Made by a program: the position numbers and the translations under genes. A stretch of 64,000 nucleotides of DNA, from the NCBI GenBank assembly GCA_038889235.1, contig JAWAHN010000001.1, positions 631,459 through 695,458 on the forward strand, read 5' to 3'. This stretch comes from Candidatus Jordarchaeales archaeon. GTDB taxonomy: Archaea > Asgardarchaeota > Jordiarchaeia > Jordiarchaeales > Freyrarchaeaceae. Shown here in pieces: positions 1-64,000 of the stretch. Within the stretch, counting starts at the first letter, position 1. Each line of letters begins with the position of its first letter. The notes beneath the pieces were generated by a model. The model searched no databases and was not told the origin of the DNA. It saw only the letters and a list, made by a program, of their open reading frames with translations.

Positions 1-138
1 GGAATGAGGAAGAAGCTTTTCGCCGCTATTGAAGCACTAAAAATTGGAGTACCTACCGTAGTGATATGTAACGGGGCCGCGGAAAATTCTGTGGTTAAAG
101 CCGCTAGGCTGGAACATGGAACGGTGATCACTAAATGA
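1..138 (+). CDS. 3' fragment of an amino-acid kinase family gene (acetylglutamate kinase ArgB / LysZ-like), truncated by window edge
   Basis: Frame 1 reads ...GMRKKLFAAIEALKIGVPTVVICNGAAENSVVKAARLEHGTVITK*, stop at 136-138 overlapping the ATG of the next gene; resembles an ArgB/LysZ C-terminus; context is the arginine/lysine cluster. Confidence 0.45.
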   Translation, partial: GMRKKLFAAIEALKIGVPTVVICNGAAENSVVKAARLEHGTVITK

Positions 139-1217
139 TTAACGCTATAGAGTTTCTGAAGGAGCTCTTAGAAATACCAAGTCCTTCGGGAAGTGAAGGT
201 GAAGTTGCCCTTTTCCTTTCGAAAAGATTGGATAAGTGGGGGTATCACGTAGAAGTTGACCGTGCTGGGAATGTTGTGGCCCAGTTGGGCGAGGGGGAAC
301 CGGTATTACTTCTGGCTTCACATTTGGACACAGTTCCGGGACACTTTCCAGTGAGGGAGGAAGGGGGCAAAATATTTGGTAGAGGTGCTGTCGACGCTAA
401 AGCATCCGTTGCCGCTATGGCTATAGCCGGAGTGGAGGCGGCCCGCTCAGAAATAAGGGGGAAGATAGTGTTTGCAGGAATAGTGGAGGAGGAAACAAGT
501 CTTAGGGGTATTCAAACACTTCTTGAAGAGCTCCCAAGTATCAATTACGCTATTTTCGGTGAGCCGACGGGAAAAAGCAGGGTTTGTTTAGCTTCCAAGG
601 GAAGGTTATTATTAAAAATAGATGTACGAGCCACTGACAGCGGCCATGTGGCTTGCTCTTGGAGGTATAAGAATGCCATCGAAGAAGCCTTTAATCTTTG
701 GACCCTGTTGAAGAAAGAGCTTTCGAAGATGGGGGGCTCATATTTTTCATCCACAATACCTAACTTGACCATTTTTCAGGGAGGCAACGCCCCCAACATT
801 ACTCCTGAGCAGTGTTCGTTCTATGTGGACGTTAGGTTTCCGCCAGGCATGAACTCAGCGCAACTTTTGAAAGTTAGTGATGACGTAATAGAAGCTTTTA
901 GGAAAAGCAGCGGTTTAAAGGTCGATTACAACATTTTGAGCCAAATAGAAGGATTTAGAACTAGCAAGCAAACTGTACTTGTGGAAGCGTTAGTGCGAGC
1001 GATAAAAGAAGAGTTAGGAGAAGAAGCGAAATTTATTAAGAAGACAGGGACATGCTTCATGAACCTGATAGGAAAACACTTCAATGTCCCAGTTGTTTGT
1101 TACGGTCCAGGAGACCCTGCACTTGAACATTCTCAAGAAGAAAGCATAGATGCGGAGGAATACTTAGCAGCAATAAGGGTATTGACTAGAACGATATGCT
1201 ATGTATTGTCGAACTAG
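135..1217 (+). CDS. M20-family metallo-deacylase (acetylornithine deacetylase ArgE / [LysW]-lysine hydrolase LysK-like)
   Basis: 360 aa; N-terminal LLEIPSPSGSEGEVA, HLDTV and GRGAVDAKA motifs typical of ArgE/DapE/LysK M20 peptidases; start overlaps stop of upstream kinase-like gene. Confidence 0.8.
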   Translation: MINAIEFLKELLEIPSPSGSEGEVALFLSKRLDKWGYHVEVDRAGNVVAQLGEGEPVLLLASHLDTVPGHFPVREEGGKIFGRGAVDAKASVAAMAIAGVEAARSEIRGKIVFAGIVEEETSLRGIQTLLEELPSINYAIFGEPTGKSRVCLASKGRLLLKIDVRATDSGHVACSWRYKNAIEEAFNLWTLLKKELSKMGGSYFSSTIPNLTIFQGGNAPNITPEQCSFYVDVRFPPGMNSAQLLKVSDDVIEAFRKSSGLKVDYNILSQIEGFRTSKQTVLVEALVRAIKEELGEEAKFIKKTGTCFMNLIGKHFNVPVVCYGPGDPALEHSQEESIDAEEYLAAIRVLTRTICYVLSN

Positions 1218-2200
1218 ATTATCATTAATAAGACCGCTTTTTGAACATGTAACCTGTTTTCAGCTTCGTCGTAAATTACGGAGTGAGGACCGTCGATTAC
1301 GCCATCAGTAGCCTCCACGTTTCTCCGTATAGGGAGGCAGTGCATAAAGATCGAGTCTTTCTTGGTCAAACTCATCAAGTACTCGTTGCATATCCAATCT
1401 CGAAACTTAACACGCAGCTTTTTCTCTTCTTGCGGGTTACCATAATACTTTAGCGAGCCCCAAGATTTAACATAGACGACATCAGCTCCATCGTATGCCT
1501 CTTCAACGTTGCTCGTAACTTCTAGGCTGCCTCCAGATTCTTCGGCGTTCTTTTTCGCCCACTCCATGATCTGCTGGTCGAGCTCGAAGCCTTCGGGGTG
1601 GAGAAGCGTAACGTCCATCCCGAAACGGGTTGAAATTAAGAGGGCTGAGTTTGGAACACTGCACGGGAGAGGGTTGGGGTGGTAAACCCAGCTTAAAAGG
1701 AACTTTTTTCCATGAGGGTCTCCCTTTTTCTCTATTATCGTCATTATGTCTGCTAGCTCTTGGCATGGGTGGAACATGTCGCATTCCATGTTTATTACCG
1801 GAACGTCAGCCCACATGGCGAATTCGCGTACAACCCGGTTGCTTTCCCCATAGCGCCACCCTGTCACGTTAGGAAATATTCTTATTGATATAGCATCGCC
1901 GTAGCGGGCCATAACGGAAGCAGTATCTTTTATTGACTCTGACCCTCTACCAATCCAACCAGACTCAGCTTCCATGTAGACCGCATGACCGCCTAGCTGT
2001 GTCATCCCTATTTCGAAAGAAAGGCGGGTTCTAGTGCTCGGATTAAAGAAAAGCATAATCAACGATTTTCCTCTGAGAGCGTCAGAGTAGCTTTGAGGCC
2101 TCTTTTTCACATCAAATGCCAGTTTTAGGGTATCTTCTATTGCTTCGAGCTCCCATTCTTGTGTTGTTATGAGGTCTTTGCCTTTCAAGTCGCTTCTCAA
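1214..2200 (-). CDS. Carbamoyltransferase of the OTC/ATCase family (ornithine carbamoyltransferase-like, atypical central region)
   Basis: 328 aa; STRTR carbamoyl-phosphate motif, HPCQ and HCLP motifs; central segment diverges from canonical ArgF. Confidence 0.75.
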   Translation of the reverse strand: MRSDLKGKDLITTQEWELEAIEDTLKLAFDVKKRPQSYSDALRGKSLIMLFFNPSTRTRLSFEIGMTQLGGHAVYMEAESGWIGRGSESIKDTASVMARYGDAISIRIFPNVTGWRYGESNRVVREFAMWADVPVINMECDMFHPCQELADIMTIIEKKGDPHGKKFLLSWVYHPNPLPCSVPNSALLISTRFGMDVTLLHPEGFELDQQIMEWAKKNAEESGGSLEVTSNVEEAYDGADVVYVKSWGSLKYYGNPQEEKKLRVKFRDWICNEYLMSLTKKDSIFMHCLPIRRNVEATDGVIDGPHSVIYDEAENRLHVQKAVLLMII

Positions 2201-2257
2201 AATAACACCGCCTCGGGCCCCATGGTTACCTGAAGGAAAAATTGAGTCACTTTAAAT

Positions 2258-2611
2258 TCAGTCCATAACGCACCTCTCTATCATTCCACTTTCCTCAAGA
2301 CGCTTAACTATTTGATTGTACTTAGCCTTGTTGTTTAACATTTCATTTATTGCTTCTTCGTTTATGTGTGTTCCGGGCTTCACTTTAACTTCGACGTCTA
2401 CTCCAAGCTTATCCTCTAACACCTTCTTTATTATGACTCCTATGATGCCACCCATAGGACACATGGAAGATGTCGGGGTAAACACCACAGTGACCTTGTT
2501 TCTTTCTACTGTTATGTCATCTTCGCTAACTATTCCTAGGTCGACAACTGACATGGGTAGTTCTGGGTCGCTTACCTTCTTTAAAACTTCGAGAACATCA
2601 CCTTTGTTCAT
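2258..2611 (-). CDS. DUF59/MIP18-family Fe-S cluster assembly protein
   Basis: 117 aa; N-terminal VLEVLKKVSDPELPMSVVDLGIV and conserved Cys (SSMCPMGG) typical of the DUF59 (SufT/PaaD-like) family. Confidence 0.65.
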   Translation of the reverse strand: MNKGDVLEVLKKVSDPELPMSVVDLGIVSEDDITVERNKVTVVFTPTSSMCPMGGIIGVIIKKVLEDKLGVDVEVKVKPGTHINEEAINEMLNNKAKYNQIVKRLEESGMIERCVMD

Positions 2612-2659
2612 GTCGTTTCCACCAAATTCCTTTTCAAGACGAATGAGGGGGAATAGAAT

Positions 2660-3901
2660 TTAAACGTTTTCCCCCACTTTTCGCCTAGGTAAAAAACACC
2701 GTTCAAACTCGCCTAGCAATTCCCTGACACTTTTCCCCGTTGCTTCGGACACCTTCCTTAGATCCTCGAATTCCGGCTTAACTCTAAGCACTCTGCCCTG
2801 TTTATCCCTCGCCACTTTCACATTAATAGGGTACCTCTTCCCTTCGACCTCAAGATCAAAAGTAATCATCTCTTTTTCTAAAATTAGCCTTTTGACTTGA
2901 TGAAGACGCACACCTAAAGTTCCAGTCTCCTTGATTAATTTTTCCGCTATGCTGGTATAGTTTTCGGGTGTACATATGACTTGTAAAATGCATCCTGGTC
3001 TCCCTTTTTTCGCGATGGTAGGTATGATAGTCACGTCTCTTGCTCCAGACTTTAGAAGCAATGTTGAAACGTGGGCGATCACTTCTCCTGAAATGTCGTC
3101 TACGTTTGTCTCGACAACAACCATCTCTTCCTCGTATAGTGAAGAAGTGTTGCCAATTATCACTCTAAAAACGTTCGGGAGGTCGGCTAAATCTCGCTCT
3201 CCAGCCCCATACCCCGCTTTTATAGGCGTAACTGGTGGCATCACGCTAAACGGTTCTGCTTTCAACGCAGCAAGTATTGCTACACCTGTCGGTGTTGCAA
3301 GCTCACAGTTAGATAAGCCAGCCAGCATAGTCATCCCGGCTTCCCGCAATATCTCAACAGTTGCAGGGGCGGGTATTGGCAGTGAACCGTGGGATGATCG
3401 AATTACGCCACATCCGACTGCTACTGGGCTAGTAAACCACTTTGCATCAAGTAAACCGAGCTTTTCGCACATGAGTGCAGCACCCACTATGTCAAATATA
3501 GTGTCTGCTGAGCCAAGCTCATGTAGATGTACTTCTTCGACGTTTTCGCCATGAACCTTCGCCTCCGATTTAGCGAGAAGGAAGGCAATGCTGGTTGCCA
3601 TGTTCAGAGCACGCTTTGAAAGTGAGAGTTCTTGAGCAGTTTTTTCAACAAAATCCAGTAATTCTTTACCAGTAAAGCCTTTCTCTTCCTTAACGAAAAG
3701 GGAGACTTTCGTAGCCGCGATATCTTTTCGCCTAACTTTTTCGACTCTAACTTCAGCTTCCGAACATTTATTTACTACTTTAGGTAAAACACTAGCCAGT
3801 TCTTCGAGTTCACTCCACTCTCCACACAAGTCGACGAGCGCACCCAAGAACATGTCACCGGAAACACCAGCAATGGACGAATCGGCTATAGCTATTGACA
3901 C
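2660..3901 (-). CDS. larC: LarC-family nickel insertion protein (DUF111; pyridinium-3,5-bisthiocarboxylic acid mononucleotide nickel chelatase)
   Basis: 413 aa; N-terminal SGDMFLGALVDLCG motif and overall DUF111 architecture; adjacent to LarB-like gene. Confidence 0.75.
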   Translation of the reverse strand: MSIAIADSSIAGVSGDMFLGALVDLCGEWSELEELASVLPKVVNKCSEAEVRVEKVRRKDIAATKVSLFVKEEKGFTGKELLDFVEKTAQELSLSKRALNMATSIAFLLAKSEAKVHGENVEEVHLHELGSADTIFDIVGAALMCEKLGLLDAKWFTSPVAVGCGVIRSSHGSLPIPAPATVEILREAGMTMLAGLSNCELATPTGVAILAALKAEPFSVMPPVTPIKAGYGAGERDLADLPNVFRVIIGNTSSLYEEEMVVVETNVDDISGEVIAHVSTLLLKSGARDVTIIPTIAKKGRPGCILQVICTPENYTSIAEKLIKETGTLGVRLHQVKRLILEKEMITFDLEVEGKRYPINVKVARDKQGRVLRVKPEFEDLRKVSEATGKSVRELLGEFERCFLPRRKVGENV

Positions 3902-3904
3902 TTT

Positions 3905-4705
3905 TCACCCCCCGGGTATTTTTTCTCTAAACATTGCTGCCCTGTTAGCTATCAAAGCCGCGATTACGCCTGCTCCAACCCCGTTGTCAATGTTAACAAC
4001 GGCGACTCCGGGAGCGCATGTTTGAAGCATCGTGAAAAGGGCGCCAACGCCGCCTCCTCCAAACCCGTACCCCGTGCTTGTTGGAACACCTATTACCGGA
4101 AGGTTCACGAGTCCTGAAACTACGGAGGGGAGCGCGCCCTCCATTCCAGCGACAACAACTATTACATCTACCCCGTTTCTGACCATGTCGGCAAGCGGCT
4201 TAAATACTCTGTGAATTCCTGCGACCCCAACGTCATAGGCGACGTAAACTTCGCACCCCATACATCTTGCAGTTAGCCTGACTTCTTCGGCTACAGGTAT
4301 GTCTGCTGTACCTCCGGTTAGGACACCTACCTTTCCGCCGGTCTTAGTCAGTTTGTAATCCGGCCTCCTGACGTAAATAGTTCCAGTTTCTTCTATCACT
4401 TCTAGCGAAAACATGCTCTCCGGAAACTCTTTTCTTAACAAGGACAACTGTTCCTCGTTGCACTTGGTTACAATAACGTAACCTTTCTCTTCAACAACTC
4501 TTCTAGCGATCTCAACAAGGTACTCTTTTCGCTTACCTTTAGCATAAACAATTTCCGGCGTACTCGAGCGGAGCTCCCTCTTCACGTCTATCTTGGCGAT
4601 ATTACCAACTTCCAGTATTTGAAAGAAACGAATTGCCCTTTCAGCTTCATCTAAGCTAATTTCGCCTTTAACTAGCTTCTCGAGGATCTCCCTTAACTGG
4701 CTTAT
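3905..4705 (-). CDS. larB: LarB-family PurE-like protein (nickel-pincer cofactor biosynthesis carboxylase/hydrolase)
   Basis: PurE-like core GGKVGVLTGGTADIPVAEEV...VIVVVAGMEGALPSVVSG preceded by a LarB-type N-terminal region (SQLREILEKLVKGEISLDEAERAI). ORF track begins at 4855, but that extension would swallow the divergent promoter; a GGAGGGAG motif is followed 6 nt later by in-frame ATA (4705-4703), giving 266 aa. Start is uncertain. Confidence 0.65.
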   Translation of the reverse strand: MSQLREILEKLVKGEISLDEAERAIRFFQILEVGNIAKIDVKRELRSSTPEIVYAKGKRKEYLVEIARRVVEEKGYVIVTKCNEEQLSLLRKEFPESMFSLEVIEETGTIYVRRPDYKLTKTGGKVGVLTGGTADIPVAEEVRLTARCMGCEVYVAYDVGVAGIHRVFKPLADMVRNGVDVIVVVAGMEGALPSVVSGLVNLPVIGVPTSTGYGFGGGGVGALFTMLQTCAPGVAVVNIDNGVGAGVIAALIANRAAMFREKIPGG

Positions 4706-4740
4706 AGCACTCTCCCTCCGGCCGGGCAGGACGTGATGGC

Positions 4741-4750
4741 TATTTAAATA
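4741..4750. promoter_or_regulatory. Palindromic TATA-like element (TATTTAAATA) in the divergent larB/queC intergenic region
   Basis: TTTAAATA matches the archaeal TATA consensus on both strands; lies between the inferred starts of the divergent genes. Confidence 0.35.
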
Positions 4751-4797
4751 TCTCAACGATAATACCTTAAAAGTGTAGTGCGCTGGAGGGGAATAAT

Positions 4798-5544
4798 ATA
4801 CAGGCAAAGATCGGAGTAGTCCTTTTAAGTGGAGGGTTAGATTCGACGGTAACATTGTGGTGGGCTAAGGAAAAAGAAAGATATAGTGAGATACATACTT
4901 TAACGTTCCTTTACGGTTCCAGGGAAGAAAAAGTCGTGAAAAAGGTTTGTGAAAGGCTGTCTTCTCTTTCCGGGGCCAAGAAACAAGTCTTCCTAGAGTT
5001 ACCTTGGCTCAAAGAGTTCTCCGCTAAAGCTGGAACAGCTTTGATAGAAGGAGGTAACCTGCCACCTAAATTAACTATTCAAATGCTTGATGATAAAAGT
5101 GCTGTGAGAGAGACGTCTAGGAGTGTTTGGGTTCCGGCGAGAAACCTTTGCTTTATAGCTATAGCTGCGGCGTATGCAGAGACGTTAGGTGGTGAGATCG
5201 AAATAATTACAGGCTTTAATAAAGAGGAGGCTGAAACATTCCCCGACAACTCTCTTACCTTCACTGAAAGAGCGAACGCGTTACTTGAAACGTCAACTCT
5301 CAAAGCTAGGGTCTCCTTAAAAACTCCTATTATACATCTCAACAAGAAGGAGATATGCGTGTTAGCAAAGTCGCTCAATGTCCCCGTTGAGTACACAAAC
5401 TCCTGCTACAACCCAATCGGCATAACTGAGGACGGGAAACCCATTCATTGCGGCGTTTGTGAGAGCTGCACGAGGAGGAGACGTGCTTTCTTGGAAGCCA
5501 TAGGTTCAGACCCTACTATTTACGCTTACAATCAAACGACTTAA
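4798..5544 (+). CDS. queC: 7-cyano-7-deazaguanine synthase QueC (PP-loop ATPase)
   Basis: C-terminal zinc motif HCGVCESCTRRRRAF typical of QueC; the PP-loop SGGLDS (KIGVVLLSGGLDSTVT) is in frame upstream of the track start (TTG 4855) with no ATG/GTG/TTG before it; GGAGG at 4785-4789 followed by in-frame ATA at 4798. Start is inferred. Confidence 0.7.
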   Translation: MQAKIGVVLLSGGLDSTVTLWWAKEKERYSEIHTLTFLYGSREEKVVKKVCERLSSLSGAKKQVFLELPWLKEFSAKAGTALIEGGNLPPKLTIQMLDDKSAVRETSRSVWVPARNLCFIAIAAAYAETLGGEIEIITGFNKEEAETFPDNSLTFTERANALLETSTLKARVSLKTPIIHLNKKEICVLAKSLNVPVEYTNSCYNPIGITEDGKPIHCGVCESCTRRRRAFLEAIGSDPTIYAYNQTT

Positions 5545-5661
5545 TTAGTAAAACAGGATTGCAGCCCAGAAAAAGCGGATTAGAACTCATAAAGAAATTT
5601 GGGAGTTGGAAAAACAAGGAGACATGGAAGCTTTGCAGTGTAAGCGCATATCTTAGGTAAA

Positions 5662-7008
5662 TTATGCCGTTCCTTCTCTCCACCCTCTGAGGTATGCCAT
5701 TTGTTCCTTCGTGAGTTGTTCTAACTCTATTCCCATGGCCTTGCACTTCAATTCCGCCACGGTCATGTCTATTTCCTTTGGTATGTCGAGAACCACGTTT
5801 CCTAACTTCTTAAGCTCGTCTCTGTGTTTAACAATCCATTCAACAGCTAAAGCTTGGTCGCTAAACGACATGTCCATAACAGAGCTGGGGTGTCCTTCAG
5901 CAGCGACAAGGTTTACTAGACGACCTTTACAGAGCAAGTATATTCTCCTTCCATCTTTTAGCCGATACTCTTCAACATTAGGCCTTATTTCTTCCTTGCT
6001 TACAGCCAGACTTTCTAGGTCCTTTAAGTTTATTTCGACGTCAAAGTGCCCTGCATTAGCAAGTATGGCGCCATCCTTCATTTTTTCGATGTGCTCCTTT
6101 CTTATAACGTCTTTGCAGCCAGTAGCCGTTATGAATATGTCCCCCACTTCTGCGGCTTTGTACATCGGCATCACGTCTATACCTTCAAGCGCAGCGGTAA
6201 GCGCTCTATGTGGGTTTATCTCTGTTACTATAACTCTCCTAGCGCCTAAACCTTTAGCCCGCAAAGCGATCCCGCGGCCGCAATGTCCGTATCCGGCAAC
6301 CACAACCACTTTTCCTGCTATTAGTTCAGAAGTCGCTCTCATTATTCCGTCGAGTGTTGACTGGCCAGTCCCCCACACGTTGTCAAATTCCCACTTGGTA
6401 GGGGTATCGTTCGTTGCAAGTATGGGGTACGGCAATTTCCCCTCTTCAGCCATGGCGCGGAGCCTTATTACTCCCGTAGTGGTTTCCTCGGCGCCACCCC
6501 AAACGTTACTCCACCAGTCGCCTCCTTCTCCCAGCACTTTCTTAACTATTTTTATTTCTTCTCCGCCTTCCTTGTGCTTTAGCTTGGCTATCGTAGAAAC
6601 TAAGTCAGCCCCGTCGTCCAGCGTCACGTTTGGCCGGGCTTTTATAACGTTCGCTATAGACCTATAGTAACCTTCAGTGTCCATGCCGTACCAGGCGTAA
6701 ACACCTATTCCATGCTTAACTAGGGCAGCCGCTACAGGGTCTTGTGTTGAGAGCGGGTTAGAAGCACAAAGGTAAACGGTTGCTCCTCCTGCTTGGAGTG
6801 TTCGAACTAAAACGGCAGTTTCTTTCGTTACGTGCAGACAAGCACCAACTACCACGTTTTTAAGTGGTTTTTCTTTCTCGAAACGCTCCCTTATCATTTT
6901 TAAGACTGGCATGTGGTCTTCTGCCCATCGAATGAGTTTTTCTCCCTGCGACGCGAGGCCTATGTCTTTTATCTCGTAATTTTTTCCAACCTGAGTCATC
7001 ACGTCCAC
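5662..7008 (-). CDS. ahcY: S-adenosyl-L-homocysteine hydrolase (adenosylhomocysteinase)
   Basis: 448 aa; NAD-binding GYGHCGRG motif, conserved N-terminus (YEIKDIGLASQGEKLIRWAEDHMPVL); possible ATG start at 6999. Confidence 0.9.
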   Translation of the reverse strand: MDVMTQVGKNYEIKDIGLASQGEKLIRWAEDHMPVLKMIRERFEKEKPLKNVVVGACLHVTKETAVLVRTLQAGGATVYLCASNPLSTQDPVAAALVKHGIGVYAWYGMDTEGYYRSIANVIKARPNVTLDDGADLVSTIAKLKHKEGGEEIKIVKKVLGEGGDWWSNVWGGAEETTTGVIRLRAMAEEGKLPYPILATNDTPTKWEFDNVWGTGQSTLDGIMRATSELIAGKVVVVAGYGHCGRGIALRAKGLGARRVIVTEINPHRALTAALEGIDVMPMYKAAEVGDIFITATGCKDVIRKEHIEKMKDGAILANAGHFDVEINLKDLESLAVSKEEIRPNVEEYRLKDGRRIYLLCKGRLVNLVAAEGHPSSVMDMSFSDQALAVEWIVKHRDELKKLGNVVLDIPKEIDMTVAELKCKAMGIELEQLTKEQMAYLRGWREGTA

Positions 7009-7049
7009 CTCTCTCTGCTAAATTTTCAAGGAGTTTTAAATTTGTTGGT

Positions 7050-8741
7050 TTACGCGATTCTTCCCTCTTCTAGTGCTTTTAATTCGGCCTGTATCTCTTC
7101 TTCTGTGATCTTTCTGAATAATGGTTTCGGCTGCTTGATCAAATGTCCAGGTTTTATGTTGAATCTCTTCGCAGATTCCCAGTTTTGTAGCTTAGTGTTA
7201 AGCATCTCGAAAAGCTGCTCCATGGATGTGGGGATTACAGGGTAAAGGCAGGTTGCCGCCGAGTAGAGGAAGTTCACGCAAATGTAGAGCGTGGTTGCAG
7301 CATTTTTTTCTTCTCCTTTTTTCATGGCGTCCCATGGTGCTTTGGCTGTAAAATAGCTGTTTGCTTTTTTGAACGTCTCGACTATGCGCCGTATAACTTT
7401 TGAGAAGTCACACTTTTCATACTCTCTTTCTACTTCTTCGACCATTTGCATGAAAGTTGAGGTGAAGTCTTCGTCTTGTTCATCTGTCTCGCCTGGTTCT
7501 GGGACCCTCTTTTCGAACCATCTGGAAATGAATGACAAGACACGGTGGGTGAAGTTTCCTATGTTGTCCACCAGATCTCCGTTCACTTTGTTCATGAACT
7601 CGGCCCAGCTGAAGTCGTTGTCGCTAATGTTGTTGGCTACTTTTGAGGCTAAATAGAAGCGGATGTAATCCGCGGGGAACTTATCGAGGACGCGTTTGAG
7701 GGGGACGAACCACTTCCTGCTCTTACTCATTTTCCGTCCTTCGAGCGTAAGATAGCCATTTATAACATACTTCCCTGGGAGGGTATAACCTCCAACACCC
7801 ATTAGCATTGCAGGCCAGAAGAGGAGGTGGTGGTATATTATGTCTTTGCCTATGAAGTGAGTTATTAGACAGTCCCCCATCCAGTAGTCCTTCCAGTCCC
7901 GCCCGGTTTTTTTACTCCAGTTAACCGTCGAAGCGATGTAACCTATGGGGGCATCAAACCACACGTACACATATTGGTTGTCCTTGGCGTCCTCATAAGG
8001 TAACTTGAAACCCCAGTAGTCCTCTCTCGTTATATCCCAATCTTGTAATCCAGACTTGATCCATTGGACAACATAATTAACAACTTCCCTGGAGAGTTCA
8101 TCGCTGCTTTTAGATTCCATCCATTCGAGCAACCTTTGTGAAAAGGCACTCAGCTTGAATATGAAGTGTTCTTCAGTCCTGATAGACGGAGGAGAACCGC
8201 ACACAACACAACGCGGTTCAAGCATCATGCCGGGTTCTATCGTTCTTCCGCACAATTCACAAGCGTCGCCGTACTGGTCTTCTGCTCCACAGTACGGGCA
8301 CTTGCCTTTGATCATACGGTCGGGTAGGTACATTTTGTCTGTCTCACAGTAGAAAAGTCTAACTTCTTTCTTGTAGATGTACCCGTTTTTTCTCAATTTT
8401 AGCAGGAATTCTTCTGTTAGCTTCCTGTTTTCCTCACTGTGAGTTCTGTGATAGTTATCAAAGCTTATGCCAAGTTTCTCCAAATCCTCTATTTGGCGTT
8501 TTCTGTAGTATTCGACGTGTTCTAGAGGTGTGTGACCTGCCTCTCTAGCTGCAACCGATATGGGGGTTCCGTGCTCATCGCTTCCGCAAACAAAGACTAC
8601 ATCTAATCCCTTGATCCTACAAAAGCGGGTGAAAATGTCTGCCGGTATGTAAGTGCTAAAGGCGTGGCCGAGGTGAAGGTCGGAATTAGCATATGGTAGC
8701 GCTGCTGTAACCAGCACTCTGCGCAACTTAGATCCCTCCAA
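7050..8741 (-). CDS. metG: Methionyl-tRNA synthetase
   Basis: 563 aa; class I HLGH and KMSKS motifs, zinc knuckle CPYCG...CELCG; a likelier start is TTG at 8726 preceded by GGAGGG. Confidence 0.9.
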   Translation of the reverse strand: MEGSKLRRVLVTAALPYANSDLHLGHAFSTYIPADIFTRFCRIKGLDVVFVCGSDEHGTPISVAAREAGHTPLEHVEYYRKRQIEDLEKLGISFDNYHRTHSEENRKLTEEFLLKLRKNGYIYKKEVRLFYCETDKMYLPDRMIKGKCPYCGAEDQYGDACELCGRTIEPGMMLEPRCVVCGSPPSIRTEEHFIFKLSAFSQRLLEWMESKSSDELSREVVNYVVQWIKSGLQDWDITREDYWGFKLPYEDAKDNQYVYVWFDAPIGYIASTVNWSKKTGRDWKDYWMGDCLITHFIGKDIIYHHLLFWPAMLMGVGGYTLPGKYVINGYLTLEGRKMSKSRKWFVPLKRVLDKFPADYIRFYLASKVANNISDNDFSWAEFMNKVNGDLVDNIGNFTHRVLSFISRWFEKRVPEPGETDEQDEDFTSTFMQMVEEVEREYEKCDFSKVIRRIVETFKKANSYFTAKAPWDAMKKGEEKNAATTLYICVNFLYSAATCLYPVIPTSMEQLFEMLNTKLQNWESAKRFNIKPGHLIKQPKPLFRKITEEEIQAELKALEEGRIA

Positions 8742-8887
8742 GCAACGAAAGTAAAACAGGCAATTAAATATTACACTCAGAGGGGTTTTGCTTTAACTTT
8801 CAACCTTCAAGCATCTGATGAAGGACAAAATGCCCATTAACCTTTTAAACCCGTCTGTGTGGAGTAGTATTCTGAAGGGGATGTATC

Positions 8888-9292
8888 ATGCCTAAAGAAT
8901 TCACATATAGAGGGTACACACTGGAAGAGCTCCAGAAAATGCCAATGGATGATTTCATAAAACTGTTGCCTGCGAGACAGAGGAGAAGCTTGATCAGAGG
9001 GTTACCACCACGCCACAAGAAGTTATTGGAAAAGATAAGAAGAGCGAGGAGAGCGCTTAAAAAGGATAAGAAAGTCATTGTGAAAACACATAACAGGGAC
9101 CTCATAATCCTGCCGGAAATGGTGGGACTAACCATTGCAGTGTACAACGGTAAGGAGTTTGTACCAGTAGAGATAAGGCCTGAGATGATCGGCCATTACC
9201 TCGGAGAGTTCGCCCTAACGTGCAAAAGAGTCGTACACGGTGCTCCAGGGATTGGAGCAACGCGTTCATCGATGTACGTTCCACTTAAGTAA
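8888..9292 (+). CDS. rps19: 30S ribosomal protein uS19 (S19p/S15e)
   Basis: 134 aa; C-terminal [33 protein letters not shown] typical of archaeal/eukaryotic uS19. Confidence 0.85.
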
Positions 9293-9341
9293 GGCGCTGC
9301 TGCCGTCCCGAATTTTCGTAGAAGACGTGCTAGCTTGTTCT

Positions 9342-10502
9342 TTACATTCCTATTTTTGAGAGGGTGTCCATACTTCGTACTTTTCCCACTAATTTTGAAA
9401 CCCCAGGGTCAACTCTCCTCAAGAGGGCTAAATAAAACGCTTGCCACTCTAAAGGTACTGCGTACAGTGGAGGGGAGAGGAAGTTTTCTATAATGCCGTC
9501 TGGGAATGGTATTTTTTCGTCGATCTCCTGAGGGGAGACTTCGAGTATTTTCTCTGTTCCCGCATGTCGCATCCAAAGGTGTTTAATGAACTGGGAGGTT
9601 TTCAGAGATTTTGCCTGGTTTGGGGGCTTAAGTATTATGAGCGGTTTTTTGTCTCTGTTCTCTTCCTCAAGCGTCTCGATTAACGAGTGCACGAATTCCT
9701 CCATTCTTACGTCACAGGCATCTGCTTTGACTCCTTCCATAAGCATTATGAGCGCGTGCTTTCTAGCTATGGGATATCTTGGCCCGTCACCCATCACATA
9801 GAACATTTTGTCAACGTACTTGAACCCCCACTCTGCCGCACTTTTACCCCACTCGAGTACTTTGTCAGACTTACTTAATTTGTCAATAAGGTCAGGTATA
9901 GTCTTGGTCTGCAATTCCAACGCTTTTTCGATTTCGGCATCACGCTGAGAAAAAGCAAGCAGTTCCAGCAAAAGGATGTTTAGAAGCGCTAGGGTAGCGT
10001 GAAATGTTCCAGTTGAGGGGAGAGGTTTCTCAGGGTACGGTTTAGTTCTAGTTCTAACGACAAAACCCCCCTCCTCCTCCAAGTCGAGAAGCGAGCGCCC
10101 AGAAGGCCTTTCCCACCTGTTGGTTATAGCCACGCACGTACTACCTCTCGAAAGGCAGAGTTCCATAGCGTCTAAAGTGTCTTTAGTAGTCCCAGACTGG
10201 GAAAGAAGTATGGCGAGAGTATTTCTTCCAACCCACTTTGGGGGGTTGTCCGCCAGTGTTCTGGCGTGCAGCGTTTTTATCGGTATTTCAGAAAAATGCT
10301 CCCAAAGGTATTCTGAAATCATAGGTATCAGATACTTATCTCCCGCACCCGTCATCAAAATGTTTTTGAACTTGACACTTCCAGCAATTTCCAAAATAAC
10401 TTTGTAACTTTCCTTTATAGATTGTTTAACGCTCTCTCCCTGAAGTAAGATGGCCTCTTTCATGCCTGTTGAGTCAAGTTTTTCAAGTTCTCCCCAATCC
10501 AA
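9342..10502 (-). CDS. SIS-domain sugar-phosphate isomerase family protein (two SIS-like halves)
   Basis: 386 aa; SQSGTT phosphosugar-binding motif; architecture like GlmS isomerase domain / PGI-PMI family. Confidence 0.6.
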   Translation of the reverse strand: MDWGELEKLDSTGMKEAILLQGESVKQSIKESYKVILEIAGSVKFKNILMTGAGDKYLIPMISEYLWEHFSEIPIKTLHARTLADNPPKWVGRNTLAILLSQSGTTKDTLDAMELCLSRGSTCVAITNRWERPSGRSLLDLEEEGGFVVRTRTKPYPEKPLPSTGTFHATLALLNILLLELLAFSQRDAEIEKALELQTKTIPDLIDKLSKSDKVLEWGKSAAEWGFKYVDKMFYVMGDGPRYPIARKHALIMLMEGVKADACDVRMEEFVHSLIETLEEENRDKKPLIILKPPNQAKSLKTSQFIKHLWMRHAGTEKILEVSPQEIDEKIPFPDGIIENFLSPPLYAVPLEWQAFYLALLRRVDPGVSKLVGKVRSMDTLSKIGM

Positions 10503-10624
10503 CCCTTCTCCTCCTCTTTAAAACGGCTTTCTTGAAATGAACCGCTAAAATAGTTTTTAATACGACTAGTTTATAATTTCTGTGTCAGCTCCTTGGAGTG
10601 ACATCTTTTTACTGGGGGGAAACT

Positions 10625-11791
10625 TTGAAGGCCGTGATTTTGGCGGCTGGAAAGGGTACAAGGATGCGGCCTCTTACTTTCACTAGGCCGAAACATATGC
10701 TACCTATAGCTGGGAAGCCGATCTTGGAGCATATAATAAATTTCCTGCGTTTAGGGGGTATAAACGACATAGTCATAGTTGTTAGTCCTGATGGTGATTT
10801 CATAATGGATTATTTCGGTGACGGCACTCGTTTTGACGTGAACATAGAGTATGCAGAGCAAAGGAAGCCTTTAGGCCTTGCTCACGCTGTCTCTGTAGCG
10901 CGCAGTCTACTGGAGGATGAGGAGCGATTCATTACGGTTTTGGGGGATGTGCTCTTCAAACTTAACCTGAAGGACATGTTGGCTTTTCACCTTAAGAAAG
11001 AGGCTAAAGCCACCATAGCCGTTTCCGAGGTTGCGGACCCAACGCCTTTCGGCGTGGTTAAGGTTTCGGATGGCTTTAGAATAGAGAAGCTTGTTGAAAA
11101 ACCAAAGATTCCGCCGTCAAACTTCATTATCGCCGGAATATACATTTTTGAAAAGGAGTTTTGGGATTGCCTAAAGGACCTCAAACCGTCGTGGAGAGGG
11201 GAGTACGAGATCACGGATGCTATTCAACTTATGGTGGATAGAGGGTACTCTGTATACGGATACCTCACCAGGAAGTGGTGGAAAGATACCGGAAAGCCAA
11301 CAGATCTCCTAGAGGCTAGTAGAAAGTTTCTCTCCGAACTCTCAGAATTTTATGTGCTGGGCGAGGTTCAGAAAAGAGCAGAAATACGTGGTCCTGTCCA
11401 GATAGGGCGCGGAACAGTAATTTATGAGGGAGCAAAAGTCTTTGGCCCCACAGTTATAGGCGAGAGGTGTGAGATTGGACCAGACTGCGTTATAGGACCT
11501 AATGTTGAAATAGGAAATGACGTTAAACTGATAGAAAAAGTTGAGCTGCGGAACACCATAGTAATGGCGCATACCCTTATATCAAACAACGTGCGATTAA
11601 GTGACAGCGTAATAGGAGAAAATTGCAAGATAGGCTCCGGCGTTAGAGCTTGCGGAGATGAGAACACGTTCGGTGTCGTAATAGGTGACAATTCCGTCAT
11701 AGGTCCAGGAATTTCGTTTTCCCCTGGGAGTATGCTCGGCCCTAACTCGTCAATAAAGATAAAGTGGGAGGAGGTGGAACATGAAGGGTAA
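10625..11791 (+). CDS. Sugar-1-phosphate nucleotidyltransferase with C-terminal left-handed beta-helix (GlmU-like)
   Basis: KAVILAAGKGTRMRPLT nucleotidyltransferase motif plus C-terminal hexapeptide-like repeats (IGxxxxIG); track start GTG 10598, likelier TTG 10625 after GGGGGG. Confidence 0.8.
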   Translation: MKAVILAAGKGTRMRPLTFTRPKHMLPIAGKPILEHIINFLRLGGINDIVIVVSPDGDFIMDYFGDGTRFDVNIEYAEQRKPLGLAHAVSVARSLLEDEERFITVLGDVLFKLNLKDMLAFHLKKEAKATIAVSEVADPTPFGVVKVSDGFRIEKLVEKPKIPPSNFIIAGIYIFEKEFWDCLKDLKPSWRGEYEITDAIQLMVDRGYSVYGYLTRKWWKDTGKPTDLLEASRKFLSELSEFYVLGEVQKRAEIRGPVQIGRGTVIYEGAKVFGPTVIGERCEIGPDCVIGPNVEIGNDVKLIEKVELRNTIVMAHTLISNNVRLSDSVIGENCKIGSGVRACGDENTFGVVIGDNSVIGPGISFSPGSMLGPNSSIKIKWEEVEHEG

Positions 11792-12785
11792 ACGCGTACT
11801 AGTGACTGGTGGTGCTGGTTTTATAGGTTCTCACATAGTCGACAAGTTAATTGAGAATAACGAAGTCGTAGTGCTCGACAATCTTTCAAGCGGAAAAATC
11901 AGCAACATACAACACCACTTAGGACGTGAAGGGTTCACTTTTATTAAGGGAGATATTCTTGATAAGGACACTGTTAAAGAAGCCGTTAAAGGAGTGGACG
12001 TAGTTATACATCAGGCGGCCGTGGTTGGTGTTAAAAAATATGTCAAGAATCCTCTGAACGTGCTGACCACAAACATTTTCGGGACACATAACTTGATAGA
12101 AGAGAGTCTTAGAGAGGGCGTGGAAAGGTTCGTTTTCGCATCAACAAGCGAGATCTACGGTAAAAATGAGAAGGTCCCATTCAAGGAGGATGGAGACAGG
12201 GTTCTTGGGGCGACAAACATTGCAAGGTGGTGTTATTCAACTTCTAAAGCTGTGGACGAGCACTTCCTTTTCGCGTATTATGAGACTTATGGTTTTCCAA
12301 TGGTTATCCTGCGTTATTTTAACATATACGGGCCTAGGCAGGAAACCAGTGATTATAGTGGAGTCATACCAATCTTCATTAGGAGGGTCTTGAGCGGCGA
12401 GCCGCCATTGATTCATGGAGATGGCAAGCAAACTAGAGCTTTTACATACATCACGGATGCTGTGGAAGCTACGGTGCTAGCTGTTAGCAACAAGAGTGCT
12501 GTGGGAGAAGCTTTTAACATTGGGAGTAAAGAAGAAGTCACAATAGAACAACTTGCATACATGATTATAGAACTTGCAGGCAACAATTCAATTAAGCCAA
12601 AGTACATACCTTACGAAGAGTTCTACGGAAAGAGCTACGAAGACGTAAGGCGAAGAGTGCCGGATGTGGAGAAAGCCGAAAAAGTGCTCGGATTTAGAGC
12701 GAAGATACCTTTACGCGAAGGACTTAAGAAGACAATAGAGTGGTACAAAAGGTCCTTGCTTAGCGGCTCGGATATGATTCAGTAA
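11781..12785 (+). CDS. NAD-dependent nucleotide-sugar epimerase/dehydratase (SDR family)
   Basis: 334 aa; VLVTGGAGFIGSHIVDKL Rossmann motif and YxxxK catalytic dyad region; overlaps upstream gene by 11 bp. Confidence 0.85.
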   Translation: MKGKRVLVTGGAGFIGSHIVDKLIENNEVVVLDNLSSGKISNIQHHLGREGFTFIKGDILDKDTVKEAVKGVDVVIHQAAVVGVKKYVKNPLNVLTTNIFGTHNLIEESLREGVERFVFASTSEIYGKNEKVPFKEDGDRVLGATNIARWCYSTSKAVDEHFLFAYYETYGFPMVILRYFNIYGPRQETSDYSGVIPIFIRRVLSGEPPLIHGDGKQTRAFTYITDAVEATVLAVSNKSAVGEAFNIGSKEEVTIEQLAYMIIELAGNNSIKPKYIPYEEFYGKSYEDVRRRVPDVEKAEKVLGFRAKIPLREGLKKTIEWYKRSLLSGSDMIQ

Positions 12786-12987
12786 TCTCCTTTAATATTT
12801 TCAAGGTTTCCTCGGCTTCTTCTGGCCTAATTTTTTCGATCGCATATCCCGTATGAATCATTACATAATCGCCAACTTTAACCTCGTCGAGCAAGGTAAT
12901 GTATGCTTCCCTAGTTACCCCCCCAAAGTCTACTAGCGCTTTTTCGCCACGAATCTCCAAAACCTTCGCTGGAACGCCGAGGCACAT
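12760..12987 (-). CDS. hypC: HypC/HupF-family (NiFe-hydrogenase maturation chaperone-like) small protein
   Basis: Internal start gives MCLGVPAKVLEI..., the signature N-terminal Met-Cys of HypC; about 75 aa; track ORF is N-terminally over-extended. Confidence 0.6.
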   Translation of the reverse strand: MCLGVPAKVLEIRGEKALVDFGGVTREAYITLLDEVKVGDYVMIHTGYAIEKIRPEEAEETLKILKEITESYPSR

Positions 12988-13041
12988 GAGGGATTCCCCT
13001 GGGGAGAACTTTCTAGTAACTGGGAGGGCATTCGGTGGCAT

Positions 13042-13635
13042 TTAAGTTTTCCCTTTACTAGGCAAGAATCTTTGCGAGATGTGTGGGTCACTCTTAGGAA
13101 GCGTTTCTAGCGCTATCTCTAAGTATGATCTAAGCTCGAAGCCTTCTACGGGGATGCCCAGCTTTTCAGCTTTAAGTAGTAACTCGTTGCGTTTAGTTTC
13201 GACCTCGCTTTCACTTTCAACGATCGTTTCGATTTCCACGAAAAAACCTATGCCGTCAACGTCGTCAAGATGTAGGAGGATTTCGTTCAGCGCGTAGGTT
13301 TTCCTGTTTTTGACTATCTTAGCCACTCGGAGGAAGCCCAGTTTTTCGAAAAGAAGTATGGTTTTAGAGAAGTTATCAACCTCGACTTTTACTTCTTCCC
13401 TAGTCTTTGACTTCGGATCAATCCTCGGACCCTTGTACGTGATTTCCGTCTTGTTTCCAACGCGTCTAACCCTCAGCGCTTCGTCTGTTAACGCAAAGTT
13501 CCTTGAAGGATGTTGGAAGTATATGTCCTCTTGGATTTCTTCGCCAACAAATACGCCACCCATAGAAGTTACCCTTGAGAGGATTTGCTCTACAGAATCC
13601 TTTGGAACCCTGTATTTGATCTCAACTTCTATCAT
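13042..13635 (-). CDS. CYTH-domain protein (triphosphate tunnel metalloenzyme / CyaB-like)
   Basis: Starts MIEVEIKYRV (ExExK signature of the CYTH family); about 197 aa from the internal Met. Confidence 0.7.
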   Translation of the reverse strand: MIEVEIKYRVPKDSVEQILSRVTSMGGVFVGEEIQEDIYFQHPSRNFALTDEALRVRRVGNKTEITYKGPRIDPKSKTREEVKVEVDNFSKTILLFEKLGFLRVAKIVKNRKTYALNEILLHLDDVDGIGFFVEIETIVESESEVETKRNELLLKAEKLGIPVEGFELRSYLEIALETLPKSDPHISQRFLPSKGKT

Positions 13636-13659
13636 TCTGCTTCCATCTCCCTTACCCAC

Positions 13660-13911
13660 TTAGGTCTCTGAAACGTTTATTCTTATGGCGCCTCTAGGGC
13701 AGGCCTCAACACACTTGTAACATGCTATGCAAAATCTTTGAAATGATGGGACAATCCTGTAATGTGTTGGTTCTTTGTTAGGTTCCCTATCTGTCGCATA
13801 CCTGACGAAAACTGTGCAAGGGCATACTTCTAGACACTTTCCACAGTTTTGTGGCTCGGGACATTTGTCTTCAAACCATTCTATCGAAACCTTCACTGTC
13901 AGTTTCACCAT
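13660..13911 (-). CDS. 4Fe-4S ferredoxin-like protein
   Basis: Cys clusters CPEPQNCGKCLEVCP and CIACYKCVEACP; start taken at internal Met (MVKLTVKV) so it overlaps the upstream gene by only 7 bp. Confidence 0.6.
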   Translation of the reverse strand: MVKLTVKVSIEWFEDKCPEPQNCGKCLEVCPCTVFVRYATDREPNKEPTHYRIVPSFQRFCIACYKCVEACPRGAIRINVSET

Positions 13912-14744
13912 TCCTCCTTCAGTCCTGGTATGCTTTCCCTTGGAACAAGAGTAATAGCGTTTTCTGGGCATGCTGCTCGGCAAACGCCGCAGCCAAAACA
14001 CTTCCAAAGATCAATGTACGCCTTACCAAGTGTCGGGCGGAGCTTGGCGGCGCTGAACTGGCAACGCATCACGCAATTTCCGCAACCTATACATTTATCT
14101 AAGTCTAGCATAGCTACATAGTGCCCTTTTAACAAGTGGCGAACGTTAAAGTCGATTCTTGGTCTAAGAGCGATGCATTCTGGGTATTCGCAGTTACAAA
14201 GGGCAAACGCAAACGGGAGAGGGGTGCCAGCGATCGTGTGAACTAACCCTTTCTCGTAGCACTCGTCCAAGAAGGCTTTTGCCTCTTCTACGCTAAGAAT
14301 TTCAACACCTTTTGGAGCATGATCAGGGAAAGTTCTTGCTGTTTCCCCATGAAGACCTAAAGGCATGCACATGTAAACCTTCTCATTCCTGTTCATCCAC
14401 CGGCATGGACACATAACTCGATAAACTTCTCCAGAAATCTCGACAACTTTCTTCGCTTCTTCAACCGTTATTACTTGTCCAAGGTGTCCTTCAGGAAAGG
14501 AGCGAGCGCCTTCATCTTTTTGTATCATTGCTTCGATCATCCTTTTCGTTGGTTCTGCGAGGTTTGGATCATTAATCACGTCGGACAACATTTTAGCGGC
14601 ATCACCGTAAACCTTGTCGATCAATTTCCAATGGTCTAGCTCCCAAAGTTCGTAACCCAGCTCTCTTGCTAGTTTTACAGAAAGATTCCTCTCGTTCAGG
14701 TACCACTTCTTGCCTCCACCATGTTTGTAGCAAAACTTACACAA
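13905..14744 (-). CDS. Fe-S cluster-binding protein with C-terminal 4Fe-4S dicluster domain, function unknown
   Basis: 279 aa; N-terminal MCKFCYKHG, CPCRW, and CIGCGNCVMRC...CFGCGVCRAACP ferredoxin-type motifs. Confidence 0.6.
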   Translation of the reverse strand: MCKFCYKHGGGKKWYLNERNLSVKLARELGYELWELDHWKLIDKVYGDAAKMLSDVINDPNLAEPTKRMIEAMIQKDEGARSFPEGHLGQVITVEEAKKVVEISGEVYRVMCPCRWMNRNEKVYMCMPLGLHGETARTFPDHAPKGVEILSVEEAKAFLDECYEKGLVHTIAGTPLPFAFALCNCEYPECIALRPRIDFNVRHLLKGHYVAMLDLDKCIGCGNCVMRCQFSAAKLRPTLGKAYIDLWKCFGCGVCRAACPENAITLVPRESIPGLKEEW

Positions 14745-14907
14745 AATTCCACCTCACTTGCAGCGAGCGAACACTAGGAAATATGAAGTAGCAGTAATAA
14801 AAAGGCTTAGTTTAATCCTTGCGCCACGATATGTGAAGAGAATACTTATATACTTCTTGGAAATAATCTAAGATTCGCCTCTTTCAGTATAAAGGAGGGG
14901 AACTGAG

Positions 14908-15690
14908 ATTTCAGGGAAGAATCACGACGGAAAAATATTTCTCTTAGACCTTGACGGAACGCTTGGCTTGTCGTTGATACCCGAAGAGGACGCGATACTG
15001 GAAACGCTCGACTTCATAGCCAGTGAAGTCGCCAGACGTTTTAACAAAAAAATTGATAGGGGTACTTTGTACGACTTGTACGTGGAAACGAAAAAGGAGC
15101 AGTATCGCTTATATCCCCTCAACCCGAAGAGACATGACAAAAACCTAAGATGGGAGATGCTACTCAGGAAACTGGGAGAGAAATTGGGTTGCAAGATATC
15201 CGAGGAGCTTTTTGAGGACGTCAAGAAAGTTTACTGGAATCTCTTCGAAAGCAAAGCCAGGCCTTATCCAGATACACATGAAACGCTAGAGAAACTCATG
15301 GAGAAATTCAATGTAGTCATAGTCACCAACAACGATTATGCAGAAGCTAAGAAGAAGATTAAGCTATTCGGATTAGAGGAAGGAAAACACTACGACGTTT
15401 TGGTTACATCGGAGGATTTTAATGTTTGCAAGCCTTCACGAGAGTTTCTCGAAAAACTTATCCCATTCCTCGAGGAGAAGCTAGGGCGGAGGGTAAAGCC
15501 CGAGCACATAGTCGTGGTTGGAGATGACCCTATAAATGACATAGCTTGGGCTAAAAGCGCTGGGCTTAAAGCGATAAGAGTTAAAAGGGACCTTTTGGCG
15601 CCACGTGAACCTAACAATGAGAAAGAGAAAGCAGATTACGATATAGAAAAACTTTTTGAGCTGCTAGAAATTTCTGAAAAAATCCAATAA
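14908..15690 (+). CDS. HAD-superfamily hydrolase
   Basis: HAD motif I FLLDLDGTL lies in frame upstream of the track start (TTG 14968) with no ATG/GTG/TTG before it; C-terminal VVVGDDPINDIAWAKSAGLKAI (motif IV). Start inferred at ATT 14908 (9 nt after GGAGG) or ATA 14935. Confidence 0.65.
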   Translation: MSGKNHDGKIFLLDLDGTLGLSLIPEEDAILETLDFIASEVARRFNKKIDRGTLYDLYVETKKEQYRLYPLNPKRHDKNLRWEMLLRKLGEKLGCKISEELFEDVKKVYWNLFESKARPYPDTHETLEKLMEKFNVVIVTNNDYAEAKKKIKLFGLEEGKHYDVLVTSEDFNVCKPSREFLEKLIPFLEEKLGRRVKPEHIVVVGDDPINDIAWAKSAGLKAIRVKRDLLAPREPNNEKEKADYDIEKLFELLEISEKIQ

Positions 15691-15734
15691 AGGTTGCCTG
15701 GCACCGAGTTATCAGCATTAAGGGAGGTCCACAG

Positions 15735-17030
15735 ATGAGTGTCCTTGAACATGTTTTTTCTAAGATAGGGTTAGAGTTTGACGAGGAAATAGGAACATAT
15801 GCCCACGTGAAGACGAAAATTCCTCTGACGGTTTATTACGACGACGAGAAAGAGGAGCTGGTTTTGTTAGATCAAACTAAGCTTCCATTTGAAGTCACTG
15901 TGTGGAAGACTAGGGATTGGAGGGAGGCTGGAAATCCAGGAATAAAAGGGATGATAGTTAGGGGAAGCCAGGCGATAGGATGCGCCGCCGGGTACGCTAT
16001 GCTGCTTGCAGCTAACAGCTTTAAGAGTTTTGGAAGGAAGGAGTTCATGGAGAAGCTTGGTGAAGCAGCATCTTTCCTACGTGCTACAAGGCCTACTGCT
16101 TCACCTTTAAAGTGGGCTGTGGACTTATGTGAGAGAGCGGCGCGGAACGCGCTCCGGGATAAAGGGGTCAACGAGGCTGTTGATGCAGTGAAGGAAACAG
16201 CAGACTACATACTCGCCTCCGACTTAATTATGAATTGGTACTTGAGACAAGAGGGTAAGCCTTTCATAAAGGATGGCGACGTAATAATGACGCATTGTAA
16301 TGGTGGAAGCCTTTCGTCAACTTTCGGAGGACACGCACTTGGGATCATTGAGGAGGCTTATGCTGAGGGGAGAGAAATCATGGTGGTTGCTAAGGAAACA
16401 CGTCCAAGGAGTCAGGGGTACAAGCTCACAACGTGGGAGCTTAACAGAGCAGGGGTCCCGGTGGTAATAATAACGGATAATATGATATCGTCTGCTATAG
16501 AGAGGTTTGGGGTAACTAAAGTATTGCTTGGAGTAGACAGAGTGGCGAGGGATGGGTCGGTAGCTAATAAGATAGGTTCAGCAGACATAGCGCGTGTTGT
16601 GGCATTATACGAAAACATAGAGTTTTACTATGCAACATCCTACAGCACGATAGACTTAGAAACACTAGAGGGGAAGAACATTCCAATAGAGGAGAGGAGT
16701 ATAGACGAGGTCACTTACCCATATGAACTTGAAGCTAAAGACAAGAAAGAGAGGGGCATACTTTCAAGCAAAAGTCTAGACAGGTGGCCGCCCCGAGAAC
16801 TCCTCGTTCAAGGAAAGCCTGGAAGAGGACAAATAGCAATATATAATCCCGCCTTTGACGTCACTCCTCCCAAACTCATAGACTTGATAATAACCGACAT
16901 AGGTGTTTTTGCGCCTCAACAGATAAGGACGCTAACCGAGGAAAAAATAACATTAATGGTGAAAGAGCGCCTTGAGAAGCAAGGGATAAGCATGCCTAAA
17001 TATATAGCTGCCACCCGCAACGAGACGTGA
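15735..17030 (+). CDS. eIF-2B alpha/beta/delta-family isomerase (ribose-1,5-bisphosphate isomerase / methylthioribose-1-phosphate isomerase-like)
   Basis: 431 aa; LDQTKLP motif and overall similarity to MtnA/e2b2 family. Confidence 0.7.
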   Translation: MSVLEHVFSKIGLEFDEEIGTYAHVKTKIPLTVYYDDEKEELVLLDQTKLPFEVTVWKTRDWREAGNPGIKGMIVRGSQAIGCAAGYAMLLAANSFKSFGRKEFMEKLGEAASFLRATRPTASPLKWAVDLCERAARNALRDKGVNEAVDAVKETADYILASDLIMNWYLRQEGKPFIKDGDVIMTHCNGGSLSSTFGGHALGIIEEAYAEGREIMVVAKETRPRSQGYKLTTWELNRAGVPVVIITDNMISSAIERFGVTKVLLGVDRVARDGSVANKIGSADIARVVALYENIEFYYATSYSTIDLETLEGKNIPIEERSIDEVTYPYELEAKDKKERGILSSKSLDRWPPRELLVQGKPGRGQIAIYNPAFDVTPPKLIDLIITDIGVFAPQQIRTLTEEKITLMVKERLEKQGISMPKYIAATRNET

Positions 17031-17075
17031 AAAACATTTATTATCCTTTGAAGAATCATAGAAATCCTGGAGCTG

Positions 17076-17222
17076 GCGGGGGTTGCCTAGTGGCTAGCTT
17101 AAAAGCCCGCAAAAGGCGCTGGCCTGGAGCCCGATGACTGAAAGCCAGTGACCCGAAAACTCGCGTGGCTAACACGCGTAGCCGGAGGGGTCGCGTGGGT
17201 TCGAATCCCACCCCCCGCGCCA
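17076..17222 (+). tRNA. tRNA-Ser (anticodon GGA or UGA), intron-containing, CCA encoded
   Basis: Acceptor GCGGGGG/CCCCCGC with discriminator G and CCA; T-arm GTGGG-TTCGAAT-CCCAC; anticodon stem CTGGC/GCCAG with a 13-nt insert in the loop; long variable arm with a further hairpin insert; D-region insert. Folded by eye. Confidence 0.6.
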
Positions 17223-17304
17223 AACTCATTTTCACTGAGGCTGTGTCTCAGGGGACTTAAAGAGAAAAATATAATGTTATTCTAGTTTGAACGGGCTCCG
17301 CCAC

Positions 17305-17733
17305 TTATATGTCAAGAACGAAAACCAGGCGGACTTTGCCTTCTTTGACGTCGATCTCCATTTCGTGGTATGTCGCCGCTTTGACGTGTGTTTTTGACAC
17401 GTGTTTTTCGTGGTTAAATTTTTCTCCTTTGGCAGTTGCAACAAGTTTGTAGCCCCCGTCCTCCTTTGTTATCTTTTTTACTTTGAAATCTGAAAAGACA
17501 AGACGTTCAGAATCTGTTAGGTATATGAATTCTTCAAGCCAGTTATACAATAGGTTTTCCAAGTCGCTGCCCTCAACTTCTATCTTCTTTTCTACAACAG
17601 GGGTTACCTTAGAAATGTCCGTCATTAACTCGTAAAGTCCTCTTGCTGCCTCCTCGAAAGCCTCTTCAAGCGTTTTTCCCTCAGCCTCTATTTTAACATC
17701 TGCCGTGTGCTCGAGGAACCTGAATTGTCCCAT
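17305..17733 (-). CDS. Archease (RtcB tRNA ligase cofactor)
   Basis: Internal start MGQFRFLEHTADVKIEAEG, the archease N-terminal signature; GGAGGG precedes this ATG. Confidence 0.8.
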   Translation of the reverse strand: MGQFRFLEHTADVKIEAEGKTLEEAFEEAARGLYELMTDISKVTPVVEKKIEVEGSDLENLLYNWLEEFIYLTDSERLVFSDFKVKKITKEDGGYKLVATAKGEKFNHEKHVSKTHVKAATYHEMEIDVKEGKVRLVFVLDI

Positions 17734-17876
17734 GTTTTTCCCTCCACGCAAGAATTTTGACATAACTTAGCTCGTTATGAAGGAAAAACTTTCCCCCTAC
17801 GATGAGAGGAGGGGGCTAGGCATCAAGAAAAAGATCCCGGTGGTGTCCTTGATAATACTAAGTTTCAAAATAGGCG

Positions 17877-18407
17877 ATGGCGAGAAGACAATCCGAAAAA
17901 GTGTCGGAGGATTCCTGGTTGAAGTATGTTAAAGTGGTCTTTTTGGGGTTGCCCTCGGTTGGCAAGACGAGCATTATAACGCTTTTGAGTGAAAACAGAG
18001 TTGTTAGAAGCTACGATCCAACGATAGGCGTCGATTTTGGTTCAGTGTCCATCGGCGAGTGTGAGGTCTCATTGTGGGATCTTGCAGGACAAGAGAGGTT
18101 TCAATTTCTCTGGGATGACTTCATAAAGGGCGCGAAGATCATTTTCGCGGTTAGTGATTCAACGCCGAAGAATGTTTTGCAAACGAAAAAGATAATAGAT
18201 GAGATTAGAGGGAAAACTGATGCTCTTATAATAGGTATAGCTAACAAGCAAGACCTTCCGGGAGCTATGAAGCCAAGTCAAGTTGAGAGTATACTTAAGG
18301 TTCCAACTTACGGTATGGTCGCAATAGACCCTAGGAAGAGAGTTAAAATGTACAGTATTTTGAGGCAAGCTTTAGAGCAGACTGTTCTAGCTGTGGCGAG
18401 CAATTAG
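17877..18407 (+). CDS. Ras-superfamily small GTPase, Rab-like
   Basis: 176 aa; P-loop GLPSVGKTS, switch I TIGVDF, switch II WDLAGQERF, NKQD. Confidence 0.8.
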   Translation: MARRQSEKVSEDSWLKYVKVVFLGLPSVGKTSIITLLSENRVVRSYDPTIGVDFGSVSIGECEVSLWDLAGQERFQFLWDDFIKGAKIIFAVSDSTPKNVLQTKKIIDEIRGKTDALIIGIANKQDLPGAMKPSQVESILKVPTYGMVAIDPRKRVKMYSILRQALEQTVLAVASN

Positions 18408-18474
18408 CTGTCATCACTTCTCTCCGCGAAACTTTTTATGCTAACTTTGGCTGACATGGTTTTGGGGTCTGTAA

Positions 18475-18828
18475 GTGAGCCCGTTTGAGTATGGATCACT
18501 GGGTAAGCCTCCGGTGAAGCCGCATGCCGTTCCTAAGGACATTAAGGACATTTCACCATCTGATGGACTTGTTAGGGTTATTGGTGTCGTCGTGGAGTCC
18601 ACTCCCGGATACATCCTCATCGATGATGGAACTGGGGTGATCAGAGTGGCCTTAACGGGAGATACACCCACCCCTGAAATAGGGAAGGTTGTCAGAATTT
18701 TTGGTTCTGTGGCGAAGAACAGCAGAGGGGATACATACATTAATGCTGAAATTGTGCAGGATATGAGCGTCCTAGACCTGGGGCTTTATAGGAGAGTAAA
18801 GAACATTAAAAAACGTGGTTTAACATGA
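18475..18828 (+). CDS. OB-fold protein (putative ssDNA-binding, RPA-associated-like)
   Basis: 117 aa; beta-rich VRVIGVVVESTPGYILIDDGTGVIRV pattern typical of OB folds; immediately upstream of PCNA. Confidence 0.4.
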   Translation: MSPFEYGSLGKPPVKPHAVPKDIKDISPSDGLVRVIGVVVESTPGYILIDDGTGVIRVALTGDTPTPEIGKVVRIFGSVAKNSRGDTYINAEIVQDMSVLDLGLYRRVKNIKKRGLT

Positions 18829-18858
18829 AAATTAAAGGGGAAGTAAGGAGGGGAAAAA

Positions 18859-19614
18859 ATGCCGTTTAGAGCGAAGTTCTCAGACGCGCGAACTTGGAAG
18901 AAGGTTATTGACGCTATAGAGGTGCTCGTAGACGAGGCTGTCTTTAGGGCAAACAAGGAGGCTTTGAAAGTTAGAGCCATGGATCCAAGCCACGTTGCTA
19001 TGGTGGATGTTTACCTGCCTGCAGCGATATTCGACGAATACGAGTGCAGTGGCGATGTGGCAATAGGCGTTAGTCTCGACGAGATGAGGAAAGTAATGCG
19101 TAGGGCTAGCTCAAATGACGAGCTAGAACTAGTCCTAGACGAGTCAGCAGGTAATTTGCGTGTGCACCTTAAGGGAGCTACCAGTAGAACTTTTAGACTT
19201 TCCCTTCTAGATATAGGAAGAGAGGAGCCGCCCACACCGTCAATTAAGTTCAACGTCGAAGCAAAACTGCTATCTGACGCATTGGTCCAGGCATTAAAGG
19301 ATGCCGAGCTTTTCAGTGAACACGTCCAGATCTCTGCGACGCCGGAAGGTGTGCGAATTACTGCCTCCGGGGATACTAGCGGAGTAGAAGTCAAAATAGA
19401 CAAAGGAAGCGAGGCGCTTTTAGAGCTGAATGTCACCGAGAGCGCTAGGGCAATATACGCCCTCAGCTACCTCTCAGACATGGTTAAAGCTGCTTCAGCA
19501 AGTGAGACAGTAACTGTCAGTTTCTCCACAGACATGCCTTTAAAGCTCGAGTTCAGAGTTCTCGGGGAAGGCAGAATAACCTACTGGCTTGCTCCAAGAA
19601 TAGAGGCAGAATGA
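18859..19614 (+). CDS. pcn: DNA polymerase sliding clamp PCNA
   Basis: 251 aa; ATG preceded by GGAGGGG; PCNA-like N-terminus (MPFRAKFSDARTWKKVIDAIEVLVDEA) and two-domain length. Confidence 0.85.
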   Translation: MPFRAKFSDARTWKKVIDAIEVLVDEAVFRANKEALKVRAMDPSHVAMVDVYLPAAIFDEYECSGDVAIGVSLDEMRKVMRRASSNDELELVLDESAGNLRVHLKGATSRTFRLSLLDIGREEPPTPSIKFNVEAKLLSDALVQALKDAELFSEHVQISATPEGVRITASGDTSGVEVKIDKGSEALLELNVTESARAIYALSYLSDMVKAASASETVTVSFSTDMPLKLEFRVLGEGRITYWLAPRIEAE

Positions 19615-19668
19615 TGGCGGGATTTTCGAGGAAAACTTCGAAGACACTTTCTCACCCTGACAAACTAA

Positions 19669-20775
19669 ATGAGAGAGGAGCGGTCAGAAATCATTTCTCG
19701 CTACTTTATCGCCAAGTACCCATTCACCGTTGAAGCACAGGCTTGGCTTAGGGAGAGGAAGATTGACTTAGACTTCCTGGTTAAGGAGATGCCTGCCGTA
19801 TTAGTCAGGGCAAGAGACAGAGTGATAAAAGCTCTTGAAGAAGGAGTTGCACCGTCGATTTTAGATGACCCTGAAGCTGAATTCCTCTCGTTCCCTATAG
19901 CAAGAATGATTGTCGAAATAGTTGGAGACCCATTTTTACGCCACAGGTTCGCAGTAGCTGAGGCGAAAAGAGCTCAAGGCTTTTTCAAGGAAGAAGATGT
20001 GGAAACGTTAACTGTCATAGCTACACGGACCTTCGGGATCGACTGTCAGCCTGTCAAGAAAGATATCAGTGGAAGAGTGTATTCGTTCAAAATTCACTTC
20101 GCGGATTACTTAAGGTATGCCTCCGGCTTTCATGACCCTTACTGGAAGCTCGTTAACAGGGTTCTTTCTAAAGGATATGTCTTTCTCGCTAAAGATGATT
20201 TTACGAGAATACTAGCTGGTGCAGTTGAAAAAAGGCTGCTTGAGCCACGTGAGCCGCCTTTGAAGGTGCCCTCGGAGATCAAACAAATTGTCGACGAGGT
20301 TGTGTCCAAAGTTATGGCCAGACGGGAGAGATATGTACTGGAAGAAGTCGAGGGAGGAGAAGTAGTGGAGGAGGCGTTCCCTCCCTGTATATCAGCACTA
20401 ATTCTAGCTCTAAGGAAGAACCAGCCTCTGCCTCATAGCGCTAGGTTTACTCTGACCTCGTTCCTACTTAGCGTCGGGTACTCTGTTGACAGAATTATTT
20501 CTCTGTTCAGTGAGATACCAGACTTCAAGGAGGAAATAACGAGGTATCAAGTTGAGCACATTGCAGGAATAAGAAGCGGCACGAGGTACACGCCCCCGAA
20601 ATGCGAAACTATGAAAACCTACGGGTTATGCTTGTTTCATGAAAAATGCAGAAACATAAGGCACCCCTTGGAATACTATAGGAAATACAAGCGCCACCGT
20701 TCTAAGGAGGCTGTGAAACTTGATTCCGGAGGACAAGCGGGTGAGGAACGAAATATTCCTCAAGGGTCTCTTTAG
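19669..20775 (+). CDS. priL: DNA primase large subunit PriL
   Basis: 368 aa; conserved Fe-S domain with FPPC, HIAG, PPKCETMKTYGLC motifs; 3' end overlaps priS by 56 bp. Confidence 0.8.
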   Translation: MREERSEIISRYFIAKYPFTVEAQAWLRERKIDLDFLVKEMPAVLVRARDRVIKALEEGVAPSILDDPEAEFLSFPIARMIVEIVGDPFLRHRFAVAEAKRAQGFFKEEDVETLTVIATRTFGIDCQPVKKDISGRVYSFKIHFADYLRYASGFHDPYWKLVNRVLSKGYVFLAKDDFTRILAGAVEKRLLEPREPPLKVPSEIKQIVDEVVSKVMARRERYVLEEVEGGEVVEEAFPPCISALILALRKNQPLPHSARFTLTSFLLSVGYSVDRIISLFSEIPDFKEEITRYQVEHIAGIRSGTRYTPPKCETMKTYGLCLFHEKCRNIRHPLEYYRKYKRHRSKEAVKLDSGGQAGEERNIPQGSL

Positions 20776-21967
20776 GAAGTATTACCAGGAGAACAAGGTC
20801 AGTCCACCTCTTTCCATCGAGAAAAGGGAGTTTGGGTTCATGTTTTTTGGTTCACAAAACATGGTGCGGCACTTGTCCTTTACCAACGCTGAAAGTCTTC
20901 AGCAGTTCATGTTTTCCAGGGTACCGTCTAACGCATTCTACTCTGCAGCTTACTACTCGAAGCCCGACGCAGCGAAAATGGATGAGAAAGGATGGGAGGG
21001 GTGTGACCTCATATTTGACATTGACGCAGACCACCTTAGAACGCCTTGCAAGGAAACACATGACAAATGGGTTTGCCAGAACTGTGGAGAAAGTGGATTA
21101 GGAGGAAGACCTGAAAAGTGTCCGCGGTGCGGGGGACAAAACATAGAAGAGAGGACGTGGCTGTGCGAAACATGCTTAGAGACAGCAAAGAACGAACTGA
21201 TAAAACTCATAGAAGATTTTTTGATGGCTGACTTTGGAATTAGTGCGGACGAATTAAGAGTGGTTTTCTCGGGTCACAGAGGTTATCACGTTCACATAAC
21301 TTCACGGGTATTACTGGACTTGGACCAAAACGCGAGGCGCGAAATAATAGACTATATAAAAGGTGTAGGAATAGAACCATACTACCATGGGCTTATGGAG
21401 GTACGAGAAGGAAGAAGTAAAATCCTGAAGGGGCCACGTGTTAGCGAGGAAGGGTGGAGAGGAAGATTAGCTAGAGGAGTAATTAAAACAATATTATCAA
21501 TGAGCGAGGAAAGCATTCCACAGGATAGAAAAGTAAGGGCGGCTTTGCAAAAACTGCTCAAGGATAGAAGCCGGGTAGTCGCATCTTTGGGGGAAGGCAT
21601 ATGGGACCCTGTGAGGGGGGTCAGCTTAGACGCTTGGAAGTACGTAGTGAAGACTGCCATTGAGGAAGTTGGAGGGAAAGTTGACGAACCTGTAACTTCC
21701 GACGTTAGGAGATTAATAAGGCTCCCAACTTCTTTGCATGGAAAAACAGGATTTAAAGTATCTTTAGTCAAACTGGGAGAAATCTCCAATTTCGATCCAT
21801 TTAGGCATGCTTTAGCTTTTAAAGGAGAAGTTACCGTTCACGTGAATGAAGCTCCGAGATTCAGAATAGGGGAAGAAGAATTTGGACCATTTAAGGATGA
21901 AGACGTGGAACTCCCCCTCTCGGCGGCAGTTCTCTTACTGTGTAAAAGTGTTGCCTACTTGAAGTAG
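20720..21967 (+). CDS. priS: DNA primase small (catalytic) subunit PriS
   Basis: 415 aa; catalytic DLIFDIDADH motif, zinc knuckle CQNCG...CPRCG. Confidence 0.85.
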   Translation: MIPEDKRVRNEIFLKGLFRKYYQENKVSPPLSIEKREFGFMFFGSQNMVRHLSFTNAESLQQFMFSRVPSNAFYSAAYYSKPDAAKMDEKGWEGCDLIFDIDADHLRTPCKETHDKWVCQNCGESGLGGRPEKCPRCGGQNIEERTWLCETCLETAKNELIKLIEDFLMADFGISADELRVVFSGHRGYHVHITSRVLLDLDQNARREIIDYIKGVGIEPYYHGLMEVREGRSKILKGPRVSEEGWRGRLARGVIKTILSMSEESIPQDRKVRAALQKLLKDRSRVVASLGEGIWDPVRGVSLDAWKYVVKTAIEEVGGKVDEPVTSDVRRLIRLPTSLHGKTGFKVSLVKLGEISNFDPFRHALAFKGEVTVHVNEAPRFRIGEEEFGPFKDEDVELPLSAAVLLLCKSVAYLK

Positions 21968-21976
21968 GAGGGAGCT

Positions 21977-22513
21977 GTGGTGTACAAGGAGATACGCGAA
22001 GCGTGGCTTGCCGAACAAAAAGAGGGGGGCATTCGGACGTTGGACAGCGAGTTCTTCGAGAGGGCAGCAGGATATCTTAGACGCTTAGAAGCTTTAGAGG
22101 AAGAGAGTGAGCTGGTCAAGGTTAAAAGGGAAAGAGTACGGTACATGCTGATGGATCTTATCGAGCTACGATTAGAGAAGATGTTTTCGAGCATAATTAT
22201 TAGTACTCCAATAAATCCCGGGGCACTAACCCAGAAGGAAAGAGAGATCTATGGTGAGCTTCAAGGGTTATTTGAGACGAGAGAGAGCGAGGAAGAGTTG
22301 GGTGAGGAGGAATATGTATTGGTACGCATGCTAGTCGACTTACCAGAGATTGTTGGAGTAGATCTTCAAATCTATGGTCCATTCAAAGCAGAGGACATAG
22401 TAACGCTTCCCAGGGACAATGCGATTGCTCTCATAAGAAAGGGTGTGGCTGTTCCCATAATGGTAGACAGCAAGAGAAATTCCAAGGTGAGTGAGCTACC
22501 TACTCAAAGTTAA
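21977..22513 (+). CDS. GINS complex subunit (Gins15/Gins51-like)
   Basis: 178 aa; acidic coiled N-terminal half and C-terminal GPFKAEDIVTLPRDNAIALIRKGVA; position directly after priS is where archaeal gins15 is typically found. Confidence 0.55.
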   Translation: MVYKEIREAWLAEQKEGGIRTLDSEFFERAAGYLRRLEALEEESELVKVKRERVRYMLMDLIELRLEKMFSSIIISTPINPGALTQKEREIYGELQGLFETRESEEELGEEEYVLVRMLVDLPEIVGVDLQIYGPFKAEDIVTLPRDNAIALIRKGVAVPIMVDSKRNSKVSELPTQS

Positions 22514-22661
22514 AGAGCTGGATGTTTTTCAACATAGCACCGCAAAAACTTTTTAAGTGTCCCGGCTGTTGTTCTTTCTAAAACTAGATAATGAGTGCTT
22601 TATAACTGTCAACTTGTGTTCTTCTCATAAGAGTTTAAAATGAAAAAAAGGGTGAAACGTA

Positions 22662-23147
22662 TTGGGCAAGGTTACCGTTGAGGCGCTCGTTGAGGGAGGA
22701 AAGGCGACTGCTGGCCCACCGATAGGACCAGCCTTAGGCCCTACGGGAGTAAATCTGTACCAAGTAGTCCAAAAGATAAATGAGCTGACAGCTAAGTTTA
22801 AAGGACTTAAAGTTCCCGTAAAGATAACGGTTGACACAGATGACAAATCCTTTGAAGTAGAGGTGGGCGTCCCGCCCACTTCAGCTTTGATCTTAAGCAA
22901 GTTAGGGAAAGAAAAAGCCACCGGAAGCCCGGGAAAGGAGGTTACAGGTGACATTTCGATGAAAGATATAGTTGAGATAGCAAAGATGAAGCGCAGCCAG
23001 TTGACGGCTAAAACTTTGGCTGGAGCGGTGAGGACGGTACTCGGAACCTGTGTTTCTATGGGGATCACTGTGGACGGCAAGGATCCAAGGGTTGTCCAGA
23101 AAGAGGTGCTAGAAGGCAAGTATGACCATCTTCTAGTTGAGGATTAA
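22662..23147 (+). CDS. rpl11: 50S ribosomal protein uL11
   Basis: 161 aa; GGKATAGPPIGPALGPTGVN signature. Confidence 0.9.
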   Translation: MGKVTVEALVEGGKATAGPPIGPALGPTGVNLYQVVQKINELTAKFKGLKVPVKITVDTDDKSFEVEVGVPPTSALILSKLGKEKATGSPGKEVTGDISMKDIVEIAKMKRSQLTAKTLAGAVRTVLGTCVSMGITVDGKDPRVVQKEVLEGKYDHLLVED

Positions 23148-23181
23148 TTTCGAGCACTAAGGGAAATAAAGGGGGTTTACA

Positions 23182-23844
23182 ATGCCCATCGACAAAAAGG
23201 AATTAATTGAGGCGTTGAAAAAGGTCGATGAGATTTCGAAAAAAAGAAACTTCGTGGAAGCTATAGAGTTGATGGTTAATCTGAAGGATATTGACCTTAA
23301 AAAGCCGGAAAACCGCATAAACACCGAGCTTGTTCTTCCGAATGAGATTGGCGGAGAACCAAATGTTTGTGTTATCGCCTCAGGAGAGCTGGCAGTAAAA
23401 GCTAAGGATCTCAATGTGAGGGTGTTAGACAAAGATGAGCTCCAAAGTCTGGCGGGTAATAAGAAAGCTATAAAGAAGCTTGCTAAGACGTACGATTTCT
23501 TCATAGCATCAGTAGATCTTATGCCTCTCGTTGGTAAAATCCTTGGTGCCATTCTTGGGCCTAGGGGAAAGATGCCTAAACCAGTACCCCCTAACACCGA
23601 CCTAAGAGCTGTGCTTGAAAACTATAAGAAAACTGTTAGGTTGAGAATGAGAGATAATCCTTGTATACACGCCAAGGTTGGCACCAGAGGGATGGATAAA
23701 GAAAAGCTGGCTGAAAACATTAATGCGATTTTGTCTTTCCTTGAGGAGAAACTCGAGCGGGGACCTAGCAACATAAAGTCCATTTATTTGAAGACAACCA
23801 TGGGGCCCTCTGTTAAAGTGCCATACGTGAGGAGTAAGAGGTGA
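23182..23844 (+). CDS. rpl1: 50S ribosomal protein uL1
   Basis: 220 aa; conserved L1 fold motifs (LGPRGKMPKPV). Confidence 0.9.
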   Translation: MPIDKKELIEALKKVDEISKKRNFVEAIELMVNLKDIDLKKPENRINTELVLPNEIGGEPNVCVIASGELAVKAKDLNVRVLDKDELQSLAGNKKAIKKLAKTYDFFIASVDLMPLVGKILGAILGPRGKMPKPVPPNTDLRAVLENYKKTVRLRMRDNPCIHAKVGTRGMDKEKLAENINAILSFLEEKLERGPSNIKSIYLKTTMGPSVKVPYVRSKR

Positions 23845-23850
23845 AAGAGA

Positions 23851-24864
23851 GTGCAGGTTGAACTAACTGCAAGGGGAAGGCCTGTTCCAGAATACAAGGT
23901 GAAAAGAGTAAGTGAAATTAAGCGGCTTATGGAAACATATAAAGTCATAGGTATTGCCAATATAGAGGGGATAGGAGCGAAGCAGCTTCAGGAGTTAAGA
24001 AGCAAGCTAAGAGGGCAAGTTCTGATAAAAGTGGAGAAAAACACGTTGGTCAAAAAAGCTATAGAGAAACTCGCCAGGTCAAAGAAGGGAATAGAACTGC
24101 TTATGGAGCACATCAAAGGACCTATAGCGCTTATTTTCACCAATATGAATCCAGTTAAACTTAACATGATATTCGAAAAGAACAAGACCAAGGCGCCGAT
24201 TAAACCTGAATCGGTTACACCTGTAGACATAATAGTTCCAGCTGGAAATACAGGTCTTCCTCCTGGACCTATAATAAGTGAGCTTGGAAGCGTGGGACTT
24301 CCTACAAGGGTGCAATCTGGAACCATATGGATAACCAAAGATACACTTGTGGCTAGGGCGGGGGAAGTTGTATCGAAAAACCTTGCAGAAGTTTTAAGAA
24401 AACTGAAGATAGAGCCGTTAGAAATTGGATTGGCTTTATCTGCGGCTTACGCTGATGGAATAGTGTTTACGGAGAAGGATTTGAAGATTAACATTCAAGA
24501 CGTTCTTGATGAGGTCAAGAAAGCACACGTTGAAGCGGTAAATCTTGCTGTTTCAGCGCAGGCGGCTATTCCAGAAGTAATGCCATTCATTCTTCAGAAA
24601 GCGTACCAGGAGGCGTTTAACCTTGCAGTTAACGCTGCTATTCCTACGGTTGAAACCTTGCCGCACATCTTGAAGATAGCTGAGAGTAGGGCAATGAGCC
24701 TAGCTGCTGCCGTGGCAAGTAAGAGGCCAGACGCTGTTCCAGAGGATGTTTTCAAAGCGGCAAAAGCTGAGGGCGAAAAAGTTCCAGAAAGAAAAGAGGA
24801 AAAAGAAACTAAGAAGGAGGAAGCTGAAGAAGAAATCGGCGGTCTGGGTATGTTATTTGGCTAA
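23851..24864 (+). CDS. rpl10: 50S ribosomal protein uL10 (acidic stalk protein P0)
   Basis: 337 aa; L10/P0 N-terminal domain and acidic C-terminal tail ending GGLGMLFG. Confidence 0.85.
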   Translation: MQVELTARGRPVPEYKVKRVSEIKRLMETYKVIGIANIEGIGAKQLQELRSKLRGQVLIKVEKNTLVKKAIEKLARSKKGIELLMEHIKGPIALIFTNMNPVKLNMIFEKNKTKAPIKPESVTPVDIIVPAGNTGLPPGPIISELGSVGLPTRVQSGTIWITKDTLVARAGEVVSKNLAEVLRKLKIEPLEIGLALSAAYADGIVFTEKDLKINIQDVLDEVKKAHVEAVNLAVSAQAAIPEVMPFILQKAYQEAFNLAVNAAIPTVETLPHILKIAESRAMSLAAAVASKRPDAVPEDVFKAAKAEGEKVPERKEEKETKKEEAEEEIGGLGMLFG

Positions 24865-24926
24865 ATGTGTGAAACCTTTAAAAGTACTCATCGAAATTAG
24901 AAGTTGACAAAAAGGGGTGAAGTGAA

Positions 24927-25241
24927 ATGGAGTATATATATGCTGCAATGCTTCTTCACCGTGCGGGGAAGGGTATAAACGAAGAGAATATGAAAAAAGT
25001 TCTAACTGCTGCAGGGATATCTCCTGACGAGGTTAGGGTCAAAGCACTGGTCGCAGCTCTGGAAGAGATAAATATTGACGAAGCAATTAAGAGCGCAGTA
25101 ACGATGCCTATGGTGGCAGCGGCTGCAGCGCCGCAGCAAGCAGAGGTGCCAACAGCTAAGGAAGAAAAGAAAGAGAAAGAAAAGAAAGAAGAGAAGAAGG
25201 AAGAAGAAGTATTAGAGGGACTTGGTGCTCTCTTCGGTTAA
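24927..25241 (+). CDS. rpl12: 50S ribosomal stalk protein P1 (L12e)
   Basis: 104 aa; [11 protein letters not shown]... N-terminus, Ala-rich hinge, KE-rich tail ending EGLGALFG. Confidence 0.9.
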
Positions 25242-25268
25242 TTAAACAGCGCAAATCAATGCTTGTTT

Positions 25269-28091
25269 TCAACTTTTTAGAGATTTACGGAGCAGTTCCA
25301 GCGCTCTTCTCATTGCTTCATCAATTTTTTCTACGAGTTCTCCCCCGCCCATGGCTATGTTTTCTTTGCCACCACCAGACCCACCTACAACCACTGATAT
25401 CTCTCTGACTATTGCAGATACATCTACCGGTACTTTGTTCCCTCTCATTCCGACAACTTCTACTTTCCCGTTCCTCCCTAAGAGAATTACAACCAAGTTC
25501 TCGTTCTTTTTAACTAACGAGTCGGCTATTTTTACGAGAGTTTCCCTATCAGTATCTACTCTTTCTACGATTGTAACATATTCCTCTAAAGGTATAACTT
25601 TATTGAGAAGCCTCTCAGCTTCCATCTTAGCCAAGTAGTTTTTGAGTTTTTCAATTTCCTTTCCTCGATCCTTCCACTCTTCAAAGAATCTTTTAGCAGC
25701 GTCTAAGACGTTTTCCTTTGGAACTTTGAAGACTGATGCAACGCTGTTAAGGAGCCTATCGATGTCTTGAATGTAGCGGATAGCAGCGTCGCCGGCCTTG
25801 AACTCAAACCTAACCACTCCGTCCTGTATTCTTTCAGTTTTCACTATTTTGATAATTCCAACTTCACCCGTGTAGTCTACATGTATTCCTCCGCAGGCTT
25901 CTACGTCCCATCCTTCTACGTCAACTATTCTAAGCTCTCCGCCGGGAACCGCGCCTCCTTGGTATATTGTGAAGCCAAACTTGTTCTCAGCTTCGTCTCT
26001 AGGCATGACATACTTGCTTACCCGGCGGTTCTCCATAACGATTTTATTGGCCAGCTCTTCTATTCTTGCAACTTCCTCGTTGGTTAAAGGTTTGTAGTGT
26101 GTTACGTCTAACCTTGCTTCATCAAATCTTTTCTCTGCACCAGCCTGCCAGACGTGGGGGCCTAGTACTCTTCTCGCCGCACCATTAAGTATGTGTGTTG
26201 CGGTGTGATGTCTCATGAGGGCAATTCTCCTTTCCCAGTCTATCTTCCCCTTAACCTCTTGTCCTACATGGAACTTAGAAACGTCGTTTACTTGATGGAG
26301 AATTACGTTTCCGACTTTTTCAACCTTGACCACGGTTTCGCCGTTAAGGCTGCCAACGTCGTACAGCTGGCCTCCCCCGGTAGGATAAAACAAGGTTCTG
26401 TCAAGGATTACGTATGGCCCAATTATGGCTATGACTCGCCCAGTGAACTCAGAGTCATATGGTCTGTCGTAGTAAAGTGGGTAAGTTGGAGGAATGTTTT
26501 CGTCTATCACAATACCCGGAGAAACAACGCCTCTATCTTTTTTCTCTTGTCTACCACCAAGTTCGAGGTAAAAGTTGCTTGGAACCTCGATCTTAATTCC
26601 CATTTCTTCGCCTATTTCTTGAACCATTTCGGGTGTGATCCCATTTGATTCATAGAGTTTAATGAGGGTTTCAACGTCCAGTGACTTCTTCTTTAGGAGA
26701 CGTTCAACCTGGCTGCGACCTTTAGCCAGCGACTGCAAGTATCTTTCCTTTTCGACAGCAAAAACGTCATCTATTATTTCAGCCGCAACCTTCAAGTGCG
26801 GGTAACTCCTGCTGAAGTACTCTATTTGCTTGTGGAAAAGCTCTGTGAAGTTTAATTCGAAACCATAAAGCTTATCCAAGCTAAGCGCCCTTCGAAGTAT
26901 CACGCGGAGGTTGTAACCTCCACCGACGTTTGAAGGAATGCCGCCATCAGCTACGGCGAAGACCAGGGTGCGCGTGTGGTCAGCTATAGCATAGAGGGCT
27001 TCTAGGGGGAGAAGCTGTCTCTTGAGCTCTTCCGTGGAGACGTCAAGCTTAGAAGCTATTTCGCGCACCACTTTTTCAAGATCTTGCATCTCGGTTGCAT
27101 CGAAAACTCCCGCAAGAGCGAAGTACCTCAGGATGAGGTCCTCGTCGACGGTCACCCCGGCCTCCTTTTTCAACCACTCCAAAATGGGGCCGAAGGCGGC
27201 CTCATATATTGTTGGGGTTCCTTGCATGAACCAACTAACCCGCTCGATCCCCCAACCTACATCTATCACTCTTATTTTAAGTTCTCTCCAGCTTCCATCC
27301 GGATTGAAAGCATACTGCATGAAGACATTATTTACTATTTCTAGGCCGCGGCCAAAGGCTTCTAGGGACGGGCCGAATGTTCCCCCGCCACTCCAAACAT
27401 CTTCCTTATAGGTTATTTCCTCCTTTTCCAGATTGAGGACTTTGGTTAAGAATTCGAAGTTGAGCTCCATGCATCTGTCCATCCAGTAACCCTCACCGTT
27501 ATAGTTGAAAGCATGTTGGCCTCCCATTATGAAGAGGGAGAGGTGTCTGCCCGTTCTACCGACGTTGTCTATGTCGCAAAAGCCTTTACCTCCAAACCTT
27601 ATGCAGGGCTGTGGGACAACAAGTGGATTTGCAGGAGGTCTCACGACGCCTTCAACTACGTACGGCTGGAAGTCGGCTATCGATGCTATGGTGAAAGCTA
27701 TGTCGTCCCTCCATCTAGCCACAACAGGATAAGCCTTTATTCTTTTATGGCCTCTTTCCTCGAAAAACCTACACCACTTTTCTATAGACTCGTGGAAATC
27801 CCATGCCATGCTAGTCTTCTTTCCCAGGAAGAGGTATCCTCCAACACACTTGGTGTCACCGCAGTTCTTTCGGTCAGGGTCCAGGGTCCAAAAGTAGTCG
27901 CCGCAAACTTCGCACCTATTTCTGACGAATCCTTCTCGCCTGAAAAGTTCTACTTCGTACTTTTCTTTACCGAAGTTTTTCCTAAGCTCCTCTTTAGAGA
28001 CAGTCAACGGGAACACCTCTTTGTGAGGGCGAGGGATGCTTTCTTGTTGCAAGTAAATTTTGAGGCGGGAAAGTCTAAAAACCTTCCTCAC
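25269..28091 (-). CDS. alaS: Alanyl-tRNA synthetase
   Basis: 940 aa; archaeal AlaRS N-terminus (CEVCGDYFWT), class II catalytic core, editing-domain HxxxH region, C-terminal DHH-like domain. Confidence 0.9.
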   Translation of the reverse strand: MRKVFRLSRLKIYLQQESIPRPHKEVFPLTVSKEELRKNFGKEKYEVELFRREGFVRNRCEVCGDYFWTLDPDRKNCGDTKCVGGYLFLGKKTSMAWDFHESIEKWCRFFEERGHKRIKAYPVVARWRDDIAFTIASIADFQPYVVEGVVRPPANPLVVPQPCIRFGGKGFCDIDNVGRTGRHLSLFIMGGQHAFNYNGEGYWMDRCMELNFEFLTKVLNLEKEEITYKEDVWSGGGTFGPSLEAFGRGLEIVNNVFMQYAFNPDGSWRELKIRVIDVGWGIERVSWFMQGTPTIYEAAFGPILEWLKKEAGVTVDEDLILRYFALAGVFDATEMQDLEKVVREIASKLDVSTEELKRQLLPLEALYAIADHTRTLVFAVADGGIPSNVGGGYNLRVILRRALSLDKLYGFELNFTELFHKQIEYFSRSYPHLKVAAEIIDDVFAVEKERYLQSLAKGRSQVERLLKKKSLDVETLIKLYESNGITPEMVQEIGEEMGIKIEVPSNFYLELGGRQEKKDRGVVSPGIVIDENIPPTYPLYYDRPYDSEFTGRVIAIIGPYVILDRTLFYPTGGGQLYDVGSLNGETVVKVEKVGNVILHQVNDVSKFHVGQEVKGKIDWERRIALMRHHTATHILNGAARRVLGPHVWQAGAEKRFDEARLDVTHYKPLTNEEVARIEELANKIVMENRRVSKYVMPRDEAENKFGFTIYQGGAVPGGELRIVDVEGWDVEACGGIHVDYTGEVGIIKIVKTERIQDGVVRFEFKAGDAAIRYIQDIDRLLNSVASVFKVPKENVLDAAKRFFEEWKDRGKEIEKLKNYLAKMEAERLLNKVIPLEEYVTIVERVDTDRETLVKIADSLVKKNENLVVILLGRNGKVEVVGMRGNKVPVDVSAIVREISVVVGGSGGGKENIAMGGGELVEKIDEAMRRALELLRKSLKS

Positions 28092-28111
28092 GAATAGGAT
28101 TTTTTAACAGT

Positions 28112-28810
28112 ATGAATAACTGTGGTATGGTGTTTAGTGGTGAAAGTAGGTTGTTTGAGTTAGATGAAGCGAAATTGAGGAGAGCGGCTGAAGAGGTAAG
28201 ATACCTTTTGAACAGGGGGTATAATAGAGAAAGTGTTCTCAAATTCGTTGCAGATCACCACCATCTTGACAAGGTGCATAGAACAATCCTCATGAGAAGT
28301 GTCTTTAGTAGTGGTGAAATAGAGGAAAGGAGGAGGAAAACCGTCTCATTCAAAGACCTTAATGGTGAAACGCTTTCCGTCGATGGGTATAATGTACTGA
28401 TAGTCATTGAAACGATGATGAGAAACGGACTTCTGATAGAGGGGGATGATGGATATATAAGAGACATGTCGGGAGTTCATGGAAAGTACAGGGCGACGAA
28501 TCTAACAGCTGAAGCTCTAAGCATTATCTTGGAAAAGCTCGAGAGTGCTAACCCAAAAAAAGTCTTGATATTCTTTGACAAGCCGGTAAGCAAAAGTGGG
28601 GAGTTAGCTAAAGCTACAAGACAGCTCATGAAAGAACATAGAATAGAAGGAGATAGTTTAACTGTAAGACGAGCAGATAGCACTGTGCTAAAAGCAGGAG
28701 GTGTAGCGCTCACAAGCGACAGCGTGATTCTACAGAAAGCCAGAAAATGTTTTGATATAGCGGGGCACATAGTCAAGGAAAGAGGCTATAGGAAAATCCT
28801 AAAACTGTGA
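28112..28810 (+). CDS. Conserved hypothetical protein
   Basis: 232 aa uninterrupted ORF with typical codon usage; no family recognised with confidence. Confidence 0.5.
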   Translation: MNNCGMVFSGESRLFELDEAKLRRAAEEVRYLLNRGYNRESVLKFVADHHHLDKVHRTILMRSVFSSGEIEERRRKTVSFKDLNGETLSVDGYNVLIVIETMMRNGLLIEGDDGYIRDMSGVHGKYRATNLTAEALSIILEKLESANPKKVLIFFDKPVSKSGELAKATRQLMKEHRIEGDSLTVRRADSTVLKAGGVALTSDSVILQKARKCFDIAGHIVKERGYRKILKL

Positions 28811-29099
28811 GCAAATTGATATGATGCGTACAAGAGTCATTTCAGAAATCATTGTAAGTATCTGAATTTCGGTTTTCTGACGTGTTTCATCGAAGCTACC
28901 GATGGTTGAGTAGCTAGCTCAAAGTAGTTGTCTGCCGGCATCATGGTTGTTGCATAGGGTAAGAAAGGTCAATGTTTCTTGGGATGGTGAAAACTGGACG
29001 CGATGTGATCCTCGAATCTCTTAACATGAAAAACACGAAGAAGAACACGAAGAGGCATAACATATAAAAACTTGTCGAGAAATACCACTCTTGAGTGGC

Positions 29100-29232
29100 G
29101 GTCCCGTCGCCTAGCCAGGAGAGGAAACTGAAAGGGCGCCGACCGGGTGGGCGTAAGCCTTCTAAGCCGGAATTCCCGGGTTCAAGTGTTTCCGCCTTTG
29201 GGGCGGAATTGAAAGTCCCGGCGGGACCGCCA
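29100..29232 (+). tRNA. Intron-containing tRNA (possibly tRNA-Arg UCU), CCA encoded
   Basis: Acceptor GGTCCCG/CGGGACC with discriminator G and CCA; T-arm CCGGG-TTCAAGT...CCCGG with insert; one fold gives anticodon stem CCGG[11-nt insert]C / GCCGG and loop CTTCTAA; D-arm ambiguous. Confidence 0.45.
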
Positions 29233-29256
29233 TCAATTTTCCCTTCCTGTCGTCGT

Positions 29257-30225
29257 CTATTGATGCCTGAAGTGTTCGTAACCTCTCCAATTGACCTTGA
29301 TCCACCCCTTTTCAGGGTGCTTGAATATTATCTCGTTTTCAGACGTCACGCGTCCTATTCGATGTAATGAGCCACCGGCCTTTTCTATAGCCTTCACAGC
29401 CTCGCCCCATTTTGCTTCTGGTATTGTGACAACTAACTCGTATTCTTCACCTCCGTAAAATGCAAGCTCGTAGGGATCCAGTCCATTTCTTTGAGCGAAA
29501 AATAGAACTTCAGGTGGAATGGGAACAGTTTCTATGGAGAAACCAACATTGCTTGCTCTCGCTAATTCATGGAGGGATACGGCCAGCCCGTCGCTACTAT
29601 CTATGCATGAGGAGGCATAACCTCCCTTGGCAAGGACCACTCCTTCTTTCACCCTAGGTTCAGGCTGGTATACTGCTTTTAAACAGCGTTTTCCTTCATC
29701 CCCCGCCTCTAATCCTTCAAGAAGTATTTTTAGCCCAGCTGCTGTTAGTCCGAATGGACCTGTCACTGCAACGACTTCGCCTGGCTTAGCTCCCGTTCTC
29801 GGTATAAATCTTTCAGTCACGCCTAACACCGCGCCGGAGATGACAACCTCGTCAGACTCGTTAACGTCTCCTCCGAGGTAGTGCGCTCCGTAGAAATTAG
29901 AGGCTTCCTTTATTCCACTAGCGATTTCAAGAGCATCATCCACTTTAAACCATCTTGGAAGACCAAAAGCATAAAGTCCACCTATGGGTTCAGCTCCCTT
30001 GGCAGCTAAATCGCTTAAATTCATCGCTACGACTTTCCATCCCACCTGTTTCCAGGTCATTCCTGGGGGGACGTCTGTTCTTGCAACGAGCATGTCCGAG
30101 CTGAAAACCAGTGTTACATTGCCAAGTTGGATTACCGCAGCGTCTTCACCATAAGAGCGTTCATCGTCTATGAAGGCCAGAAGTTGTTCAACCAGTTTTC
30201 TCTCACCTAACCTACTCAACTCCAT
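29257..30225 (-). CDS. thiL: Thiamine-monophosphate kinase ThiL (PurM-like)
   Basis: Internal ATG start gives MELSRLGERKLVEQLLAFIDD...GEDAAV, the typical ThiL N-terminus; the track's N-terminal extension would run through the adjacent tRNA. Confidence 0.75.
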   Translation of the reverse strand: MELSRLGERKLVEQLLAFIDDERSYGEDAAVIQLGNVTLVFSSDMLVARTDVPPGMTWKQVGWKVVAMNLSDLAAKGAEPIGGLYAFGLPRWFKVDDALEIASGIKEASNFYGAHYLGGDVNESDEVVISGAVLGVTERFIPRTGAKPGEVVAVTGPFGLTAAGLKILLEGLEAGDEGKRCLKAVYQPEPRVKEGVVLAKGGYASSCIDSSDGLAVSLHELARASNVGFSIETVPIPPEVLFFAQRNGLDPYELAFYGGEEYELVVTIPEAKWGEAVKAIEKAGGSLHRIGRVTSENEIIFKHPEKGWIKVNWRGYEHFRHQ

Positions 30226-30754
30226 AAAATAAACACCCCACCTAAGGAGGGCGAGAAGAAAAAATAAATTTCGCGAAAAAGATGGCGAAGAGCACACTTA
30301 GTAGCTTAGCTGTTCAACTTTCTGCGGAATTTAACAACACACAGTGCAAGGCACACATCTTTGTGGCTGTTCGGTCGACATACTTTTCCAGCAGTCTACT
30401 GAAAGCCTAGAACTACCACCACTCACATTCAGCTACGCGCCTAAGTCACTTTGCTAGCGTAACAACCGCCAGTTCCGATTCGTCATCTCCTCTAAAGACT
30501 CACAATACTCTATCGCAGCTTTTTTCACTTCACCAGAAAACTTGTACAAATCTTCCAGTAAATTACTGGCCACGCACTTAACGGCCCCCTTTAACTTTTT
30601 CTATTTCAAGCGTATCTTGAAACACTCTTTTAAAGAAACGAACAAGAGAACATTCGGTTTCCTGATGATTTTTCAATAGAGAAGTCAGAATTTCCGTTTT
30701 GCCAAGAGAGCCATGTAAAAGACGACAGCTCCTCGACAAAACTTTCTCGTTAGG

Positions 30755-30870
30755 TGGAGCCCCGGGCGGGTTTTTCTACAGCGACTCGAACCCGCGGCCT
30801 GCGGCTTACGAGGCCGCCGCTCTACCGGTTGCCCGCCAATTTCAAAAAGACGCTCTGAGCTACCGGGGCT
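30755..30870 (-). tRNA. tRNA-Thr (anticodon CGU), intron-containing, CCA encoded
   Basis: Minus strand: acceptor GCCCCGG/CCGGGGC, discriminator U, CCA; D-stem GCTC/GAGC with insert in D-loop; anticodon arm GCGGC-CTCGTAA-GCCGC; T-stem GCGGG/CCCGC with about 13-nt insert after the TTCGAGT loop. Confidence 0.65.
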
Positions 30871-31109
30871 CTAATCCATTTTTCATGGATTGAAGCATAT
30901 TAATCTTTCCCATTTTTAACCTACCGTGCTTCATGAAGAGACCGATCTTGGTTCGTTGTTCTTTTTCGCTTTTGGAAGTGATTCCATTTTAGAACTGATA
31001 ATTGGTGTTTAAATTTCCTTGAGGAAAAGAGCTAAAAAGAGTTAAATATCTGTGTCTTTTCCCTTTTTTAGGAACCTTTGTTTTTTATGTCTTTTAAGGG
31101 TGAAGTGAA

Positions 31110-32471
31110 ATGGTTTTGGATGCTTTGGGTGAGGGGCTGAGGAACGCCATTAGTAAGCTTCTTCGTTCGACTGTTGCGGATAGGGAGGCTGTTAGAGAGC
31201 TTGTAAGGGAAATGCAGCGTGTTTTACTTTCCTCCGACGTCAATGTTGAGCTTGTGCTCCGCCTCTCAGAAAATATTGAGAGGAGGGCGCTCGAGGAGGA
31301 GCTACCCTTAGGTATTAGTAGAAGAGAACATATTGTTAAGATCGTTTACGATGAGTTGGTGAAGATTTTAGGTGGTAGACCGCGTGGTTTGAATATTAAG
31401 CCTGGACGATTAAATGTTATAATGCTGGTTGGGATACAGGGTTCCGGGAAAACAACCACGGCAGCTAAGCTAGCGAAGTATTTAGTTAAACGGGGATTCA
31501 AGGTTGGGCTCGTTTGTGCAGACACATTCCGCTTAGGGGCCTATGAGCAACTCAGCCAGCTGGCTGAGTCTATTGGTGTACCTTTCTTTGGGGACGTTAA
31601 TAGCAAGAGCAGCGTTGATGTCGCCAGAAGGGGGATTGAGTTCTTCCGGGAAAAGGGGGTTGACGTAGTAATAGTTGATACCGCTGGAAGGCATAAGAAC
31701 GAAGCAGACCTTATGGAGGAAATGAAGGAAATCGCTAATGCCATTAAGCCTACTGAAATAATACTTGTTGTTGATGGAACTTTAGGTCAGCAAGCGATGG
31801 TTCAAGCTAAGGCGTTTAAAGAAGCCACAGATATAGGCTCAATAATTGTAACGAAACTTGATGGCACTGCTAGGGGTGGAGGGGCGCTTTCAGCGGTAGC
31901 TGCAACGGGTGCGCCTATAAAATTTATAGGGATAGGAGAAAAACTGGACGACATAGAAGCCTTTGACCCTGTTGGCTTTGTAGGGCGGCTTCTGGGAATA
32001 AGCGATTTGCGTGCGCTCCTTGAAAAAGTAAGAGAAGCGGAAATTAAGCCCGAAAAAGAGGAAGTAGTGGCTTTACTCACAGGTCGCTTCACATTGAAGG
32101 ACTTCTTCAGGTGGATGGAGCAGGCTAGGAAAATGGGACCTGTGGGGAGGATCTTTGAGCTAATGGGCTTATCTGGCATACCAAAAGAGCTTAGAGAGGT
32201 CGCTGAGACAAAACTTGAAAGGTGGAAAGTTATAATGCAGTCTATGACAAAAGAAGAACTGGAGAACCCTAAGATACTTAACAGGTCGAGGGTGAACAGA
32301 ATTGCAAGAGGGTCTGGGACTACGCCTAAAGAGGTCAAGGAACTAATAGACCAATATTTTGCGGCGAAAAAAATGGTTAAGGTACTAGGCAAGAGGAGAA
32401 TGCGTGGAAAGGGATTGCCACTTCACGGCTTTTCCTTAGACCAAATGGGGAAGCTAGTGGGAAAAACATGA
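31110..32471 (+). CDS. srp54: Signal recognition particle protein SRP54
   Basis: 453 aa; N domain, G domain with GIQGSGKTT P-loop and DTAGR, C-terminal M domain. Confidence 0.9.
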   Translation: MVLDALGEGLRNAISKLLRSTVADREAVRELVREMQRVLLSSDVNVELVLRLSENIERRALEEELPLGISRREHIVKIVYDELVKILGGRPRGLNIKPGRLNVIMLVGIQGSGKTTTAAKLAKYLVKRGFKVGLVCADTFRLGAYEQLSQLAESIGVPFFGDVNSKSSVDVARRGIEFFREKGVDVVIVDTAGRHKNEADLMEEMKEIANAIKPTEIILVVDGTLGQQAMVQAKAFKEATDIGSIIVTKLDGTARGGGALSAVAATGAPIKFIGIGEKLDDIEAFDPVGFVGRLLGISDLRALLEKVREAEIKPEKEEVVALLTGRFTLKDFFRWMEQARKMGPVGRIFELMGLSGIPKELREVAETKLERWKVIMQSMTKEELENPKILNRSRVNRIARGSGTTPKEVKELIDQYFAAKKMVKVLGKRRMRGKGLPLHGFSLDQMGKLVGKT

Positions 32472-33034
32472 GACATTTCTATATAGTATTGAATGCTATC
32501 CCTGTGATTTCAAAAAGGGAAGTCGATCACGGGCAGTTGAGCGACGAAGTGGCTGAACTTTGTTCCTGTATTAGAGCGGCGCTTTTCCTCTCTCACGACA
32601 TAAGACGTGATGTTAGAGTCCACCTCATACTACTCGGAGAGAGAAAAGACGTGGTAATTTCCGGTGAAAGTGTCAGGTACCTCTCTCCTGACGAGAGGTC
32701 GCTTTGCATGCTTTTAATTAAGTTCAGTGAGAGGAAAACTAGGAAACCTTGGAGAGGCGTTTGCGTAAAAGAATTCGCTTCCCTCCGAGAGATATTCCCC
32801 TCAGACGGTGTGCTAATAGTTCCTAATGATGAAAGAGACGAACTTCAGCAAGTAGAAAATTTGAAAGAGGTCATGTTAATTGTTCCATTGAATCCATTAG
32901 GAAAGTTAGAAAGAGAGTTGGATAATGTAAAAAAGCTGCATGTTAAAGTTTGCGGTAAACTTGACCCAAGTAGTCTTATAACTGTTATAAACAACCGAAT
33001 CGATATAACGGAGGAGCAACAATGTTCCCTCTAA
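32468..33034 (+). CDS. trmY: tRNA (pseudouridine54-N1)-methyltransferase TrmY (DUF358, SPOUT family)
   Basis: 188 aa; LSHDIRRDV motif characteristic of archaeal TrmY; coupled to the downstream Pus10 gene. Confidence 0.7.
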   Translation: MRHFYIVLNAIPVISKREVDHGQLSDEVAELCSCIRAALFLSHDIRRDVRVHLILLGERKDVVISGESVRYLSPDERSLCMLLIKFSERKTRKPWRGVCVKEFASLREIFPSDGVLIVPNDERDELQQVENLKEVMLIVPLNPLGKLERELDNVKKLHVKVCGKLDPSSLITVINNRIDITEEQQCSL

Positions 33035-34392
33035 ATAAAGCCCTTGAAATGCTCGAAAGAACCCCGCTTTGCAACAGCTGCTTAGGTAGACAGTTCGCCC
33101 TTTTAGGAATGGGGTCAAACAACCCGAACAGAGGGTATGCACTTAAAATGGTTCTAACCATGGCCGCAGCACATATGCTCAGAGATAAACCAGAAGAGGG
33201 GACGAGAATACTCAGGATACTTGCAACGAACGGCATGTTTCAGCCAGCTGTTGAGACCCTAGAGAAAGAGGGTATGAAAGTTGAGAAAGATGAGAAAAAA
33301 TGCTACATCTGCGGTGGACTTATGATGAAGAAAAAAGAGATAGCAGAGAAAGTCGTAGAAGTGCTGAAAAACTACGATTACAGAAACTTCCTCATCGGAT
33401 GCCACGTCCCCTCGTCACTGACAGAAAAAGATGATGAGCTTAAGGCGACACACCAAATAGACACCGGCGAAACGATAAAGGCGGAATTTAATAGAGAAGT
33501 TGGAAAGATAGTTTCAGCAATGACGGGAAAACCTGTTGATTTCAAGAACCCCGATGTGGTCGCCATAGTAAACCTCGAAAGTCTAGACGTCACAGTAAAT
33601 TCTAACCCACTGTACATAGGAGGACGTTACCTAAAACACGTCAGAGGCATACCGCAAACCAAGTGGCCCTGCAGAGTCTGCAAGGGTAAAGGATGCCCGA
33701 GATGCGGGGGAACCGGGAAGATGTACAGCGAGTCTGTTGAAGAGTTAATCCTCCCACCTATACTTGAGGAAACAAGAGGGGACGAGGGGAAATTCCATGG
33801 AGCAGGAAGGGAAGATATAGATGCAAGAATGCTTGGAACAGGTAGACCGTTCATAGTTGAAATTAAGAACCCGAAGAGGCGCAACATAGACTTAAAGCTC
33901 CTAGAAGAGAAGATAAACGCTTATGCCCAAGGGAAAGTGGAAGTGCATTCCCTGCAATTTGCAGTAAAGGAAAACGTGCGACAACTTAAAGCATTATCAC
34001 AATTTGCCCCTAAGACTTACAGGGCGCTTGTTAAACTAGACAGAGAAGTAACACCACAGGAGCTAGAAGAATTAGAGAAGCGACTTGCAGGACAAACAAT
34101 AAGGCAAAAGACACCTAGGAGGGTCGCTCATAGAAGAGCAATAAAGACCAGGCTCAAAAAAGTTTACCAAGTTCAGGCTAAACAAATAGACCCACAAACC
34201 ATAGAGTTAACAGTAACATGCCAGGGAGGATTGTACGTAAAAGAACTTGTGACCGGCGACAAAAGAAGAACCAGGCCAAGCGTGGCAGAAATCCTCCAAA
34301 CGAAAGCAGAGTGCGTGGAATTAGACGTTATAGACGTTGGTACCGCGATTCCACAAGAAACAGTACAGCAAAACGAGAAAAAAGCCACGTAG
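33022..34392 (+). CDS. pus10: tRNA pseudouridine(54/55) synthase Pus10
   Basis: 456 aa; N-terminal zinc ribbon CNSCLGRQF, THUMP-like region, second zinc motif CRVCKGKGCPRCGG, catalytic domain. Confidence 0.8.
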   Translation: MFPLNKALEMLERTPLCNSCLGRQFALLGMGSNNPNRGYALKMVLTMAAAHMLRDKPEEGTRILRILATNGMFQPAVETLEKEGMKVEKDEKKCYICGGLMMKKKEIAEKVVEVLKNYDYRNFLIGCHVPSSLTEKDDELKATHQIDTGETIKAEFNREVGKIVSAMTGKPVDFKNPDVVAIVNLESLDVTVNSNPLYIGGRYLKHVRGIPQTKWPCRVCKGKGCPRCGGTGKMYSESVEELILPPILEETRGDEGKFHGAGREDIDARMLGTGRPFIVEIKNPKRRNIDLKLLEEKINAYAQGKVEVHSLQFAVKENVRQLKALSQFAPKTYRALVKLDREVTPQELEELEKRLAGQTIRQKTPRRVAHRRAIKTRLKKVYQVQAKQIDPQTIELTVTCQGGLYVKELVTGDKRRTRPSVAEILQTKAECVELDVIDVGTAIPQETVQQNEKKAT

Positions 34393-34443
34393 AAAGAGGG
34401 CAAAAAATTTATCTAAGACTCATCTACTTTCTTTCATGATGGT

Positions 34444-34554
34444 GGGCCCGTAGCTCAGCTAGGTAGAGCGGCAGAAAATGAACGCCGAAGCTCATAACCT
34501 GTTGGTCCAGGGTTCGAATGTGATAAAACGCCGAAAATCCCTGCGGGCCCACCA
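34444..34554 (+). tRNA. tRNA with CAU anticodon (elongator Met or Ile2), intron-containing, CCA encoded
   Basis: Acceptor GGGCCCG/CGGGCCC, D-arm GCTC-AGCTAGGTA-GAGC, loop CTCATAA, anticodon stem split by about 15-nt insert at 30/31, T-arm CAGGG-TTCGAAT with 19-nt insert before CCCTG. Confidence 0.6.
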
Positions 34555-34624
34555 CCATTCAAAATGTTAAAGCAAGCAATCCTAAAAGCTTTTAAATCCG
34601 TTTTCTATTCTATTTCGTGCTAGT

Positions 34625-34755
34625 GCCTCGGTGGTGTAGCCCGGCCAAATTTAATGATGCTGAAAGCATAAGGGGCTTAGGAGTAAATCCGCCCAATCGA
34701 CCCCTTGACCCGGGTGGTTAAGAGCCAGGGAATTCAAATCCCGGCCGAGGCACCA
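34625..34755 (+). tRNA. tRNA-Glu (anticodon UUC most likely), three introns of about 18 nt, CCA encoded
   Basis: Acceptor GCCTCGG/CCGAGGC, disc A, CCA; Glu-type D region (GTGTAGCCCGGCCAA); inserts in D-loop, anticodon loop and between T-stem and T-loop; anticodon depends on exact splice sites (UUC if intron is at 34/35; UAG or UAC also formally possible). Confidence 0.55.
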
Positions 34756-34882
34756 ATCACTTCTAATTTTTGACAAAGCTAAAGTTATTACAAGAAACTA
34801 AACGAGATTCCCTCTTTGTTAGGAGCCGCGAGAAAAAGTCCAAAATGTTCTGGAAATGGGCTTTAGGGAAAATATGATGTAA

Positions 34883-35020
34883 TGGCGCCGGGGGCAGGAT
34901 TTCCGTGGGAGGACCCCATCTCGAACTTCCGCCCTTTTTAGGGGCTGCGACCACCGGGTTAACAGCCCGGCGCTTTAGGCTACTTTAAGCGGTGATCTAC
35001 CTGGTCTGAGCTACCCCGGC
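34883..35020 (-). tRNA. tRNA-Asn (anticodon GUU), intron-containing, CCA encoded
   Basis: Minus strand: acceptor GCCGGGG/CCCCGGC, disc G, CCA; anticodon arm CCGGG-CTGTTAA-CCCGG; D-loop insert; T-arm region carries about 38 nt of insert and could not be folded cleanly. Confidence 0.5.
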
Positions 35021-35246
35021 TCATGTTTAGTATTATGCTTCGTGTTCTTAAATGTTTCTAGTGCCGCTTTTCTATACCTTGTTTATGAAGGTTGCACGCT
35101 TCTTTGCGGCTTTTAGAAAACGGCGGAAATGTTATAGTGGAGGTTTTGGATGTTGTGGTGCTTGCTATGCTGTACATTTAAAGGAAAACTATAAAAGTTG
35201 CATTGTTCAAGGTTTTTAGTAGCTTGAAGAAGGAGGTTTTTGTCTT

Positions 35247-35453
35247 TTGTCTAAGAAGAGGAGGAGTGATGAGGCGCCTCTTCCTGCAACAAGCGCAGGC
35301 CTTATAAGGTTTTTCGAGGAAGAGAGCGCAGGTATAAAAATTAGCCCGTTCACGGTGGTTATTATAGCGGTCTTCATAATTATTGTTGTTGGCTTTGCAG
35401 TTTACCTGAGTAGTGGAGGAGAAGTATTGAAACAATTAGTTACATTTCGCTAG
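35247..35453 (+). CDS. secG: Preprotein translocase subunit Sec61beta (SecG)
   Basis: 68 aa; TSAGLIRFFEEE motif followed by a single C-terminal transmembrane helix; TTG start after GAAGGAGG. Confidence 0.8.
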   Translation: MSKKRRSDEAPLPATSAGLIRFFEEESAGIKISPFTVVIIAVFIIIVVGFAVYLSSGGEVLKQLVTFR

Positions 35454-35462
35454 CCTTTTAAC

Positions 35463-36113
35463 TTATAAGTCTTGTTGCAGTTCACTTGCTCCTTTTGGTC
35501 TAAGAAGAATATAGGGTCCCATTCTAAGGCGGCTTGCTTCTTCTTCAGACATTTCTTCTACTTTAATTTTTTCTTGGTCTTGCGGTATTATCATTCCGTT
35601 TCCGAGAGGATCCTCTAGGATTATTGTGAATTTCAGGTGTCCGTCTATTGCTTTCTGGATGCTTTGTATTGCTTGCTGGCACTTTTGAGTCTCTTGGGGT
35701 GTTGTTGACCAGTTTTTCAACGTTTGTGCAATGTCCAGAAAACGGTGTAAGACACCTTCCACGTTTGTTATGAATGGCTGTGCTGCTGGTCCCGGTTCTA
35801 GGATTGCACCGAGTTCTGGGATTCTTATGGTGCTTGTAACGGAACGTATTACTTTGGATGAGAGATCTGATGGTTCCCTAACTTGTAGAATGTACCTCAT
35901 GGGTTTTCCAAATCTCATGCTCACCACGTCACTTACTCTTAGATTGCAGTTACTGCATTTAACGGTTACTAGCAACACTTCGTGGAAAAACGGTACATCT
36001 ACATGCACTTGAGTCGTCTTTGCTTTACTACCGCAGGATGGGCATGTAATTTCCTCTTCTACTGCTTCTTCAGATGCGTGATTCGAGGTATTCGATGAGT
36101 TTTTCGGCTTCAT
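35463..36113 (-). CDS. ZPR1-type zinc finger protein
   Basis: 216 aa; CPSCG...CSNCN C4 zinc finger followed by a ZPR1-like beta domain. Confidence 0.65.
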   Translation of the reverse strand: MKPKNSSNTSNHASEEAVEEEITCPSCGSKAKTTQVHVDVPFFHEVLLVTVKCSNCNLRVSDVVSMRFGKPMRYILQVREPSDLSSKVIRSVTSTIRIPELGAILEPGPAAQPFITNVEGVLHRFLDIAQTLKNWSTTPQETQKCQQAIQSIQKAIDGHLKFTIILEDPLGNGMIIPQDQEKIKVEEMSEEEASRLRMGPYILLRPKGASELQQDL

Positions 36114-37773
36114 CCTCTGGGCTCGCCTCCTTGAATGAGTAAACTATAAGCGTAGTTTTACCAGTCGAAGGGTTAAATATAGCCTTAGCCGTTAGAACTA
36201 ACTCTTTGCCTTCCAGGAAGGAGGCTCTCGTTTTTAGTAAAGGTGAGATGTCTCCCTCTTTTCTCATGAACTCGTATGCTTCTTTCGCGGTTACCCCTAA
36301 AAGCTTTTCAGCTTCTTTACCAAAGAAAATAGCCTTCACTACACTTGTTCCATCATCAATCAACACGTGGGCGGCAAGGAGTAGTTTGGGTTCAACTGTT
36401 TTACAGGTACTGCACAGTCTTTCGGAGACTAATCTCTTGCTACAAATTGGGCATATTTCGTAAACGATTCTCTTTCGCATAAGGCGTATTATCGTCCCTC
36501 TAACTTCCACGAATTCACCGTCTTCCAACTGGGAGAGGAACTTACGCGATGGAAGTTTCTTTGGGGGGGCTTGTTCAAGCGGTTCTTCCAATGGTATAAG
36601 CTCGACTTTTGAAAAGCGTCCTATGTGAACTTCCACCTTCCCCTCTAACCCTATTTTAGTATAGCCACCCTTTATCTTCAGCGTATCACCTATCTCCGCG
36701 TTAGCGACGATTTCAGCTTGCTCCCCCCACGCAACCACTCTCACTTTCCCCGTGTCATCTGCTATTACGAGAGAAGACATTACCCCTACAGATCCATCTA
36801 TTCTAGTAAATTCCTTCGTGCTTGGTAACTCGACAACTTTACCCTCTACGTCTACCGCTAACATTCCTGGTTCCAAGTCGTTTATTTTTGCCAGTTTCCC
36901 TTTCTCGGACTCTTTGCCTGGGATGATGGTTACCCGCGCAAGTCTCCCGGCGTGGATTTCCACGTCTCCCTGAAGACCAAGCTTAGTGTATCCTCCTTCT
37001 ATCCTCAATATGTCTCCTTCCTTGACTGTGTCTACGACATCAGCATTCTCATCCCAGAAAACCGCTCTCACACTTCCAGTTTCGTCAGAAAGTATGATGG
37101 ATTTTCTTTTTCCCTCTCCAAGCTCTCTGCTAAACACGGTTGTTGGATAAACTCTTTGAACAACGGCCTCCACGTCTACATCCCACATTTCAGGTAGAAG
37201 GTCGCCTAGCCTAAACAACCTTTTCTCTGTCAATGGGTATTCTCTTTCATCAACGTCGCCCGGTTCAATGTCTAGAAAGCCGCCTTTCCCTAAGTGGACC
37301 TCTAACTCCCCCCTTAGCCCCTCCCGAATATACCCCTTAACAACGCGCACTATCATGCCTTCCTTTATAGCTCCTTTCTCCACGAGACTAACGTGGTCCC
37401 CCCACAACACTACGCGAATGTCGCCCGTTATGTCACTTATGACTATGCTGGCAACCTTACCTTGTACGCCTCTTTTTTCGAAAACTCTTACTGGGTGAAT
37501 GCGTTTCACTCTTCCCGTGATGGTAACATTTCGCATATCGGGTTTCAAGTCCCTCACATATATCTTAACCGGTTTATATTCGTCTATTTCGGAAAGGTCG
37601 ACCCCGAGGTCTCTTGCGACGAGATGTAGAGCACCTTCATCGCTGATAAGGTCTCCCATCGCTCGCTTTTTCCTTTCAATGAGGTTCTGGAGCTCTGTTC
37701 TAGATACACCAGCCTTCTCGACCACGAACCTTACTTTCTCTTCCAAACTCAAAGAACACACCTGACACCGCAT
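36070..37773 (-). CDS. rpa: Replication protein A (RPA) with multiple OB folds and a C4 zinc ribbon
   Basis: 567 aa; repeated OB-fold blocks (GxVxxI..., KIKGGYTKIGLEGKVEVH repeated with variation) and CPICSKR...CSTCK zinc ribbon. Confidence 0.75.
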   Translation of the reverse strand: MRCQVCSLSLEEKVRFVVEKAGVSRTELQNLIERKKRAMGDLISDEGALHLVARDLGVDLSEIDEYKPVKIYVRDLKPDMRNVTITGRVKRIHPVRVFEKRGVQGKVASIVISDITGDIRVVLWGDHVSLVEKGAIKEGMIVRVVKGYIREGLRGELEVHLGKGGFLDIEPGDVDEREYPLTEKRLFRLGDLLPEMWDVDVEAVVQRVYPTTVFSRELGEGKRKSIILSDETGSVRAVFWDENADVVDTVKEGDILRIEGGYTKLGLQGDVEIHAGRLARVTIIPGKESEKGKLAKINDLEPGMLAVDVEGKVVELPSTKEFTRIDGSVGVMSSLVIADDTGKVRVVAWGEQAEIVANAEIGDTLKIKGGYTKIGLEGKVEVHIGRFSKVELIPLEEPLEQAPPKKLPSRKFLSQLEDGEFVEVRGTIIRLMRKRIVYEICPICSKRLVSERLCSTCKTVEPKLLLAAHVLIDDGTSVVKAIFFGKEAEKLLGVTAKEAYEFMRKEGDISPLLKTRASFLEGKELVLTAKAIFNPSTGKTTLIVYSFKEASPEDEAEKLIEYLESRI

Positions 37774-37858
37774 TCTTCACAGAATAACACTTCAAGATAT
37801 TCTTTTAAGGTTCACGAGAAGGTTTGTTTGAAACAAAGGAAACGTTTATGGTGAAATA

Positions 37859-38722
37859 ATGTTGGATGAAAAAACACTTGAAAATGTGGTCGTCGAAGGC
37901 ATTAGGAGAGCTGTTTGCACGGTTCCTTTTGACGTTAAATGTGCGTTAAATGATGCTTTAAAAAGAGAAAGCAATGATGTAGCCAGAATACAGCTTGAAG
38001 CTATGGTAGAAAACATAAAACTGGCCGAGGAGAGAGGGATGCCTATTTGTCAAGACACCGGCATACTACACTTCTACGTATCTTTACCACAATGTACAGA
38101 TGCAGGACTCATTAAGAGGACGTTGGTGAACGCTACCATTAGAGCGACGCGTGAAATCCCTTTAAGGCCGAACGCGATTAACCCGCTAACTGGTGAAAAC
38201 AGTGGAAACAATGTCGGTTTTAATGTGCCATGGATAGAATTTGAGCCAAGTTTTAATGAGAATATTGAGATAACAGTTTTCGCTAAAGGCGGAGGGGCGG
38301 ACAACGCCAGCATGTTAATGTTTCTTCCCGTAGGAGACGGGCTGGAAGGTGTTAAACGAGGGGTTCTTGAAGCCGTTTTAAGGAGCGGGGGCGGGCCATG
38401 CCCCCCCGTAGTTTTAGGCGTTGGCTTTGGAGGAGGAGCATATATAGCTATGAAGCTGGCTAAAAAGGCGCTTATGCGCCCACTTTTTGAAAGAAACAAT
38501 GATCCAAGGATTGCGCAACTAGAAAGCGAGATACTTAGAGAGGTTAACAGAACAGGGATAGGACCTATGGGTCTTGGAGGGAAGACCACGGCTTTAGGGG
38601 TGAACATTGAAGTTGCGCACAGACACCCGGCGTCGTACCCGATAGTTATCTTGTTTAACTGCTATGTTGTGAGGAGAGCTAGGATCAAGATTTTTCCAGA
38701 TGGAGGGTGGTCAATTGAGTGA
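37859..38722 (+). CDS. fumA: Class I fumarate hydratase / Fe-S hydro-lyase, alpha subunit
   Basis: 287 aa; Fe-S hydro-lyase tartrate/fumarate alpha-type domain with conserved Cys (CQDTG). Confidence 0.75.
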   Translation: MLDEKTLENVVVEGIRRAVCTVPFDVKCALNDALKRESNDVARIQLEAMVENIKLAEERGMPICQDTGILHFYVSLPQCTDAGLIKRTLVNATIRATREIPLRPNAINPLTGENSGNNVGFNVPWIEFEPSFNENIEITVFAKGGGADNASMLMFLPVGDGLEGVKRGVLEAVLRSGGGPCPPVVLGVGFGGGAYIAMKLAKKALMRPLFERNNDPRIAQLESEILREVNRTGIGPMGLGGKTTALGVNIEVAHRHPASYPIVILFNCYVVRRARIKIFPDGGWSIE

Positions 38723-39299
38723 CGGGAGAAACGTTGTGGGAAAAGAGATGAAGACACCGTTGCTTGAGAAAGATATTAGATCGTTACATGTTGGAGATGT
38801 GGTGTTTCTCTCAGGAGTTGTAGTTACAGCCAGAGATGCAGCGTATAGAAGGATGGCTGAATGCATCCGTTTGGGGAAACCTATCCCAGTGAATTTAAGG
38901 GACGGGGTGATATACCACTGCGGCCCCATAGTTAGAGAGATTGAAGGAAAAATGGAGGTTGTCTCTGCGGGGCCCACTACGAGTTCCAGAATGGACGCAT
39001 TTGAACCCCTTATAATAGAACGACTCGGGGTTAGGATGATTATTGGTAAGGGAGGAGTTGGAGAGGCAACTGTCGAAGCGATGAAGCGGTTTGGAGCAGT
39101 TTATGCAGCGTTCCCTGGAGGAGCAGGTGTCCTTGCTGCTTCGAAAATTAAGAGAGTTATTGGAGTCGAGTGGGCAGACTTAGGAATGCCCGAAGCGTTG
39201 TGGTCCTTGGAAGTTGAAGCTTTCGGACCTTTAATAATCGCGGTAGACTCTCATGGAAGGTCTCTTTACGCCAGGAAATCTGTAAGTTTTTTCGAGTGA
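38700..39299 (+). CDS. fumB: Class I fumarate hydratase / Fe-S hydro-lyase, beta subunit
   Basis: 199 aa; beta-subunit swivelling-domain motifs (LHVGDVVFLSGVVVTARDAAYRR); overlaps alpha gene by 23 bp. Confidence 0.75.
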   Translation: MEGGQLSDGRNVVGKEMKTPLLEKDIRSLHVGDVVFLSGVVVTARDAAYRRMAECIRLGKPIPVNLRDGVIYHCGPIVREIEGKMEVVSAGPTTSSRMDAFEPLIIERLGVRMIIGKGGVGEATVEAMKRFGAVYAAFPGGAGVLAASKIKRVIGVEWADLGMPEALWSLEVEAFGPLIIAVDSHGRSLYARKSVSFFE

Positions 39300-40045
39300 G
39301 ATTCTTTAACAATTTCAGCGCACTTTTGAGGTGAGAGAACTTTAAACTCTAATCCGTGTTTTTCAAGCAAGAGAAGAGCTTTCTTAGAGGCGGAGGGAGC
39401 CGCCAAAATCCCTCTTACACAGCGTGTGCCACGCTTTTTAACTTCTTCAACGTACCTCGAAAGCTGGAGGACGTCTTCGCTCGTGGCGGTTTTTCTCTTA
39501 AGTTCTATAACGACGATATTGCCTTCTTTGTCCACGGCATAAACATCAACGAAGCCCGATTCAACAATTTTCTCCTTAGTTATGGGTTTGAGTCCCTCCT
39601 CTATAAGTCCGGGATTCGCTATTACCGCTTTTTGCATGTCTTCCTCGCTAGCATACATTATGAACTCTGCCTCGTCAACTAGATCAAGAGCAATAACGGC
39701 ATAGAGTTCCTTGAACTCGATTTCCAGCAGCTCTTTGGGCTTCATTCTGACACTTTTAACAACAAGATTGCCTTTCTTACTCATTGATTGCAAAACAGAC
39801 CCGGAAGGCTGCCAGTTAACCGGTTGCGCGTCCCATGCCCTATGAACGAGGATGCTCCCATCTCTCTTAATTATTACTAGTCTTTCTCCCCAATCCAGGG
39901 ACGAGCTTGCTCGACCTTTATAGTCGACTTTACACAGCCCGATAAGTAACAACAGTGAACCCTTCTTTATGGCATAGTTTATCATGTGAACGGCCTCATC
40001 TAAGGACGGGTGGAGAATTAACTTGGATTTATGCAAGAACATCAC
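39266..40045 (-). CDS. nucS: NucS/EndoMS mismatch-specific endonuclease (RecB-like nuclease, DUF91)
   Basis: 259 aa; N-terminal ssDNA-binding domain, C-terminal RecB-like nuclease motifs (GNIVVIELKRKTATSEDVLQLSRYV); C-terminal tail KKLTDFLA resembles a PCNA-interaction motif. Confidence 0.75.
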   Translation of the reverse strand: MMFLHKSKLILHPSLDEAVHMINYAIKKGSLLLLIGLCKVDYKGRASSSLDWGERLVIIKRDGSILVHRAWDAQPVNWQPSGSVLQSMSKKGNLVVKSVRMKPKELLEIEFKELYAVIALDLVDEAEFIMYASEEDMQKAVIANPGLIEEGLKPITKEKIVESGFVDVYAVDKEGNIVVIELKRKTATSEDVLQLSRYVEEVKKRGTRCVRGILAAPSASKKALLLLEKHGLEFKVLSPQKCAEIVKESHSKKLTDFLA

Positions 40046-40076
40046 CCTTTTATCCCTTTAAATAGTATTCCATCAT

Positions 40077-40595
40077 ATGCCTAAAGGTTTGATCAAAAAG
40101 GCGCGGCTTTACAATGAAACGGCGTGGCTATATGATAAGCGTTACGGGGCTCAACAAAGCTTAAAACATTCCCTTGCACTGCTGGAACTGCCGATCGAAA
40201 AAGGGGATGTTGTAATTGATTTAGGCTGTGGGACAGGAGACCTCTTAACGAGGATCACGAAGGTTTGCCATTCCTGTCTAGGGATAGATTTCTCTATCGG
40301 GATGCTTTTGGAGGCAAGGAGAAAGTATACAAACCTCGACCTAGTACTAGCTGATGTTCATAACCTCCCTCTGAGAAAGGGTGCATGTAACAAGTTCTTT
40401 GCCATCACATTACTCCAAAACATCAACGAGCAAAAGCTTTTCAATGAATTGGTCAGGGTGTGCCGCCCAGGGAGCCGGGGTGTGGCGTCAACTATACGGA
40501 AAAAGGTGCGTTCACACTCTCTTTTCAAAAAACACGCTGAGAAAATTTTGGAGGTAGACGAAGACCTGATGTTCCTGGTTAGGCTCCCTATGTGA
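40077..40595 (+). CDS. Class I SAM-dependent methyltransferase
   Basis: 172 aa; VIDLGCGTGDL SAM-binding motif I. Confidence 0.75.
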   Translation: MPKGLIKKARLYNETAWLYDKRYGAQQSLKHSLALLELPIEKGDVVIDLGCGTGDLLTRITKVCHSCLGIDFSIGMLLEARRKYTNLDLVLADVHNLPLRKGACNKFFAITLLQNINEQKLFNELVRVCRPGSRGVASTIRKKVRSHSLFKKHAEKILEVDEDLMFLVRLPM

Positions 40596-40610
40596 CATTG
40601 CTCCGGGGAA

Positions 40611-41336
40611 TCATATTCCACTACTGGGAAGAATTATTATTCCCCTTTCACTGATCTCGAATGGCATTACTTTAAGGGAATGTTTTGTGAACCTCAGTTT
40701 TCTAACAACTAGCGACCTCTTAAGCTCGCCTCTCTCTTCATTCAGGTAGAGAACTATTATTCCTTGAGCTATAAACTCCTCCACTCCGAACCTTGAAAGC
40801 TCGTTTTTTGAAGTTATTTCAGAGGTCAAGAGACTTGTTGTATTTAAATCATTCAGCAGTGACGCGATCTTGAATATAGCGGTTCTAATGGCCGTCATAG
40901 ACTCAAACCTTATTCCGAGACTTGAGAGCGAGTCTATCACAACGCGTTCAGCGTTTATCTCTTTTGTAGCTCTATATATCTCCTGAGCTAACGTGCTTAT
41001 GTCAAAGCCTCTTTTCAGGGTGTAGGGCTCAGAGGTGGGTATTCCGGCTTTACTGGACGCGGCATCTATTATGATGAGTTTCCCTTCGTTTTCTAGTTTC
41101 TTAAGATCCCAGCCAAACTGCATAGCTTCCCGTCTTAGATCGTCTGGTCGCTCTTCGAGGGTTACGAAAACGCCAGGTTCGTCGTACTCTTTAGCTCCGT
41201 AGTAGAGGAACTGCATGCAGAAGATAGTTTTTCCAGTTCCCGCTCCACCTGTAACTAAAATGTTAGTTCCTTTAACGAAGCCCCCATTCGTTATTTCGTC
41301 GAGTCCAGGTATACCTGTTTTAACTCTTTCAATCAT
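40611..41336 (-). CDS. KaiC-domain / RecA-superfamily ATPase
   Basis: 241 aa; GIPGLDEITNGGFVKGTNILVTGGAGTGKT Walker A in a KaiC/RadA-paralogue context; GGGAGGGG precedes the ATG. Confidence 0.75.
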   Translation of the reverse strand: MIERVKTGIPGLDEITNGGFVKGTNILVTGGAGTGKTIFCMQFLYYGAKEYDEPGVFVTLEERPDDLRREAMQFGWDLKKLENEGKLIIIDAASSKAGIPTSEPYTLKRGFDISTLAQEIYRATKEINAERVVIDSLSSLGIRFESMTAIRTAIFKIASLLNDLNTTSLLTSEITSKNELSRFGVEEFIAQGIIVLYLNEERGELKRSLVVRKLRFTKHSLKVMPFEISERGIIILPSSGI

Positions 41337-41349
41337 TGTAAACCCCTCC

Positions 41350-41838
41350 CTACTTTTCTTTTTCGCTTATTAACCCTATTATTTCTTCTCCTTTCAACAG
41401 CTCGTTCAAACGCCACACGCTTACTTCTTGAACGTCTGGACTTCTTCTAAAGTTTGAAATTATAGATTCAAGTTCTTCATTAGATCTAGCAACAATCACT
41501 AGATAAAGTTCGTTTCCTTCGCCGCCGACACCAATTAACCTTACAAAGTCGTTTTTCAGTAAGCTTTCAGCGATCTCTCTTGTTCTTTTGAGGGTTAAGT
41601 CTCTAACGATATGACCTCCCACGATTAGCCGAACAAGAGCCAAAGTGTTATACCCAAGCTTTTCAGCCGAAACAGCCACAGTAAACTTCCGGATTATGCC
41701 TCGCTCGACAAGTTTACGAACCCTAAAATGTACTGTTGTGTCAGGCACTTGAAGCTGCTTAGCAATCTGGGTAAAAGGGGTTCTCGAATCATTCTGAAGT
41801 ATTTTCAATATTTCAATGTCAAGAGAATCCATTTCCAT
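41350..41838 (-). CDS. Lrp/AsnC-family transcriptional regulator
   Basis: 162 aa; N-terminal HTH (LDIEILKILQNDSRTPFTQIAKQLQVPDTTVHFRVRKLVERGII) and C-terminal RAM domain. Confidence 0.85.
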   Translation of the reverse strand: MEMDSLDIEILKILQNDSRTPFTQIAKQLQVPDTTVHFRVRKLVERGIIRKFTVAVSAEKLGYNTLALVRLIVGGHIVRDLTLKRTREIAESLLKNDFVRLIGVGGEGNELYLVIVARSNEELESIISNFRRSPDVQEVSVWRLNELLKGEEIIGLISEKEK

Positions 41839-41954
41839 AAATGTGACACCTCTTCTTTCGATTAACTCAAAAGAAACATAGTTCTTTTTGTTAAAAATTT
41901 AGTTTACCATAAATTAAAATGTTTCTCTCATTAAACCCAGTTTAAAGGTAAAAT

Positions 41955-43478
41955 TTATTCGGATATTCTACCTAAAAGCATACCCTCAACTCTAACTGGG
42001 ATAAGGGAGTAAGCGAGCTCTAAGGCTTTGGAAAGCCTGTGTTCACTCCCAGAGTAAATCTCCAAGAGCGTATCTCCCTTAGACACCTTATAACCTCTTT
42101 TAAACCTTAGAACAACGCCTGCACCTTTATCCGCCGGAGCTCCAGCAGCCCTAGCTATAAGTTTCACAGCTTCATTATCGACCTCAACGACATACCCGCC
42201 ACTTTCCGCCTTGACCGCCGCAGTATAGTTACCGACAGGGATTTCCTCCGGTTTAATATTAGGATCACCGCCTTGTGCAGCGATTATTTCCCTCATTTTC
42301 GAAAGCGCCCTACCATTCTCAAGAATGCTTTTAGCTACAGAGTAACCTTGTCCTACCCCGGCTTTGCCTCCCATTTCCAGGAGGATCCCTGCTAAAGATG
42401 TCGCTTTTTCGATTAAGCTCATGGGACCACTTCCCATAAGTGCTTCTAGCGCCTCTTTCGCCTCTAGAGAGGGGCCGACAGTATAGCCGACGGGCTGCCC
42501 TCCATAAGTGATCCCGCACTGGATCTTTATGCCTAGCTTTTTACCTATTTTTATGACTCTAGATGCTAGTTCTTCTGCTTCGTTCATGCTTTGTACCTTG
42601 CACCCCTTTCCCACCGGTATATCTAAAACCATGTTGTTCACGCCCACAGCGAGTTTCTTGGCTAGAATGCTTGCTATCATTTGAGGAGTCGGATCGACCA
42701 TTAATGGATGCTCTACTTTGATTATTATGTCGTCGGCTGGCGCTATGTTTAAGCCACCCCCCCACACTATGGCGCCTTTCACGTGTTCAACGATTTCTTT
42801 AAACTCGTCGATGGTGAAGCACACTGGAGCCAGAACTTCCATCGTGTCTGCCGTCCCGCTCGGACTTGTGATAGCCTTACTGCTGGTCTTGGGAATCAGG
42901 AGGCCTGAGGCGGCCACTATGGGTACTACTAGCAAACTTACTTTGTTCCCGGGAACGCCGCCGATAGAGTGTTTGTCGTAAGTTTCTTCGTTAAAACGCA
43001 ATTTTTCCCCGCTCTCCGCCATAGAAATGGTTAGAGCTTCTATTTCTCGGTCACTCATCCCGTTAAAGTATTGCGCCAAAATAAATGCCGCTATTTCGAT
43101 CGGGCTTAGCTCTCCTTTAACTATGCTTTGGACTATAATGGAGATTTCATCACGGGATAATTCTTCCCCCCGCATTTTCTTCCTTACATGTTCAAGCGCA
43201 GGAGTGGAGGGTGCTGTGTCTAAGATAATGGATTCACCGTCAGACAGGTTAATTAGCTTGCTTAAACGTTTAGGGATGCCTATCTCTCCCCTCCCCACCA
43301 TAGAATCGGAGAGGGCTACGTTAACCGTTAACTCACGCCCATCGGCGATAAGCTTAACCCTGTCTCCCACTTCAGCGTGAATTTCACTAGCGTCATGAAC
43401 GTTCATAACTATTGTCGCAGATTCGAAATCGATGTCTACGATGCGCGTCTCGAACTCTTTCAAATATGCAACCTCCAC
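41955..43478 (-). CDS. AMP phosphorylase (thymidine phosphorylase family, archaeal long form)
   Basis: 507 aa; N-terminal extension plus pyrimidine-nucleoside phosphorylase core (HSIGGVPGNKVS, TSSKAITSPSGTADTME). Confidence 0.75.
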   Translation of the reverse strand: MEVAYLKEFETRIVDIDFESATIVMNVHDASEIHAEVGDRVKLIADGRELTVNVALSDSMVGRGEIGIPKRLSKLINLSDGESIILDTAPSTPALEHVRKKMRGEELSRDEISIIVQSIVKGELSPIEIAAFILAQYFNGMSDREIEALTISMAESGEKLRFNEETYDKHSIGGVPGNKVSLLVVPIVAASGLLIPKTSSKAITSPSGTADTMEVLAPVCFTIDEFKEIVEHVKGAIVWGGGLNIAPADDIIIKVEHPLMVDPTPQMIASILAKKLAVGVNNMVLDIPVGKGCKVQSMNEAEELASRVIKIGKKLGIKIQCGITYGGQPVGYTVGPSLEAKEALEALMGSGPMSLIEKATSLAGILLEMGGKAGVGQGYSVAKSILENGRALSKMREIIAAQGGDPNIKPEEIPVGNYTAAVKAESGGYVVEVDNEAVKLIARAAGAPADKGAGVVLRFKRGYKVSKGDTLLEIYSGSEHRLSKALELAYSLIPVRVEGMLLGRISE

Positions 43479-43577
43479 GTATTAGCTAGCTTCTTATGGA
43501 AAACCAATTTTTTGGGGTATTTTGATAAGGTATTTATCAGTGCAAAGAAAAAGTTTTCCATTGGGGGTATATTCAGC

Positions 43578-45365
43578 ATGCTGTTCTCTAAAATAGCAGA
43601 TTTTTATGAGAAAATAGAGGCTACGACAAAACGGTTGGAGATGATAGACCTACTTGTTAACCTGTTCCTAGAGACGCCAAAAGAGATAATTGACAAGGTA
43701 GTTTACCTGACGACGGGGAGAATTTACCCGATGTTTGTTCCAATAGAGCTTGGTATTTCTGAAAAGTTGGCCATGCGAAGCATCGCTATGATTGCTGGAG
43801 TGAGTATTAAGGATGTTGAAAACACCTTTAAAGAGGTTGGTGACATAGGCCTTGTTGCCGAAATATTCACGAAAAAGAAGAAGCAAGCCTCCCTATTCCG
43901 GACGCCTTTAACAGTCGAGGTGGTTTATGAAACACTAGATAAGATAGCGAAGGAAAGTGGGGAGGGGTCGGTAGAAGCCAAAATAAGACATCTTTCGAAG
44001 CTGCTACTTGACGGTACACCTAAAGAAGCCAAGTATATTGCGAGGATGGTTGTAGGAAAGCTCCGCCTTGGGATAGCAGATTATACAATTCTTGACGCGT
44101 TGGCCGTGGCTTTCACAGGGTCTAGAGAAAACAGACCCATCCTTGAGAGGGCTTACAACATCACATCTGACTTAGGACTAATAGCTAAGGTGGTTGCAAC
44201 AGAGGGGCTTAACTCTGTTAAAAACTTCAAGATCACCGTTGGAAGACCTATAAGGATGATGCTTGCTCAAAGAGCGACATCTCCCGAAGAAATTCTTGAG
44301 CGCATGGGTGGCCGTTGCTCAGCCGAATATAAACTTGACGGGGAACGAATGCAAATACACAAGGACGGAAGTAGAGTGGAAATATTTTCTAGGAGACTTG
44401 AGAACATAACGTACCAGTACCCAGACGTAGTTAAACTTGTCATAGAAAACCTGAAAGCAGAGAGAGCGATAGTTGAAGGAGAATGCGTGGCCATAAATCC
44501 TGATACCGGGGAAATGCTTCCCTTCCAGCAATTGATGAGAAGGAAAAGAGTGTACGGCATAGAGGAAGCCGTAGAGAAGTACCCTGCTATGATCTATCTT
44601 TTCGACGCGCTTTTGGTAGAAGATGAAGATTTAACGGATAAACCCTACCCTGAACGCAGAAAGAGACTTGCGGAAATAGTTCGAGAAAACGAGCGTATAA
44701 AGTTAGTTAGAGCAGAGCTGCTCGACAGCGTGGAAGCCATAGAGAAATTTTTTGACGCTGCAGTCGAGGAAGGATGCGAAGGTATAATGGCGAAATCCAT
44801 CCAATCCGACTCCATATATGAGGCTGGAAGTAGAGGATACAAGTGGCTCAAGTTCAAACGAGAGTACAAGACAGAGATGACCGACACTATAGATGCAGTT
44901 ATAGTTGGAGCGTTTATGGGTAAAGGCAAACGGGCAGGATCCTATGGAGCGCTGCTCGTCGCGGTTTACGACGAGGATTCAGACATGTTCAAAACCATCT
45001 GCAAAGTTGGTACAGGCTTTAGTGATGAAGATTTAGAAAGACTGCCGGAGATTCTTAGGCCTTACCAGATACCACACAAACACCCGAGAGTAGATTCAAA
45101 GCTAAAGGCAGACGTATGGTTCACTCCAGCCAAAGTTATCGAGATTATTGGGGCTGAATTAACAATAAGCCAAGTTCATACATGTGCCTTGGGATACGCT
45201 AAGAAAGACAGCGGGATAGCAGTTAGGTTCCCAAGATTTACTGGTAGGTGGAGGGATGACAAGGGACCAGAAGAAGCTACAACTGTTAAAGAAGTAATCG
45301 AGATGTACGAACAACAGAAAAAAGTGAAGGTGGCTGAAACAGTAGAAGAAGACACGGCTAAGTAA
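43578..45365 (+). CDS. lig: ATP-dependent DNA ligase
   Basis: Adenylation domain (KxDG context: EYKLDGER), OB domain; conserved N-terminus MLFSKIADFYEKIEATTKRLE begins at ATG 43578; the track start 43377 is an upstream extension overlapping the divergent gene. Confidence 0.9.
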   Translation: MLFSKIADFYEKIEATTKRLEMIDLLVNLFLETPKEIIDKVVYLTTGRIYPMFVPIELGISEKLAMRSIAMIAGVSIKDVENTFKEVGDIGLVAEIFTKKKKQASLFRTPLTVEVVYETLDKIAKESGEGSVEAKIRHLSKLLLDGTPKEAKYIARMVVGKLRLGIADYTILDALAVAFTGSRENRPILERAYNITSDLGLIAKVVATEGLNSVKNFKITVGRPIRMMLAQRATSPEEILERMGGRCSAEYKLDGERMQIHKDGSRVEIFSRRLENITYQYPDVVKLVIENLKAERAIVEGECVAINPDTGEMLPFQQLMRRKRVYGIEEAVEKYPAMIYLFDALLVEDEDLTDKPYPERRKRLAEIVRENERIKLVRAELLDSVEAIEKFFDAAVEEGCEGIMAKSIQSDSIYEAGSRGYKWLKFKREYKTEMTDTIDAVIVGAFMGKGKRAGSYGALLVAVYDEDSDMFKTICKVGTGFSDEDLERLPEILRPYQIPHKHPRVDSKLKADVWFTPAKVIEIIGAELTISQVHTCALGYAKKDSGIAVRFPRFTGRWRDDKGPEEATTVKEVIEMYEQQKKVKVAETVEEDTAK

Positions 45366-45477
45366 AATAATATGCTAGTGCAGAAGAGCGCATTAAAAAG
45401 CTTTGCAAAAAATTTTAATAACATCAAAAACATAGGTAGCTTGAAATGCGTTTTTCTTTAAGAAATTGTGAAAGAGG

Positions 45478-45882
45478 TTGTTAAAATTGTCTGTCGAGCA
45501 AATAATTTCCGTCATAAATGAGCTTCTTTCAACAAACGAAAACATAACTGCAGCCGCAGTTATCACAAATGACGGGCGTATAATATACCAGACAAACAAC
45601 TGGGACGTTAGTGTTGACGCGCCGAGTCTAATTGCTTCTTGGAGGGAAAAGGCGCCAGCCATATCGGTTCAGGGTATAAAGTACTCTGTTCTTCAAACAA
45701 CTGAGGAGAGACTCGTTGCGACAAACGTTAGCGGACTCGGACATATAATACTTGCAACAATACAGAGACGCGGCTTTCTAATGGTTTACGTGACACCTCA
45801 AGGGGATGCTGGTGGGAGCTACGTGGACGTCAGTCGGGCAGCAATGAAGCTCGCTCCAATTTTGCAAGCGATGGGTTACTGA
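45478..45882 (+). CDS. Roadblock/LC7-domain protein (MglB-like)
   Basis: 134 aa; alpha-beta pattern (AAAVITNDGRIIYQ...KYSVLQTTEERLVATNVSGLGHIILAT) characteristic of Roadblock/LC7. Confidence 0.65.
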   Translation: MLKLSVEQIISVINELLSTNENITAAAVITNDGRIIYQTNNWDVSVDAPSLIASWREKAPAISVQGIKYSVLQTTEERLVATNVSGLGHIILATIQRRGFLMVYVTPQGDAGGSYVDVSRAAMKLAPILQAMGY

Positions 45883-45913
45883 ATACTTTAAATCAAAGAT
45901 CCTCCCCCTCTTT

Positions 45914-46603
45914 TTAGTAAATCCTCCTGACGAGACGTACTTCTTCGCTCTCTAAGTCATATTCTACGAGGTTGGCTTTGGCCAGGTCGTAAATGCTTTT
46001 CAGTATGATTGCTGGCTGGAAACCAGCGGCCTCAGTTATTTCTTTCCGTTTCATGATGTTTTTATCTCCATGCAACAAGTATAGTACTTTGGCGTGAGGC
46101 TGTCCACCGAAAACTTCCTCGAGAAGAGTGATATATATTGAAAGGAGGTGCCTTACGTCCTCGATTTCCTCTTTTTCCTTAGTAATTTCTCGGTACATCT
46201 TTGACAGCCTTGATAGCTGTTCCTTTATGTAGTTTAGCTCTTCTTCGAGCTTACGTTTTTCGTTCAACACACTGGAAAGCTCTTCGTCTTTTGCAGCTAA
46301 CTTTTCCTTAGTCTCTTTCAGAGAGCGTTCCAAGCTCATTATTTGTTCCTTTAGAGAAACTATTTCTCTCTGAGAAGATTCAAGGGTGGACTTTAACTTT
46401 TCAGTTTCTTCTTCCTTGCTCTTCAGTAAAAAGATGAGTTCATTCATTTTTTCATCTTTTTCCTTAATCTCCCTTTCTTTGGCTGCAAGGGCATTTGCCA
46501 TTCCCGTGACTTCATCGACGATAAGTTCCATTCTATTATAGAGGTCTTTTATCGCCGCACAGATACTACTTACTTTTTCCACAGCGTTAGTGTTCACATT
46601 CAC
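45914..46603 (-). CDS. Coiled-coil protein with C-terminal winged-helix-like domain
   Basis: 229 aa; long heptad-rich E/K/L segment followed by KVLYLLHGDKNIMKRKEITEAAGFQPAIILKSIYDLAKANLVEY. Confidence 0.5.
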   Translation of the reverse strand: MNVNTNAVEKVSSICAAIKDLYNRMELIVDEVTGMANALAAKEREIKEKDEKMNELIFLLKSKEEETEKLKSTLESSQREIVSLKEQIMSLERSLKETKEKLAAKDEELSSVLNEKRKLEEELNYIKEQLSRLSKMYREITKEKEEIEDVRHLLSIYITLLEEVFGGQPHAKVLYLLHGDKNIMKRKEITEAAGFQPAIILKSIYDLAKANLVEYDLESEEVRLVRRIY

Positions 46604-46694
46604 TCCTCCCCGCTAGCGGATCACCACAAAAACTTGGAAGAAATTCAACTATTATTTCAACTCGTAATTTTCAGCTTTCGATAATTTTTAAAGG

Positions 46695-47636
46695 GTGTCT
46701 GTTATTTATAAGGTTGATCAGAGAGAATTCATTCAGGCGGTTGGAGGCTCAATGGAGGAGGACCTAAGGAATGTTATAGAAAGGGTGATCGGAGAAAGTG
46801 TTCAAAGAAGCATAGAACCATTTATACGCGCTCTTTTGAAGAGCATAAAGATAATCAGAGATGAAGTCGCTTCGATAGGAGTGGAGCTGGAGACGCGATC
46901 CAAGGACCTTTTGAGCCAATTAAACGGATTATCGAACCTGCTTCGGACAATTTACGAGCATGTGGAAAGAATAGAGAAGACGCAGGGTGAAGCGGAGCAA
47001 CGGCTACTTATAACTCCCCCCTCTGAGCAAAGAAATGTAGAGAGTCTTGTAGAAAGCAAAGTTAGAAGCTTGATTGAACCTCTAGGTAAAACTCTTCAGA
47101 AGATCGTGGATCAACAAATTACGCTGATAAATACCATCGAGCAAATTGTCGGAAAAATGGAGAGCATCGAAAGGAGCATGTTAGAACTTAAGACGAGTGC
47201 ACCTAAAATCCCAATTCAGCTGGGTTCAGAGGTGGATGAGGAAGAGAGGGCAGAAACAACTTCAGACGTTTTTAAAAGTGAAGTTTTCTCTAAATTAGAA
47301 GGTGCAGTTAAGACGCTTCTGGAAAAAACCGAGGAAGCAGAAAAGGTCAAAGAGACGGAGGAAGCAGAAGGGGGACCAGAATTTGAAGAACATTTAACAG
47401 AAACCGAAAAGCTAGAGCTTCAATCCGCTTCAAGAGAAGCCGCTGGTAGCGAGGAATTAACTATTGACAAATTACAGGAGAGGGTGGCAGAAATAGATCG
47501 GGAAATAACTGACTTAACTTTTGATAGAATGAGAGGGCTTCTAAGTGAAGAAGAATATCAAGAGAAAAAGGAGACATTAATAAAGGAAAAGGAGATTTTG
47601 AAAAAGAAAATCGAGGAGCTGACTCTTAAGATGTAA
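46695..47636 (+). CDS. Coiled-coil protein, function unknown
   Basis: 313 aa; extended predicted coiled-coil and acidic segments; first gene of a three-gene co-directional unit. Confidence 0.5.
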   Translation: MSVIYKVDQREFIQAVGGSMEEDLRNVIERVIGESVQRSIEPFIRALLKSIKIIRDEVASIGVELETRSKDLLSQLNGLSNLLRTIYEHVERIEKTQGEAEQRLLITPPSEQRNVESLVESKVRSLIEPLGKTLQKIVDQQITLINTIEQIVGKMESIERSMLELKTSAPKIPIQLGSEVDEEERAETTSDVFKSEVFSKLEGAVKTLLEKTEEAEKVKETEEAEGGPEFEEHLTETEKLELQSASREAAGSEELTIDKLQERVAEIDREITDLTFDRMRGLLSEEEYQEKKETLIKEKEILKKKIEELTLKM

Positions 47637-47679
47637 AGGAAGAGAAACCTAAGATTTACGGGTGGAGGAATGCTGAAGT

Positions 47680-47985
47680 TTGGAAAAGACTGTGGATATA
47701 TGGGAATATTACCCAACCTATTCCGTCGATAAGAGCGGTAAAAAAGTGTTGATTATACGGGCTCTTACTTCCTTAAGCGATCTCAGCAAATTCGATATTC
47801 AAAATTATGAACAAATCAAGAAGTTGTGGTTTTCGGTTCTTTTAAGCATCCCTCTTCTAAAGAAGAAAAATTTTGACGACTCCTTACTCGAGGTGAAGAT
47901 TGAGGGGGAAACTGTTGAAGTTCGTGTAACAATCCCTCAAGATTATATTGAAGATGGTTCGACTCTTGGGGGAGAAAAGAGTTGA
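47680..47985 (+). CDS. Small hypothetical protein
   Basis: 101 aa; sits between two genes of the same unit and overlaps the next start by 4 bp. Confidence 0.4.
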   Translation: MEKTVDIWEYYPTYSVDKSGKKVLIIRALTSLSDLSKFDIQNYEQIKKLWFSVLLSIPLLKKKNFDDSLLEVKIEGETVEVRVTIPQDYIEDGSTLGGEKS

Positions 47986-48602
47986 TCCACGCTATCTACA
48001 TTATAGATGGAAGAAGTGGGGTACACTTCCTTTCCCAGAGATATGGAGAAATAGAACTGGATGAAGCGCTAATTGCTGGATTTTTAACAGCTATCAAGCA
48101 TTTTTCATGTGAATTGAAAAAGAGTAAAAGAGAGGGGGAGACTGATGCAGTTCAAGAAATAGAAATGAAAACGTACAAAATTGTTATTCATGCTTCTGAG
48201 GAAAACATCCTTGTAGCTGCAATAACCGACTGGGAGGATTCCACGCAGCTTGTTAGGAAAGCTTTGACGGAAGTTGCTTCAAGCTTTTCAGGAAGGTATA
48301 GATCAATTTTGAATAATTGGAACGGAGATTCATCATTATTTTCAGACTTTGTTCCCGAACTCGACAGGATTTTAATGGAGGGGCGTATTGGGGAAGCGCT
48401 TAAAAAACCGAAACTTAAAGGGAAACTTATGAAGAGTATGGTTAGAATGGGATTTATAAGTGAGGACGCGTTTAGGATAAGCGAGCTATGTGACGGAAGA
48501 CACACAAAAGAAGCGATTGCCGACAAGCTTAAACTCCCCTTAGAAAAAGTTATTGAAGCAATAGGGGAGCTTGAGAAAAAGAACCTCCTCGAGTGGGTTT
48601 AA
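47982..48602 (+). CDS. Longin/Roadblock-like domain protein with C-terminal winged helix
   Basis: 206 aa; N-terminal MIHAIYIIDGRSGVHFLSQ...KIVIHASEENILVAAITD (SNARE-like/longin-type pattern), C-terminal HTH-like RISELCDGRHTKEAIADKLKLPLEKVIEAIGELEKKNLL. Confidence 0.5.
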   Translation: MIHAIYIIDGRSGVHFLSQRYGEIELDEALIAGFLTAIKHFSCELKKSKREGETDAVQEIEMKTYKIVIHASEENILVAAITDWEDSTQLVRKALTEVASSFSGRYRSILNNWNGDSSLFSDFVPELDRILMEGRIGEALKKPKLKGKLMKSMVRMGFISEDAFRISELCDGRHTKEAIADKLKLPLEKVIEAIGELEKKNLLEWV

Positions 48603-48631
48603 AGGTTTCCTGAACTGAAAGATGACTATTT

Positions 48632-49489
48632 TTACTCCGCTTCGTATTGTACTCCGGAAGTTATCAAGATTAACGACAAAACAATTATAACGGGTGAAAT
48701 GAAGATAACTATTTCTCCGAGAAGGGATTTTATGATAGCGGCTTGCATAGTTCGACCCACATAGTAACACATGAAGCCGACCCCTAACAAGGAAGCCCTC
48801 CTTCTTATCACACCCGCGCTATTCAATGCCACGTAAAAGAATAGTAATGGGATAAACAGCGAGTAAATAGACGAGAGAACGTAGTTTATGGCAAAGTATA
48901 CTGCTCCACTTGGTTGGTAGACTATAGCAAGCCTTTGAGGGAACCAGGGACTAAATGGGTCGAAGCCAAGCCAGAAAAGTACTCCTTGAGTTTCTGAGCC
49001 GGGCTGGGGTACTAGGAAGCGGACTTCATCTATAACGTAATTGAAAAGAAGCTCTCCCGGTAAGAGAAGTAAAGCAAGTCCGGCAAGCAACGGGGGAATA
49101 TGAAGTGTACGTCTCAGCCACTTATTTTCAAGCCACACGTAAGCGATGCCCAGGGATATGAATGAAAGACTGAGCCATTCCCAAAAAGATGCCAGCCGCC
49201 AATCCCAAGTGTTACATATGAACACAGCTTCAACAAATGGAGTATATGCACTGGACAAGACGGGAGCCAAAAAAATTACTGCAGGTTTGTCGTAGAAATC
49301 GTATAAAAGAAAGAAAACTCTACCTACTGCAAGCGTCAGGAAGAATAACGAGAGCGATAAATTGAAAAAGTTTCGGTTCTTTCTCCACTTGAAGAGAAAA
49401 AGGTACAAGAAAAGGAGGACATAATAACCCACTATAGTAAACCAAAGTCCTATGGCGAAAGTATATGGAACATATTGTGACGGGATCAA
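48632..49489 (-). CDS. Polytopic integral membrane protein, function unknown
   Basis: 285 aa; several hydrophobic helices, aromatic-rich. Confidence 0.55.
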   Translation of the reverse strand: MIPSQYVPYTFAIGLWFTIVGYYVLLFLYLFLFKWRKNRNFFNLSLSLFFLTLAVGRVFFLLYDFYDKPAVIFLAPVLSSAYTPFVEAVFICNTWDWRLASFWEWLSLSFISLGIAYVWLENKWLRRTLHIPPLLAGLALLLLPGELLFNYVIDEVRFLVPQPGSETQGVLFWLGFDPFSPWFPQRLAIVYQPSGAVYFAINYVLSSIYSLFIPLLFFYVALNSAGVIRRRASLLGVGFMCYYVGRTMQAAIIKSLLGEIVIFISPVIIVLSLILITSGVQYEAE

Positions 49490-49567
49490 ATTCCCCCTTC
49501 CATTCCTGGAATATAGGGAGGTTAGATATAAAAATGTTTATCCGGTAACGAGTTATGAGGAGGTTGC

Positions 49568-50395
49568 ATGGAACGAGTTATAGGGGTTTCTTCTGGATGC
49601 TTTCTGTTCAGAGGGAATGGCTACGTAAAACCAAAACCTATTCCGTTTGAGCTTAGAAAGTACCAATTTGAACTGCAGGTTGGGAGGGGTTATTTCTTCG
49701 AAGACATTGAAAATATTGTTACGGTGCATCTGCCATTTCGCGAGTATCACGCTGCTTCTATTAATGGAGAAAAACTGTTTATCGAGGGGAGGAACGTCAA
49801 CATAGCTACGTTAAATGGTAGTTTGAGAAAAGCTTGGTTAAAAGAGTTCACAGGAATAATATTCGAGGCGGCCTCTAGAAATGCAAGCGTTGCAGTGTTG
49901 CATTATGGTGTTTGTGATTGCCAAGATGAGAACGTTCTTAATGAAAGCCACAGAGTGAGACACTGGAAAGCCGAAGCTTCTTTTTTGGGAGAAATCTCGA
50001 AAGTATGCGATGATGTGGGGATATCGCTCTTAGTTGAAAACCACCCTTACGATGAAACCATCTTTTTAAACCATCTAAAACACATGGAAGCAGTAGTCGA
50101 GGAGGGGTTTGCTAAAATATGCTTAGATTTTCCTCATGCATATTATAGGGAGTTTAAAGGGGAAGATAACATAGAAGCCTTGGCAAGTGCACTCAGAGAT
50201 GAAATTTTGGAAGTTCACTTAGCTGATGGGAACGGGCTAAGCCATGAACCTCTCCAGGTAGGAGAGGGAAGTATTAACTTCGAGAAGGTGTTAAAAAAGC
50301 TGACAAGAACAAAGTTTTTCATAATTGAGGTGAGAGGAGACCCAACTCCATCGATTAAAGCAGCTAGAGAACTCTTAGAAAAAACAACCTTGTGA
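49568..50395 (+). CDS. Sugar phosphate isomerase/epimerase (xylose isomerase-like TIM barrel)
   Basis: 275 aa; conserved acidic/His residues in a TIM-barrel pattern (LLVENHPY, EVHLADGNG). Confidence 0.55.
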   Translation: MERVIGVSSGCFLFRGNGYVKPKPIPFELRKYQFELQVGRGYFFEDIENIVTVHLPFREYHAASINGEKLFIEGRNVNIATLNGSLRKAWLKEFTGIIFEAASRNASVAVLHYGVCDCQDENVLNESHRVRHWKAEASFLGEISKVCDDVGISLLVENHPYDETIFLNHLKHMEAVVEEGFAKICLDFPHAYYREFKGEDNIEALASALRDEILEVHLADGNGLSHEPLQVGEGSINFEKVLKKLTRTKFFIIEVRGDPTPSIKAARELLEKTTL

Positions 50396-50439
50396 AGTGA
50401 TGAATGTATCTATAAAGAGTCACTTTTTGCTGCTTGTTG

Positions 50440-51723
50440 CTAGAAAATTCTGGCCTCCAAATCCATTACTACCTCTTGGAAGGCTCGGTATAACACGTCT
50501 AAAAAAGAGGCCAATACTCTTCCTATCTTGTCTTTTAGTGGAGCCTTTTCGGGATAACCTAAGTCGTAAAGTGGTTTGTTAAGAAGTGCTTCCAATCCTA
50601 CAGGTATAGATGCTTTCGCCATAAGCGATAAGTTAGAAAGGACTCTCACACCGTGCTTTTCTAGGTATTTTTCTGGTTCGAGAAGGCTCTCTCTTTTGAG
50701 GTCATAAATCCGTTTTATCGTTGAATCAAGGAGAAGCTGTAGCTTTCGGAGCTCATCTGTAATATCGCTACTTAGGATGCTGCCATGTTCACTTAAGAAG
50801 CGATCAATTTCGGAAGAAATAGAGAGGATAGGACGCTGCCAAAGTATGTTTAAAAGCTTGTCAAACACCACCATATTTTTCCTGCTGCCAGTTTTTTCTT
50901 TGCTGATCCTCGCTTTCAGATCTCTAATCTTCTTATCTAGGGAAATTATCATACTTGAAATACTTTCTAGGTCCATTTTAAACCCGCTTTTAAGTTCCTC
51001 GTGTTCTATGAGATAGAACCTGTGTATTTCTTGTTCAAGAATGAAACCCATTTTCTCCGAGAAGTTTCTCACTCTGTGCAACAAAAAATCTAGGAATATG
51101 TTTAAATAAAGCTTCCTTAGAAGACCCGCTAACCTCTCCCATATCTCCTTAAACATTACTATCCTTTCCTTTTTCAAGAGGATCAAAGCGTGATCTCCGG
51201 GTTTTAAGTAAAAACAATAGTCTTTGAGCGCCTCTTTAAGACTGTTTTTTTCCCCCAACTTGTTTATGAAGATGGATGGATAACCGTGAGCAGCCGTGTT
51301 GACGTAGTAGTAAAGCCGTTTACCTTCATTCGTGGGGTAGCTAAAAACTATAATGCGCTCCAAATCTCCTGGATGGTGGGCTTTTCCGGGAGCTATAGTG
51401 AAACCCTTACTGTACGACAGCATTACGTAGATTGAATACCTTTCTTCCCCCTCAGTTAGTCCTGGAAACCTTAACAGGAAACCTAATTTTTCTAATACGC
51501 TTCTTTTATCTTTAGCCCATTCAGATGCTAATAAGTAGAAGCTACGCTTCTCTACATCTCCAACTATAACTCTGAAGAGCCCTAAAGTATCTCGTTTCTC
51601 GACATATTCATGTAATTTGTCAAAAAGCTTGCTTAACTCTCTCATGCTTCTTTTAAGCACAAATTCACGACTTTTCTCTTCATATATCGCAACTCTTTTC
51701 GGGAGGTAAACTTCGACTTCCAA
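50440..51723 (-). CDS. Hypothetical protein (427 aa)
   Basis: Long uninterrupted ORF; no family recognised. Confidence 0.5.
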   Translation of the reverse strand: MEVEVYLPKRVAIYEEKSREFVLKRSMRELSKLFDKLHEYVEKRDTLGLFRVIVGDVEKRSFYLLASEWAKDKRSVLEKLGFLLRFPGLTEGEERYSIYVMLSYSKGFTIAPGKAHHPGDLERIIVFSYPTNEGKRLYYYVNTAAHGYPSIFINKLGEKNSLKEALKDYCFYLKPGDHALILLKKERIVMFKEIWERLAGLLRKLYLNIFLDFLLHRVRNFSEKMGFILEQEIHRFYLIEHEELKSGFKMDLESISSMIISLDKKIRDLKARISKEKTGSRKNMVVFDKLLNILWQRPILSISSEIDRFLSEHGSILSSDITDELRKLQLLLDSTIKRIYDLKRESLLEPEKYLEKHGVRVLSNLSLMAKASIPVGLEALLNKPLYDLGYPEKAPLKDKIGRVLASFLDVLYRAFQEVVMDLEARIF

Positions 51724-51821
51724 GGGTAAAAACCCCCACTATAAATTACACATGTTTTGCCGAAAAACGTGGTATATACACCATGATCATTTCTGGACAT
51801 CCCCTCTTAAAGGTGTTCTCT

Positions 51822-52262
51822 TTACTCCTTCAACTTTCTGACCCGCACGAAAATTATGGTTGCAGCGATGGAGTAGAAGAGAAGCACAAGAAGTAAAAAC
51901 GTGTAAATGCTTATGAATCTCGTAAAGGTTATTCCAAAGCCAAGTAAGAAACCCGTAATAACGCGTAACCAATTTTTGCTCTCTCTTCTAAAAACGCTTT
52001 GTGTACCCCAGTCAAGTAAAGCAGGCATTAACGAAAAAATCACCAAAGCCACTGCTGTCGCTTCGCTTAAGAAAAGCCACTTCCAGAAGCAGTAATAAAC
52101 CGCAATTCCAAAAATGAAGCCTAACGTCAAACCACTACACCTAGCACATAGACGAACTTCGCTAGAAAAAAAGCGTATACGCAAGGTTCTATGAGCATAC
52201 TCTTCAGAGTGGTGAGAAAGCAGGAATAACAGAATTTTCTTAATACTTCTCAAGGAAGACAC
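51822..52262 (-). CDS. Membrane protein with CxxC motif (DUF2085-like)
   Basis: 146 aa; CARCSG motif followed by four hydrophobic helices. Confidence 0.5.
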   Translation of the reverse strand: MSSLRSIKKILLFLLSHHSEEYAHRTLRIRFFSSEVRLCARCSGLTLGFIFGIAVYYCFWKWLFLSEATAVALVIFSLMPALLDWGTQSVFRRESKNWLRVITGFLLGFGITFTRFISIYTFLLLVLLFYSIAATIIFVRVRKLKE

Positions 52263-52342
52263 CCTAACAAAAGGATTTTAATTTAAAAAAATAAGATGTG
52301 ATGTATGCCTGTCTTCTCTGAGACTCTTTTTATGTCAAAAGT

Positions 52343-52543
52343 TCACCTGACTATCAAGTACACTATTAGCCCTATAATGCCGGTTAACAAGACTATCAAC
52401 AACCAAAGTTCCCCAGATTTTCCACGAGATTCAGCGTCTCTGTAAACCCACACGGCGAGAGCGAGCGCTATGATACACCAGGCCACTAATATTATCAACG
52501 AAAGACTTATTCCGAGCAATTCGAATTGCAGTGGGAGCAACAA
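52343..52543 (-). CDS. Small two-helix membrane protein (PLD N-terminal-like)
   Basis: 66 aa; two transmembrane helices flanking WVYRDAESRGKSGELW. Confidence 0.45.
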   Translation of the reverse strand: MLLPLQFELLGISLSLIILVAWCIIALALAVWVYRDAESRGKSGELWLLIVLLTGIIGLIVYLIVR

Positions 52544-52718
52544 AGGGCTTCCTCCTTTATCAAGAAGTTTTGTATCTACATTTTTGGTATAACTTAGAAA
52601 TAAATTTTGTGGATGCTTGCAGGACTTAGCGTTTCAAAACAATTTTAAAAGAAAAATTTTATTTCCATTTAAGTGATACTTTAAAGTAAGCTTTTAAAAG
52701 GTAGGGAGAGGGAGCAGA

Positions 52719-53297
52719 TTGACAGGGACTAAGATATGTAGCGTTTTGTTTGAAACACCAGGCCCTGCGAACACGGATGAAACATTGAAAATAGCTAAAG
52801 AATTTGCGGATAACAATCAAGTGAAGGATATAGTTATTGCTTCTACTACAGGGAATACTGCTCTCAAGGCGCTTAGATTGTTTTCTCCGGACAAGTTTAA
52901 CTTGGTGGTGGTTACTCATAGTTACGGTTTTGTAAAACCAGGAGAGCAAGAGTTTGATAGTGAAGTTAGAGCGGAGCTTGAAAAGAAAGGTGTTAAGGTT
53001 TTGACGTGCGTGCACGCTCTTTCTGGGGTTGAAAGAGCATTTAGGAACAAACTTGGCGTCTGGATGCCGATCGACCTAATTGCTAGAACACTTAGATCCA
53101 TACTGGGCGACGGATTTAAGGTTTGCGTGGAGATTGCTCTCATGGCTGCCGATGCAGGACTTATTCCAATAGATAGGGACGTAATCGCAATAGGAGGGAC
53201 AGGGCGGGGGGCGGATACTGCAGTGGTTCTTAGGCCTTCAAACACGTCCAACTTCTTAGATTTACGTGTCAAGGCCATTCTTTGTAAGCCCATCTGA
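52719..53297 (+). CDS. Conserved hypothetical protein (alpha/beta fold)
   Basis: 192 aa; no confident family assignment. Confidence 0.45.
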   Translation: MTGTKICSVLFETPGPANTDETLKIAKEFADNNQVKDIVIASTTGNTALKALRLFSPDKFNLVVVTHSYGFVKPGEQEFDSEVRAELEKKGVKVLTCVHALSGVERAFRNKLGVWMPIDLIARTLRSILGDGFKVCVEIALMAADAGLIPIDRDVIAIGGTGRGADTAVVLRPSNTSNFLDLRVKAILCKPI

Positions 53298-54113
53298 TAA
53301 ATACTTTTTTAGCGGTCTTTTGCACGAGGGACACTTATCTTTTTGTTTAAAGTAATCGTTTAAATGCTTTTCACATGCCTTATTAAAACAAAAGGGACAT
53401 GTGAAATGCTTAGAGTCTGGCGGCAGTTTATCTCCGCACACCATGCATTTTTCTTCTTCAACCTCACTGCGCAATGCCCTTTCTATCCATTCAAACTCTT
53501 CTGGTGAGCCGATTTCGTACACGCCGTTCTCTATTAACATGTCTCTAACGTAAATTCTGTACTCTTGAGGTGCGTCTTCAGAAACCAAGAGAAGTTTCTT
53601 TGCTTCTTCAAGAAGAGAGATCCCATTCAATCTTGACGAAACCATTTTCCACACATATCTTAAGATCAATGGATTCCTTACGAGGGAACCATAGAGAAAA
53701 TTCGCGCACTCGTAGCTTCGCCCCTCGTTAAAATAGTAGTCTACGGCTTCCTTAAAGAGGCCAACTCTGAGCAGTTGTAGAACCGGGTGACCGACCCCTT
53801 CTTTTTCGTATTTGTCTAAGAGTTTTTCGGCCTGCCTCGTTCTAATGACAGAGTAGAGGGCGCAGGATAACGTGCATAAAAGGAAAAATATGCTTAATGT
53901 TGGAAAAACTGTAGGGTATTGTGTTGGGGCCACGTTTAAACTAATTAGCAACATATTGTAAGCCAACCACGCGAAAAAAGATTCGTAAGTATTACGAGTG
54001 AAGTATAGATAGATATCTATCGCACAATAAGCTGCAATGCTAAAAGACAACAAGAGGAGAATTGAAAGTCTGCGCTTCAACTTGGACTTAGCGAGTTCCG
54101 TCAAAACAATCAC
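53262..54113 (-). CDS. Membrane protein with C-terminal zinc-ribbon domain
   Basis: 283 aa; N-terminal transmembrane helices, C-terminal CMVCGDKLPPDSKHFTCPFCFNKACEKH...CPSCKRP. Confidence 0.5.
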   Translation of the reverse strand: MIVLTELAKSKLKRRLSILLLLSFSIAAYCAIDIYLYFTRNTYESFFAWLAYNMLLISLNVAPTQYPTVFPTLSIFFLLCTLSCALYSVIRTRQAEKLLDKYEKEGVGHPVLQLLRVGLFKEAVDYYFNEGRSYECANFLYGSLVRNPLILRYVWKMVSSRLNGISLLEEAKKLLLVSEDAPQEYRIYVRDMLIENGVYEIGSPEEFEWIERALRSEVEEEKCMVCGDKLPPDSKHFTCPFCFNKACEKHLNDYFKQKDKCPSCKRPLKKYLSDGLTKNGLDT

Positions 54114-54244
54114 CGCTAGGGTAACTTACTTTTCGTAGAAAAATTAATTTTTTGGAAGTTTTAGTATTCTCACTCACCAAACTAATGAGGATTTTTTATT
54201 ACTTGTAGTAATAATTTTGCAGAAAGATTTATATGAATTAAGTA

Positions 54245-55819
54245 ATGGAACTTTTAACTAAGACCCAGGGGGCACCTATTGTGAAAGTGAAAACACCGCA
54301 TGCAGAACTGGAAAAAGTTGACGATAAACCAATAAGAAGCTACGATGAAATAAACGAGAAAATAAAGCGGGGGGACGTCATAGTAGTTACAGCAGAAGAG
54401 ATGGTTAAAATAGTTGAGGAAGAGGGAGTAGCTAAGGCTGCTAAGGAAATAGATGTGGTTACAACGGGAACCTTTGGACCGATGTGCTCGAGTGGGGCAT
54501 TCTTGAATTTCGGTCATGCGGATCCGCCGATAAAAATGGAAAGGGTGTGGATTAACGATGTTGAAGCGTATCATGGAGGAGCAGCCGTGGACTGCTATAT
54601 AGGCGCCACAAAGATGAGCCAAACCAACCCATTTAAGTATGGTGGAGGACACGTAATAGAGGATTTAGTGGCAGGTAAGGAGGTAGAAGTTAGGGCTATA
54701 GCGTACGGCACTGATTGTTACCCCAGGACGCGTATAGAAACCACTGTAACTATAGAAGATCTTAACCAGGCTATTCTTTGTAATCCTAGAAACGCGTATC
54801 AAAGGTATAATGCTGCAACGAACGGACGCGATGAAGTAATATACACATATATGGGGAAATTGCTCCCCAATTATGGAAACGTTACTTTTTCTGGGTCAGG
54901 TTGCCTTAACCCGCTTTGCAACGATCCCGACTATGAAACTATAGGTATTGGTACGCGCATATTTTTGGGGGGTGGAATAGGTTACATTATAGGGGAGGGA
55001 ACTCAGCATAATCCACGCGAGCAATTTGGGACCTTGATGGTTAAGGGAGATCTTAAAAAGATGAGTCCTAGGTATTTGAGGGGGGCGGCTTTCACGAAGT
55101 ATGGTACAACAATGTTTGTCGGGGTCGGTGTTCCCATACCTATTCTGAATCAACGCTTAGCATTGAAAACGGCTGTAAGTGATGACGAGATAACAACTAA
55201 GATCCTCGATTACGGTGTTCCAAGACTTCAGAGACCTGTCATCAGAGAGGTGACATACAGCGAGTTGAAATCTGGGAGAGTGGAACTTAATGGTGAAACC
55301 GTTAAAGTTTCTCCTCTTTCGAGCATAAGCATGGCGCGTGAAATAGCTGAAACCCTCAAGAAGTGGATAGAAAACGGGGAATTCTTCCTTTCAGCTCCTG
55401 TGGAAAGACTGCCTCGAGATACTGTCTTTAAGCCTATGAAAATGACTAAGGAAGTAAAGTACGTTAAGTCTTTTATGAGGCCGGCTGTCACGTGTAGAAG
55501 CAGTAATTCCATAGAAGATGTGGCAAAGATCATAGTTTCTAGGAGCGTCAACCACGTAGTAGTTGTAGACGAGGAGGGCAAATTGGAGGGGATAGTGACG
55601 TCTTTCGACATAACTAGAGCGGTTGCTGAGAAGAAAACAAATCTAGCGGAGATAATAACTAGGAAAGTTATCTCAATAAGTCCCGAGGAACCCATAGAGG
55701 TGGCATCTAGGAAAATGAAGGAGCATGACATTTCGGCACTTCCAGTCATAGATGAGCGGAAGAAGGTGCTTGGCATAATTACTAGTGAAGACTTGTCTAA
55801 GCTGATCGGTGGGGAGTGA
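54245..55819 (+). CDS. Homocysteine biosynthesis protein (DUF39 domain + tandem CBS; L-aspartate-semialdehyde sulfurtransferase family)
   Basis: 524 aa; DUF39-type N-terminal domain with conserved Cys, followed by two CBS domains; partnered with downstream NIL-ferredoxin. Confidence 0.7.
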   Translation: MELLTKTQGAPIVKVKTPHAELEKVDDKPIRSYDEINEKIKRGDVIVVTAEEMVKIVEEEGVAKAAKEIDVVTTGTFGPMCSSGAFLNFGHADPPIKMERVWINDVEAYHGGAAVDCYIGATKMSQTNPFKYGGGHVIEDLVAGKEVEVRAIAYGTDCYPRTRIETTVTIEDLNQAILCNPRNAYQRYNAATNGRDEVIYTYMGKLLPNYGNVTFSGSGCLNPLCNDPDYETIGIGTRIFLGGGIGYIIGEGTQHNPREQFGTLMVKGDLKKMSPRYLRGAAFTKYGTTMFVGVGVPIPILNQRLALKTAVSDDEITTKILDYGVPRLQRPVIREVTYSELKSGRVELNGETVKVSPLSSISMAREIAETLKKWIENGEFFLSAPVERLPRDTVFKPMKMTKEVKYVKSFMRPAVTCRSSNSIEDVAKIIVSRSVNHVVVVDEEGKLEGIVTSFDITRAVAEKKTNLAEIITRKVISISPEEPIEVASRKMKEHDISALPVIDERKKVLGIITSEDLSKLIGGE

Positions 55820-56213
55820 AAAAGTGAAAATGCGAGTTAGGTTTAGCACGGACAAGATTAAGGAAGCGGTTACAGCAGATGTAATCCTGGAAACAGGGGT
55901 GCGTATAAATATACTCAGCGCTATGCTTAACGAGCGAGGGGGAGAAGTGCTGCTTGAAGTGCCAGATGATAAGGCGAAAGAAGTGCAGGATGCTTTCAAA
56001 CGGCATGGTGTGGATGTTGAAGAAGACAGGAAACGCGTGGAAATTCTTAAGGATCGTTGCGTAAATTGCGGTTCATGTTACTCCCTCTGCCCCGTTGACG
56101 CCATACGACTTGACCCGAAAACCTTCGAAATAGACCTAATCAAAGAACTGTGCATTGGATGCATGAGGTGCATCGACGCATGTCCGCTTGAAGCAATAGT
56201 TAGAGTCAAATAG
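55809..56213 (+). CDS. NIL-domain 4Fe-4S ferredoxin (sulfurtransferase partner)
   Basis: 134 aa; N-terminal NIL-like domain and C-terminal CVNCGSCYSLCP...CIGCMRCIDACP; overlaps upstream gene by 11 bp. Confidence 0.7.
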   Translation: MGSEKVKMRVRFSTDKIKEAVTADVILETGVRINILSAMLNERGGEVLLEVPDDKAKEVQDAFKRHGVDVEEDRKRVEILKDRCVNCGSCYSLCPVDAIRLDPKTFEIDLIKELCIGCMRCIDACPLEAIVRVK

Positions 56214-56404
56214 CATGTGTACTTTTGGCGAACTACTATTGTCCTCTTAACTTTAGAGAAGAGGTAAGCTTACGTTTTTATTAAAATGGCAGCCTTTAAG
56301 AGATGTATATCAAGTAATTTCTTAGCTAGTTTTAGAAAATCCACGACATTAAATACCGGTTTTTCCGTTAAACGAGTTTAGTTGATGGAGGGGATGCTTT
56401 TCAG

Positions 56405-57436
56405 ATGGACGTAAGTAGGTACTTGTCTCTAAAAAGGGTTACCCTGTTTTTCAATGGAGGAGCCTTAATGGAGTACGAGGGGCAAATTCCAGTTAAGGAC
56501 GAGGATACATTGTACATGATGGCTGTTGACTTGAACATTGCTGAACAAGTTTTTTCAACTTTGAATGTAAGCGACCTCGACGGAGGAGCTGTAACTGAAA
56601 TAGTGTACCAGCTCCCTGCTGAGTTGTCTTGCAGTTATGACGTTAAATTTGACAACTTCATGCGGAGCTTACTCCCCAAACTCGTAGGGAGAACCATCAG
56701 CTTAGGAGTAAAAAGTGGAGAGAACATTTCAGGGATCCTTCTGGGCTTTGACGAAACAAAAAATGGCGGCAACGATGAAGTTTTCCTCGATGTTCTCTCA
56801 TCGGACAAGCTTTACAGAGTCAACATGGCGTCAGTAGAACATATTTCTTTGGGAAAAAACTGCTCTCTTGAGTTAAAAAACCTTGCTAAAGGGGAATTGA
56901 AGGCTTACGTCGGTTGGAGAATAGACCCGGGGACTGTAGTAAAAGAAAAACATTTGGTTAATGTAAAACATTTTCAGTCGCTGGGTGAGAAATGGAGACC
57001 CTTTTATCATCTTTATGTTTCAGATGAGATGTGGGTTTTGATAGTGTGGTGCGAAATCACAAACCCAACGTCAAAGGATTGGAAAGACGTGTCGATTACA
57101 CTTACAACCGGAGCAATGCTACTGCTAGGATCTTGTGAACTGCGAAGTGATGAAGTTGCCGAGTACAATATCACTGGACCAGTTACTATTCCCAAGTTTT
57201 CGAGAGTTCTCATCCCTGTCTCTAAATTTGAAGTTAAAGGCGAAGTACAGTTGCAAACAGGTGATTCAGAGAAAAATGTGGTGAAGGTGAGTATAATAAA
57301 CGACAGCGGTAAAGTGTGGCTTCCAGGAAAAATTATAGTGTGGAGAGAGGGACGGCTCCTTGGAATTGGTGAATTACAGTTTGTCAAGAAAGGCGGAGTT
57401 GCGGTGGTTGAGGTAAGCGTGAAGACAAGTAATTGA
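56405..57436 (+). CDS. Hypothetical beta-rich protein (343 aa)
   Basis: Long ORF upstream of the giant coiled-coil operon; no family recognised. Confidence 0.5.
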   Translation: MDVSRYLSLKRVTLFFNGGALMEYEGQIPVKDEDTLYMMAVDLNIAEQVFSTLNVSDLDGGAVTEIVYQLPAELSCSYDVKFDNFMRSLLPKLVGRTISLGVKSGENISGILLGFDETKNGGNDEVFLDVLSSDKLYRVNMASVEHISLGKNCSLELKNLAKGELKAYVGWRIDPGTVVKEKHLVNVKHFQSLGEKWRPFYHLYVSDEMWVLIVWCEITNPTSKDWKDVSITLTTGAMLLLGSCELRSDEVAEYNITGPVTIPKFSRVLIPVSKFEVKGEVQLQTGDSEKNVVKVSIINDSGKVWLPGKIIVWREGRLLGIGELQFVKKGGVAVVEVSVKTSN

Positions 57437-57570
57437 AAACATTTAAAAAAATAAAAAGAATTTTGTATTTTTAACATTTTAAAAATTAAGAAAAGTTTAT
57501 TTTTCTACAGATTTTAACATTTCTTGCCCGGTTAACTAGGATTGTTTTGCTGTTAATGGAGTGAGCAGTA
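57437..57570. promoter_or_regulatory. AT-rich intergenic region with three AACATTT copies, upstream of the 57571-62829 operon
   Basis: AACATTT at 57438, 57473 and 57516; exact 11-mer TTTTAACATTT at 57469-57479 and 57512-57522. Confidence 0.3.
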
Positions 57571-58455
57571 ATGAAAGGTAGGTATGTAAAATACGCAAAC
57601 AAGGTTTTAGAGGTGTTCTGCAATGGAAAAGACGCATTGATATTTGCTCCCCTACTGAAGTTACTTGTGGAGCACATGGAAGAAGTATGTGAAATGTGCA
57701 TGGAAAACAAAATGGTCTGCACACTGCGGCCTATGTGTCCTGAAAGAAGATGGCTTAGCTTTCTCATAATGATAGGAGCACAAAAAGAGGATCTTCCAGC
57801 TTTTTGTTTCAAAACCAGGATTAATGAAGTTAAAGCGATAATAGAGAGGACTAGCCATATTCATTTCAGCGATGCCATACTTCAAATAGACGTTTTTCTC
57901 AATATTCTTTCTGGCGGAAGGTCACGCTTAATAGAGCCTTTCAGAAGCGGTGATCTTGAAAGGTTTATTGAGGGGCTTGAGGCAGAGTTTAAACGCCACA
58001 CAAAAAACATTTCGTTGCTTGTTAATGATAGATGTATCTTCATCTTGGTGGACGAAAACCTAGTAATGATGTATTTGGATAAAGGGTTTGTCTTGATAAA
58101 TCCTGAGGAGAAAGTGTTTGATTCCGCAGAAGAATTAGTTAATTTAGTGCTTGCTTTTAAAAATCATTATGATGTACCAATTCAAGTGGAGGAAGAATTT
58201 GCCGGGTTCCCTCGAATTACGGTAAGAATTCCTCATAAACCTTATGTAGAAGATTTAGTGAACAAATTCGTTGAAAAAATGGTTAAAAACGCCGGACACG
58301 TAAATTTCTTCCCTGAAAATGATAGCTTAATGTTAGAGGTAGAATTTGACTTAGTCAATTCCCCTCTTAAGTTTAGGAAGGTTCTTCACGTATTAAACGA
58401 TATTAAATCACTCTACCAGGAAGTGATTGGTAAAGGCGAGGGGGGTAAGACTTGA
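57571..58455 (+). CDS. Hypothetical Cys-rich protein (294 aa)
   Basis: N-terminal CEMCMENKMVCTLRPMCPE cluster; stop overlaps start of the giant coiled-coil gene by 4 bp. Confidence 0.5.
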   Translation: MKGRYVKYANKVLEVFCNGKDALIFAPLLKLLVEHMEEVCEMCMENKMVCTLRPMCPERRWLSFLIMIGAQKEDLPAFCFKTRINEVKAIIERTSHIHFSDAILQIDVFLNILSGGRSRLIEPFRSGDLERFIEGLEAEFKRHTKNISLLVNDRCIFILVDENLVMMYLDKGFVLINPEEKVFDSAEELVNLVLAFKNHYDVPIQVEEEFAGFPRITVRIPHKPYVEDLVNKFVEKMVKNAGHVNFFPENDSLMLEVEFDLVNSPLKFRKVLHVLNDIKSLYQEVIGKGEGGKT

Positions 58456-61400
58456 CCGAGAAGGTTGTGTCACTTATTGCTAGTAGGCTTGGACTTAAAG
58501 ATAATGAAGCCAGGGTCTATGAAATACTTCTTTCTTATAGGGTTCTTACAGCAGGAGAGATATCGTACTACACGTCTTTTCCAATATCCGAAGTTAATGC
58601 AATTCTCCACTCTCTCATAAACAAGGGGTTAGTTATTCGTATACCGGGAGTTGTCGAAAAATACATGCTCATTACTCCTTTTAAGGTGTTTTTCGAGACT
58701 GCTGGTGAGACTTCGAAAGTTGCTAGAGGAGTAGAGGAGAGACTGGAGAAGTACTCGGAAGTTATTAAAACAGACTTGGGAAGCTTCATTGAAAGTTTTA
58801 AGTCCAAACTAGAAAGTTTTGTGAGCAGAGAAACGCAGAATATAAAAAGTAAAGCCGGTGAGACTAGTGCTCTCTTGGAAGCGCTGACTACACAAGAAAA
58901 GGCGAAATTGGGTGACGCAGCAAAAGACGTAGATTCTTGCTTCGAAGTAGAGTTAGAAACACATAGAAAACTTAGTGAAGATTTATTGGCCAACTTTAGA
59001 GGTGAAGTAGAAAAGAAAATAGAAGATTCCTTAAAAAAAGTAGAGGGCTCTGTCAAACAGAGCGCGGTAAAAGCGTTGAGCGCCTTTACATCCACTATGG
59101 GTGACTTGAGCGCTCAGTTAGGGAGTTTTGAAAAGAAGATATTAAACGAGATTACCGTGATATCGAAGGAAGTTGACTCGCTTCCGGAAAAAATTGCTGA
59201 AAAAATAACTGATGCCAAGAAAGAGTTCGATACTAAAGTAAGAAACGTTTTAGAGAGTTCCAAAGAGCAAACTTCGAGTGTTGTAAACGCGTTAAAAAAT
59301 GAGATTAACGAGCATGTGAAGGCTGTGGAAAGGCTTACGTTTGAAAGCATTAGAAGGGACGCCTTAAAGTTGAGGGAGCATGTTGAAAAAATAGGACGAG
59401 AGCTAGAGACGTTTATAAATGATTCGACGTCAAATACCGCGAAAAGCGTTTCATCCATTTACACGGCGGTTTCAAAACCTCTTCGATCCTTAAAGGTAGA
59501 GTATGAAAGAGAGATGCAAAAAATTTTAGAACAGATGGGTAGACTCACGGATAGCAGCGTTCGCCGTTTTTCTTCGATTATTGATGAAACGAAAACTAAA
59601 GTGGCTGAGCAGATTAAGTCATACGTTGAACTCCAAAAGGATGTTTTAGACGAATTTAAGTCAAAAATAGATGGACATATATTATCCAGTATTAAAGAGT
59701 TCAGTACGGCTTCTTCTTCGATAAAGGAGCGTTTCAAAGAAGTTGTAATGGAGGAGAAAAGTACTACAAGTAAAGTTTTTGAGTGGACAAGAGAGGTGGT
59801 TAAGTCACTTATTCTGGAGCACACTGACGTGGTAAAGAGCACTTTAAGGGAGATTGAAAAGAAACTTCACGACGCATTGATCATGGAAAGTGAAAGTGAG
59901 GAAAAAGATTACTCCAAATTCAAAGACACATTCTCTTCCATGCTGGAAGTTTCTAAGCGAGAAATACTGGAAGTAGCAAAAGTAACGTCTAGAAGCGTGC
60001 TCAGAGAGATACATACTCAGACGGATGTAATTATAAGTGAACTGAGAAAGTTAAGGGAGAAAGTTTTCGAAAATATTAAGGAAGAATTGAGGAAAATCAA
60101 GTGGGAGGCTGAGGAGGCAAGGAGGAGCGTTGAAAGGCTTCTATCTCAACGTGTCGCATACATGGAGGAACAAGCTGAGCTCATGAGGCAACGATTAGAC
60201 GAAACAATCAAAAAGAAGCTCGAGGAGATAAACTCCAATTTTGGAGTTATAAGGGCAGGATTTCTTGAAGTGATGGACGGAATATTGGCTAGGTTTGCCG
60301 AAATTGTGGAAGAAACCAAGAACAGTTTTTCGCTATCAATTAATTCTCAATTCTCTTTCTTTAAGGAGAGCCTCGAGAAACTTGACCTAGCGCTCACAGA
60401 AGAACTGAAACAGCAAGTGGAAGCCGCCAAAGCGGAGGCCAACGAGTTTCTCTTAAGTTTTTCGAAAGAGTTGGAGGGAAGAATCCTAAAGGTGGAGGAG
60501 CTCACGAAGCAAATCATCGATAACATAGAGGGCACATTTAAAAAGCAGGAGAAGATTAGTAGGAACCTTAGAAACACAGTTTCGTCTTACTTTGTCCAAG
60601 AGTTGAGACGATACATAGATGCGTTCTCTAATACTACCCTACTGCTTAACGAGCGTTTGACTTCGCTCTTAGATGCGAGAATAAAAACCCTGGAAAGACT
60701 TAGAAGCAGGCTCGAAAAGGAAATTTCATCTTTAATTGCTAGCAAAGAGGAGCTAATAGAGGAGAAAAATGCCAGTTTAAGAGACACAGTGGATGCGCAC
60801 ATTTCGGAGAGATACAAAGAGTATACAGAGTTGCTGGAAAACACTATTAGGGAAATTGAAAAGATGCTTTACGAGCATGTAGAGCGATTCAAAGGTCACA
60901 TGGAGGAGGTTTCAAGGAAGCTGGCAGAAACCGTCAGGGAAACTCTGGGAAAGATATCTAAGATTTCCGATAGTAGCACAAGGGAGTTGGCGGCTTTGCT
61001 GAGCGTTGAACAAGAAACCGTTGTTAACGAAACGAAAAATTTGATTGAGGAAGCAAATAAGACATTTGAACAATATGTTAGAGCTCTGAGAAATAGCATT
61101 GCAACTTGTCTAGATAATTTAGTGGAAGAAGTGGCGAAACAGATAGAGAGCCTGAAAGATAAAAGGGATTATCTTGCGACAGCATTGAAAGGCAGTATGA
61201 TAGCGAGTATTGAACAATTTGAAACTACACTTAAAGAATTAGAGAGCGATTTAACTTTAGGCATGGAAGGTGAATTAAAGAAAGTTGATTCATTGACTGC
61301 ACAGCTAGAAGTAAGGTTGCAATCTTTGCTTGATAAGCTGAAAAGTGACGGATGGGCATATTCGGATTACTTACTAGAAGAAAGCGCAAATATACTTAAG

Positions 61401-62378
61401 AGAAGCGCTGAAAGTGTGAGAACTATTCTGGAGTCTGCAAGTCGAAAAATTACTGAAATCATAGTGGAAGACAAAAAGGTTTTGGGTTCGAAGACTGATG
61501 AAGCAAGAAACTTGATTGAAGGAATAACGAAGGAGACAATAGAAGAAATTGAGAGCGCGGCGCGTAGAATACATGACGAGATAACTATTCTCGTAAGTAG
61601 GTATCGTGAAGAGACGGAAAAAATTATGCATGAAACCAGGAAGCGCATAGTTAGTGAGTTTAAAAGATGCGTTGAAAAACAAGAGAAGGACGTTGAGGAT
61701 GTTAGCCGCAACATAACGGAAATGCTTGCCCAGTTAGTGGAGAGCTACGAAAAAATGCTGAAGGAGTTCAGCAACGATTTGTCGGTTCATGTAAGCGAGT
61801 TCTACAAGAGAGTGGTTGAGAACGTAAGAGGAACAACGGATACTCTATGTGAAAGCATCAGAAAGTTGCTAGAGGAGTTAAAGTATACTGAGGAAATTAT
61901 GCAACTAACGTGGAGCGAAGTAACAAAAGCGCCTTTGGCTTTAGAAAAAACCTCGTTCGTAGTGACACGAGAAGCGGCGCGCGTACGAGTAAAGGACATG
62001 GTGGCACGGGCTAAAAAGTCACTAGTAGTTGTGGCTCCTAACCTGGAGGAGCTCCCGGTGCAGGAAATACTAGAATTGAAGCCTTCGGTAAGAGTATATC
62101 TGTTTACAGATTTCGAATTACCAAGGCAAATTGACACGTTGAGGAGTTTGGTGAGTAAAAGTGGTGTGCGTTTGTGGAGAAGAGAAGAAAAGGAATTTTT
62201 CATATGTCTGCGAGACGATGAAGAAATGTTTATCGCTCCAGTGTCAAAAGAGGAGCCTTTAGTAGCTGTGGTGAGTGAAGAACAAAGTTACATCGAAGCG
62301 TATAAACGTTCACTGCTACCTCTCATTAGGTCAACGTCCAAAGAAGTGAGATTGGAAGATATACAGAGCGCCAAGTGA
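58452..62378 (+). CDS. Giant coiled-coil protein with N-terminal TrmB-like winged helix and TrmB-like C-terminal domain
   Basis: 1308 aa single ORF; N-terminal RVYEILLSYRVLTAGEISYYTSFPISEVNAILHSLINKGLV (wHTH), roughly 1000 aa of low-complexity E/K/L-rich heptad sequence, C-terminal globular domain (SLVVVAPNLEELPVQEILELKPSVRVYLFTD). Confidence 0.6.
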   Translation: MTEKVVSLIASRLGLKDNEARVYEILLSYRVLTAGEISYYTSFPISEVNAILHSLINKGLVIRIPGVVEKYMLITPFKVFFETAGETSKVARGVEERLEKYSEVIKTDLGSFIESFKSKLESFVSRETQNIKSKAGETSALLEALTTQEKAKLGDAAKDVDSCFEVELETHRKLSEDLLANFRGEVEKKIEDSLKKVEGSVKQSAVKALSAFTSTMGDLSAQLGSFEKKILNEITVISKEVDSLPEKIAEKITDAKKEFDTKVRNVLESSKEQTSSVVNALKNEINEHVKAVERLTFESIRRDALKLREHVEKIGRELETFINDSTSNTAKSVSSIYTAVSKPLRSLKVEYEREMQKILEQMGRLTDSSVRRFSSIIDETKTKVAEQIKSYVELQKDVLDEFKSKIDGHILSSIKEFSTASSSIKERFKEVVMEEKSTTSKVFEWTREVVKSLILEHTDVVKSTLREIEKKLHDALIMESESEEKDYSKFKDTFSSMLEVSKREILEVAKVTSRSVLREIHTQTDVIISELRKLREKVFENIKEELRKIKWEAEEARRSVERLLSQRVAYMEEQAELMRQRLDETIKKKLEEINSNFGVIRAGFLEVMDGILARFAEIVEETKNSFSLSINSQFSFFKESLEKLDLALTEELKQQVEAAKAEANEFLLSFSKELEGRILKVEELTKQIIDNIEGTFKKQEKISRNLRNTVSSYFVQELRRYIDAFSNTTLLLNERLTSLLDARIKTLERLRSRLEKEISSLIASKEELIEEKNASLRDTVDAHISERYKEYTELLENTIREIEKMLYEHVERFKGHMEEVSRKLAETVRETLGKISKISDSSTRELAALLSVEQETVVNETKNLIEEANKTFEQYVRALRNSIATCLDNLVEEVAKQIESLKDKRDYLATALKGSMIASIEQFETTLKELESDLTLGMEGELKKVDSLTAQLEVRLQSLLDKLKSDGWAYSDYLLEESANILKRSAESVRTILESASRKITEIIVEDKKVLGSKTDEARNLIEGITKETIEEIESAARRIHDEITILVSRYREETEKIMHETRKRIVSEFKRCVEKQEKDVEDVSRNITEMLAQLVESYEKMLKEFSNDLSVHVSEFYKRVVENVRGTTDTLCESIRKLLEELKYTEEIMQLTWSEVTKAPLALEKTSFVVTREAARVRVKDMVARAKKSLVVVAPNLEELPVQEILELKPSVRVYLFTDFELPRQIDTLRSLVSKSGVRLWRREEKEFFICLRDDEEMFIAPVSKEEPLVAVVSEEQSYIEAYKRSLLPLIRSTSKEVRLEDIQSAK

Positions 62379-62481
62379 GTAAGAGTGGATATTTCGTTCA
62401 TCATACTCGGCCTTATAAGATGCAATGCTTCTAGAGATGAAACGAAGTAAAAGGGCAGAAAAGAGAGCTAGGTAGATCTCA

Positions 62482-62829
62482 ATGATAAAGTGGGAGACTC
62501 CAAGTGATGAAGAGGCACTAAGAGAGGTCGAGACGCTTAAGAAGTTCGTGAAAGGTGACTATGTGAAAATAGCAATACTAGAGCAGCTTATCAAGGGTGG
62601 TTGGTGTACTTTAAGCGAGTTGTGTAGAGCGGCGAAGGTGTACGATAGGTATGTTGGACAGGTAAGGGTAGCAACCATTTTGCAATACCTAGAAAGCATA
62701 ACTAGGGGGCTTCTAGAGAGGGATGAAGGAGATTTTTGCGTGAGGTGGAGGATTAAGCCTGAAAGGAAAAAGATAATTGAAAAATGGATTGAAGAAATCA
62801 AATCCGCACCTTACCGTAAAAGCTTCTGA
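62482..62829 (+). CDS. Small winged-helix DNA-binding protein
   Basis: 115 aa; KIAILEQLIKGGWCTLSELCRAAKVYDRYVGQVRVATILQYLES wHTH-like segment. Confidence 0.45.
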   Translation: MIKWETPSDEEALREVETLKKFVKGDYVKIAILEQLIKGGWCTLSELCRAAKVYDRYVGQVRVATILQYLESITRGLLERDEGDFCVRWRIKPERKKIIEKWIEEIKSAPYRKSF

Positions 62830-62835
62830 AAATTT

Positions 62836-63447
62836 TTAATCCACTTTTAATTCCTCAATGCTATTTTTGGTTATCTTAAATATCTGGATGGGGCCTCCTG
62901 ACGCCGTATCGCGTGATCTGGCCGCTTTTATTGCTCGTTCGGCTAAAGCGACCGCTTCATCTACGGTTATGCCTTCTTTGTATTCGTCTTCTAAAACTCC
63001 AAATGCTATTACTGAGCCGGACCCCGTTGCACCGAACTTATCTTCTTCTATTATGCTCCCTAAGGGGTCTAGGGTGAATATGTGGGGGCCTGTGTCGTCC
63101 ACCCCACCTAAGATTAACATGCTGACATATGGGAAGAGCCTGTTTTGGAAGAGGATTAATGATGCGAGGCGGGCTGCGGCTTTAACAGAAACATCCCTTT
63201 TGAGCTCTAGCTTCAAGAGTGCAAGGTTTGCTTTTAGCACATCCACGACATGCTGGCAGTCTGCAACGGAGCCACTTATCGTTACTGCAATTCTATCTGC
63301 AATTTTGAATATCTTTGGAGCAGAAGTGCTTGCAATAATATTCCCCATTGTTGCTTGAGATTCCGTCGCGAGCACAACGCCATCTTTGCATACAATTCCG
63401 ACGGTTGTCGTACCACTCATAAAAACTTTTGAATTATCTCGTTGCAT
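62836..63447 (-). CDS. psmB: Proteasome beta subunit
   Basis: 203 aa; propeptide followed by GTTTVGIV catalytic N-terminal Thr motif. Confidence 0.9.
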   Translation of the reverse strand: MQRDNSKVFMSGTTTVGIVCKDGVVLATESQATMGNIIASTSAPKIFKIADRIAVTISGSVADCQHVVDVLKANLALLKLELKRDVSVKAAARLASLILFQNRLFPYVSMLILGGVDDTGPHIFTLDPLGSIIEEDKFGATGSGSVIAFGVLEDEYKEGITVDEAVALAERAIKAARSRDTASGGPIQIFKITKNSIEELKVD

Positions 63448-63580
63448 GGGGACCCCCTTCGCCTTCCCTTCATTGAACTTAAAGCATTAAGTCCAAAGAA
63501 TAAATGAAGGTATATAAACTCTTCTTCATCAGTACAGTAACCAAGAAATGTAGTTTATAAAGTAAATTTACAGGATGTTT

Positions 63581-63671
63581 TGGTGGGCGGGCCAGGATTT
63601 GAACCTGGGACCTCCACGGTGTCAACTTCGCCCTTTCTGTGTGGCGTCATAACCAGCTAGACTACCCGCCC
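63581..63671 (-). tRNA. tRNA-Val (anticodon GAC), one intron, CCA encoded
   Basis: Minus strand: acceptor GGGCGGG/CCCGCCC, disc A, CCA; T-arm CCAGG-TTCAAAT-CCTGG; anticodon stem CCAC[14-nt insert]G / CGTGG with loop TTGACAC. Confidence 0.65.
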
Positions 63672-63689
63672 ACAAGTGTAAAATGTGAT

Positions 63690-63828
63690 TGGTGGACCCC
63701 GCGGGACTTATTCAGCTTTTTGTGAGCCTTTGAATTCGCGGCCTCCTGGGCTCCCGCGGCCTCCGCGATGCCGACGCGCCTCCTTTTCGGAGGAAACGCG
63801 GTGCTCTACCAGGCTGAGCTAGGGGCCC
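63690..63828 (-). tRNA. tRNA-Ala (anticodon UGC or GGC), intron-containing, CCA encoded
   Basis: Minus strand: acceptor GGGCCCC/GGGGTCC giving the G3:U70 Ala identity pair, disc A, CCA; D-arm GCTC-AGCCTGGTA-GAGC; anticodon stem CCGCG/CGCGG with about 22-nt insert; T region carries about 40 nt of insert. Confidence 0.6.
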
Positions 63829-64000
63829 ACCGTGATTGAGAAAATAATTGAGGGCATTTAAGTATTTTTCGGGGGGATTTGAGGACAAGATAACTATTGG
63901 AAAGGTCTTGGAAGTGATTTCGCCTTTGGATTGAATGATTGATTTTTACAAGCTTTTTATGCCTTTTTAACTACAGTTGATGCTTAGTAATAGGGGGGCG

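Follow-up and report, generated by a model that had tools for sequence, protein, structure and literature searches.

A predicted ArfL-family small GTPase encoded beside rpa14 and replisome genes in a Jordarchaeales archaeon

Gene content of the locus

The window analyzed here, a 64,000-nt stretch of contig JAWAHN010000001.1 (assembly GCA_038889235.1) from a Candidatus Jordarchaeales archaeon, contains a small GTPase gene followed by a series of replication genes (Table 1). A preliminary description had placed this gene between archease and a PCNA/primase cluster. The archease gene does flank it, but a gene for an RPA14-type protein intervenes before PCNA. The same description had remarked that small GTPases of this kind are uncommon in archaea except in lineages where eukaryotic signature proteins abound. 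This is borne out by the origin of the window: because it comes from an Asgard archaeon, a small GTPase is expected rather than odd.

Table 1. Coordinates of the GTPase gene, its motifs and flanking signals, and other genes of the window discussed in the text.
Feature	Coordinates	Strand	Basis or remark
Archease	17305..17763	-	Flanks the GTPase gene
19-nt upstream element TAATACTAAGTTTCAAAAT	17853..17871	+	Conserved in Jordarchaeia upstream regions
Shine-Dalgarno-like GGAGGA	17906..17911	+	7 nt before TTG 17919; read from sequence
Predicted ArfL-family small GTPase, 162 aa	17919..18407	+	TTG start; Pfam/TIGR, ArfL HMM, neighbor-joining tree
P-loop GLPSVGKT	17946-17969	+	Motif of the predicted ArfL GTPase
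Switch I TIGVDF	18021-18038	+	Motif of the predicted ArfL GTPase
WDLAGQ	18075-18092	+	Motif of the predicted ArfL GTPase
NKQD	18243-18254	+	Motif of the predicted ArfL GTPase
G5 Ala135	18321-18323	+	Motif of the predicted ArfL GTPase
CTTTTTAT, preceded by GAAA	18432..18439	+	In the 67-nt GTPase-rpa14 spacer; read from sequence
RPA14 (RPA3-type) single-OB putative RPA subunit, 117 aa	18475..18828	+	P. abyssi RPA14, E=4.2e-11
PCNA	18859..19614	+	Pfam PCNA_N, PCNA_C
Primase large subunit PriL	19669..20775	+	Pfam DNA_primase_lrg
Primase small subunit PriS	20720..21967	+	Pfam DNA_primase_S
GINS51 subunit	21977..22513	+	Pfam Gins51_C
RPA1-type large subunit	36070..37773	-	RPA large subunit
Profilin	45478 (ORF)		Pfam Profilin; Asgard profilin structures, 5ZZA_P at 9e-24

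The gene directly downstream of the GTPase encodes a homologue of RPA14/RPA3, judging from its similarity to structurally characterized proteins, and its product is a putative RPA subunit. When the 117-aa protein was searched against the PDB with phmmer, RPA14 was matched (8C5Y_C and 8AAJ_C) over residues 17-114, a span that takes in the whole OB domain and the C-terminal helix. Orthologs of the window protein exceed the Pfam thresholds for Rep_fac-A_3 and Ten1_2, and a protein 100% identical to it (P0148) carries an OB-fold annotation in Ca. Jordarchaeales. The gene therefore corresponds by homology to RPA14 of the heterotrimeric RPA of Thermococcales (P. abyssi RPA41/32/14; 8AAJ, 8C5Y), but its setting differs: in the window it stands apart from the RPA1-type gene, beside PCNA and the GTPase instead, whereas the three RPA genes of Pyrococcus are clustered. 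A gene beside RPA1 that had been guessed to encode RPA32 turned out to be ZPR1.

A Roadblock protein had been proposed at 45478, as a candidate for stimulating the GTPase. The open reading frame at that position instead encodes profilin (Table 1). A phmmer search with a Baldr Roadblock protein detected no Roadblock homolog in the window, and Pfam detected neither Roadblock nor longin domains among ten small window ORFs.

Reading frame and flanking signals

The open reading frame at 17877..18407(+) was confirmed, and its translation is the 176-aa protein originally quoted, with all four of the motifs reported for it (GLPSVGKTS, TIGVDF, WDLAGQERF and NKQD). The start of the gene was revised. In an alignment of upstream DNA from six loci, the ATG at 17877 was not conserved across the orthologs, whereas the TTG at 17919-17921 was, and it lines up with the ATG of a distant ortholog in locus L004. 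Reading from ATG 17877 adds 14 residues that are hydrophilic and non-conserved. The orthologs are 161-162 aa long with an N-terminus of the form MK(Y/H)xKV, and the gene is annotated at 162 aa in the Ca. Jordarchaeales record GCA_038821275.1. The Shine-Dalgarno-like site ahead of the TTG is also kept in the aligned orthologous loci, as GGAGGA, GGAGGT or GAGGAC.

Further upstream lies a 19-nt element, TAATACTAAGTTTCAAAAT, of which 16/19 positions are invariant between the window and the upstream regions of five Jordarchaeia loci. Its conservation extends to L004, where the upstream gene is a different one, and exact copies occur at L013, L021, L093, L094 and L173-175. It probably serves the GTPase gene as a promoter or regulatory site. 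A weak second copy of it is located at 7182-7200(-), inside the MetRS gene and upstream of AdoHcy hydrolase. A replication regulon defined by the element was considered and rejected, since this second copy is unrelated to replication genes.

The 67-nt spacer between the GTPase gene and rpa14 contains GAAACTTTTTAT, with a T5/TATA-like tract. This tract could serve as a TATA/BRE-like promoter of rpa14, as an oligo-T terminator of the GTPase gene, or as both. Together with the GTPase gene's own upstream element, it raises the possibility that the two genes are transcribed separately.

Features of the GTPase

The protein is a complete small GTPase of the Ras superfamily, as had been proposed. It is matched by the Pfam models Arf (75.8 bits, 3.6e-21), Roc (63.4 bits, 3e-17) and Ras (59.9 bits, 2.9e-16), as well as by TIGR00231 (62.4 bits, 4e-17). 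In 73 aligned sequences, K16 of the P-loop, T35 of switch I, G57-Q58 of switch II and N109-K-Q-D112 are invariant, and the nearly invariant residues include P34, D54, F61, W65, D80, G115 and A135. Given this invariance, the nucleotide-binding and catalytic machinery is complete. An AlphaFold2 model of the protein (pLDDT 92.8, pTM 0.89) has the GTPase fold and begins with strand beta1.

Membrane anchors of the Arf or Rab/Ras kind are lacking. Only nine residues precede the P-loop glycine, compared with 23 in ARF1, and the N-terminal amphipathic helix is absent: the model starts at beta1, and the 14 residues that the earlier start would add are strongly hydrophilic. There is no Gly2. The only Cys is residue 48, and the C-terminus (...TVLAVASN) has none, in line with the earlier observation that no prenylation or other C-terminal signals are obvious. 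With no Arf N-terminal helix, Gly2 or C-terminal Cys, a soluble switch is the most likely form, and we consider the protein probably to be a soluble, canonical GTP/GDP switch.

Structural comparison was mildly informative. A Foldseek search with the AlphaFold2 model returned GTP-form structures, which the model resembles: HodArfR1 was first (TM 0.87), with GerdArfR1 at 0.84-0.86. Scores for Arf/Arl structures were 0.76-0.84 (most of them 0.80-0.84) and those for Rab/Ras were 0.74-0.85, such that the mild preference of the model for ArfR/Arf over Rab is not discriminating. Measured from the switch I Thr to the switch II Gln, the interswitch spans 24 residues, equal to that of ARF1 and compared with 28 in RAB1A; the ARF1 and RAB1A lengths were taken from reference sequences entered by hand.

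Family assignment

Asgard small GTPases have been divided into the groups ArfR, ArfL, RasL, RagGtr, MglA1, MglA2-5 and Rup3 (Vargova et al., 10.1101/2024.02.28.582541). ArfL is an Asgard-only group with no direct kinship to eukaryotic Arf (Vargova et al., 10.1101/2024.02.28.582541; Zhu et al., PMC11914678). We constructed an ArfL HMM from 12 domains labeled as such in Table S3 of the former study, which derive from Hel and Loki lineages only and include no jordarchaeial sequence. The window protein scored 172.7 bits against this model, compared with 74.1 bits against Arf+ArfR, 58.2 against Ras/Rab, 39.5 against RagGtr and 33.8 against MglA. Its ortholog HDO80421.1 (P0005) scored 173.1 bits against the ArfL model.

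The same grouping was recovered in a distance-based neighbor-joining tree with 200 bootstraps, for which archaeal references came from the table of Vargova et al. and eukaryotic ones were entered by hand. Labeled ArfL sequences and representatives of the family formed a split in 200/200 replicates, with the window protein nested inside. Possible sister groups of ArfL received 33/200 (Ras-like), 1/200 (Arf) and 3/200 (RagGtr). A phylogenetic placement against Rab, Arf and MglA references had been suggested as a check on the proposed Rab affinity, and its outcome is nesting with labeled ArfL. The view that the protein is not of MglA type was upheld, both by its MglA score and by its separate clade in the tree.

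Sequence hallmarks lead to the same group. Those of ArfL are VTDSTPxNVLxTK, IANKQD(LPGA), YGxxAI(D/N)P, and FxFLW after switch II, and they are shared by the window protein. Proteins carrying them are labeled ArfL on the basis of trees in Table S3, including NVM28297.1 from a Hel lineage and, from Lokiarchaeum, the founding KKK40160.1 (Lokiarch_53730) and KKK44706.1 (Vargova et al., 10.1101/2024.02.28.582541). NVM28297.1 is clearly orthologous to the Hel proteins that we compared with the window GTPase. G3 is DLAGQ in the window protein and DxGGQ in some ArfLs; nothing in the comparison excludes membership. On the strength of the HMM score and the 200/200 split with labeled ArfL, the window protein is assigned to ArfL, and it is very probably an ordinary member of this known Asgard-specific family. 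It is a Jordarchaeales member of a short, stand-alone subgroup. Recognition of ArfL as an Asgard ‘Arf-like’ branch of the Ras superfamily is reportedly due in part to Klinger et al. in 2016.

The preliminary description had instead regarded the protein as Rab-like, which would make it a RasL GTPase. This impression is understandable from the sequence of the protein itself: IGVDF and WDLAGQERF match the switch motifs of Rabs such as Rab6 and Rab1, and Rab6 was the best match of a single-sequence PDB search (67 bits, 1.7e-17), with Arf6 at 61 bits and GerdArfR1 at 50. Such searches, however, are ambiguous for this family. When a profile built from 25 family members was used, 60 Arf-family chains, headed by GerdArfR1 (8OUN), led the PDB results, and no Rab was present among these 60 best matches. 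In the family alignment, the switch I Thr and the switch II Gly-Gln are the only invariant residues of these motifs, those of IGVDF vary, and relatives carry DxGGQ; on this evidence IGVDF and DLAGQ, for all their likeness to Rab, are features of a lineage and not family traits. A first neighbor-joining tree had also placed the family nearer to Ras/Rab, at 71%. We replaced it with the labeled tree because this support was too weak and archaeal references were absent; with labeled references, the ArfL+Ras-like split fell to the value given above. In addition, the interswitch is four residues shorter than in Rab, RabF3-F5 are unmatched, the prenylation Cys is missing, and the Ras/Rab HMM score is low. 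No Asgard sequences are sister to Rab in the analysis of Vargova et al. (10.1101/2024.02.28.582541). All told, a Rab-like GTPase is an extremely improbable reading.

A second alternative is that the protein is a true Arf-family ArfR, recruited to membranes in a GTP-dependent manner through the interswitch toggle, whose mark is a two-residue register shift of the interswitch between GDP and GTP forms. ArfR/Arf proteins (HodArfR1 8OUK, GerdArfR1 8OUN, ARF1, ARF6, ARL2) do provide the best Pfam match and the second-best HMM for the window protein, the first PDB matches of the family profile, and its best structural matches (TM 0.85-0.87). The interswitch is of Arf length, and the Trp after switch II is shared. 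This Trp and the sequence NKQDLPGAM resemble ARF6 and ARL2 and not Rab. A label also favors this reading, as HDO80421.1, which is 81% identical to the window protein, is tagged ‘ArfR’ in Table S1 (10.1101/2024.02.28.582541). This tag looks like an inconsistency with Table S3 of the same paper, which labels the family ArfL by tree, and HDO80421.1 itself favors the ArfL model by its score. The Arf family, including ArfR, is characterized by GLDxxGKT in G1 and DxGGQ in G3 (Zhu et al., PMC11914678). The window protein departs from this signature in both places, with GLPSVGKT lacking the Asp of G1 and DLAGQ having Ala in place of the G3 Gly. The missing N-terminal amphipathic helix, the HMM scores, the separate clade and the 1/200 support for ArfL+Arf argue further against ArfR, which we regard as very unlikely. 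In its residues the window protein combines Arf-like with Ras-like traits, the mixture to be expected of an ArfL.

Distribution of relatives and linkage to rpa14

Relatives of the GTPase appear to be confined to Asgard archaea, and all of the named homologs belong to this group. The closest, at 65-98% identity, are from Jordarchaeia (also called Frey(r)archaeota), and more distant ones are from Baldr-, Sif/Borr-, Hel-, Thor-, Hermod-, Odin-, Loki- and Hodarchaeia. A search of GTDB species genomes yielded 236 relatives, the best 80 of which all come from Asgard MAGs, some of them mislabeled. A search for viral relatives found none.

The arrangement seen in the window recurs in other Asgard genomes. 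All Jordarchaeia orthologs (65-88% identity) are found in the block ArfL-RPA14-PCNA-PriL-PriS-GINS; it is kept by orthologs of 81% and 66% identity, although the upstream flank in the 66% clade is wholly different. The same block is present at L037, where the GTPase is 42% identical. Two further architectures were observed outside it: a Helarchaeota relative of 48% identity has the order PolD-DP1, ArfL, RPA14, and in Borr/Sifarchaeia RPA14 and ArfL are paired convergently. Three architectures can thus be distinguished, namely ArfL>RPA14>PCNA..., DP1>ArfL>RPA14 and RPA14> <ArfL.

To count such cases, ORFs at each locus were searched with HMMs. RPA14 was encoded at most 400 bp from ArfL in 12 of the best 80 loci out of 236 (L013-L021, L025, L031 and L037). 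In two others (L026, L027) the contig stops right after DP1-ArfL, at L035 both RPA14 and PCNA lie 2-3 kb from ArfL, and at three Loki loci PriS-GINS is about 5.5 kb away. No comparable linkage was detected, among these 80 loci, at the Thor, Hermod and Odin paralogs, the Jord paralog or the 282-aa forms. For the reverse comparison, 80 RPA14 loci were drawn from JGI metagenomes by locus scans, as a single-sequence RPA14 search had returned just two proteins. Fifty-two of them, flanked on each side by 700 bp or more, could be evaluated. PCNA was adjacent in 39, ArfL in 11 and neither in nine. These counts indicate that RPA14-PCNA is the deep unit. In several Asgard classes an ArfL gene has remained the neighbor of RPA14.

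In BLAST comparisons, the linked ArfLs of Hel, Borr/Sif and L037 find their best cross-lineage matches in each other and in the linked Jord genes, and these matches are better than those to paralogs from their own genomes. The best match of the window protein outside Jord is an unlinked Baldr protein (184 bits), compared with 169 bits for linked Borr/Sif and 157 bits for linked Hel proteins. Linked ArfLs are not monophyletic in the neighbor-joining tree (0/200), as the Jord paralog and genes of Thor and Baldr that lack the linkage branch between them. Linked and unlinked RPA14 proteins differ at some residues; lineage is a confounder of these differences, which we did not count as evidence.

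What sets the window GTPase apart is solely the position of its gene beside rpa14 and the genes of the replisome. While the protein family itself is known, its conserved linkage to rpa14 appears to be new: neither a report of the linkage nor a statement on ArfL function was found in the searchable literature. A paper on the Asgard replisome mentions no GTPase (PMC12680538).

Possible roles

Asgard archaea have very large sets of small GTPases, and the usual view takes these as forerunners of eukaryotic membrane trafficking. One major group among them, ArfL, is Asgard-only and has no assigned function, and the linkage to rpa14 is the first functional lead for it. Should the linkage be a functional one, some of the GTPase expansion would have served the replication of the genome and not endomembranes, and there would be a partner that can be tested directly, either RPA14 or the RPA trimer.

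As an overall explanation of the locus we lean towards a stand-alone, soluble ArfL switch with a tie to replication genes. That this tie is a functional one, to RPA or to replication, is quite possible but falls somewhat short of an even chance. The mechanism we prefer, tentatively and with roughly a third of our confidence, is control of RPA or the replisome by ArfL. In this mechanism the GTP form would bind RPA14, the RPA trimerization core or another part of the replisome; this binding would gate the assembly or turnover of RPA or the replisome, and GTP hydrolysis would be stimulated by a longin- or Roadblock-type partner encoded elsewhere in the genome. A stronger version, in which the ArfL subgroup and RPA14 form a dedicated two-gene module that regulates the assembly of RPA or the replisome under the control of GTP, strikes us as unlikely. 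If true, such a module would represent a Ras-superfamily switch acting on DNA replication, not on membranes or the cytoskeleton, and would provide a first function for the ArfL family.

The main competing explanation is that ArfL function is unrelated to replication and that the adjacency to rpa14 and pcna is an inherited order within a slowly rearranging housekeeping island. ArfL would then act elsewhere, for example with Roadblock or longin partners in cytoskeletal, membrane or signaling processes, as other Asgard small GTPases do, and the window protein would be an ordinary Asgard small GTPase. Archaeal replication genes are said, by Berthon et al. in 2008, to cluster with functionally unrelated housekeeping genes. 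Several of our results are consistent with this explanation. A conserved element of its own lies upstream of the GTPase gene, and a T-rich spacer separates this gene from rpa14; ArfL is missing at most RPA14 loci (41/52), and most ArfL genes (66/103) are unlinked to RPA14. The non-monophyly of the linked genes could likewise be a pattern of ancestral synteny that is eroding in a very stable housekeeping island. On the other hand, the adjacency persists through three architectures and class-level divergence (42-52% identity) while other flanks were reshuffled. By a rough estimate, with some 6-10 ArfL genes among about 3,500, the chance that one flanks a given gene is below 1% per genome. We judge inherited order alone to be a realistic possibility, though a minority one.

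Some relatives suggest how ArfL switches may be regulated. Certain ArfL paralogs carry a fused longin domain at the N-terminus; since the full-length model of a fused paralog reached a pLDDT of just 63.7, the N-terminal domain alone was used. The closest ortholog outside Jord, a Baldr protein of 57% identity, is not encoded beside RPA14. It has instead a Roadblock/LC7 gene 417 nt upstream, past a divergent PF0610-like gene. These two features, which also favor action of ArfL away from replication, suggest by analogy the regulatory logic of the MglA-MglB, Rag-Ragulator and SRbeta-SRX modules. The window differs from such modules in that searches of its small ORFs found no longin or Roadblock gene, and the GTPase differs by its low score against the MglA HMM. 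Directly downstream of the Baldr ortholog lies a gene of 131 aa.

Genomic context of RPA14 and the ArfL gene

PCNA adjoins RPA14 in 39 of the 52 evaluable metagenome loci (L093-L172; at least 700 bp on both sides), where RPA14 either precedes PCNA co-directionally or is oriented divergently to a PCNA-PriL-PriS-GINS block. The RPA14-PCNA pair appears to be deeply conserved among Asgard archaea. When RPA14 of the window (18475-18828) was aligned with those of the other loci, the proteins encoded beside an ArfL gene were found to have a longer N-terminus and to share R74 (100%), G70, F76, L104, and V108. Position 74 is mostly Asn in unlinked RPA14s, though this contrast is confounded with lineage. 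Elsewhere in the window, the gene for an RPA1-type large subunit is followed by ZPR1 rather than RPA32. No RPA32 gene was identified within the window and hence the genes for the three RPA subunits lie scattered.

Conservation of the 19-nt element TAATACTAAGTTTCAAAAT 5' of the ArfL gene extends across clades of Jordarchaeia. The window has just one other near-match to it, located upstream of AdoHcy hydrolase and inside MetRS, at the 3' end of that gene.

The closest GTPase ortholog outside Jordarchaeia, that of Ca. Baldrarchaeum yapensis (locus L022), is not adjacent to RPA14. In the region 6221-7894 of this locus, a Roadblock/LC7 gene is located 417 nt upstream of the ortholog; the two are separated by a divergently oriented PF0610-like gene. 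The ortholog is followed, with zero gap, by the gene for a 131-aa protein that ends C-terminally in nine consecutive arginines.

Classification of HDO80421.1

HDO80421.1, which is 81% identical to the window protein, was assigned to ArfL by HMM scoring. In Vargova et al. (bioRxiv 10.1101/2024.02.28.582541), HDO80421.1 and HDO80042.1 are labelled ArfR in Table S1, whereas clear relatives of HDO80421.1 are labelled ArfL in Table S3. This conflict probably reflects a labelling inconsistency in the preprint.

Other genes of the window

The preliminary description proposed a Roadblock protein at 45478 as a possible stimulator of the GTPase. This ORF, immediately 3' of an ATP-dependent DNA ligase gene, instead encodes an Asgard profilin, matching Pfam Profilin at 24.9 bits and, with E-values as low as 9e-24, the Asgard profilins of solved structure 5ZZA, 5YED, 5ZZB, and 7PBH. 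For four window ORFs of 101-427 aa, Pfam gave no hits at cutoffs of E <= 0.001 to 0.01. In the 1308-aa protein, the TrmB-type domain precedes some 1200 repetitive, helical or coiled-coil residues, which gave sub-threshold Apolipoprotein-like matches.

Locations of the features discussed (window coordinates unless marked L022)
Feature	Location	Strand	Remarks
19-nt element, weak second copy	7182-7200	-	3 mismatches
19-nt element	17853-17871	+	upstream of ArfL gene
ZPR1	35463-36113	-	zinc-finger/jelly-roll protein
RPA1-type large subunit	36070-37773	-	three OB folds and Rep_fac-A_C
ATP-dependent DNA ligase	43377-45365		
Asgard profilin	45478-45882	+	Pfam and structure matches
ORF	46695-47636	+	no Pfam match
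ORF	47680-47985	+	no Pfam match
ORF	50440-51723	-	no Pfam match
1308-aa protein	58452-62378	+	N-terminal TrmB-type winged helix-turn-helix
ORF	62482-62829	+	no Pfam match
Roadblock/LC7 protein	L022 6221-6601		49 bits

Follow-up and report, generated by a model that had tools for sequence, protein, structure and literature searches.

Three GC-rich islands at positions 34444-35020 of a 64,000-nt stretch of archaeal DNA (GCA_038889235.1, JAWAHN010000001.1:631459-695458; hereafter the window) have ends that form a perfect 7-bp acceptor stem with a discriminator base and CCA. They raise the question of whether they are working tRNA genes broken up by several introns apiece, and if so, which anticodons their products carry. 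The original prediction, read from the sequence alone, described a tRNA(CAU), a tRNA-Glu-like gene and a convergent tRNA-Asn, with inserts in the D-loop, the anticodon stem or loop, and the T-arm. Standard tools do not recognise these loci: ARAGORN, run on the unspliced DNA with and without its intron mode, found none of the three cluster genes, and Rfam at its gathering threshold reported no match in the cluster and a sole tRNA in the window (63584-63671). In E-value mode, Rfam matched the cluster only once, in part and at 17 bits, within the third island (Asn). The loci are thus invisible to default tools, and we checked the claim manually.

Eight short inserts interrupt three canonical tRNAs

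We found that removing eight inserts of 15-22 nt in silico (two, three and three per gene) converts the islands into three canonical cloverleaves. The spliced products, of 77, 78 and 78 nt, fold as standard cloverleaves in ARAGORN, which calls them tRNA-Met(cat), Glu(ttc) and Asn(gtt). The corresponding genes are tRNA(CAU) at 34444-34554 on the plus strand (111 nt), tRNA-Glu(UUC) at 34625-34755 on the plus strand (131 nt), and tRNA-Asn(GUU) at 34883-35020 on the minus strand (138 nt), convergent with the Glu gene; all three lengths include the encoded CCA. The coordinates, strands and lengths given in the original prediction are correct to the base, and so is its placement of the inserts in the D-loop, anticodon stem or loop, and T-arm.

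Candidate promoters lie upstream of all three genes. For tRNA(CAU), an A-rich stretch and TATA-like box, AAAAAATTTATCTA, is found ~29-36 nt upstream (34402-34415, plus strand), and the motif recurs at a comparable distance in two related genomes introduced below, Ca. Jordarchaeum sp. LHC_1308 and the MAG S9B3_HD70. The putative TATA-like box of tRNA-Glu, TTTTAAAT, lies 28-35 nt upstream (34590-34597, plus strand) in a sequence of the form AAAG(C/T)TTTTAAA that is kept in the window and both relatives, and that of tRNA-Asn, ATTTAAGA, lies 26-33 nt upstream (35046-35053, minus strand), where AATTTAAGAA or CATTTAAGAA is kept in the same three genomes. Oligo-T runs follow the cluster tRNA genes. 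We consider it very probable, from sequence and comparative data, that the cluster comprises three functional, separately transcribed tRNA genes with eight short archaeal-type introns at the junctions described below.

Splice motifs at the predicted junctions

We modelled the splice motif as a 4-bp helix (H) with a 3-nt bulge on each strand and a cut after the second bulge nucleotide. In this bulge-helix-bulge (BHB) register, the central helix forms four of four pairs in seven of the eight cluster introns and three of four in the eighth. The splice sites fall in the 3-nt bulges around the helix or in the relaxed hBH or HBh' forms of the motif, and removal of the inserts leaves a canonical cloverleaf with a sensible anticodon in each gene.

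The first predicted intron of tRNA(CAU) is 15 nt long and lies at 30/31 in the anticodon stem (34475-34489, plus strand; H CGGC/GCCG). It has a relaxed hBH/loop-type motif with 3' bulge AA^G (caret, cut site) and without an inner helix. The second, of 19 nt at 59/60 in the T-loop (34519-34537, plus strand; H TTCG/CGAA), forms a full strict hBHBh' with bulges AA^T and AA^T, a 5-bp h and a 3-bp h'. tRNA-Glu would lose 17 nt from the D-loop at 20b/21 (34648-34664, plus strand; H CGGC/GCTG, h' of 3 bp), 18 nt from inside the anticodon at 34/35 (34679-34696, plus strand; H GGGC/GCCC, h' of 3 bp), and 18 nt from the T-stem/T-loop border at 53/54 (34715-34732, plus strand), where H (CCCG/AGGG) has three of four pairs and the flanking helices h and h' are 4 bp each.

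The predicted introns of tRNA-Asn, all on the minus strand, are 22 nt at 22/23 in the D-arm (34975-34996; H AGGT/GCCT), 18 nt at 52/53 in the T-stem (34927-34944; H TCGC/GCGG, inner helix CCCT/AGGG), and 20 nt at 59/60 in the T-loop (34900-34919; H TTCG/CGGA, h' of 5 bp). Once the 59/60 intron is removed, the mature T-loop reads UUCGAGU. An alternative Asn D-arm, suggested by the 17-bit Rfam partial match, was ruled out by the conservation of a GCTC-AGACCAGGTA-GAGC D-arm across orthologues.

A relaxed BHB scan gives dozens of chance candidates per gene, so we did not take a BHB alone as evidence. Combining BHB-like removal with ARAGORN under relaxed criteria is likewise permissive, with many alternative solutions, and the intron assignment therefore rests mainly on comparative data. 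We also used a stricter search that required a 7-bp acceptor stem and a U8 anchor, allowed up to three BHB-flanked removals, applied a T-arm prefilter, and passed the products to ARAGORN. On the window's intergenic DNA this search recovered the same eight cluster introns, and it returned zero positive loci when run on that DNA after dinucleotide shuffling (ten shuffles) and on 7 kb of coding sequence.

We weighed whether the inserts could instead be self-splicing group I or group II introns, or remnants of mobile elements, which would not be spliced by an endonuclease. No point in support of such an origin was found. At 15-22 nt the inserts are far below ribozyme size and could not hold the core of hundreds of nucleotides that defines group I/II introns, Rfam detects no intron family anywhere in the window, terminal repeats and target duplications are absent, and the junctions fit the BHB register. 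We regard this origin as the least probable of the alternatives considered here, with almost no chance of being correct. Split or circularly permuted tRNA genes are also ruled out, since the exons of each gene are collinear, at one locus and on one strand.

Splicing is predicted to assemble the Glu anticodon

The original prediction left two readings of the Glu-like gene, UUC if the anticodon-loop intron lies at 34/35 and UAG if it lies at 37/38. Placing the intron at 34/35 gives a central helix, GGGC/GCCC, with all four pairs, together with 3-nt bulges (TT^A, AA^T) and an inner helix of 3 bp; RNAfold returned the same structure unprompted. The same placement gives UUC in the window, LHC_1308 and S9B3_HD70, despite introns of 18, 26 and 21 nt, respectively. 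The intron position thus gives the anticodon UUC and identifies the gene as tRNA-Glu(UUC); splicing is predicted to assemble the anticodon itself, with U34 upstream of the junction and U35 and C36 downstream.

The alternative reading has the gene spliced at the canonical 37/38 position, for a type I tRNA whose anticodon is UAG, or in alternative registers, for more than one anticodon. It has in its favour that removing 18 nt at 37/38 also restores a 7-nt loop. Checked by hand, however, this placement forms only two of the four central pairs and no BHB, against four of four pairs, correctly formed bulges and an inner helix of 3 bp at 34/35. It also reads inconsistently across the orthologues, as UAG in the window, UAU in LHC_1308 and UAG in S9B3_HD70, where 34/35 gives UUC in all three. 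The variable region of 4 nt and the D-loop AGCCCGGCCAA also make the body of the gene Glu-like. We consider splicing at 37/38 or in mixed registers highly improbable and drop the UAG reading in favour of tRNA-Glu(UUC).

Related genomes conserve exons and splice helices while introns diverge

We compared the cluster with three other genomes: GCA_038894575.1 (L001), Ca. Jordarchaeum sp. LHC_1308 (L003), and the MAG S9B3_HD70 (L004). The first has an identical Pus10 protein, encoded beside the cluster, and a near-identical tRNA cluster. The flanking Pus10 shares 85% identity with that of LHC_1308, 82% with that of a Jordarchaeales MAG and 75% with that of S9B3_HD70, and the closest relatives are the Jordarchaeales MAGs L003 and L005. 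Pus10 identity and lineage place the host in the class Freyarchaeia/Jordarchaeia, and by sequence comparison it is a Jordarchaeales (Asgard) archaeon.

LHC_1308 and S9B3_HD70 both keep Pus10, CAU, Glu and convergent Asn in this order. The Glu exons are 100% identical in both, and the CAU and Asn exons differ from the window at a few positions only. The orthologous inserts vary in both length (13-36 nt) and sequence. At the register fixed by the exons, the 4-bp helix is fully paired in 23 of 25 introns across the window and the two relatives; the helices with three of four central pairs are those of the window's Glu 53/54 intron and the S9B3_HD70 Asn 22/23 intron. Across these introns the intron strand of the helix varies while its pairing is kept, as in CGAA, CGAG and CGGA against TTCG, GCGG, GTGA and GCGA against TCGC, GCCT and ACCT against AGGT, and AGGG and CGGG against CCCG.

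This pattern can be followed position by position. The CAU 59/60 position is occupied in LHC_1308 (17 nt, H3' CGAG) and S9B3_HD70 (25 nt, H3' CGGA). In the Glu gene, the 20b/21 position is used in LHC_1308 (15 nt) and S9B3_HD70 (13 nt) with H3' GCTG in all three genomes, the 34/35 orthologous introns of 26 and 21 nt share the same position and the same H, and the 53/54 junction of S9B3_HD70 forms CCCG/CGGG with four of four pairs. In the Asn gene, LHC_1308 has a 13-nt intron at 22/23 (H3' ACCT), and the 52/53 introns have H3' GTGA in LHC_1308 (30 nt) and GCGA in S9B3_HD70 (36 nt), all of which pair with TCGC. The Asn 59/60 position is likewise used in LHC_1308 (21 nt, CGAA) and S9B3_HD70 (13 nt, CGGA). 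S9B3_HD70 has canonical 37/38 introns in its CAU and Asn genes.

The 15-nt intron that the original prediction placed between positions 30 and 31 of the CAU tRNA is absent from LHC_1308 and S9B3_HD70, and both genomes read exactly as the predicted splice product, GCAGGCTCATAACCTGT. A metagenome scan with the CAU 5' exon as query identified 29 CAU orthologues, 14 of them intron-less with exactly the predicted junction. With the Rfam tRNA model, intron-less orthologues reach 70-74 bits; the unspliced window loci fall below its gathering threshold. Other metagenomic orthologues have a single intron position, 37/38 or 59/60, or combine introns at 30/31, 38/39 and 59/60. In the three-intron (L090-type) orthologues, the 30/31 helix pairs exon CGAC with intron GTCG, compared with CGGC/GCCG in the window, a two-sided compensatory change. 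The inserts thus behave as BHB introns do, with exons kept, intron sequence and length free, and intron-less alleles in relatives. We regard the comparative evidence as decisive for the predicted intron assignment; in-silico splicing and orthologue comparison agree in placing multiple introns at non-canonical positions in all three loci, as the original prediction proposed.

These data also bear on the possibility that we are dealing with tRNA pseudogenes in decay, which have gathered insertions and lost their function. The failure of standard tools to recognise them would fit decay, as would a base change at Asn position 38 in the near-identical assembly. Decay is hard to reconcile, however, with Glu exons that are identical and CAU and Asn exons that are nearly so in genomes where Pus10 is only 75-85% identical and the inserts have diverged freely. 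The splice motif is kept in every insert, the promoter-like boxes are conserved, and the same architecture is seen in all eight tRNA genes of the window. We judge pseudogenes a very poor explanation, with only a slight chance of being right, and continue to read the loci as functional genes.

Two smaller differences between the genomes concern the tRNA genes themselves. The Asn gene of GCA_038894575.1 (L001 4721-4858) has C rather than A at position 38, giving the loop CTGTTAC, which may be either a strain polymorphism or an assembly error. The CAU genes of LHC_1308 and S9B3_HD70 have no encoded CCA (they read ATCA); the window's eight tRNA genes all encode the 3' CCA.

Identity of the CAU tRNA

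The anticodon CAU can belong to an initiator, an elongator tRNA-Met or an AUA-decoding tRNA-Ile2. The acceptor stem of the window's tRNA(CAU) opens with G1-C72, and its anticodon stem includes an A29-U41 pair; set against the features of archaeal initiator tRNAs, both argue that the tRNA is not the initiator. We predict that it is elongator-type, either Met or the AUA-decoding Ile2. Its acceptor stem GGGCCCG with A73, together with its D-arm, presumably resembles archaeal tRNA-Ile, and it may for this reason be Ile2. Among the loci retrieved, tRNAs were too few to supply Ile(GAU) and Met genes for comparison, and the CAU tRNA sequence had no match in a literature search.

The two CAU introns (34475-34489 and 34519-34537) have in common a 9-nt block, AACGCCGAA, which occupies different structural registers in the two. 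The block has a pair-wise P of 0.002 and a family-wise P of 0.05 over all intron pairs, and given the latter value we keep it as a lead only. The 30/31 intron is absent from the two closest syntenic relatives and so may be a recent gain; a 30/31 intron is also found in an unrelated, non-syntenic lineage. It is possible that the 30/31 intron was gained by intragenic copying from the older 59/60 intron of the CAU gene.

Proposed processing and the splicing enzymes

Each intron can pair with adjacent exon sequence in a BHB or a relaxed version of it, with the splice sites in the 3-nt bulges. In the pathway that we propose by analogy with established archaeal tRNA biology, the endonuclease EndA would cut each bulge between its second and third nucleotides, and the ligase RtcB, helped by Archease, would join the exons. 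The motifs of the Asn 52/53 and 59/60 introns share G53 and U54 and probably cannot form together, so these two introns are probably removed in sequence. tRNAscan-SE 2.0 likewise assumes sequential processing for closely spaced introns (PMC8450103). In Asgard archaea, EndA is reportedly of the broad-specificity (alpha-beta)2 type, in which the L1 loop confers relaxed specificity (PMC5829648).

No EndA or RtcB gene was identified in the 64-kb window by Pfam scans, which covered 58 of its 62 called ORFs, and the enzymes are therefore inferred from other Asgard genomes. Annotations of SRP54, Pus10, ZPR1 and an RPA-like protein, which lie outside the 58 scanned ORFs, were made via GCA_038894575.1. 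A gene for the RtcB cofactor Archease is present at 17305-17763 on the minus strand, adjoining a Ser-like multi-intron tRNA gene.

Immediately upstream of the cluster, 31110-34392 on the plus strand encodes SRP54, a TrmY-like RNA methyltransferase (PF04013), and Pus10, the T-loop pseudouridine 54/55 synthase. The order SRP54, TrmY-like, Pus10 and tRNA cluster is kept in GCA_038894575.1, LHC_1308 and S9B3_HD70.

Other tRNA genes in the window

We found eight tRNA genes in the window, all with introns and seven with two or more, for a total of at least 20 introns (~2.5 per gene). Canonical 37/38 introns account for none of the 17 that could be placed, and four of the genes have an intron at 59/60.

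A Ser-like type II tRNA at 17076-17222 on the plus strand has G73, an encoded CCA, a long variable arm and at least three inserts, in the D-loop, anticodon loop and variable arm. ARAGORN miscalls this gene as Ala(cgc) with a 60-nt intron, and relaxed BHB enumeration of its anticodon gives GGA, UGA and many others. tRNA-Arg(UCU) at 29100-29232 on the plus strand, missed by default tools, has three introns: 11 nt in the D-loop (29122-29132; three of four central pairs), 15 nt at 29/30 (29142-29156), and 29 nt at 59/60 (29187-29215). tRNA-Thr(CGU) at 30755-30869 on the minus strand, with U73 and an encoded CCA, carries a D-loop intron of 26 nt at 15/16 and a T-loop intron of 13 nt at 59/60. The 812 nt in which it lies, upstream of SRP54, hold no ORF of at least 90 aa, and the gene was missed by default tools and by our automated stricter search.

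The remaining two genes, both on the minus strand, are in tandem. tRNA-Val(GAC) at 63581-63671 has one 14-nt intron at 30/31, and tRNA-Ala(GGC) at 63690-63828, which has G3:U70, carries introns of 22 nt at 33/34, 18 nt at 53/54 and 22 nt at 58/59. The anticodon-loop hairpin of the Ala gene allows several nested BHB registers, and an Ala anticodon results only from the 22-nt removal.

Relation to known intron-rich tRNA sets

The window's tRNA genes resemble the intron-rich sets of Freyarchaeia/Jordarchaeia and Atabeyarchaeia, in which nearly all genes bear introns. In complete Freyarchaeia and Atabeyarchaeia genomes, introns are present in 92-95% of tRNA genes, more than half of the genes contain several, and many of the introns are non-canonical (Valentin-Alvarado et al, 2024, Nat Commun, PMC11291895). 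The same study treats Freyarchaeia and Jordarchaeia as the same group, and its table lists up to 3-4 introns per gene, with Freyarchaeia values of four for Ile2-CAT, four for Arg-TCT and two for Asn-GTT (PMC11291895). The window's host belongs to this archaeal class and shares its intron-rich tRNA genes; it differs from the Freyarchaeia genomes of that study in genus and habitat. In Atabeyarchaeia, the Asn and Glu(TTC) genes are adjacent, as they are in the window cluster (PMC11291895). Because multi-intron tRNA genes are already published for the same class, we view the cluster as a further, well-resolved instance, and it reveals no new mechanism.

Intron density is higher in the window (~2.5 per gene) than in the genomes of PMC11291895, for which our own division of the 228 introns by the genes listed gives ~1.8. 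The Freyarchaeia tRNA table of that study (Supplementary Data 4) has no Glu, His, Phe or Cys entries (PMC11291895); for Glu, the gap could plausibly be explained by the three-intron architecture that is conserved in Glu(UUC). A broader interpretation would join three elements: a lineage whose introns are almost all non-canonical and denser than any yet seen, ongoing intron turnover, and the Glu architecture as explanation of the table gap. Taken as a whole, we find this interpretation rather doubtful.

Outside the Asgard archaea, Thermoproteales have BHB, hBH or HBh' introns at 20/21, 22/23, 29/30, 30/31, 53/54 and 59/60 (PMC4090602, PMC4033280, PMC8450103). They likewise have up to three introns per gene and an (alpha-beta)2 EndA (Sugahara et al, 2007/2008; Fujishima et al, 2010; reviewed in PMC4090602, PMC4033280), and intron similarity in this group suggests transposition (PMC4090602, PMC4033280). 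Thermoproteales differ from the window's host in superphylum (TACK rather than Asgard), and they average 0.84 introns per gene with many canonical 37/38 introns (PMC8450103), compared with none of 17 in the window. In the red alga Cyanidioschyzon merolae, short non-canonical introns with BHB-like junctions occur, sometimes several per gene, but in a eukaryotic nuclear genome in which some tRNA genes are also permuted (PMC3728597).

Default tRNA finders miss the cluster genes, so that annotations of Jordarchaeales genomes will seem short of Glu, Asn and a CAU species. Such a seeming loss of essential tRNAs could be misread as genome incompleteness or as recoding. The series of CAU genes with zero, one, two and three introns and covarying splice helices provides clean comparative material on intron gain and loss, and the cluster should be useful for gauging the substrate range of Asgard EndA.

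Other genes in the window

The window also encodes MetRS (7050-8741), AlaRS (25269-28091) and QueC (4855-5544). Six consecutive ORFs at 45478-49489 and the ORFs at 50440-51723, 53262-54113 and 56405-58455 have no Pfam match at E <= 1e-5; this run could be made up of lineage-specific genes or be an integrated element. At 58452-62378 on the plus strand is a gene for a 1308-aa protein with a TrmB-type HTH at its N-terminus and a long region that is apolipoprotein-like and probably a coiled coil. A small Arf/Ras-family GTPase, of a kind typical of Asgard genomes, is encoded at 17877-18407 on the plus strand.

Follow-up and report, generated by a model that had tools for sequence, protein, structure and literature searches.

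Theories that derive eukaryotic membrane trafficking and nutrient signalling from Asgard archaea give a central place to small GTPases and to longin and Roadblock platforms. A lasting difficulty is that most longin genes of Asgard archaea have no linked partner gene from which their clients could be guessed (PMC10933270). In eukaryotes, longin domains are represented by the adaptor type (σ/μ-adaptins such as AP-2 σ, and ζ/δ-COP), by the SNARE longins Sec22b and VAMP7, and by NPRL2 and NPRL3 of GATOR1, in which the longin domain is accompanied by a C-terminal winged-helix region; an "NPRL2-like" family has been noted in Asgard archaea (Liu et al., bioRxiv 10.1101/2020.10.19.343400). A GP motif immediately before β2 marks the GAP-type longins of the FLCN/NPRL2/SMCR8 class (PMC12290439). 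At lysosomes, GATOR1 is bound by LYCHOS/GPR155, which pairs a GPCR-like 7TM protein with a cytoplasmic longin regulator (PMC11525196; bioRxiv 10.1101/2024.11.21.624772). Among prokaryotes, the MglA/MglB pair provides the paradigm for GAP/GEF polarity modules, and the actinobacterial conservons, or G-protein systems (CvnA-D, MfpB-E), comprise a membrane sensor kinase-like protein, a Roadblock protein, an HTH protein of the DUF742 family and a small GTPase.

The locus described here lies in a 64-kb window (the whole stretch of DNA that was analysed) from Candidatus Jordarchaeales, an Asgard archaeon, and contains five ORFs, A-E, which are present at the coordinates and on the strands given in Table 1. 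In the first-pass annotation these were taken together as a Roadblock/longin cluster. That grouping does not survive closer comparison: A encodes a profilin, B, C and D are lineage-specific, and the deeply conserved partner of E, the membrane protein gene F, had been left out of it. The reading that we prefer, and to which as a joint statement we would give an even chance, is that these 3 kb are a composite rather than a single functional module, made up of a profilin gene, three lineage-specific genes and a longin-winged helix protein, E, that is partnered with the seven-helix (7TM) protein F.

Table 1. Genes of the locus and the small GTPase gene of the same window
Gene	Coordinates	Strand	Product	Remarks
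A	45478..45882	+	Asgard profilin	Pfam Profilin and PDB profilin matches; ORF of 134 aa
B	45914..46603	-	Coiled coil (~residues 30-150) with a C-terminal probable winged helix of ~80 residues	Jordarchaeales-type genomes only
C	46752..47636	+	Helical/coiled-coil protein with acidic middle and SHOCT-like C-terminal motif	First gene of C-D-E
D	47680..47985	+	101-aa orphan	So far Jordarchaeales-type genomes only; overlaps E by 4 bp
E	47982..48602	+	Longin domain (residues 1-~133), basic linker and compact winged-helix-like HTH (~143-206)	206 aa
F	48632..49489	-	Seven-helix integral membrane protein of 285 aa	Convergent with E, 29-bp gap; outside the coordinates of the first-pass annotation
GTPase	17877..18407		Rab/Arf-like small GTPase	27 kb from the cluster

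Gene A is, by its sequence, an ordinary Asgard profilin and as such a predicted regulator of actin polymerisation. It matches Pfam Profilin (PF00235) from end to end, over profile positions 6-127 of 127, with a score of 24.9 bits that falls 0.1 bit below the family cut-off of 25 bits, and in the PDB it matches the Odin profilin 5ZZA (E=9e-24), Loki profilin-1 (5YED, 6e-20), 5ZZB (8e-20) and 7PBH (3.6e-19). The protein resembles the solved Asgard profilins (Loki profilin-1 and -2, Odin and Heimdall; 5YED, 5ZZB, 5ZZA, 7PBH) in full-length alignment and in its size of 131-134 aa, the lower figure applying if translation begins, as in the orthologues, at TTG 45487; it differs from them in being the Jordarchaeales orthologue, known here from sequence alone. 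No Roadblock family is matched by A: Profilin is the sole Pfam family at E≤1, and all significant PDB matches are profilins. With Pfam and PDB both pointing to profilin, the Roadblock/LC7 identity first assigned to this gene is rejected as wrong at the family level. Since the profilin and Roadblock/LC7 folds have a common core (PMC10933270), the mix-up is understandable.

Genes B, C and D are confined to close relatives. The coiled coil of B is real and is matched by many coiled-coil families, and the highly conserved C-terminal domain is probably a winged helix, residues 134-229 being nearly invariant among four orthologues; its matches to TFIIE_alpha (E=0.01-0.016) and Fe_dep_repress (E=0.02-0.05) are below cut-off, and alignment with the HTH of E by hhalign, although in register, is non-significant (probability 2%). 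Of the wHTH fusions initially proposed for the locus, that of E is supported as a fusion to a winged-helix-like domain, as described below, and that of B less securely. Orthologues of B occur only at loci L009-L011, L001 and L002. The mechanical ORF of C starts at 46695, but the true start is probably the ATG at 46752, yielding a 294-aa protein, because a GGAGG motif precedes this codon and the N-termini of the orthologues agree with it; a SHOCT match (E=0.0023) is found at residues 280-295, and the gene is conserved in Jordarchaeales-type loci only. Gene D matches no Pfam, NCBIfam or PADLOC family and has just 3 homologues among 5.8 billion proteins. As a candidate mini-Roadblock or longin partner it was rejected, there being no signal when its profile was compared with the PDB or with the E family.

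The co-directional arrangement of C, D and E, with 43 bp between C and D and a 4-bp overlap between D and E, was correctly recognised from the outset and probably constitutes one operon in the Jordarchaeales lineage, from which B is transcribed in the diverging direction; the TTG start of E is preceded by a purine-rich GGGGGAG. However, E is accompanied by A-D and by its flanking genes G and H in Jordarchaeales-type loci only, and in those genomes the entire ±8 kb around the locus is syntenic, so the clustering of A-E carries no specific functional signal. The joint occurrence of the five genes stops at Jordarchaeales-type genomes, and a wider conservation of them as a unit is rejected. An origin in a defence system was also dismissed, as PADLOC returned coiled-coil noise for B and otherwise nothing of note.

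The same comparisons bear on the proposal that A-E form a Roadblock and longin GAP/GEF polarity module, after the MglB paradigm, acting on the Rab-like GTPase encoded elsewhere in the window. This GTPase is genuine (Arf, 75.8 bits; Rab6, E=1.7e-17), E does have a longin fold, some longin relatives have Roc, Arf, Ras or RagA GTPase domains (or V4R) fused to them, and the overlapping C-D-E unit would suit a module. The link between the GTPase and the cluster is nevertheless not borne out. The GTPase gene resides in an unrelated context of replication and RNA-repair genes, between archease and PCNA/primase and with an OB-fold protein gene as a further neighbour, and its presence within 64 kb is uninformative, because in the Lokiarchaeon MK-D1 GTPases are generally encoded outside the operons of Roadblock/longin genes (PMC10933270). 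Among the loci examined from Jordarchaeales, Hodarchaeota and Thorarchaeota, none has a small GTPase gene in the ±6 kb around E-F. The replacement of the supposed Roadblock protein by a profilin largely refutes the module as far as A is concerned, the company of A-D is limited to syntenic Jordarchaeales-type flanks, and E itself differs from the MglA/MglB case in matching longins better than Roadblocks and in having no adjacent GTPase gene. E also shows neither the GP motif nor a conserved Arg in the β1-β2 loop. We therefore regard the polarity module as very improbable.

Gene E encodes a soluble, strongly acidic longin protein with a small C-terminal winged-helix-like domain. In the AF2 model of its N-terminal domain, strands at residues 2-9 and 15-20 are followed by a helix (28-43), three strands (56-61, 65-71 and 76-83) and two helices (88-105 and 117-133). 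Residues 1-133 as modelled have the longin topology ββαβββαα, with no N-terminal helix and two C-terminal helices, and the closest structural neighbours of the domain are bona fide longins. On its own, E has no Pfam longin match and stays below every Pfam longin threshold; its family profile matches AP-2 σ at E=1.1e-5, and relatives of E exceed the cut-offs of Clat_adaptor_s (25.2 bits, cut-off 22.5) and Sybindin (26.7 bits, cut-off 25). Profile and fold together confirm as a longin what had been described as a longin/Roadblock-type pattern. In the β1-β2 loop, G13 is invariant but never followed by P, the residue at position 14 being L, I, V or T in 69/69 orthologues, and D or E occupies position 11 in 65 of the 69.

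These features set E apart from the described longins. It differs from the eukaryotic adaptor and SNARE longins in being prokaryotic, in standing alone and in carrying a winged helix at its C-terminus, and is neither part of a heterotetrameric coat adaptor nor a SNARE. Some longin relatives of E carry NPR2 or HTH_NPRL3 signatures; compared with NPRL2 and NPRL3, E has only 206 aa, contains no intermediate domain and lacks the GP motif, and the match of E itself to NPRL2 is without significance (E=0.043).

The C-terminal domain of E is modelled as three helices (161-167, 176-183 and 187-199) with short strands at 143-145 and 203-205 and a truncated wing. Its matches to HTH_24 (18.9 bits) and HTH_47 (18.7 bits) are sub-threshold, both at E~1e-3, and relatives of E pass HTH_47 (39 bits, cut-off 27.1). 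The nearest sequence families, TrmB, HTH_24/AsnC, MarR, GntR and DUF4423, are DNA-binding, and E could accordingly be a one-component transcription factor, in which the longin domain would sense a ligand or partner and the wHTH would bind DNA so as to control F or other genes, the adjacency of E and F then being that of regulator and target. The mildly basic character of the C-terminal domain (median net charge +3) agrees with such a role, and regulator genes frequently adjoin membrane-protein genes under their control. Several features of E and F argue otherwise. The median net charge of the putative recognition helix is -1, and it is followed by no more than 3-7 residues, leaving no full wing, while the basic residues sit in the linker preceding the HTH; E and F are convergent rather than divergent and thus have no common promoter region; and longin domains are not known to act as small-molecule sensors for transcription factors. 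In addition, winged-helix or HTH domains beside Roadblock-superfamily domains can act off DNA, the DUF742 protein MfpC being a GEF (PMC11343762), and the NPRL-type signatures among E relatives are in line with this. We consider a transcription factor unlikely, and the DNA-binding output suggested in the first-pass annotation is not favoured.

The convergent neighbour of E, gene F, is modelled with moderate confidence as seven long helices. The predicted cytoplasmic loops are basic (KWRKNRN, NKWLRR and IRRRA), and application of the positive-inside rule alone suggests an N-out/C-in topology. Foldseek searches with the F model returned nothing at E≤0.001, and no sequence homology of F to a GPCR family or to GPCR signature motifs was found. 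An internal 3+1+3 duplication resembling SWEET or PQ-loop proteins, for which repeats can be seen by eye, was discarded, as hhalign of the two halves gave a probability of 0.4%.

Of the neighbours of E, F alone is deeply conserved. In a genome locus survey seeded from F, an E orthologue lies immediately downstream of F on the opposite strand in 69/75 Asgard genome loci (median gap 68 bp), and metagenome contigs display the tail-to-tail pair in 29 of the 31 loci that have at least 700 nt downstream, although Thorarchaeota-type loci dominate these counts and share wider synteny, so that they represent ~3-5 independent lineages rather than ~100. Of the six genome loci without E beside F, four stop at the end of a contig and one runs into an N-gap. 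Conversely, when the survey was started from E, F was found to adjoin it at L006, L007 and L085. Three deep groups with 35-38% mutual identity can be distinguished among the E orthologues, namely Thorarchaeota-type, Jordarchaeales-type and Hodarchaeota, and E and F are the sole genes that these groups have in common within ±6 kb. Counting against a partnership, the two genes are convergent, so that the pair is not co-transcribed.

A second, distant pair has a different layout. At locus L086, the paralogous longin-wHTH gene P0034 adjoins an F-like 7TM gene in the other orientation, and this 7TM protein aligns with F over 210 columns (hhalign probability 92%, E=6.7e-7), as compared with 0.2-0.3% for unrelated multi-TM controls. 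More distant longin-wHTH paralogues, at L087, L088 and L089, have no F-like neighbour, and pairing with a 7TM protein therefore fails as a general trait of such paralogues. Longin and transmembrane segments are also found within single chains: in P0074 and P0107 a C-terminal longin is preceded by 5-6 TM segments, as predicted from a simple count by hydropathy, and in P0092, P0102 and P0126 the longin is N-terminal and precedes 3-4 TM helices. The TM domains of P0074 and P0107 were considered as F-like and rejected (hhalign 0.2-0.8%); the two are also unlike each other.

It could be that the adjacency of E and F is kept for non-functional reasons, such as a tight tail-to-tail layout that resists breakage or a common terminator, and that the two proteins act independently. 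The intergenic spacing of just 10-130 bp would be compatible with this, as would exceptions in both directions: the partner is absent nearby in the divergent F lineages L095 and L125, at the Thorarchaeota locus L055, and in the E-like lineage L084. Yet at 35-38% identity all other neighbours have been replaced while the order, orientation and spacing of E and F have been kept in at least three deep lineages, and the paralogous pair in a different orientation and the longin-TM fusions likewise speak against it. Non-functional conservation is, in our estimation, quite unlikely, and a partnership of E with F remains the preferred interpretation.

Under this partnership, F would be a protein of the cytoplasmic membrane that acts as a sensor, a receptor or an anchor resembling a transporter, and E would dock onto its cytoplasmic face in a physical complex that we infer in part from charge complementarity between the acidic longin domain (median net charge -11) and the basic loops of F. 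Association with the membrane is likewise suggested by the fusion of E-like longin domains to polytopic TM domains. The longin domain of E, probably dimeric, may serve as a platform for recruiting or regulating another protein and, by analogy with other longin/Roadblock platforms, the client might be a small GTPase, of which Asgard archaea encode many at unlinked sites; the winged helix would then make contacts with proteins and not with DNA. The fusions of longin relatives to GTPase domains speak for such a client. Counting against a GTPase client are the missing GP motif and the lack of a GTPase gene beside E-F in any lineage examined.

The remainder of the locus is ordinary, consisting of a profilin orthologue of a known Asgard family and lineage-specific coiled-coil genes, and the new element is the conserved E-F pairing. 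No account of an Asgard gene pair of the longin-7TM type turned up in the literature, our coverage of which was incomplete, so that novelty is unproven. As a specific candidate for a longin/membrane-protein partnership, conserved in Thorarchaeota-type, Jordarchaeales-type and Hodarchaeota genomes, E-F would, if the two proteins bind, offer an entry point to the role of Asgard longins at membranes and make it testable whether 7TM receptor-like proteins coupled to longin adaptors predate eukaryotes. A bolder and decidedly doubtful idea is that a GPCR-like F, perhaps truly if distantly related to eukaryotic GPCR-type receptors, forms an ancient Asgard membrane-signalling or adaptor unit with E, the σ-adaptin/NPRL-like longin-winged helix protein that would read it out. 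If so, E-F would be a prokaryotic forerunner of 7TM-longin coupling of the LYCHOS-GATOR1 kind, which it resembles in composition, or of the cargo-recognising σ-subunits of adaptors.

The pair can also be compared with the conservons, with which it shares the combination of a membrane protein, a Roadblock-superfamily domain and a small HTH. It differs from them in that longin and HTH are fused in one chain, F is a 7TM protein without a kinase domain, and no GTPase gene is linked. The conservon DUF742 protein offers a precedent in which the target of an HTH is a GTPase instead of DNA (PMC11343762), and a few relatives of E, though not E itself, match this family marginally (best E=9.7e-5).

The best-supported reading of this region is a two-gene functional pair, consisting of a seven-helix membrane protein (gene F), which the first-pass annotation had left out of its cluster of five ORFs (genes A to E), and a cytoplasmic longin adaptor (gene E). 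At L006 (Hodarchaeota) and L007, two loci with E homologues 33-37% identical, tblastn places an F homologue directly downstream of E in convergent orientation. A search of the F alignment against 185,579 species genomes recovered 75 loci, all in Asgard MAGs, and in 69 of these the gene immediately downstream of F, on the other strand, is an E orthologue (median gap 68 bp). The other six comprise four contig ends, one N-gap and a single genuine absence (L055); among the 69, E at L021 is broken by a stop or frameshift near the contig end. The E proteins at F loci form three deep groups, 35-38% identical between groups (Thorarchaeota-type, 64 loci; Jordarchaeales-type, 3; Hodarchaeota, 1), and between groups only E and F are shared within ±6 kb. 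The pair also occurs at 29 of the 31 loci with at least 700 nt downstream in a metagenome scan that overlaps partly with the MAG contigs, the exceptions being L095 and L125, both divergent lineages of F. When E is the starting point, an F neighbour is present at L085 (E=1e-37) and absent from L084. At L086, the divergently oriented neighbour of an E paralogue encodes a 7TM protein distantly like F (hhalign against F: probability 92%, E=6.7e-7; control membrane proteins, 0.2-0.3%), and no F-like neighbour was found at three further paralogue loci (L087, L088 and L089). Literature searches gave no description of a longin-7TM gene pair; published work includes general accounts of Asgard longins and an NPRL2-like longin family in Thorarchaeota.

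Coordinates of genes A to F in the window
Gene	Position	Strand	Remarks
A	45478-45882	+	
B	45914-46603	-	
C	46695-47636	+	ATG at 46752 is the probable true start
D	47680-47985	+	
E	47982-48602	+	4-bp overlap with D; SD-like GGGGGAG upstream
F	48632-49489	-	directly downstream of E, convergent, 29 bp between

All five ORFs named in the first-pass annotation are present, as is the overlap it reported between D and E. The segment 45300-48700 is ~99.5% identical to Candidatus Jordarchaeales MAG GCA_038821275.1. In three near-identical assemblies (L003, L004 and L005; 99.5% nucleotide identity), a 1-bp deletion at position 153 of gene E breaks it into ORFs of 59 and 145 aa, and only the 145-aa piece is annotated by NCBI; an intact ORF of 201-206 aa is found in the window and in 61%-identical orthologues. 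Either an error in sequencing or assembly or a genuine frameshift at strain level could account for this deletion.

On its own, gene E reaches the threshold of no curated family and has no match among PDB sequences. In its AF2 model (six homologues, pLDDT 78.5), residues 1-133 are predicted to follow ββαβββαα, the longin element order, and three short helices with flanking strands come after; the E-family profile (27 sequences) matches AP-2 σ (E=1.1e-5) and AP-1 σ (1e-3). The longin order and the AP-2 σ match bear out the longin side of the earlier description of E as a longin/Roadblock-type N-terminus joined to a winged helix, and the C-terminal domain is winged-helix-like. An exhaustive profile search yields 1786 relatives at E≤1e-3, many of which share this two-domain layout of 200-220 aa. 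Among 64 relatives, Pfam assigns TrmB, HTH_47 and HTH_24 as well as Fuz_longin_1, Clat_adaptor_s, Sybindin, HTH_NPRL3 and DUF742, together with fusions to the GTPase domains Roc, Arf, Ras and RagA; NPR2 or V4R occurs on further relatives. E lacks the GP motif characteristic of GAP-type longins (PMC12290439): its G13 is invariant and followed by L, I, V or T in 69/69 orthologues.

The main rival is that E acts as a DNA-binding regulator. Its C-terminal domain is mildly basic (median net charge +3), its putative recognition helix carries a charge of -1, and the longin domain is very acidic (-11). Conservon systems offer an analogous case, with a DUF742 HTH protein that works as a GEF (PMC11343762). 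For the adaptor reading, a further analogy is drawn with LYCHOS-GATOR1 of eukaryotes. Conserved adjacency, charge complementarity, fusions and analogy together suggest that E may bind F physically, have a GTPase client and serve in signalling.

Gene F is assigned to no family in Pfam or NCBIfam. Seven long helices are indicated by its hydropathy and by an AF2 model (pLDDT 70.9, pTM 0.73); loop 151-194, an insertion specific to Jordarchaeales-type sequences, is modeled with low confidence. The basic loops KWRKNRN, NKWLRR and IRRRA imply, by the positive-inside rule, a predicted N-out/C-in topology, and among the conserved motifs are two GR pairs, located in TM2 and TM6, and a DFYA closing TM2. 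Since Foldseek matches to the model are weak and mix GPCRs with microbial rhodopsins (best E=0.013, TM-score ≤0.49), F is claimed only as a predicted GPCR/rhodopsin-class seven-helix bundle, not as a homologue of either. A suspected internal repeat was unsupported on testing.

Among the best 150 E-family matches, P0074 and P0107 place the longin domain after 5-6 predicted N-terminal TM segments, and P0092, P0102 and P0126 place it ahead of 3-4 TM helices. These architectures, as predicted from sequence, lend further support to membrane association of E-like longins. The fused TM domains have no detectable likeness to F. Between P0074 and P0107, the longin parts are 41% identical and the TM parts unrelated.

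Gene A had been labeled Roadblock/LC7, which is wrong at the family level. Its single Pfam match is Profilin (24.9 bits, cut-off 25), aligned across the entire model, and a phmmer search of PDB sequences recovers Asgard profilins of known structure (Odin profilin 5ZZA, 9e-24; Loki profilin-1 5YED, 6e-20; Loki profilin-2 5ZZB, 8e-20; 7PBH, 3.6e-19), with no Roadblock family among either set of matches. Roadblock, longin and profilin have a common structural core (Tran et al., PMC10933270), which makes such a confusion understandable. On an Odinarchaeia contig (L087; 1739-2929 and 4001-4624), an actin-family gene is followed, two genes further downstream, by a longin-wHTH paralogue, and E in the window is 2 kb from the profilin gene; this may be coincidence.

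The proposal that A to E form one cluster does not hold beyond Jordarchaeales-type genomes. There the order is kept along with the entire ±8 kb around it (AMP phosphorylase, DNA ligase, AP_endonuc_2 and others), so this synteny is uninformative. No A-D homologues were found by tblastn at L006 or L007, and genes A to D, together with the flanking G and H, are restricted to the three Jordarchaeales-type loci among the 75 F loci. C and D are best read as accessory genes in E's operon, seen only in Jordarchaeales-type genomes, and the profilin gene and B as neighbours unrelated to E-F. One contig labeled 'Thermoproteota archaeon' (L011, JAPDJY010000034.1) has the full block H-G-F-E-D-C-B-profilin, and this MAG is probably mislabeled taxonomically. 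Also conserved in Jordarchaeales-type loci is a 427-aa protein (50440-51723, minus strand) without Pfam, NCBIfam or PADLOC match; a 283-aa protein (53262-54113, minus strand) lacks a Pfam match.

The coiled coil ascribed to gene B is real; the C-terminal winged helix ascribed to it yields weak matches, and this nearly invariant domain of ~95 residues aligns in register with, and non-significantly to, the HTH of E. Gene C is helical with a SHOCT-like motif at its C-terminus (E=0.0023), and D is an orphan in family, protein-homologue and PDB/E-family profile comparisons beyond its own orthologues. Defence-system models gave nothing above coiled-coil noise for B, C and D. A 148-bp AT-rich spacer (46603-46752) containing TATA-like TTTTTAAAGG and TTATTTATAAGG boxes separates B from the divergent C-D-E unit, of which B could be a local regulator. 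A 1308-aa protein (58452-62378, plus strand) carries a TrmB-type winged helix at its N-terminus (50.9 bits) and continues as a very long, helical stretch of apolipoprotein-like coiled coil; taken with gene B, it shows the combination of winged helix and long coiled coil recurring in the genome.

The Rab-like protein at 17877-18407, considered earlier as a possible partner of the cluster, is indeed a small GTPase (Arf, 75.8 bits; Rab6, E=1.7e-17), flanked by archease and an OB-fold/PCNA/primase group. No GTPase gene lies beside E-F in the window or in the Thorarchaeota loci examined, and in MK-D1 GTPases are generally outside operons with Roadblock/longin genes (PMC10933270). Archease, which adjoins the GTPase in the window, is also near the E-like P0011 (35% identical) at L084 (GCA_041305925.1), a locus without F that includes RtcB and ADP-ribosylglycohydrolase. 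Elsewhere in the window, Rfam reports an 88-nt tRNA (63584-63671, minus strand; 52.1 bits) that ARAGORN does not; it is possibly an archaeal tRNA with an intron or some other atypical feature.

Follow-up and report, generated by a model that had tools for sequence, protein, structure and literature searches.

The 64,000-nucleotide stretch of Candidatus Jordarchaeales DNA analyzed here (the window) encodes a 1308-aa protein, gene C (58452-62378, + strand), an Asgard protein that is related by its sequence to TrmBL2, a chromatin protein of archaea, and has a hugely lengthened pairing helix. Gene C consists of a TrmB winged helix head, an amphipathic helix of ~1,050 residues and a PLD-like C-domain. 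The conserved unit across Asgard phyla is the pair formed by this gene and the adjoining gene B, which encodes a 294-aa protein. A literature search found no paper on gene C and no published description of a giant TrmBL2-like protein; this rod protein therefore appears to be previously undescribed, in keeping with the original prediction, which could assign it to no described system. We tentatively favor a role as a nucleoid organizer, in which gene C would form a DNA-anchored strut of fixed length.

All four open reading frames of the locus are genuine and intact and lie on the + strand where the original prediction had placed them. Gene C begins with a TTG start codon and, as also claimed, overlaps the stop of gene B by 4 nucleotides (TTGA, 58452-58455); in alignment, its N-terminus corresponds residue by residue to those of its orthologues. 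Intact copies of 1307-1310 aa occur in at least four species and in many independent assemblies, which rules out mis-assembly. Copies of ~1300 aa are found in Thor-, Odin-, Hel- and Freyarchaeota, and across species the surroundings of the locus are a stable set of housekeeping genes (homocysteine synthesis, proteasome), not a variable island.

The head of gene C (residues 1-90; 58452..58721, + strand) is an extended winged helix-turn-helix of the TrmB type. An HMM search of this terminus, for which a TrmB-type winged helix had been proposed, matches PF01978 TrmB over residues 12-75 (E 1.5e-13; score 50.9 bits, cut-off 25.6). Among PDB sequences the head is closest to TrmBL2 (5bpd, E 7.5e-6), with its residues 3-87 aligned to 4-88; TrmB (3qph, E 7e-4) comes next. 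The head is non-basic, with a net charge of about 0 to -3. At the other end, AF2 models the C-terminal ~160 residues (residues ~1146-1308; 61887..62378, + strand) with a mean pLDDT of 88.1 as a PLD-like domain of the TrmBL2/TrmB type. A Foldseek search with this model ranks TrmBL2 5bpd first (E 8.6e-9), then TrmB 3qph and 2f5t, and then Nuc, Zucchini and FAM83, which agrees with the TrmB-like globular domain originally suggested. Nine of 21 family C-domains match positions ~2-135 of the 233 in PF11495, and both this coverage and the Foldseek result indicate that the sugar-binding subdomain of TrmB is absent from the C-terminal region, because the protein stops after the PLD-like half. The PLD-like domain also lacks an HKD motif, and a distinct motif, R..W...RDxEE.LIAP, is kept across the family. 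Taking sequence and predicted fold together, both termini belong to the TrmB family, with TrmBL2 as the nearest relative.

TrmBL2, a chromatin protein of Thermococcales (PDB 5box, 5bpd, 5bpi, 5bqt), carries homologous domains in the same order as gene C. Both possess an extended wHTH, an amphipathic helix and a PLD-like C-domain, both lack the sugar-binding subdomain, and each end of gene C finds its best PDB match in TrmBL2. TrmBL2 is, however, about 264 residues long, of which its helix takes up a few tens, whereas the helix of gene C spans ~1,050 residues in hendecad register, and the end domains are only about 14-25% identical. Scored with the NCBIfam equivalog model for TrmBL2, gene C reaches 28.5 bits where the cut-off is 530, and it is therefore not a TrmBL2 orthologue. 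Unlike TrmBL2, gene C has a dedicated partner gene with a Cys motif and is confined to Asgard archaea. The sugar-responsive regulators TrmB and TrmBL1 (PDB 3qph, 2f5t) have in common with gene C the head (PF01978) and the PLD-like first half of the PF11495 region but possess the second, sugar-binding subdomain that is absent in gene C, whose helix is >30 times longer than theirs.

The two end domains are separated by an unbroken hendecad (11/3) amphipathic helix (residues ~91-1140; 58722..61871, + strand) of about 95 hendecads, which would measure roughly 145-155 nm if straight. The original prediction of some 1000 uninterrupted residues of periodic helix holds, but not the heptad repeat that it named. 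Power at period 11/3 is 28.9, against 0.19 +/- 0.20 in 2000 shuffles (z = 146), while power at period 3.5 is 0.10 (z = -0.5, i.e., noise). A single hendecad phase (1.8-2.3 of 3.67) runs over residues 81-1130. Positions a, e and h form the core, to which d and i add, with hydrophobic occupancies at a/e/h of 84/74/48%; this high hydrophobicity indicates that the seam is buried, unlike the surface of a charged single helix. The rod carries a net negative charge, shows a 22-residue superperiod, and contains conserved islands at residues about 320-375, 485-505, 606-670 and 694-730. By analogy, such a single-phase hendecad repeat resembles right-handed bundles like the ZorA tail, a pentameric coiled-coil that projects about 70 nm, with 4-4-3 spacing of core leucines and a length thought to be important for function; the first 56 residues alone of that tail are resolved, and the remainder is modeled as a continuation with right-handed twist (PMC11946911). 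The gene C rod is about twice as long as the ZorA tail, and may instead fold back or adopt a multi-helix arrangement.

Judged from alignments, rod length in the ~1300-aa class is strictly conserved across Asgard phyla. Among four species at 33-45% identity, gene C aligns over 1307 columns with no internal gap, whereas genes A and B, which are better conserved than C, carry indels among the same species. The distance between a Pro and a Thr anchor is 1089-1092 residues in eight anchored lineages, including Jord, Frey, Hel and Thor; anchors could not be placed in the Odin copy, whose rod of 1044 residues, as defined by domain boundaries, equals that of the anchored lineages. An exhaustive HMMER search finds the C-domain in 131 proteins, and the wHTH is also present in 68 of the 133 family proteins scored. 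All named sources of the C-domain family are Asgard. Members of this family measure 323 to 1907 aa; they keep the two end domains and differ widely in the length of the helical spacer, and the greatly expanded linker that the original prediction inferred from comparison with ordinary TrmB therefore fits the evolution of the family.

Gene B (57571..58455, + strand) is found beside gene C in 14 of 14 loci examined, in one of them divergently. The protein had been described as Cys-rich, which amounts to 7 cysteines in 294 aa; five of these (C40, C43, C50, C56 and C79, in the pattern C-x2-C-x6-C-x5-C...C) are invariant across Jord, Frey and Hel sequences and the Thor and Odin copies. These five cysteines lie in the N-terminal ~100 residues and likely form a metal site. 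AF2 assigns a pLDDT below 50 to this Cys region (residues 1-101) and about 80 to residues 102-288, which are predicted to form an alpha+beta sandwich region with generic fold matches only. Gene B has no match in Pfam, NCBIfam, PADLOC or PDB sequences and is assignable to no family. The pair is preceded by a 134-nt spacer (57437..57570, + strand; 203-415 nt in relatives) of 23% GC that contains oligo-T runs and three copies of the repeat AACATTT. At 57489-57507 it carries a BRE/TATA-like element, AGAAAAGTTTATTTTTCTA, which is conserved in an alignment of four species whose flanking sequence diverges, and the spacer is probably the promoter of a B-C transcript. The AT-rich, repeat-bearing region of the original prediction thus exists, but sits between genes A and B; the region upstream of the unit has 35% GC.

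The domain order, dimerization helix, tetramer and DNA filaments of TrmBL2 have been described (PMC4877046), and they offer a template for how gene C might work. Two or more parallel gene C chains would pair in register through the helix, and the resulting bundle of ~150 nm would be almost straight, with a slight right-handed twist. At one end of the bundle the winged helices would cluster and grip DNA like the paired heads of TrmBL2, while the PLD-like domains at the opposite end could bind a further bundle, in the manner of the TrmBL2 tetramer, or a different partner. Protein B, with its putative five-Cys metal site and alpha+beta sandwich domain, would be a stoichiometric partner made from the common transcript and may contact gene C directly. 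The outcome would be a DNA-anchored strut of fixed length, which could keep chromosomal DNA spaced, bridge it or link it to some other structure. TrmBL2 does not itself cross-bridge DNA (PMC4877046), and bridging by gene C is therefore an extrapolation. The non-basic head and the lack of long-range charge periodicity in the rod also count against this model.

Gene C could alternatively be an ordinary sequence-specific TrmB-type regulator, possibly autoregulatory, with the helix as sensor or scaffold and protein B as a metal- or redox-sensing co-regulator. We regard this as unlikely, although the above-threshold TrmB wHTH and the conserved five-Cys site of gene B are consistent with it, as are family members of 323-390 aa that have the same end domains and resemble normal regulators. 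The repeats within the promoter-like spacer upstream of B-C could likewise serve a regulator, but they vary among relatives and are not conserved. The TrmB effector (sugar-binding) subdomain is missing, and it is not evident why a regulator would require a rod of about 1,045 residues whose length is held within 2 residues across phyla.

The periodicity of the rod also invites comparison with exchangeable apolipoproteins and phasins. Bacterial PhaF and PhaM tether PHA granules to the nucleoid, and gene C might similarly coat a membrane, lipid body or storage granule with its 11/22-residue helices while the wHTH tethers DNA. PF01442 Apolipoprotein scores gene C at 86 bits, under its cut-off of 90; there are weak matches to ApoLp-III and PhaP, K/R is enriched beside the hydrophobic face of the rod, and mevalonate and polyprenyl genes adjoin the module in loci L011 and L013. 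Those lipid genes, however, lie on the opposite strand and are missing from the window. The rod has only 2 prolines in ~1,050 residues and therefore lacks proline punctuation, and its seam is narrow and much more hydrophobic than in apolipoproteins (L/I/V/F fill 84% of a and 74% of e positions), like the core of a bundle. Gene C is also cytoplasmic, and its helix, unlike theirs, is flanked by DNA-binding-type and PLD-like domains. A surface coat would not predict strict conservation of length and register, and we consider this reading improbable.

Intermediate filament and myosin rods, which pack in register, are typically gap-free and of exactly conserved length. The same features in gene C would suit a cytoskeletal filament that self-assembles by lateral packing, or an SMC/Rad50-like fold-back arm, but either assignment is decidedly doubtful. 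Gene C shares a very long helical region and a plausible DNA link with SMC-like proteins such as coalescin ClsN, arcadin-4 and Rad50, whose repeat is a heptad rather than a hendecad. Pfam and NCBIfam profile searches find no ABC ATPase head, hinge, zinc hook or mid-rod globular domain in gene C, a mirror-symmetry test gives no fold-back hairpin signal, and the hendecad phase shows no mid-rod break, all of which speaks against the SMC-like architecture first envisaged. Long-range charge periodicity of the staggered-filament packing type is not found in the rod.

It is very improbable that gene C is the signal-transmitting tail of a defense or sensing system comparable to Zorya ZorA: ZorA profiles are its best PADLOC matches (down to E 8e-20 on the rod), but these are confined to the tail part of the profiles, the MotA/ExbB membrane motor domain, ZorB, ZorC and ZorD are all absent, a PADLOC search returns nothing for genes A, B and D, and the housekeeping synteny offers no defense context. 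This similarity is probably repeat convergence, and the likeness of the rod to ZorA tails and apolipoproteins alike may stem from the common repeat alone.

The flanking genes are less constant than the B-C pair, and the four-gene operon of the original prediction is not supported. Gene A (56405..57436, + strand) encodes a 343-aa short DUF4139/MuiA-like relative, for which PF13598 scores 23 bits, under its cut-off of 31.8; orthologues of 462-472 aa in L013 and L020 exceed it with 40-41 bits. Gene A lies upstream of B-C in L001, L008, L011, L013 and L019-L023, is missing from the Hel, Thor and Odin loci, and its association with B-C is limited to Jordarchaeia/Freyarchaeia(/Sigyn) loci. With the BRE/TATA-like element in the spacer, gene A is probably a separate transcript. 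Gene D (62482..62829, + strand) encodes a 115-aa protein that matches nothing in Pfam, NCBIfam or the PDB sequences, and the winged helix ascribed to it could not be shown. It is conserved in close relatives only (L001 and L008, 65-72% identity); an unrelated 144-149-aa protein takes its position in L011 and L013, and other genes do so in L016 and L017, indicating that gene D is probably not part of the B-C module. The L011 copy of the 144-149-aa protein shows a weak longin-like match (E 5e-4).

Genes A (56405-57436, 343 aa), B (57571-58455, 294 aa), C (58452-62378, 1308 aa, with a TTG start) and D (62482-62829, 115 aa) all lie on the + strand, where the original prediction had placed them. 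The best-supported reading is that C is TrmBL2-like, binds DNA and works with B, its dimerisation helix having turned into a rigid hendecad bundle of fixed length. The two genes had been proposed to be translationally coupled and do share 4 nt (TTGA), directly 5' of which lies a G-rich stretch. Residue-for-residue agreement between the N-terminus of C and those of its orthologues makes the TTG start credible. Candidatus Jordarchaeales MAGs, from an Asgard lineage for which the name Freyarchaeia is also in use, have A and B annotated in identical or nearly identical copies, the locus with C called at 1308 aa recurs in several independent assemblies, and C measures 1307, 1307 and 1310 aa in three further species. 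Given this recurrence, the long reading frame is neither a mis-assembly nor a gene fusion, a concern raised when the gene was first described. No paralogue was found within the window.

C begins with a TrmB winged helix, as had been anticipated. Residues 12-75 match PF01978 (TrmB) with an E-value of 1.5e-13 and 50.9 bits against a gathering score of 25.6, and the first 123 residues, compared with PDB sequences, match TrmBL2 best (E 7.5e-6), followed by TrmB (7e-4). The predicted TrmB-like C-terminal domain (C-domain) also proved correct, identified by fold comparison alone and not by sequence search. The C-terminal 168 residues have no direct Pfam or PDB sequence match, the window copy of C does not match PF11495, and searches of the PDB with the C-domain as a single sequence and as a 21-sequence profile returned nothing significant, with weak TFB2-C and FAM83 noise only. 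Nine of the 21 aligned family C-domains match PF11495 (best E 2.9e-5, at or near the cut-off in another run), spanning only profile positions ~2-136 of 233. An AlphaFold2 model of the C-domain from the 21 family sequences (mean pLDDT 88.1) has TrmBL2 5bpd (E 8.6e-9) and TrmB 3qph and 2f5t as its top Foldseek matches, with E-values ranging to 1.5e-7, and the PLD-fold proteins Nuc, Zucchini, FAM83 and F13 come next. The PLD-like first subdomain of the TrmB C-terminal region is present in C; the 2f5t alignment to the model covers 139 of 233 residues, and C ends before the second, sugar-binding subdomain (PF11495 ~135-233). On the Foldseek ranking and the limitation of the PF11495 match to its first ~135 positions, C therefore has a TrmBL2-type C-domain without the sugar-binding subdomain of TrmB. 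The HKD motif is absent from this domain, where conservation follows the pattern R..W...RDxEE.LIAP.

TrmB and TrmBL2 share the domain order of wHTH, dimerisation helix and C-terminal domain, and TrmBL2 is a highly abundant tetramer that binds DNA non-specifically and coats it as stiff filaments without cross-bridging (PMC4877046). Both end domains make C a member of the TrmB superfamily, with TrmBL2 its closest relative. It is not a TrmBL2 orthologue, failing the NCBIfam equivalog NF041141 with 28.5 bits against a cut-off of 530 over residues 3-83 only, and TrmBL2 is about 264 aa long compared with 1308 aa for C. An ordinary regulator is one rival reading of C; it lacks the sugar-binding subdomain of the sugar-sensing TrmB and TrmBL1 and is not one of them.

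Between its end domains, C had been described as heptad-rich, which does not hold. Power at 3.5 residues is 0.10 (z = -0.5), while over rod residues 96-1140 hydrophobic power at a period of 11/3 (3.667) reaches 28.9, compared with 0.19 ± 0.20 in 2000 shuffles (z = 146). Sliding windows along the rod agree with the 11/3 and not the 3.5 period, and harmonics appear at 2.2, 4.4, 11 and 22 residues. The phase stays at 1.8-2.3 of 3.67 from residue 81 to ~1130 (44-residue windows, mean of four species), a constancy that implies ~95 hendecads in one register with no stutter. Hydrophobic residues fill 0.84 of the a positions, 0.74 of e, 0.48 of h, 0.42 of d and 0.36 of i, with the other positions occupied by E, K, S and R, and the net charge is acidic (-27 to -43). 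Correlation is stronger at even than at odd multiples of 11, indicating a 22-residue superperiod. A further super-repeat of 176 residues was sought in the rod, and lags of 176 and 352 are the top in-phase lags, yet with a z of only about 2. Judged by its sequence, the rod has the features of a hendecad coiled coil, combining an 11/3 period, an a/d/e/h core and a register that is kept throughout. Straight and right-handed bundles of helices show such a pattern; here both bundle and handedness are predicted features. If straight, the rod would be ~145-155 nm long (at 0.148 nm per residue, or scaled from the ZorA tail). It is among the longest uninterrupted hendecad helices known to us, and would be a natural model of very long helical bundles, whether right-handed or straight, even if its cellular role were mundane. 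A single alpha-helix (E/K-rich SAH) was also considered and is rejected since hydrophobic residues make up 84% of the a positions and 74% of the e positions. Conserved islands lie in the rod at residues 320-375, 485-505, 606-670 and 694-730. One island, TFKKQEKISR (60534-60566, C residues ~695-705), is identical in the window copy and its 44%-identical orthologue and coincides with the sole hendecad averaging polar at a/e/h (hydropathy -0.6 compared with 2.1 overall); a hinge or a site for partner binding may lie here.

Several known families of long helical proteins resemble C in part, and C is neither SMC-like, a canonical coiled coil, an apolipoprotein nor ZorA. One rival reading makes C a surface coat of apolipoprotein or phasin type that is tied to DNA. 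C scores 86 bits against PF01442 (Apolipoprotein), just under the gathering cut-off of 90, and shares the 11/22 period of apolipoproteins A1, A4 and E; however, these consist of proline-punctuated 22-mers, whereas the C rod contains two prolines only. The hendecad pattern itself accounts for both the PF01442 match and the ZorA-tail matches. Canonical coiled coils have the 3.5-residue period that C lacks. The SMC-like architecture of the original prediction found no support, as there are no SMC_N, AAA or hinge matches, no central globular domain and no mirror signal. SMC, Rad50, coalescin and arcadin-4 proteins have a split ABC ATPase head and an antiparallel arm with a hinge or hook, and C shows no sign of these. 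Mirror correlation of core hydropathy and volume gave a best r of 0.42 among ~110 apex positions, a noise level that provides no evidence for a fold-back hairpin. A filament former is a further rival reading; we found no myosin-like long-range charge periodicity in the rod and no evidence for staggered filament packing. Least convincing is C as the tail of a defence system, for although the rod matches the tail portions of ZorA profiles (to E 8e-20), nothing matches their MotA/ExbB-type membrane-domain part, and the neighbours of C give no hits, whereas Zorya ZorA has ZorB and effectors nearby. The ZorA tail is a pentameric coiled coil of about 70 nm with core leucines spaced 4-4-3, of which the first 56 residues only are resolved and the remainder is modelled with a right-handed twist (PMC11946911).

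The length of C is conserved to a degree that its sequence is not. Four Jordarchaeales orthologues of C align at 33-45% identity over 1307 columns with zero internal gaps, whereas A (48-66% identity) and B (55-65%) from the same four are better conserved yet contain indels. A HMMER search with C residues 109-1308 against 1.84 billion representatives returned 131 proteins at E <= 1e-3, essentially all of which have the C-terminal C-domain in common; the wHTH is also present in 68 of 133 scored family proteins, and many of the others are fragments. Full-length members, 323 to 1907 aa long, group in length classes of about 750, 930, 1000, 1090-1110, 1240, 1300, 1790 and 1907 aa. Short members (323-390 aa) resemble ordinary TrmB-like proteins with the same ends, so that an expanded dimerisation helix is the right evolutionary description; the expanded linker of the original prediction is borne out by a family that, with the same end domains, reaches from these to very long proteins. 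Within a class, an anchor proline in the head stands at a constant distance from an anchor tryptophan or threonine in the C-domain, with recurring Pro-to-Trp distances of 709, 749, 863, 1078 and 1539. Quantisation of rod length in units of 11 across classes was rejected, as the distances cover all residues mod 11. Window C belongs to the ~1300-aa class, which includes Freyarchaeota, Helarchaeota, Thorarchaeota and Odinarchaeota proteins only 13-23% identical to it. The Pro-to-Thr distance is 1089-1092 residues in eight anchored lineages, a range that leaves aside the Odin copy, whose anchors are not placeable; by domain boundaries, all ten class members scored, including Odin, have rods of 1040-1045 residues. 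Length held within a few residues while identity drifts to about 13-23% is the signature of a molecular ruler.

All available source names of the family are Asgard lineages, with Hod-, Baldr-, Sigyn-, Atabey- and Promethearchaeota as further sources. Helarchaeota hold several classes together (1110, 1245, 1316 and 1732 aa), suggesting that these are paralogues, each with a fixed length of its own. Database labels are 'hypothetical', 'helix-turn-helix domain-containing' and 'TrmB', and no description of the C family was found in published full text. The module appears to be confined to Asgard archaea and conserved across at least five lineages, and its homologues occur in Asgard lineages with cultured representatives.

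The conserved neighbourhood is smaller than the four-gene unit originally proposed: the B-C pair is conserved, A is lineage-limited and D is confined to close relatives. A B homologue with five invariant cysteines (C-x2-C-x6-C-x5-C, then a cysteine about 22 residues on) stands beside C in all 14 loci examined. It lies directly 5' of C on the same strand in the related Asgard loci L001, L008, L011, L013 (deep Freyarchaeota), L016 (Helarchaeota) and L017 (Thorarchaeota); in L018, an Odinarchaeota-type contig, it adjoins C but is divergent. Pattern-scanning the GTDB representative genomes yielded six loci, each with C immediately after B, and no B was found near family members of other length classes (1814, 935 and 1107 aa). 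Pfam, NCBIfam and PADLOC contain no family that B matches, nor did a profile search of the PDB find one. Its AF2 model is poor for the cysteine-bearing residues 1-101 and fair for residues 102-288 (pLDDT about 80), which are modelled as a generic alpha+beta sandwich without family assignment. With its five invariant cysteines, B may bind Zn or carry an Fe-S cluster.

A is probably a DUF4139 protein. Its window copy scores 23 bits against this family (PF13598), below the 31.8 cut-off, while its orthologues in L013 and L020 (462-472 aa), which match the A profile at about 1e-56, exceed it with 39.9 and 41.4 bits. A is found beside the B-C pair only in Jord-, Frey- and Sigyn-labelled loci. The A-B spacer, 134 nt in the window compared with 203-415 nt in relatives, contains oligo-T runs together with a BRE/TATA-like element (AGAAAAGTTTATTTTTCTA, 57489-57507) whose conservation extends over four species, so B-C probably has its own promoter, from which transcription would begin near 57527. 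Three copies of AACATTT (57438, 57473 and 57516; start-to-start 35 and 43 nt) also lie in this 23% GC spacer, the first two within a 35-nt direct repeat. They were rejected as operator sites since relatives do not keep the motif at this place, and they may be species-specific or due to chance. D is kept in the closest relatives only, with unrelated genes in its place elsewhere, and the winged helix attributed to this 115-aa protein is without Pfam or PDB sequence match. In the more distant L011 (13935-14369) and L013 (11015-11464), C is followed instead by a 144-149-aa protein; the two are 40% identical to each other, L013 has a further paralogue, and the L011 copy shows a weak longin match (Fuz_longin_1, E 5e-4, below cut-off). 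In L017, a 309-aa helical protein (4087-5016) 5' of B scores 26.1 against 25.2 bits for Dynactin_p22, probably coiled-coil noise.

A gap-free, phase-locked rod argues for in-register pairing with at least one other chain and for selection on length. Parallel pairing of C chains would be the simplest extension of the TrmB/TrmBL2 dimer, and would gather the DNA-binding heads at one end, with about 150 nm between them and the PLD-like domains. We infer this parallel pairing, and with it the oligomeric state, DNA binding and cellular role of C. What is new here is the architecture, its Asgard-wide length conservation and a dedicated partner, while the end domains are those of the known TrmB superfamily. 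No known prokaryotes are closer to eukaryotes than the Asgard archaea, and to our knowledge little has been established about how they arrange their DNA and the inside of the cell; in this module of theirs, a chromatin-protein head is combined with a very long hendecad helix. A more far-reaching proposal, which we regard as rather unlikely, is that B-C is an ancient, Asgard-wide chromosome-architecture device, a DNA-anchored rigid ruler of ~150 nm whose assembly is controlled by B. If so, its length would set the spacing from DNA to DNA, or from DNA to the envelope or another scaffold, and the pair would be, in function, a prokaryotic forerunner or analogue of long-coiled-coil chromatin scaffolds of eukaryotes, for example the lamina or synaptonemal-type transverse filaments.

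A proteasome beta subunit gene (Pfam) lies 3' of the module on the opposite strand. Directly 5' of the module, in the window and in all Jordarchaeales relatives, is a methanogen-type homocysteine sulfur-incorporation pair (54245-56213, +), consisting of an HcyBio-CBS gene (524 aa) and a NIL-domain 2x[4Fe-4S] ferredoxin (134 aa) with an 11-nt overlap; it is absent from this position at L013, the deeper Freyarchaeota locus. A 283-aa predicted membrane protein (53262-54113, -), whose position is kept in all relatives, has a CxxC-rich C-terminal region with weak zinc-ribbon/RING-like matches (E 0.01-0.09). Finally, the Rfam tRNA model (52 bits) detects an 88-nt tRNA at 63584-63671 (-) that ARAGORN misses and which may have an intron or other non-canonical feature.
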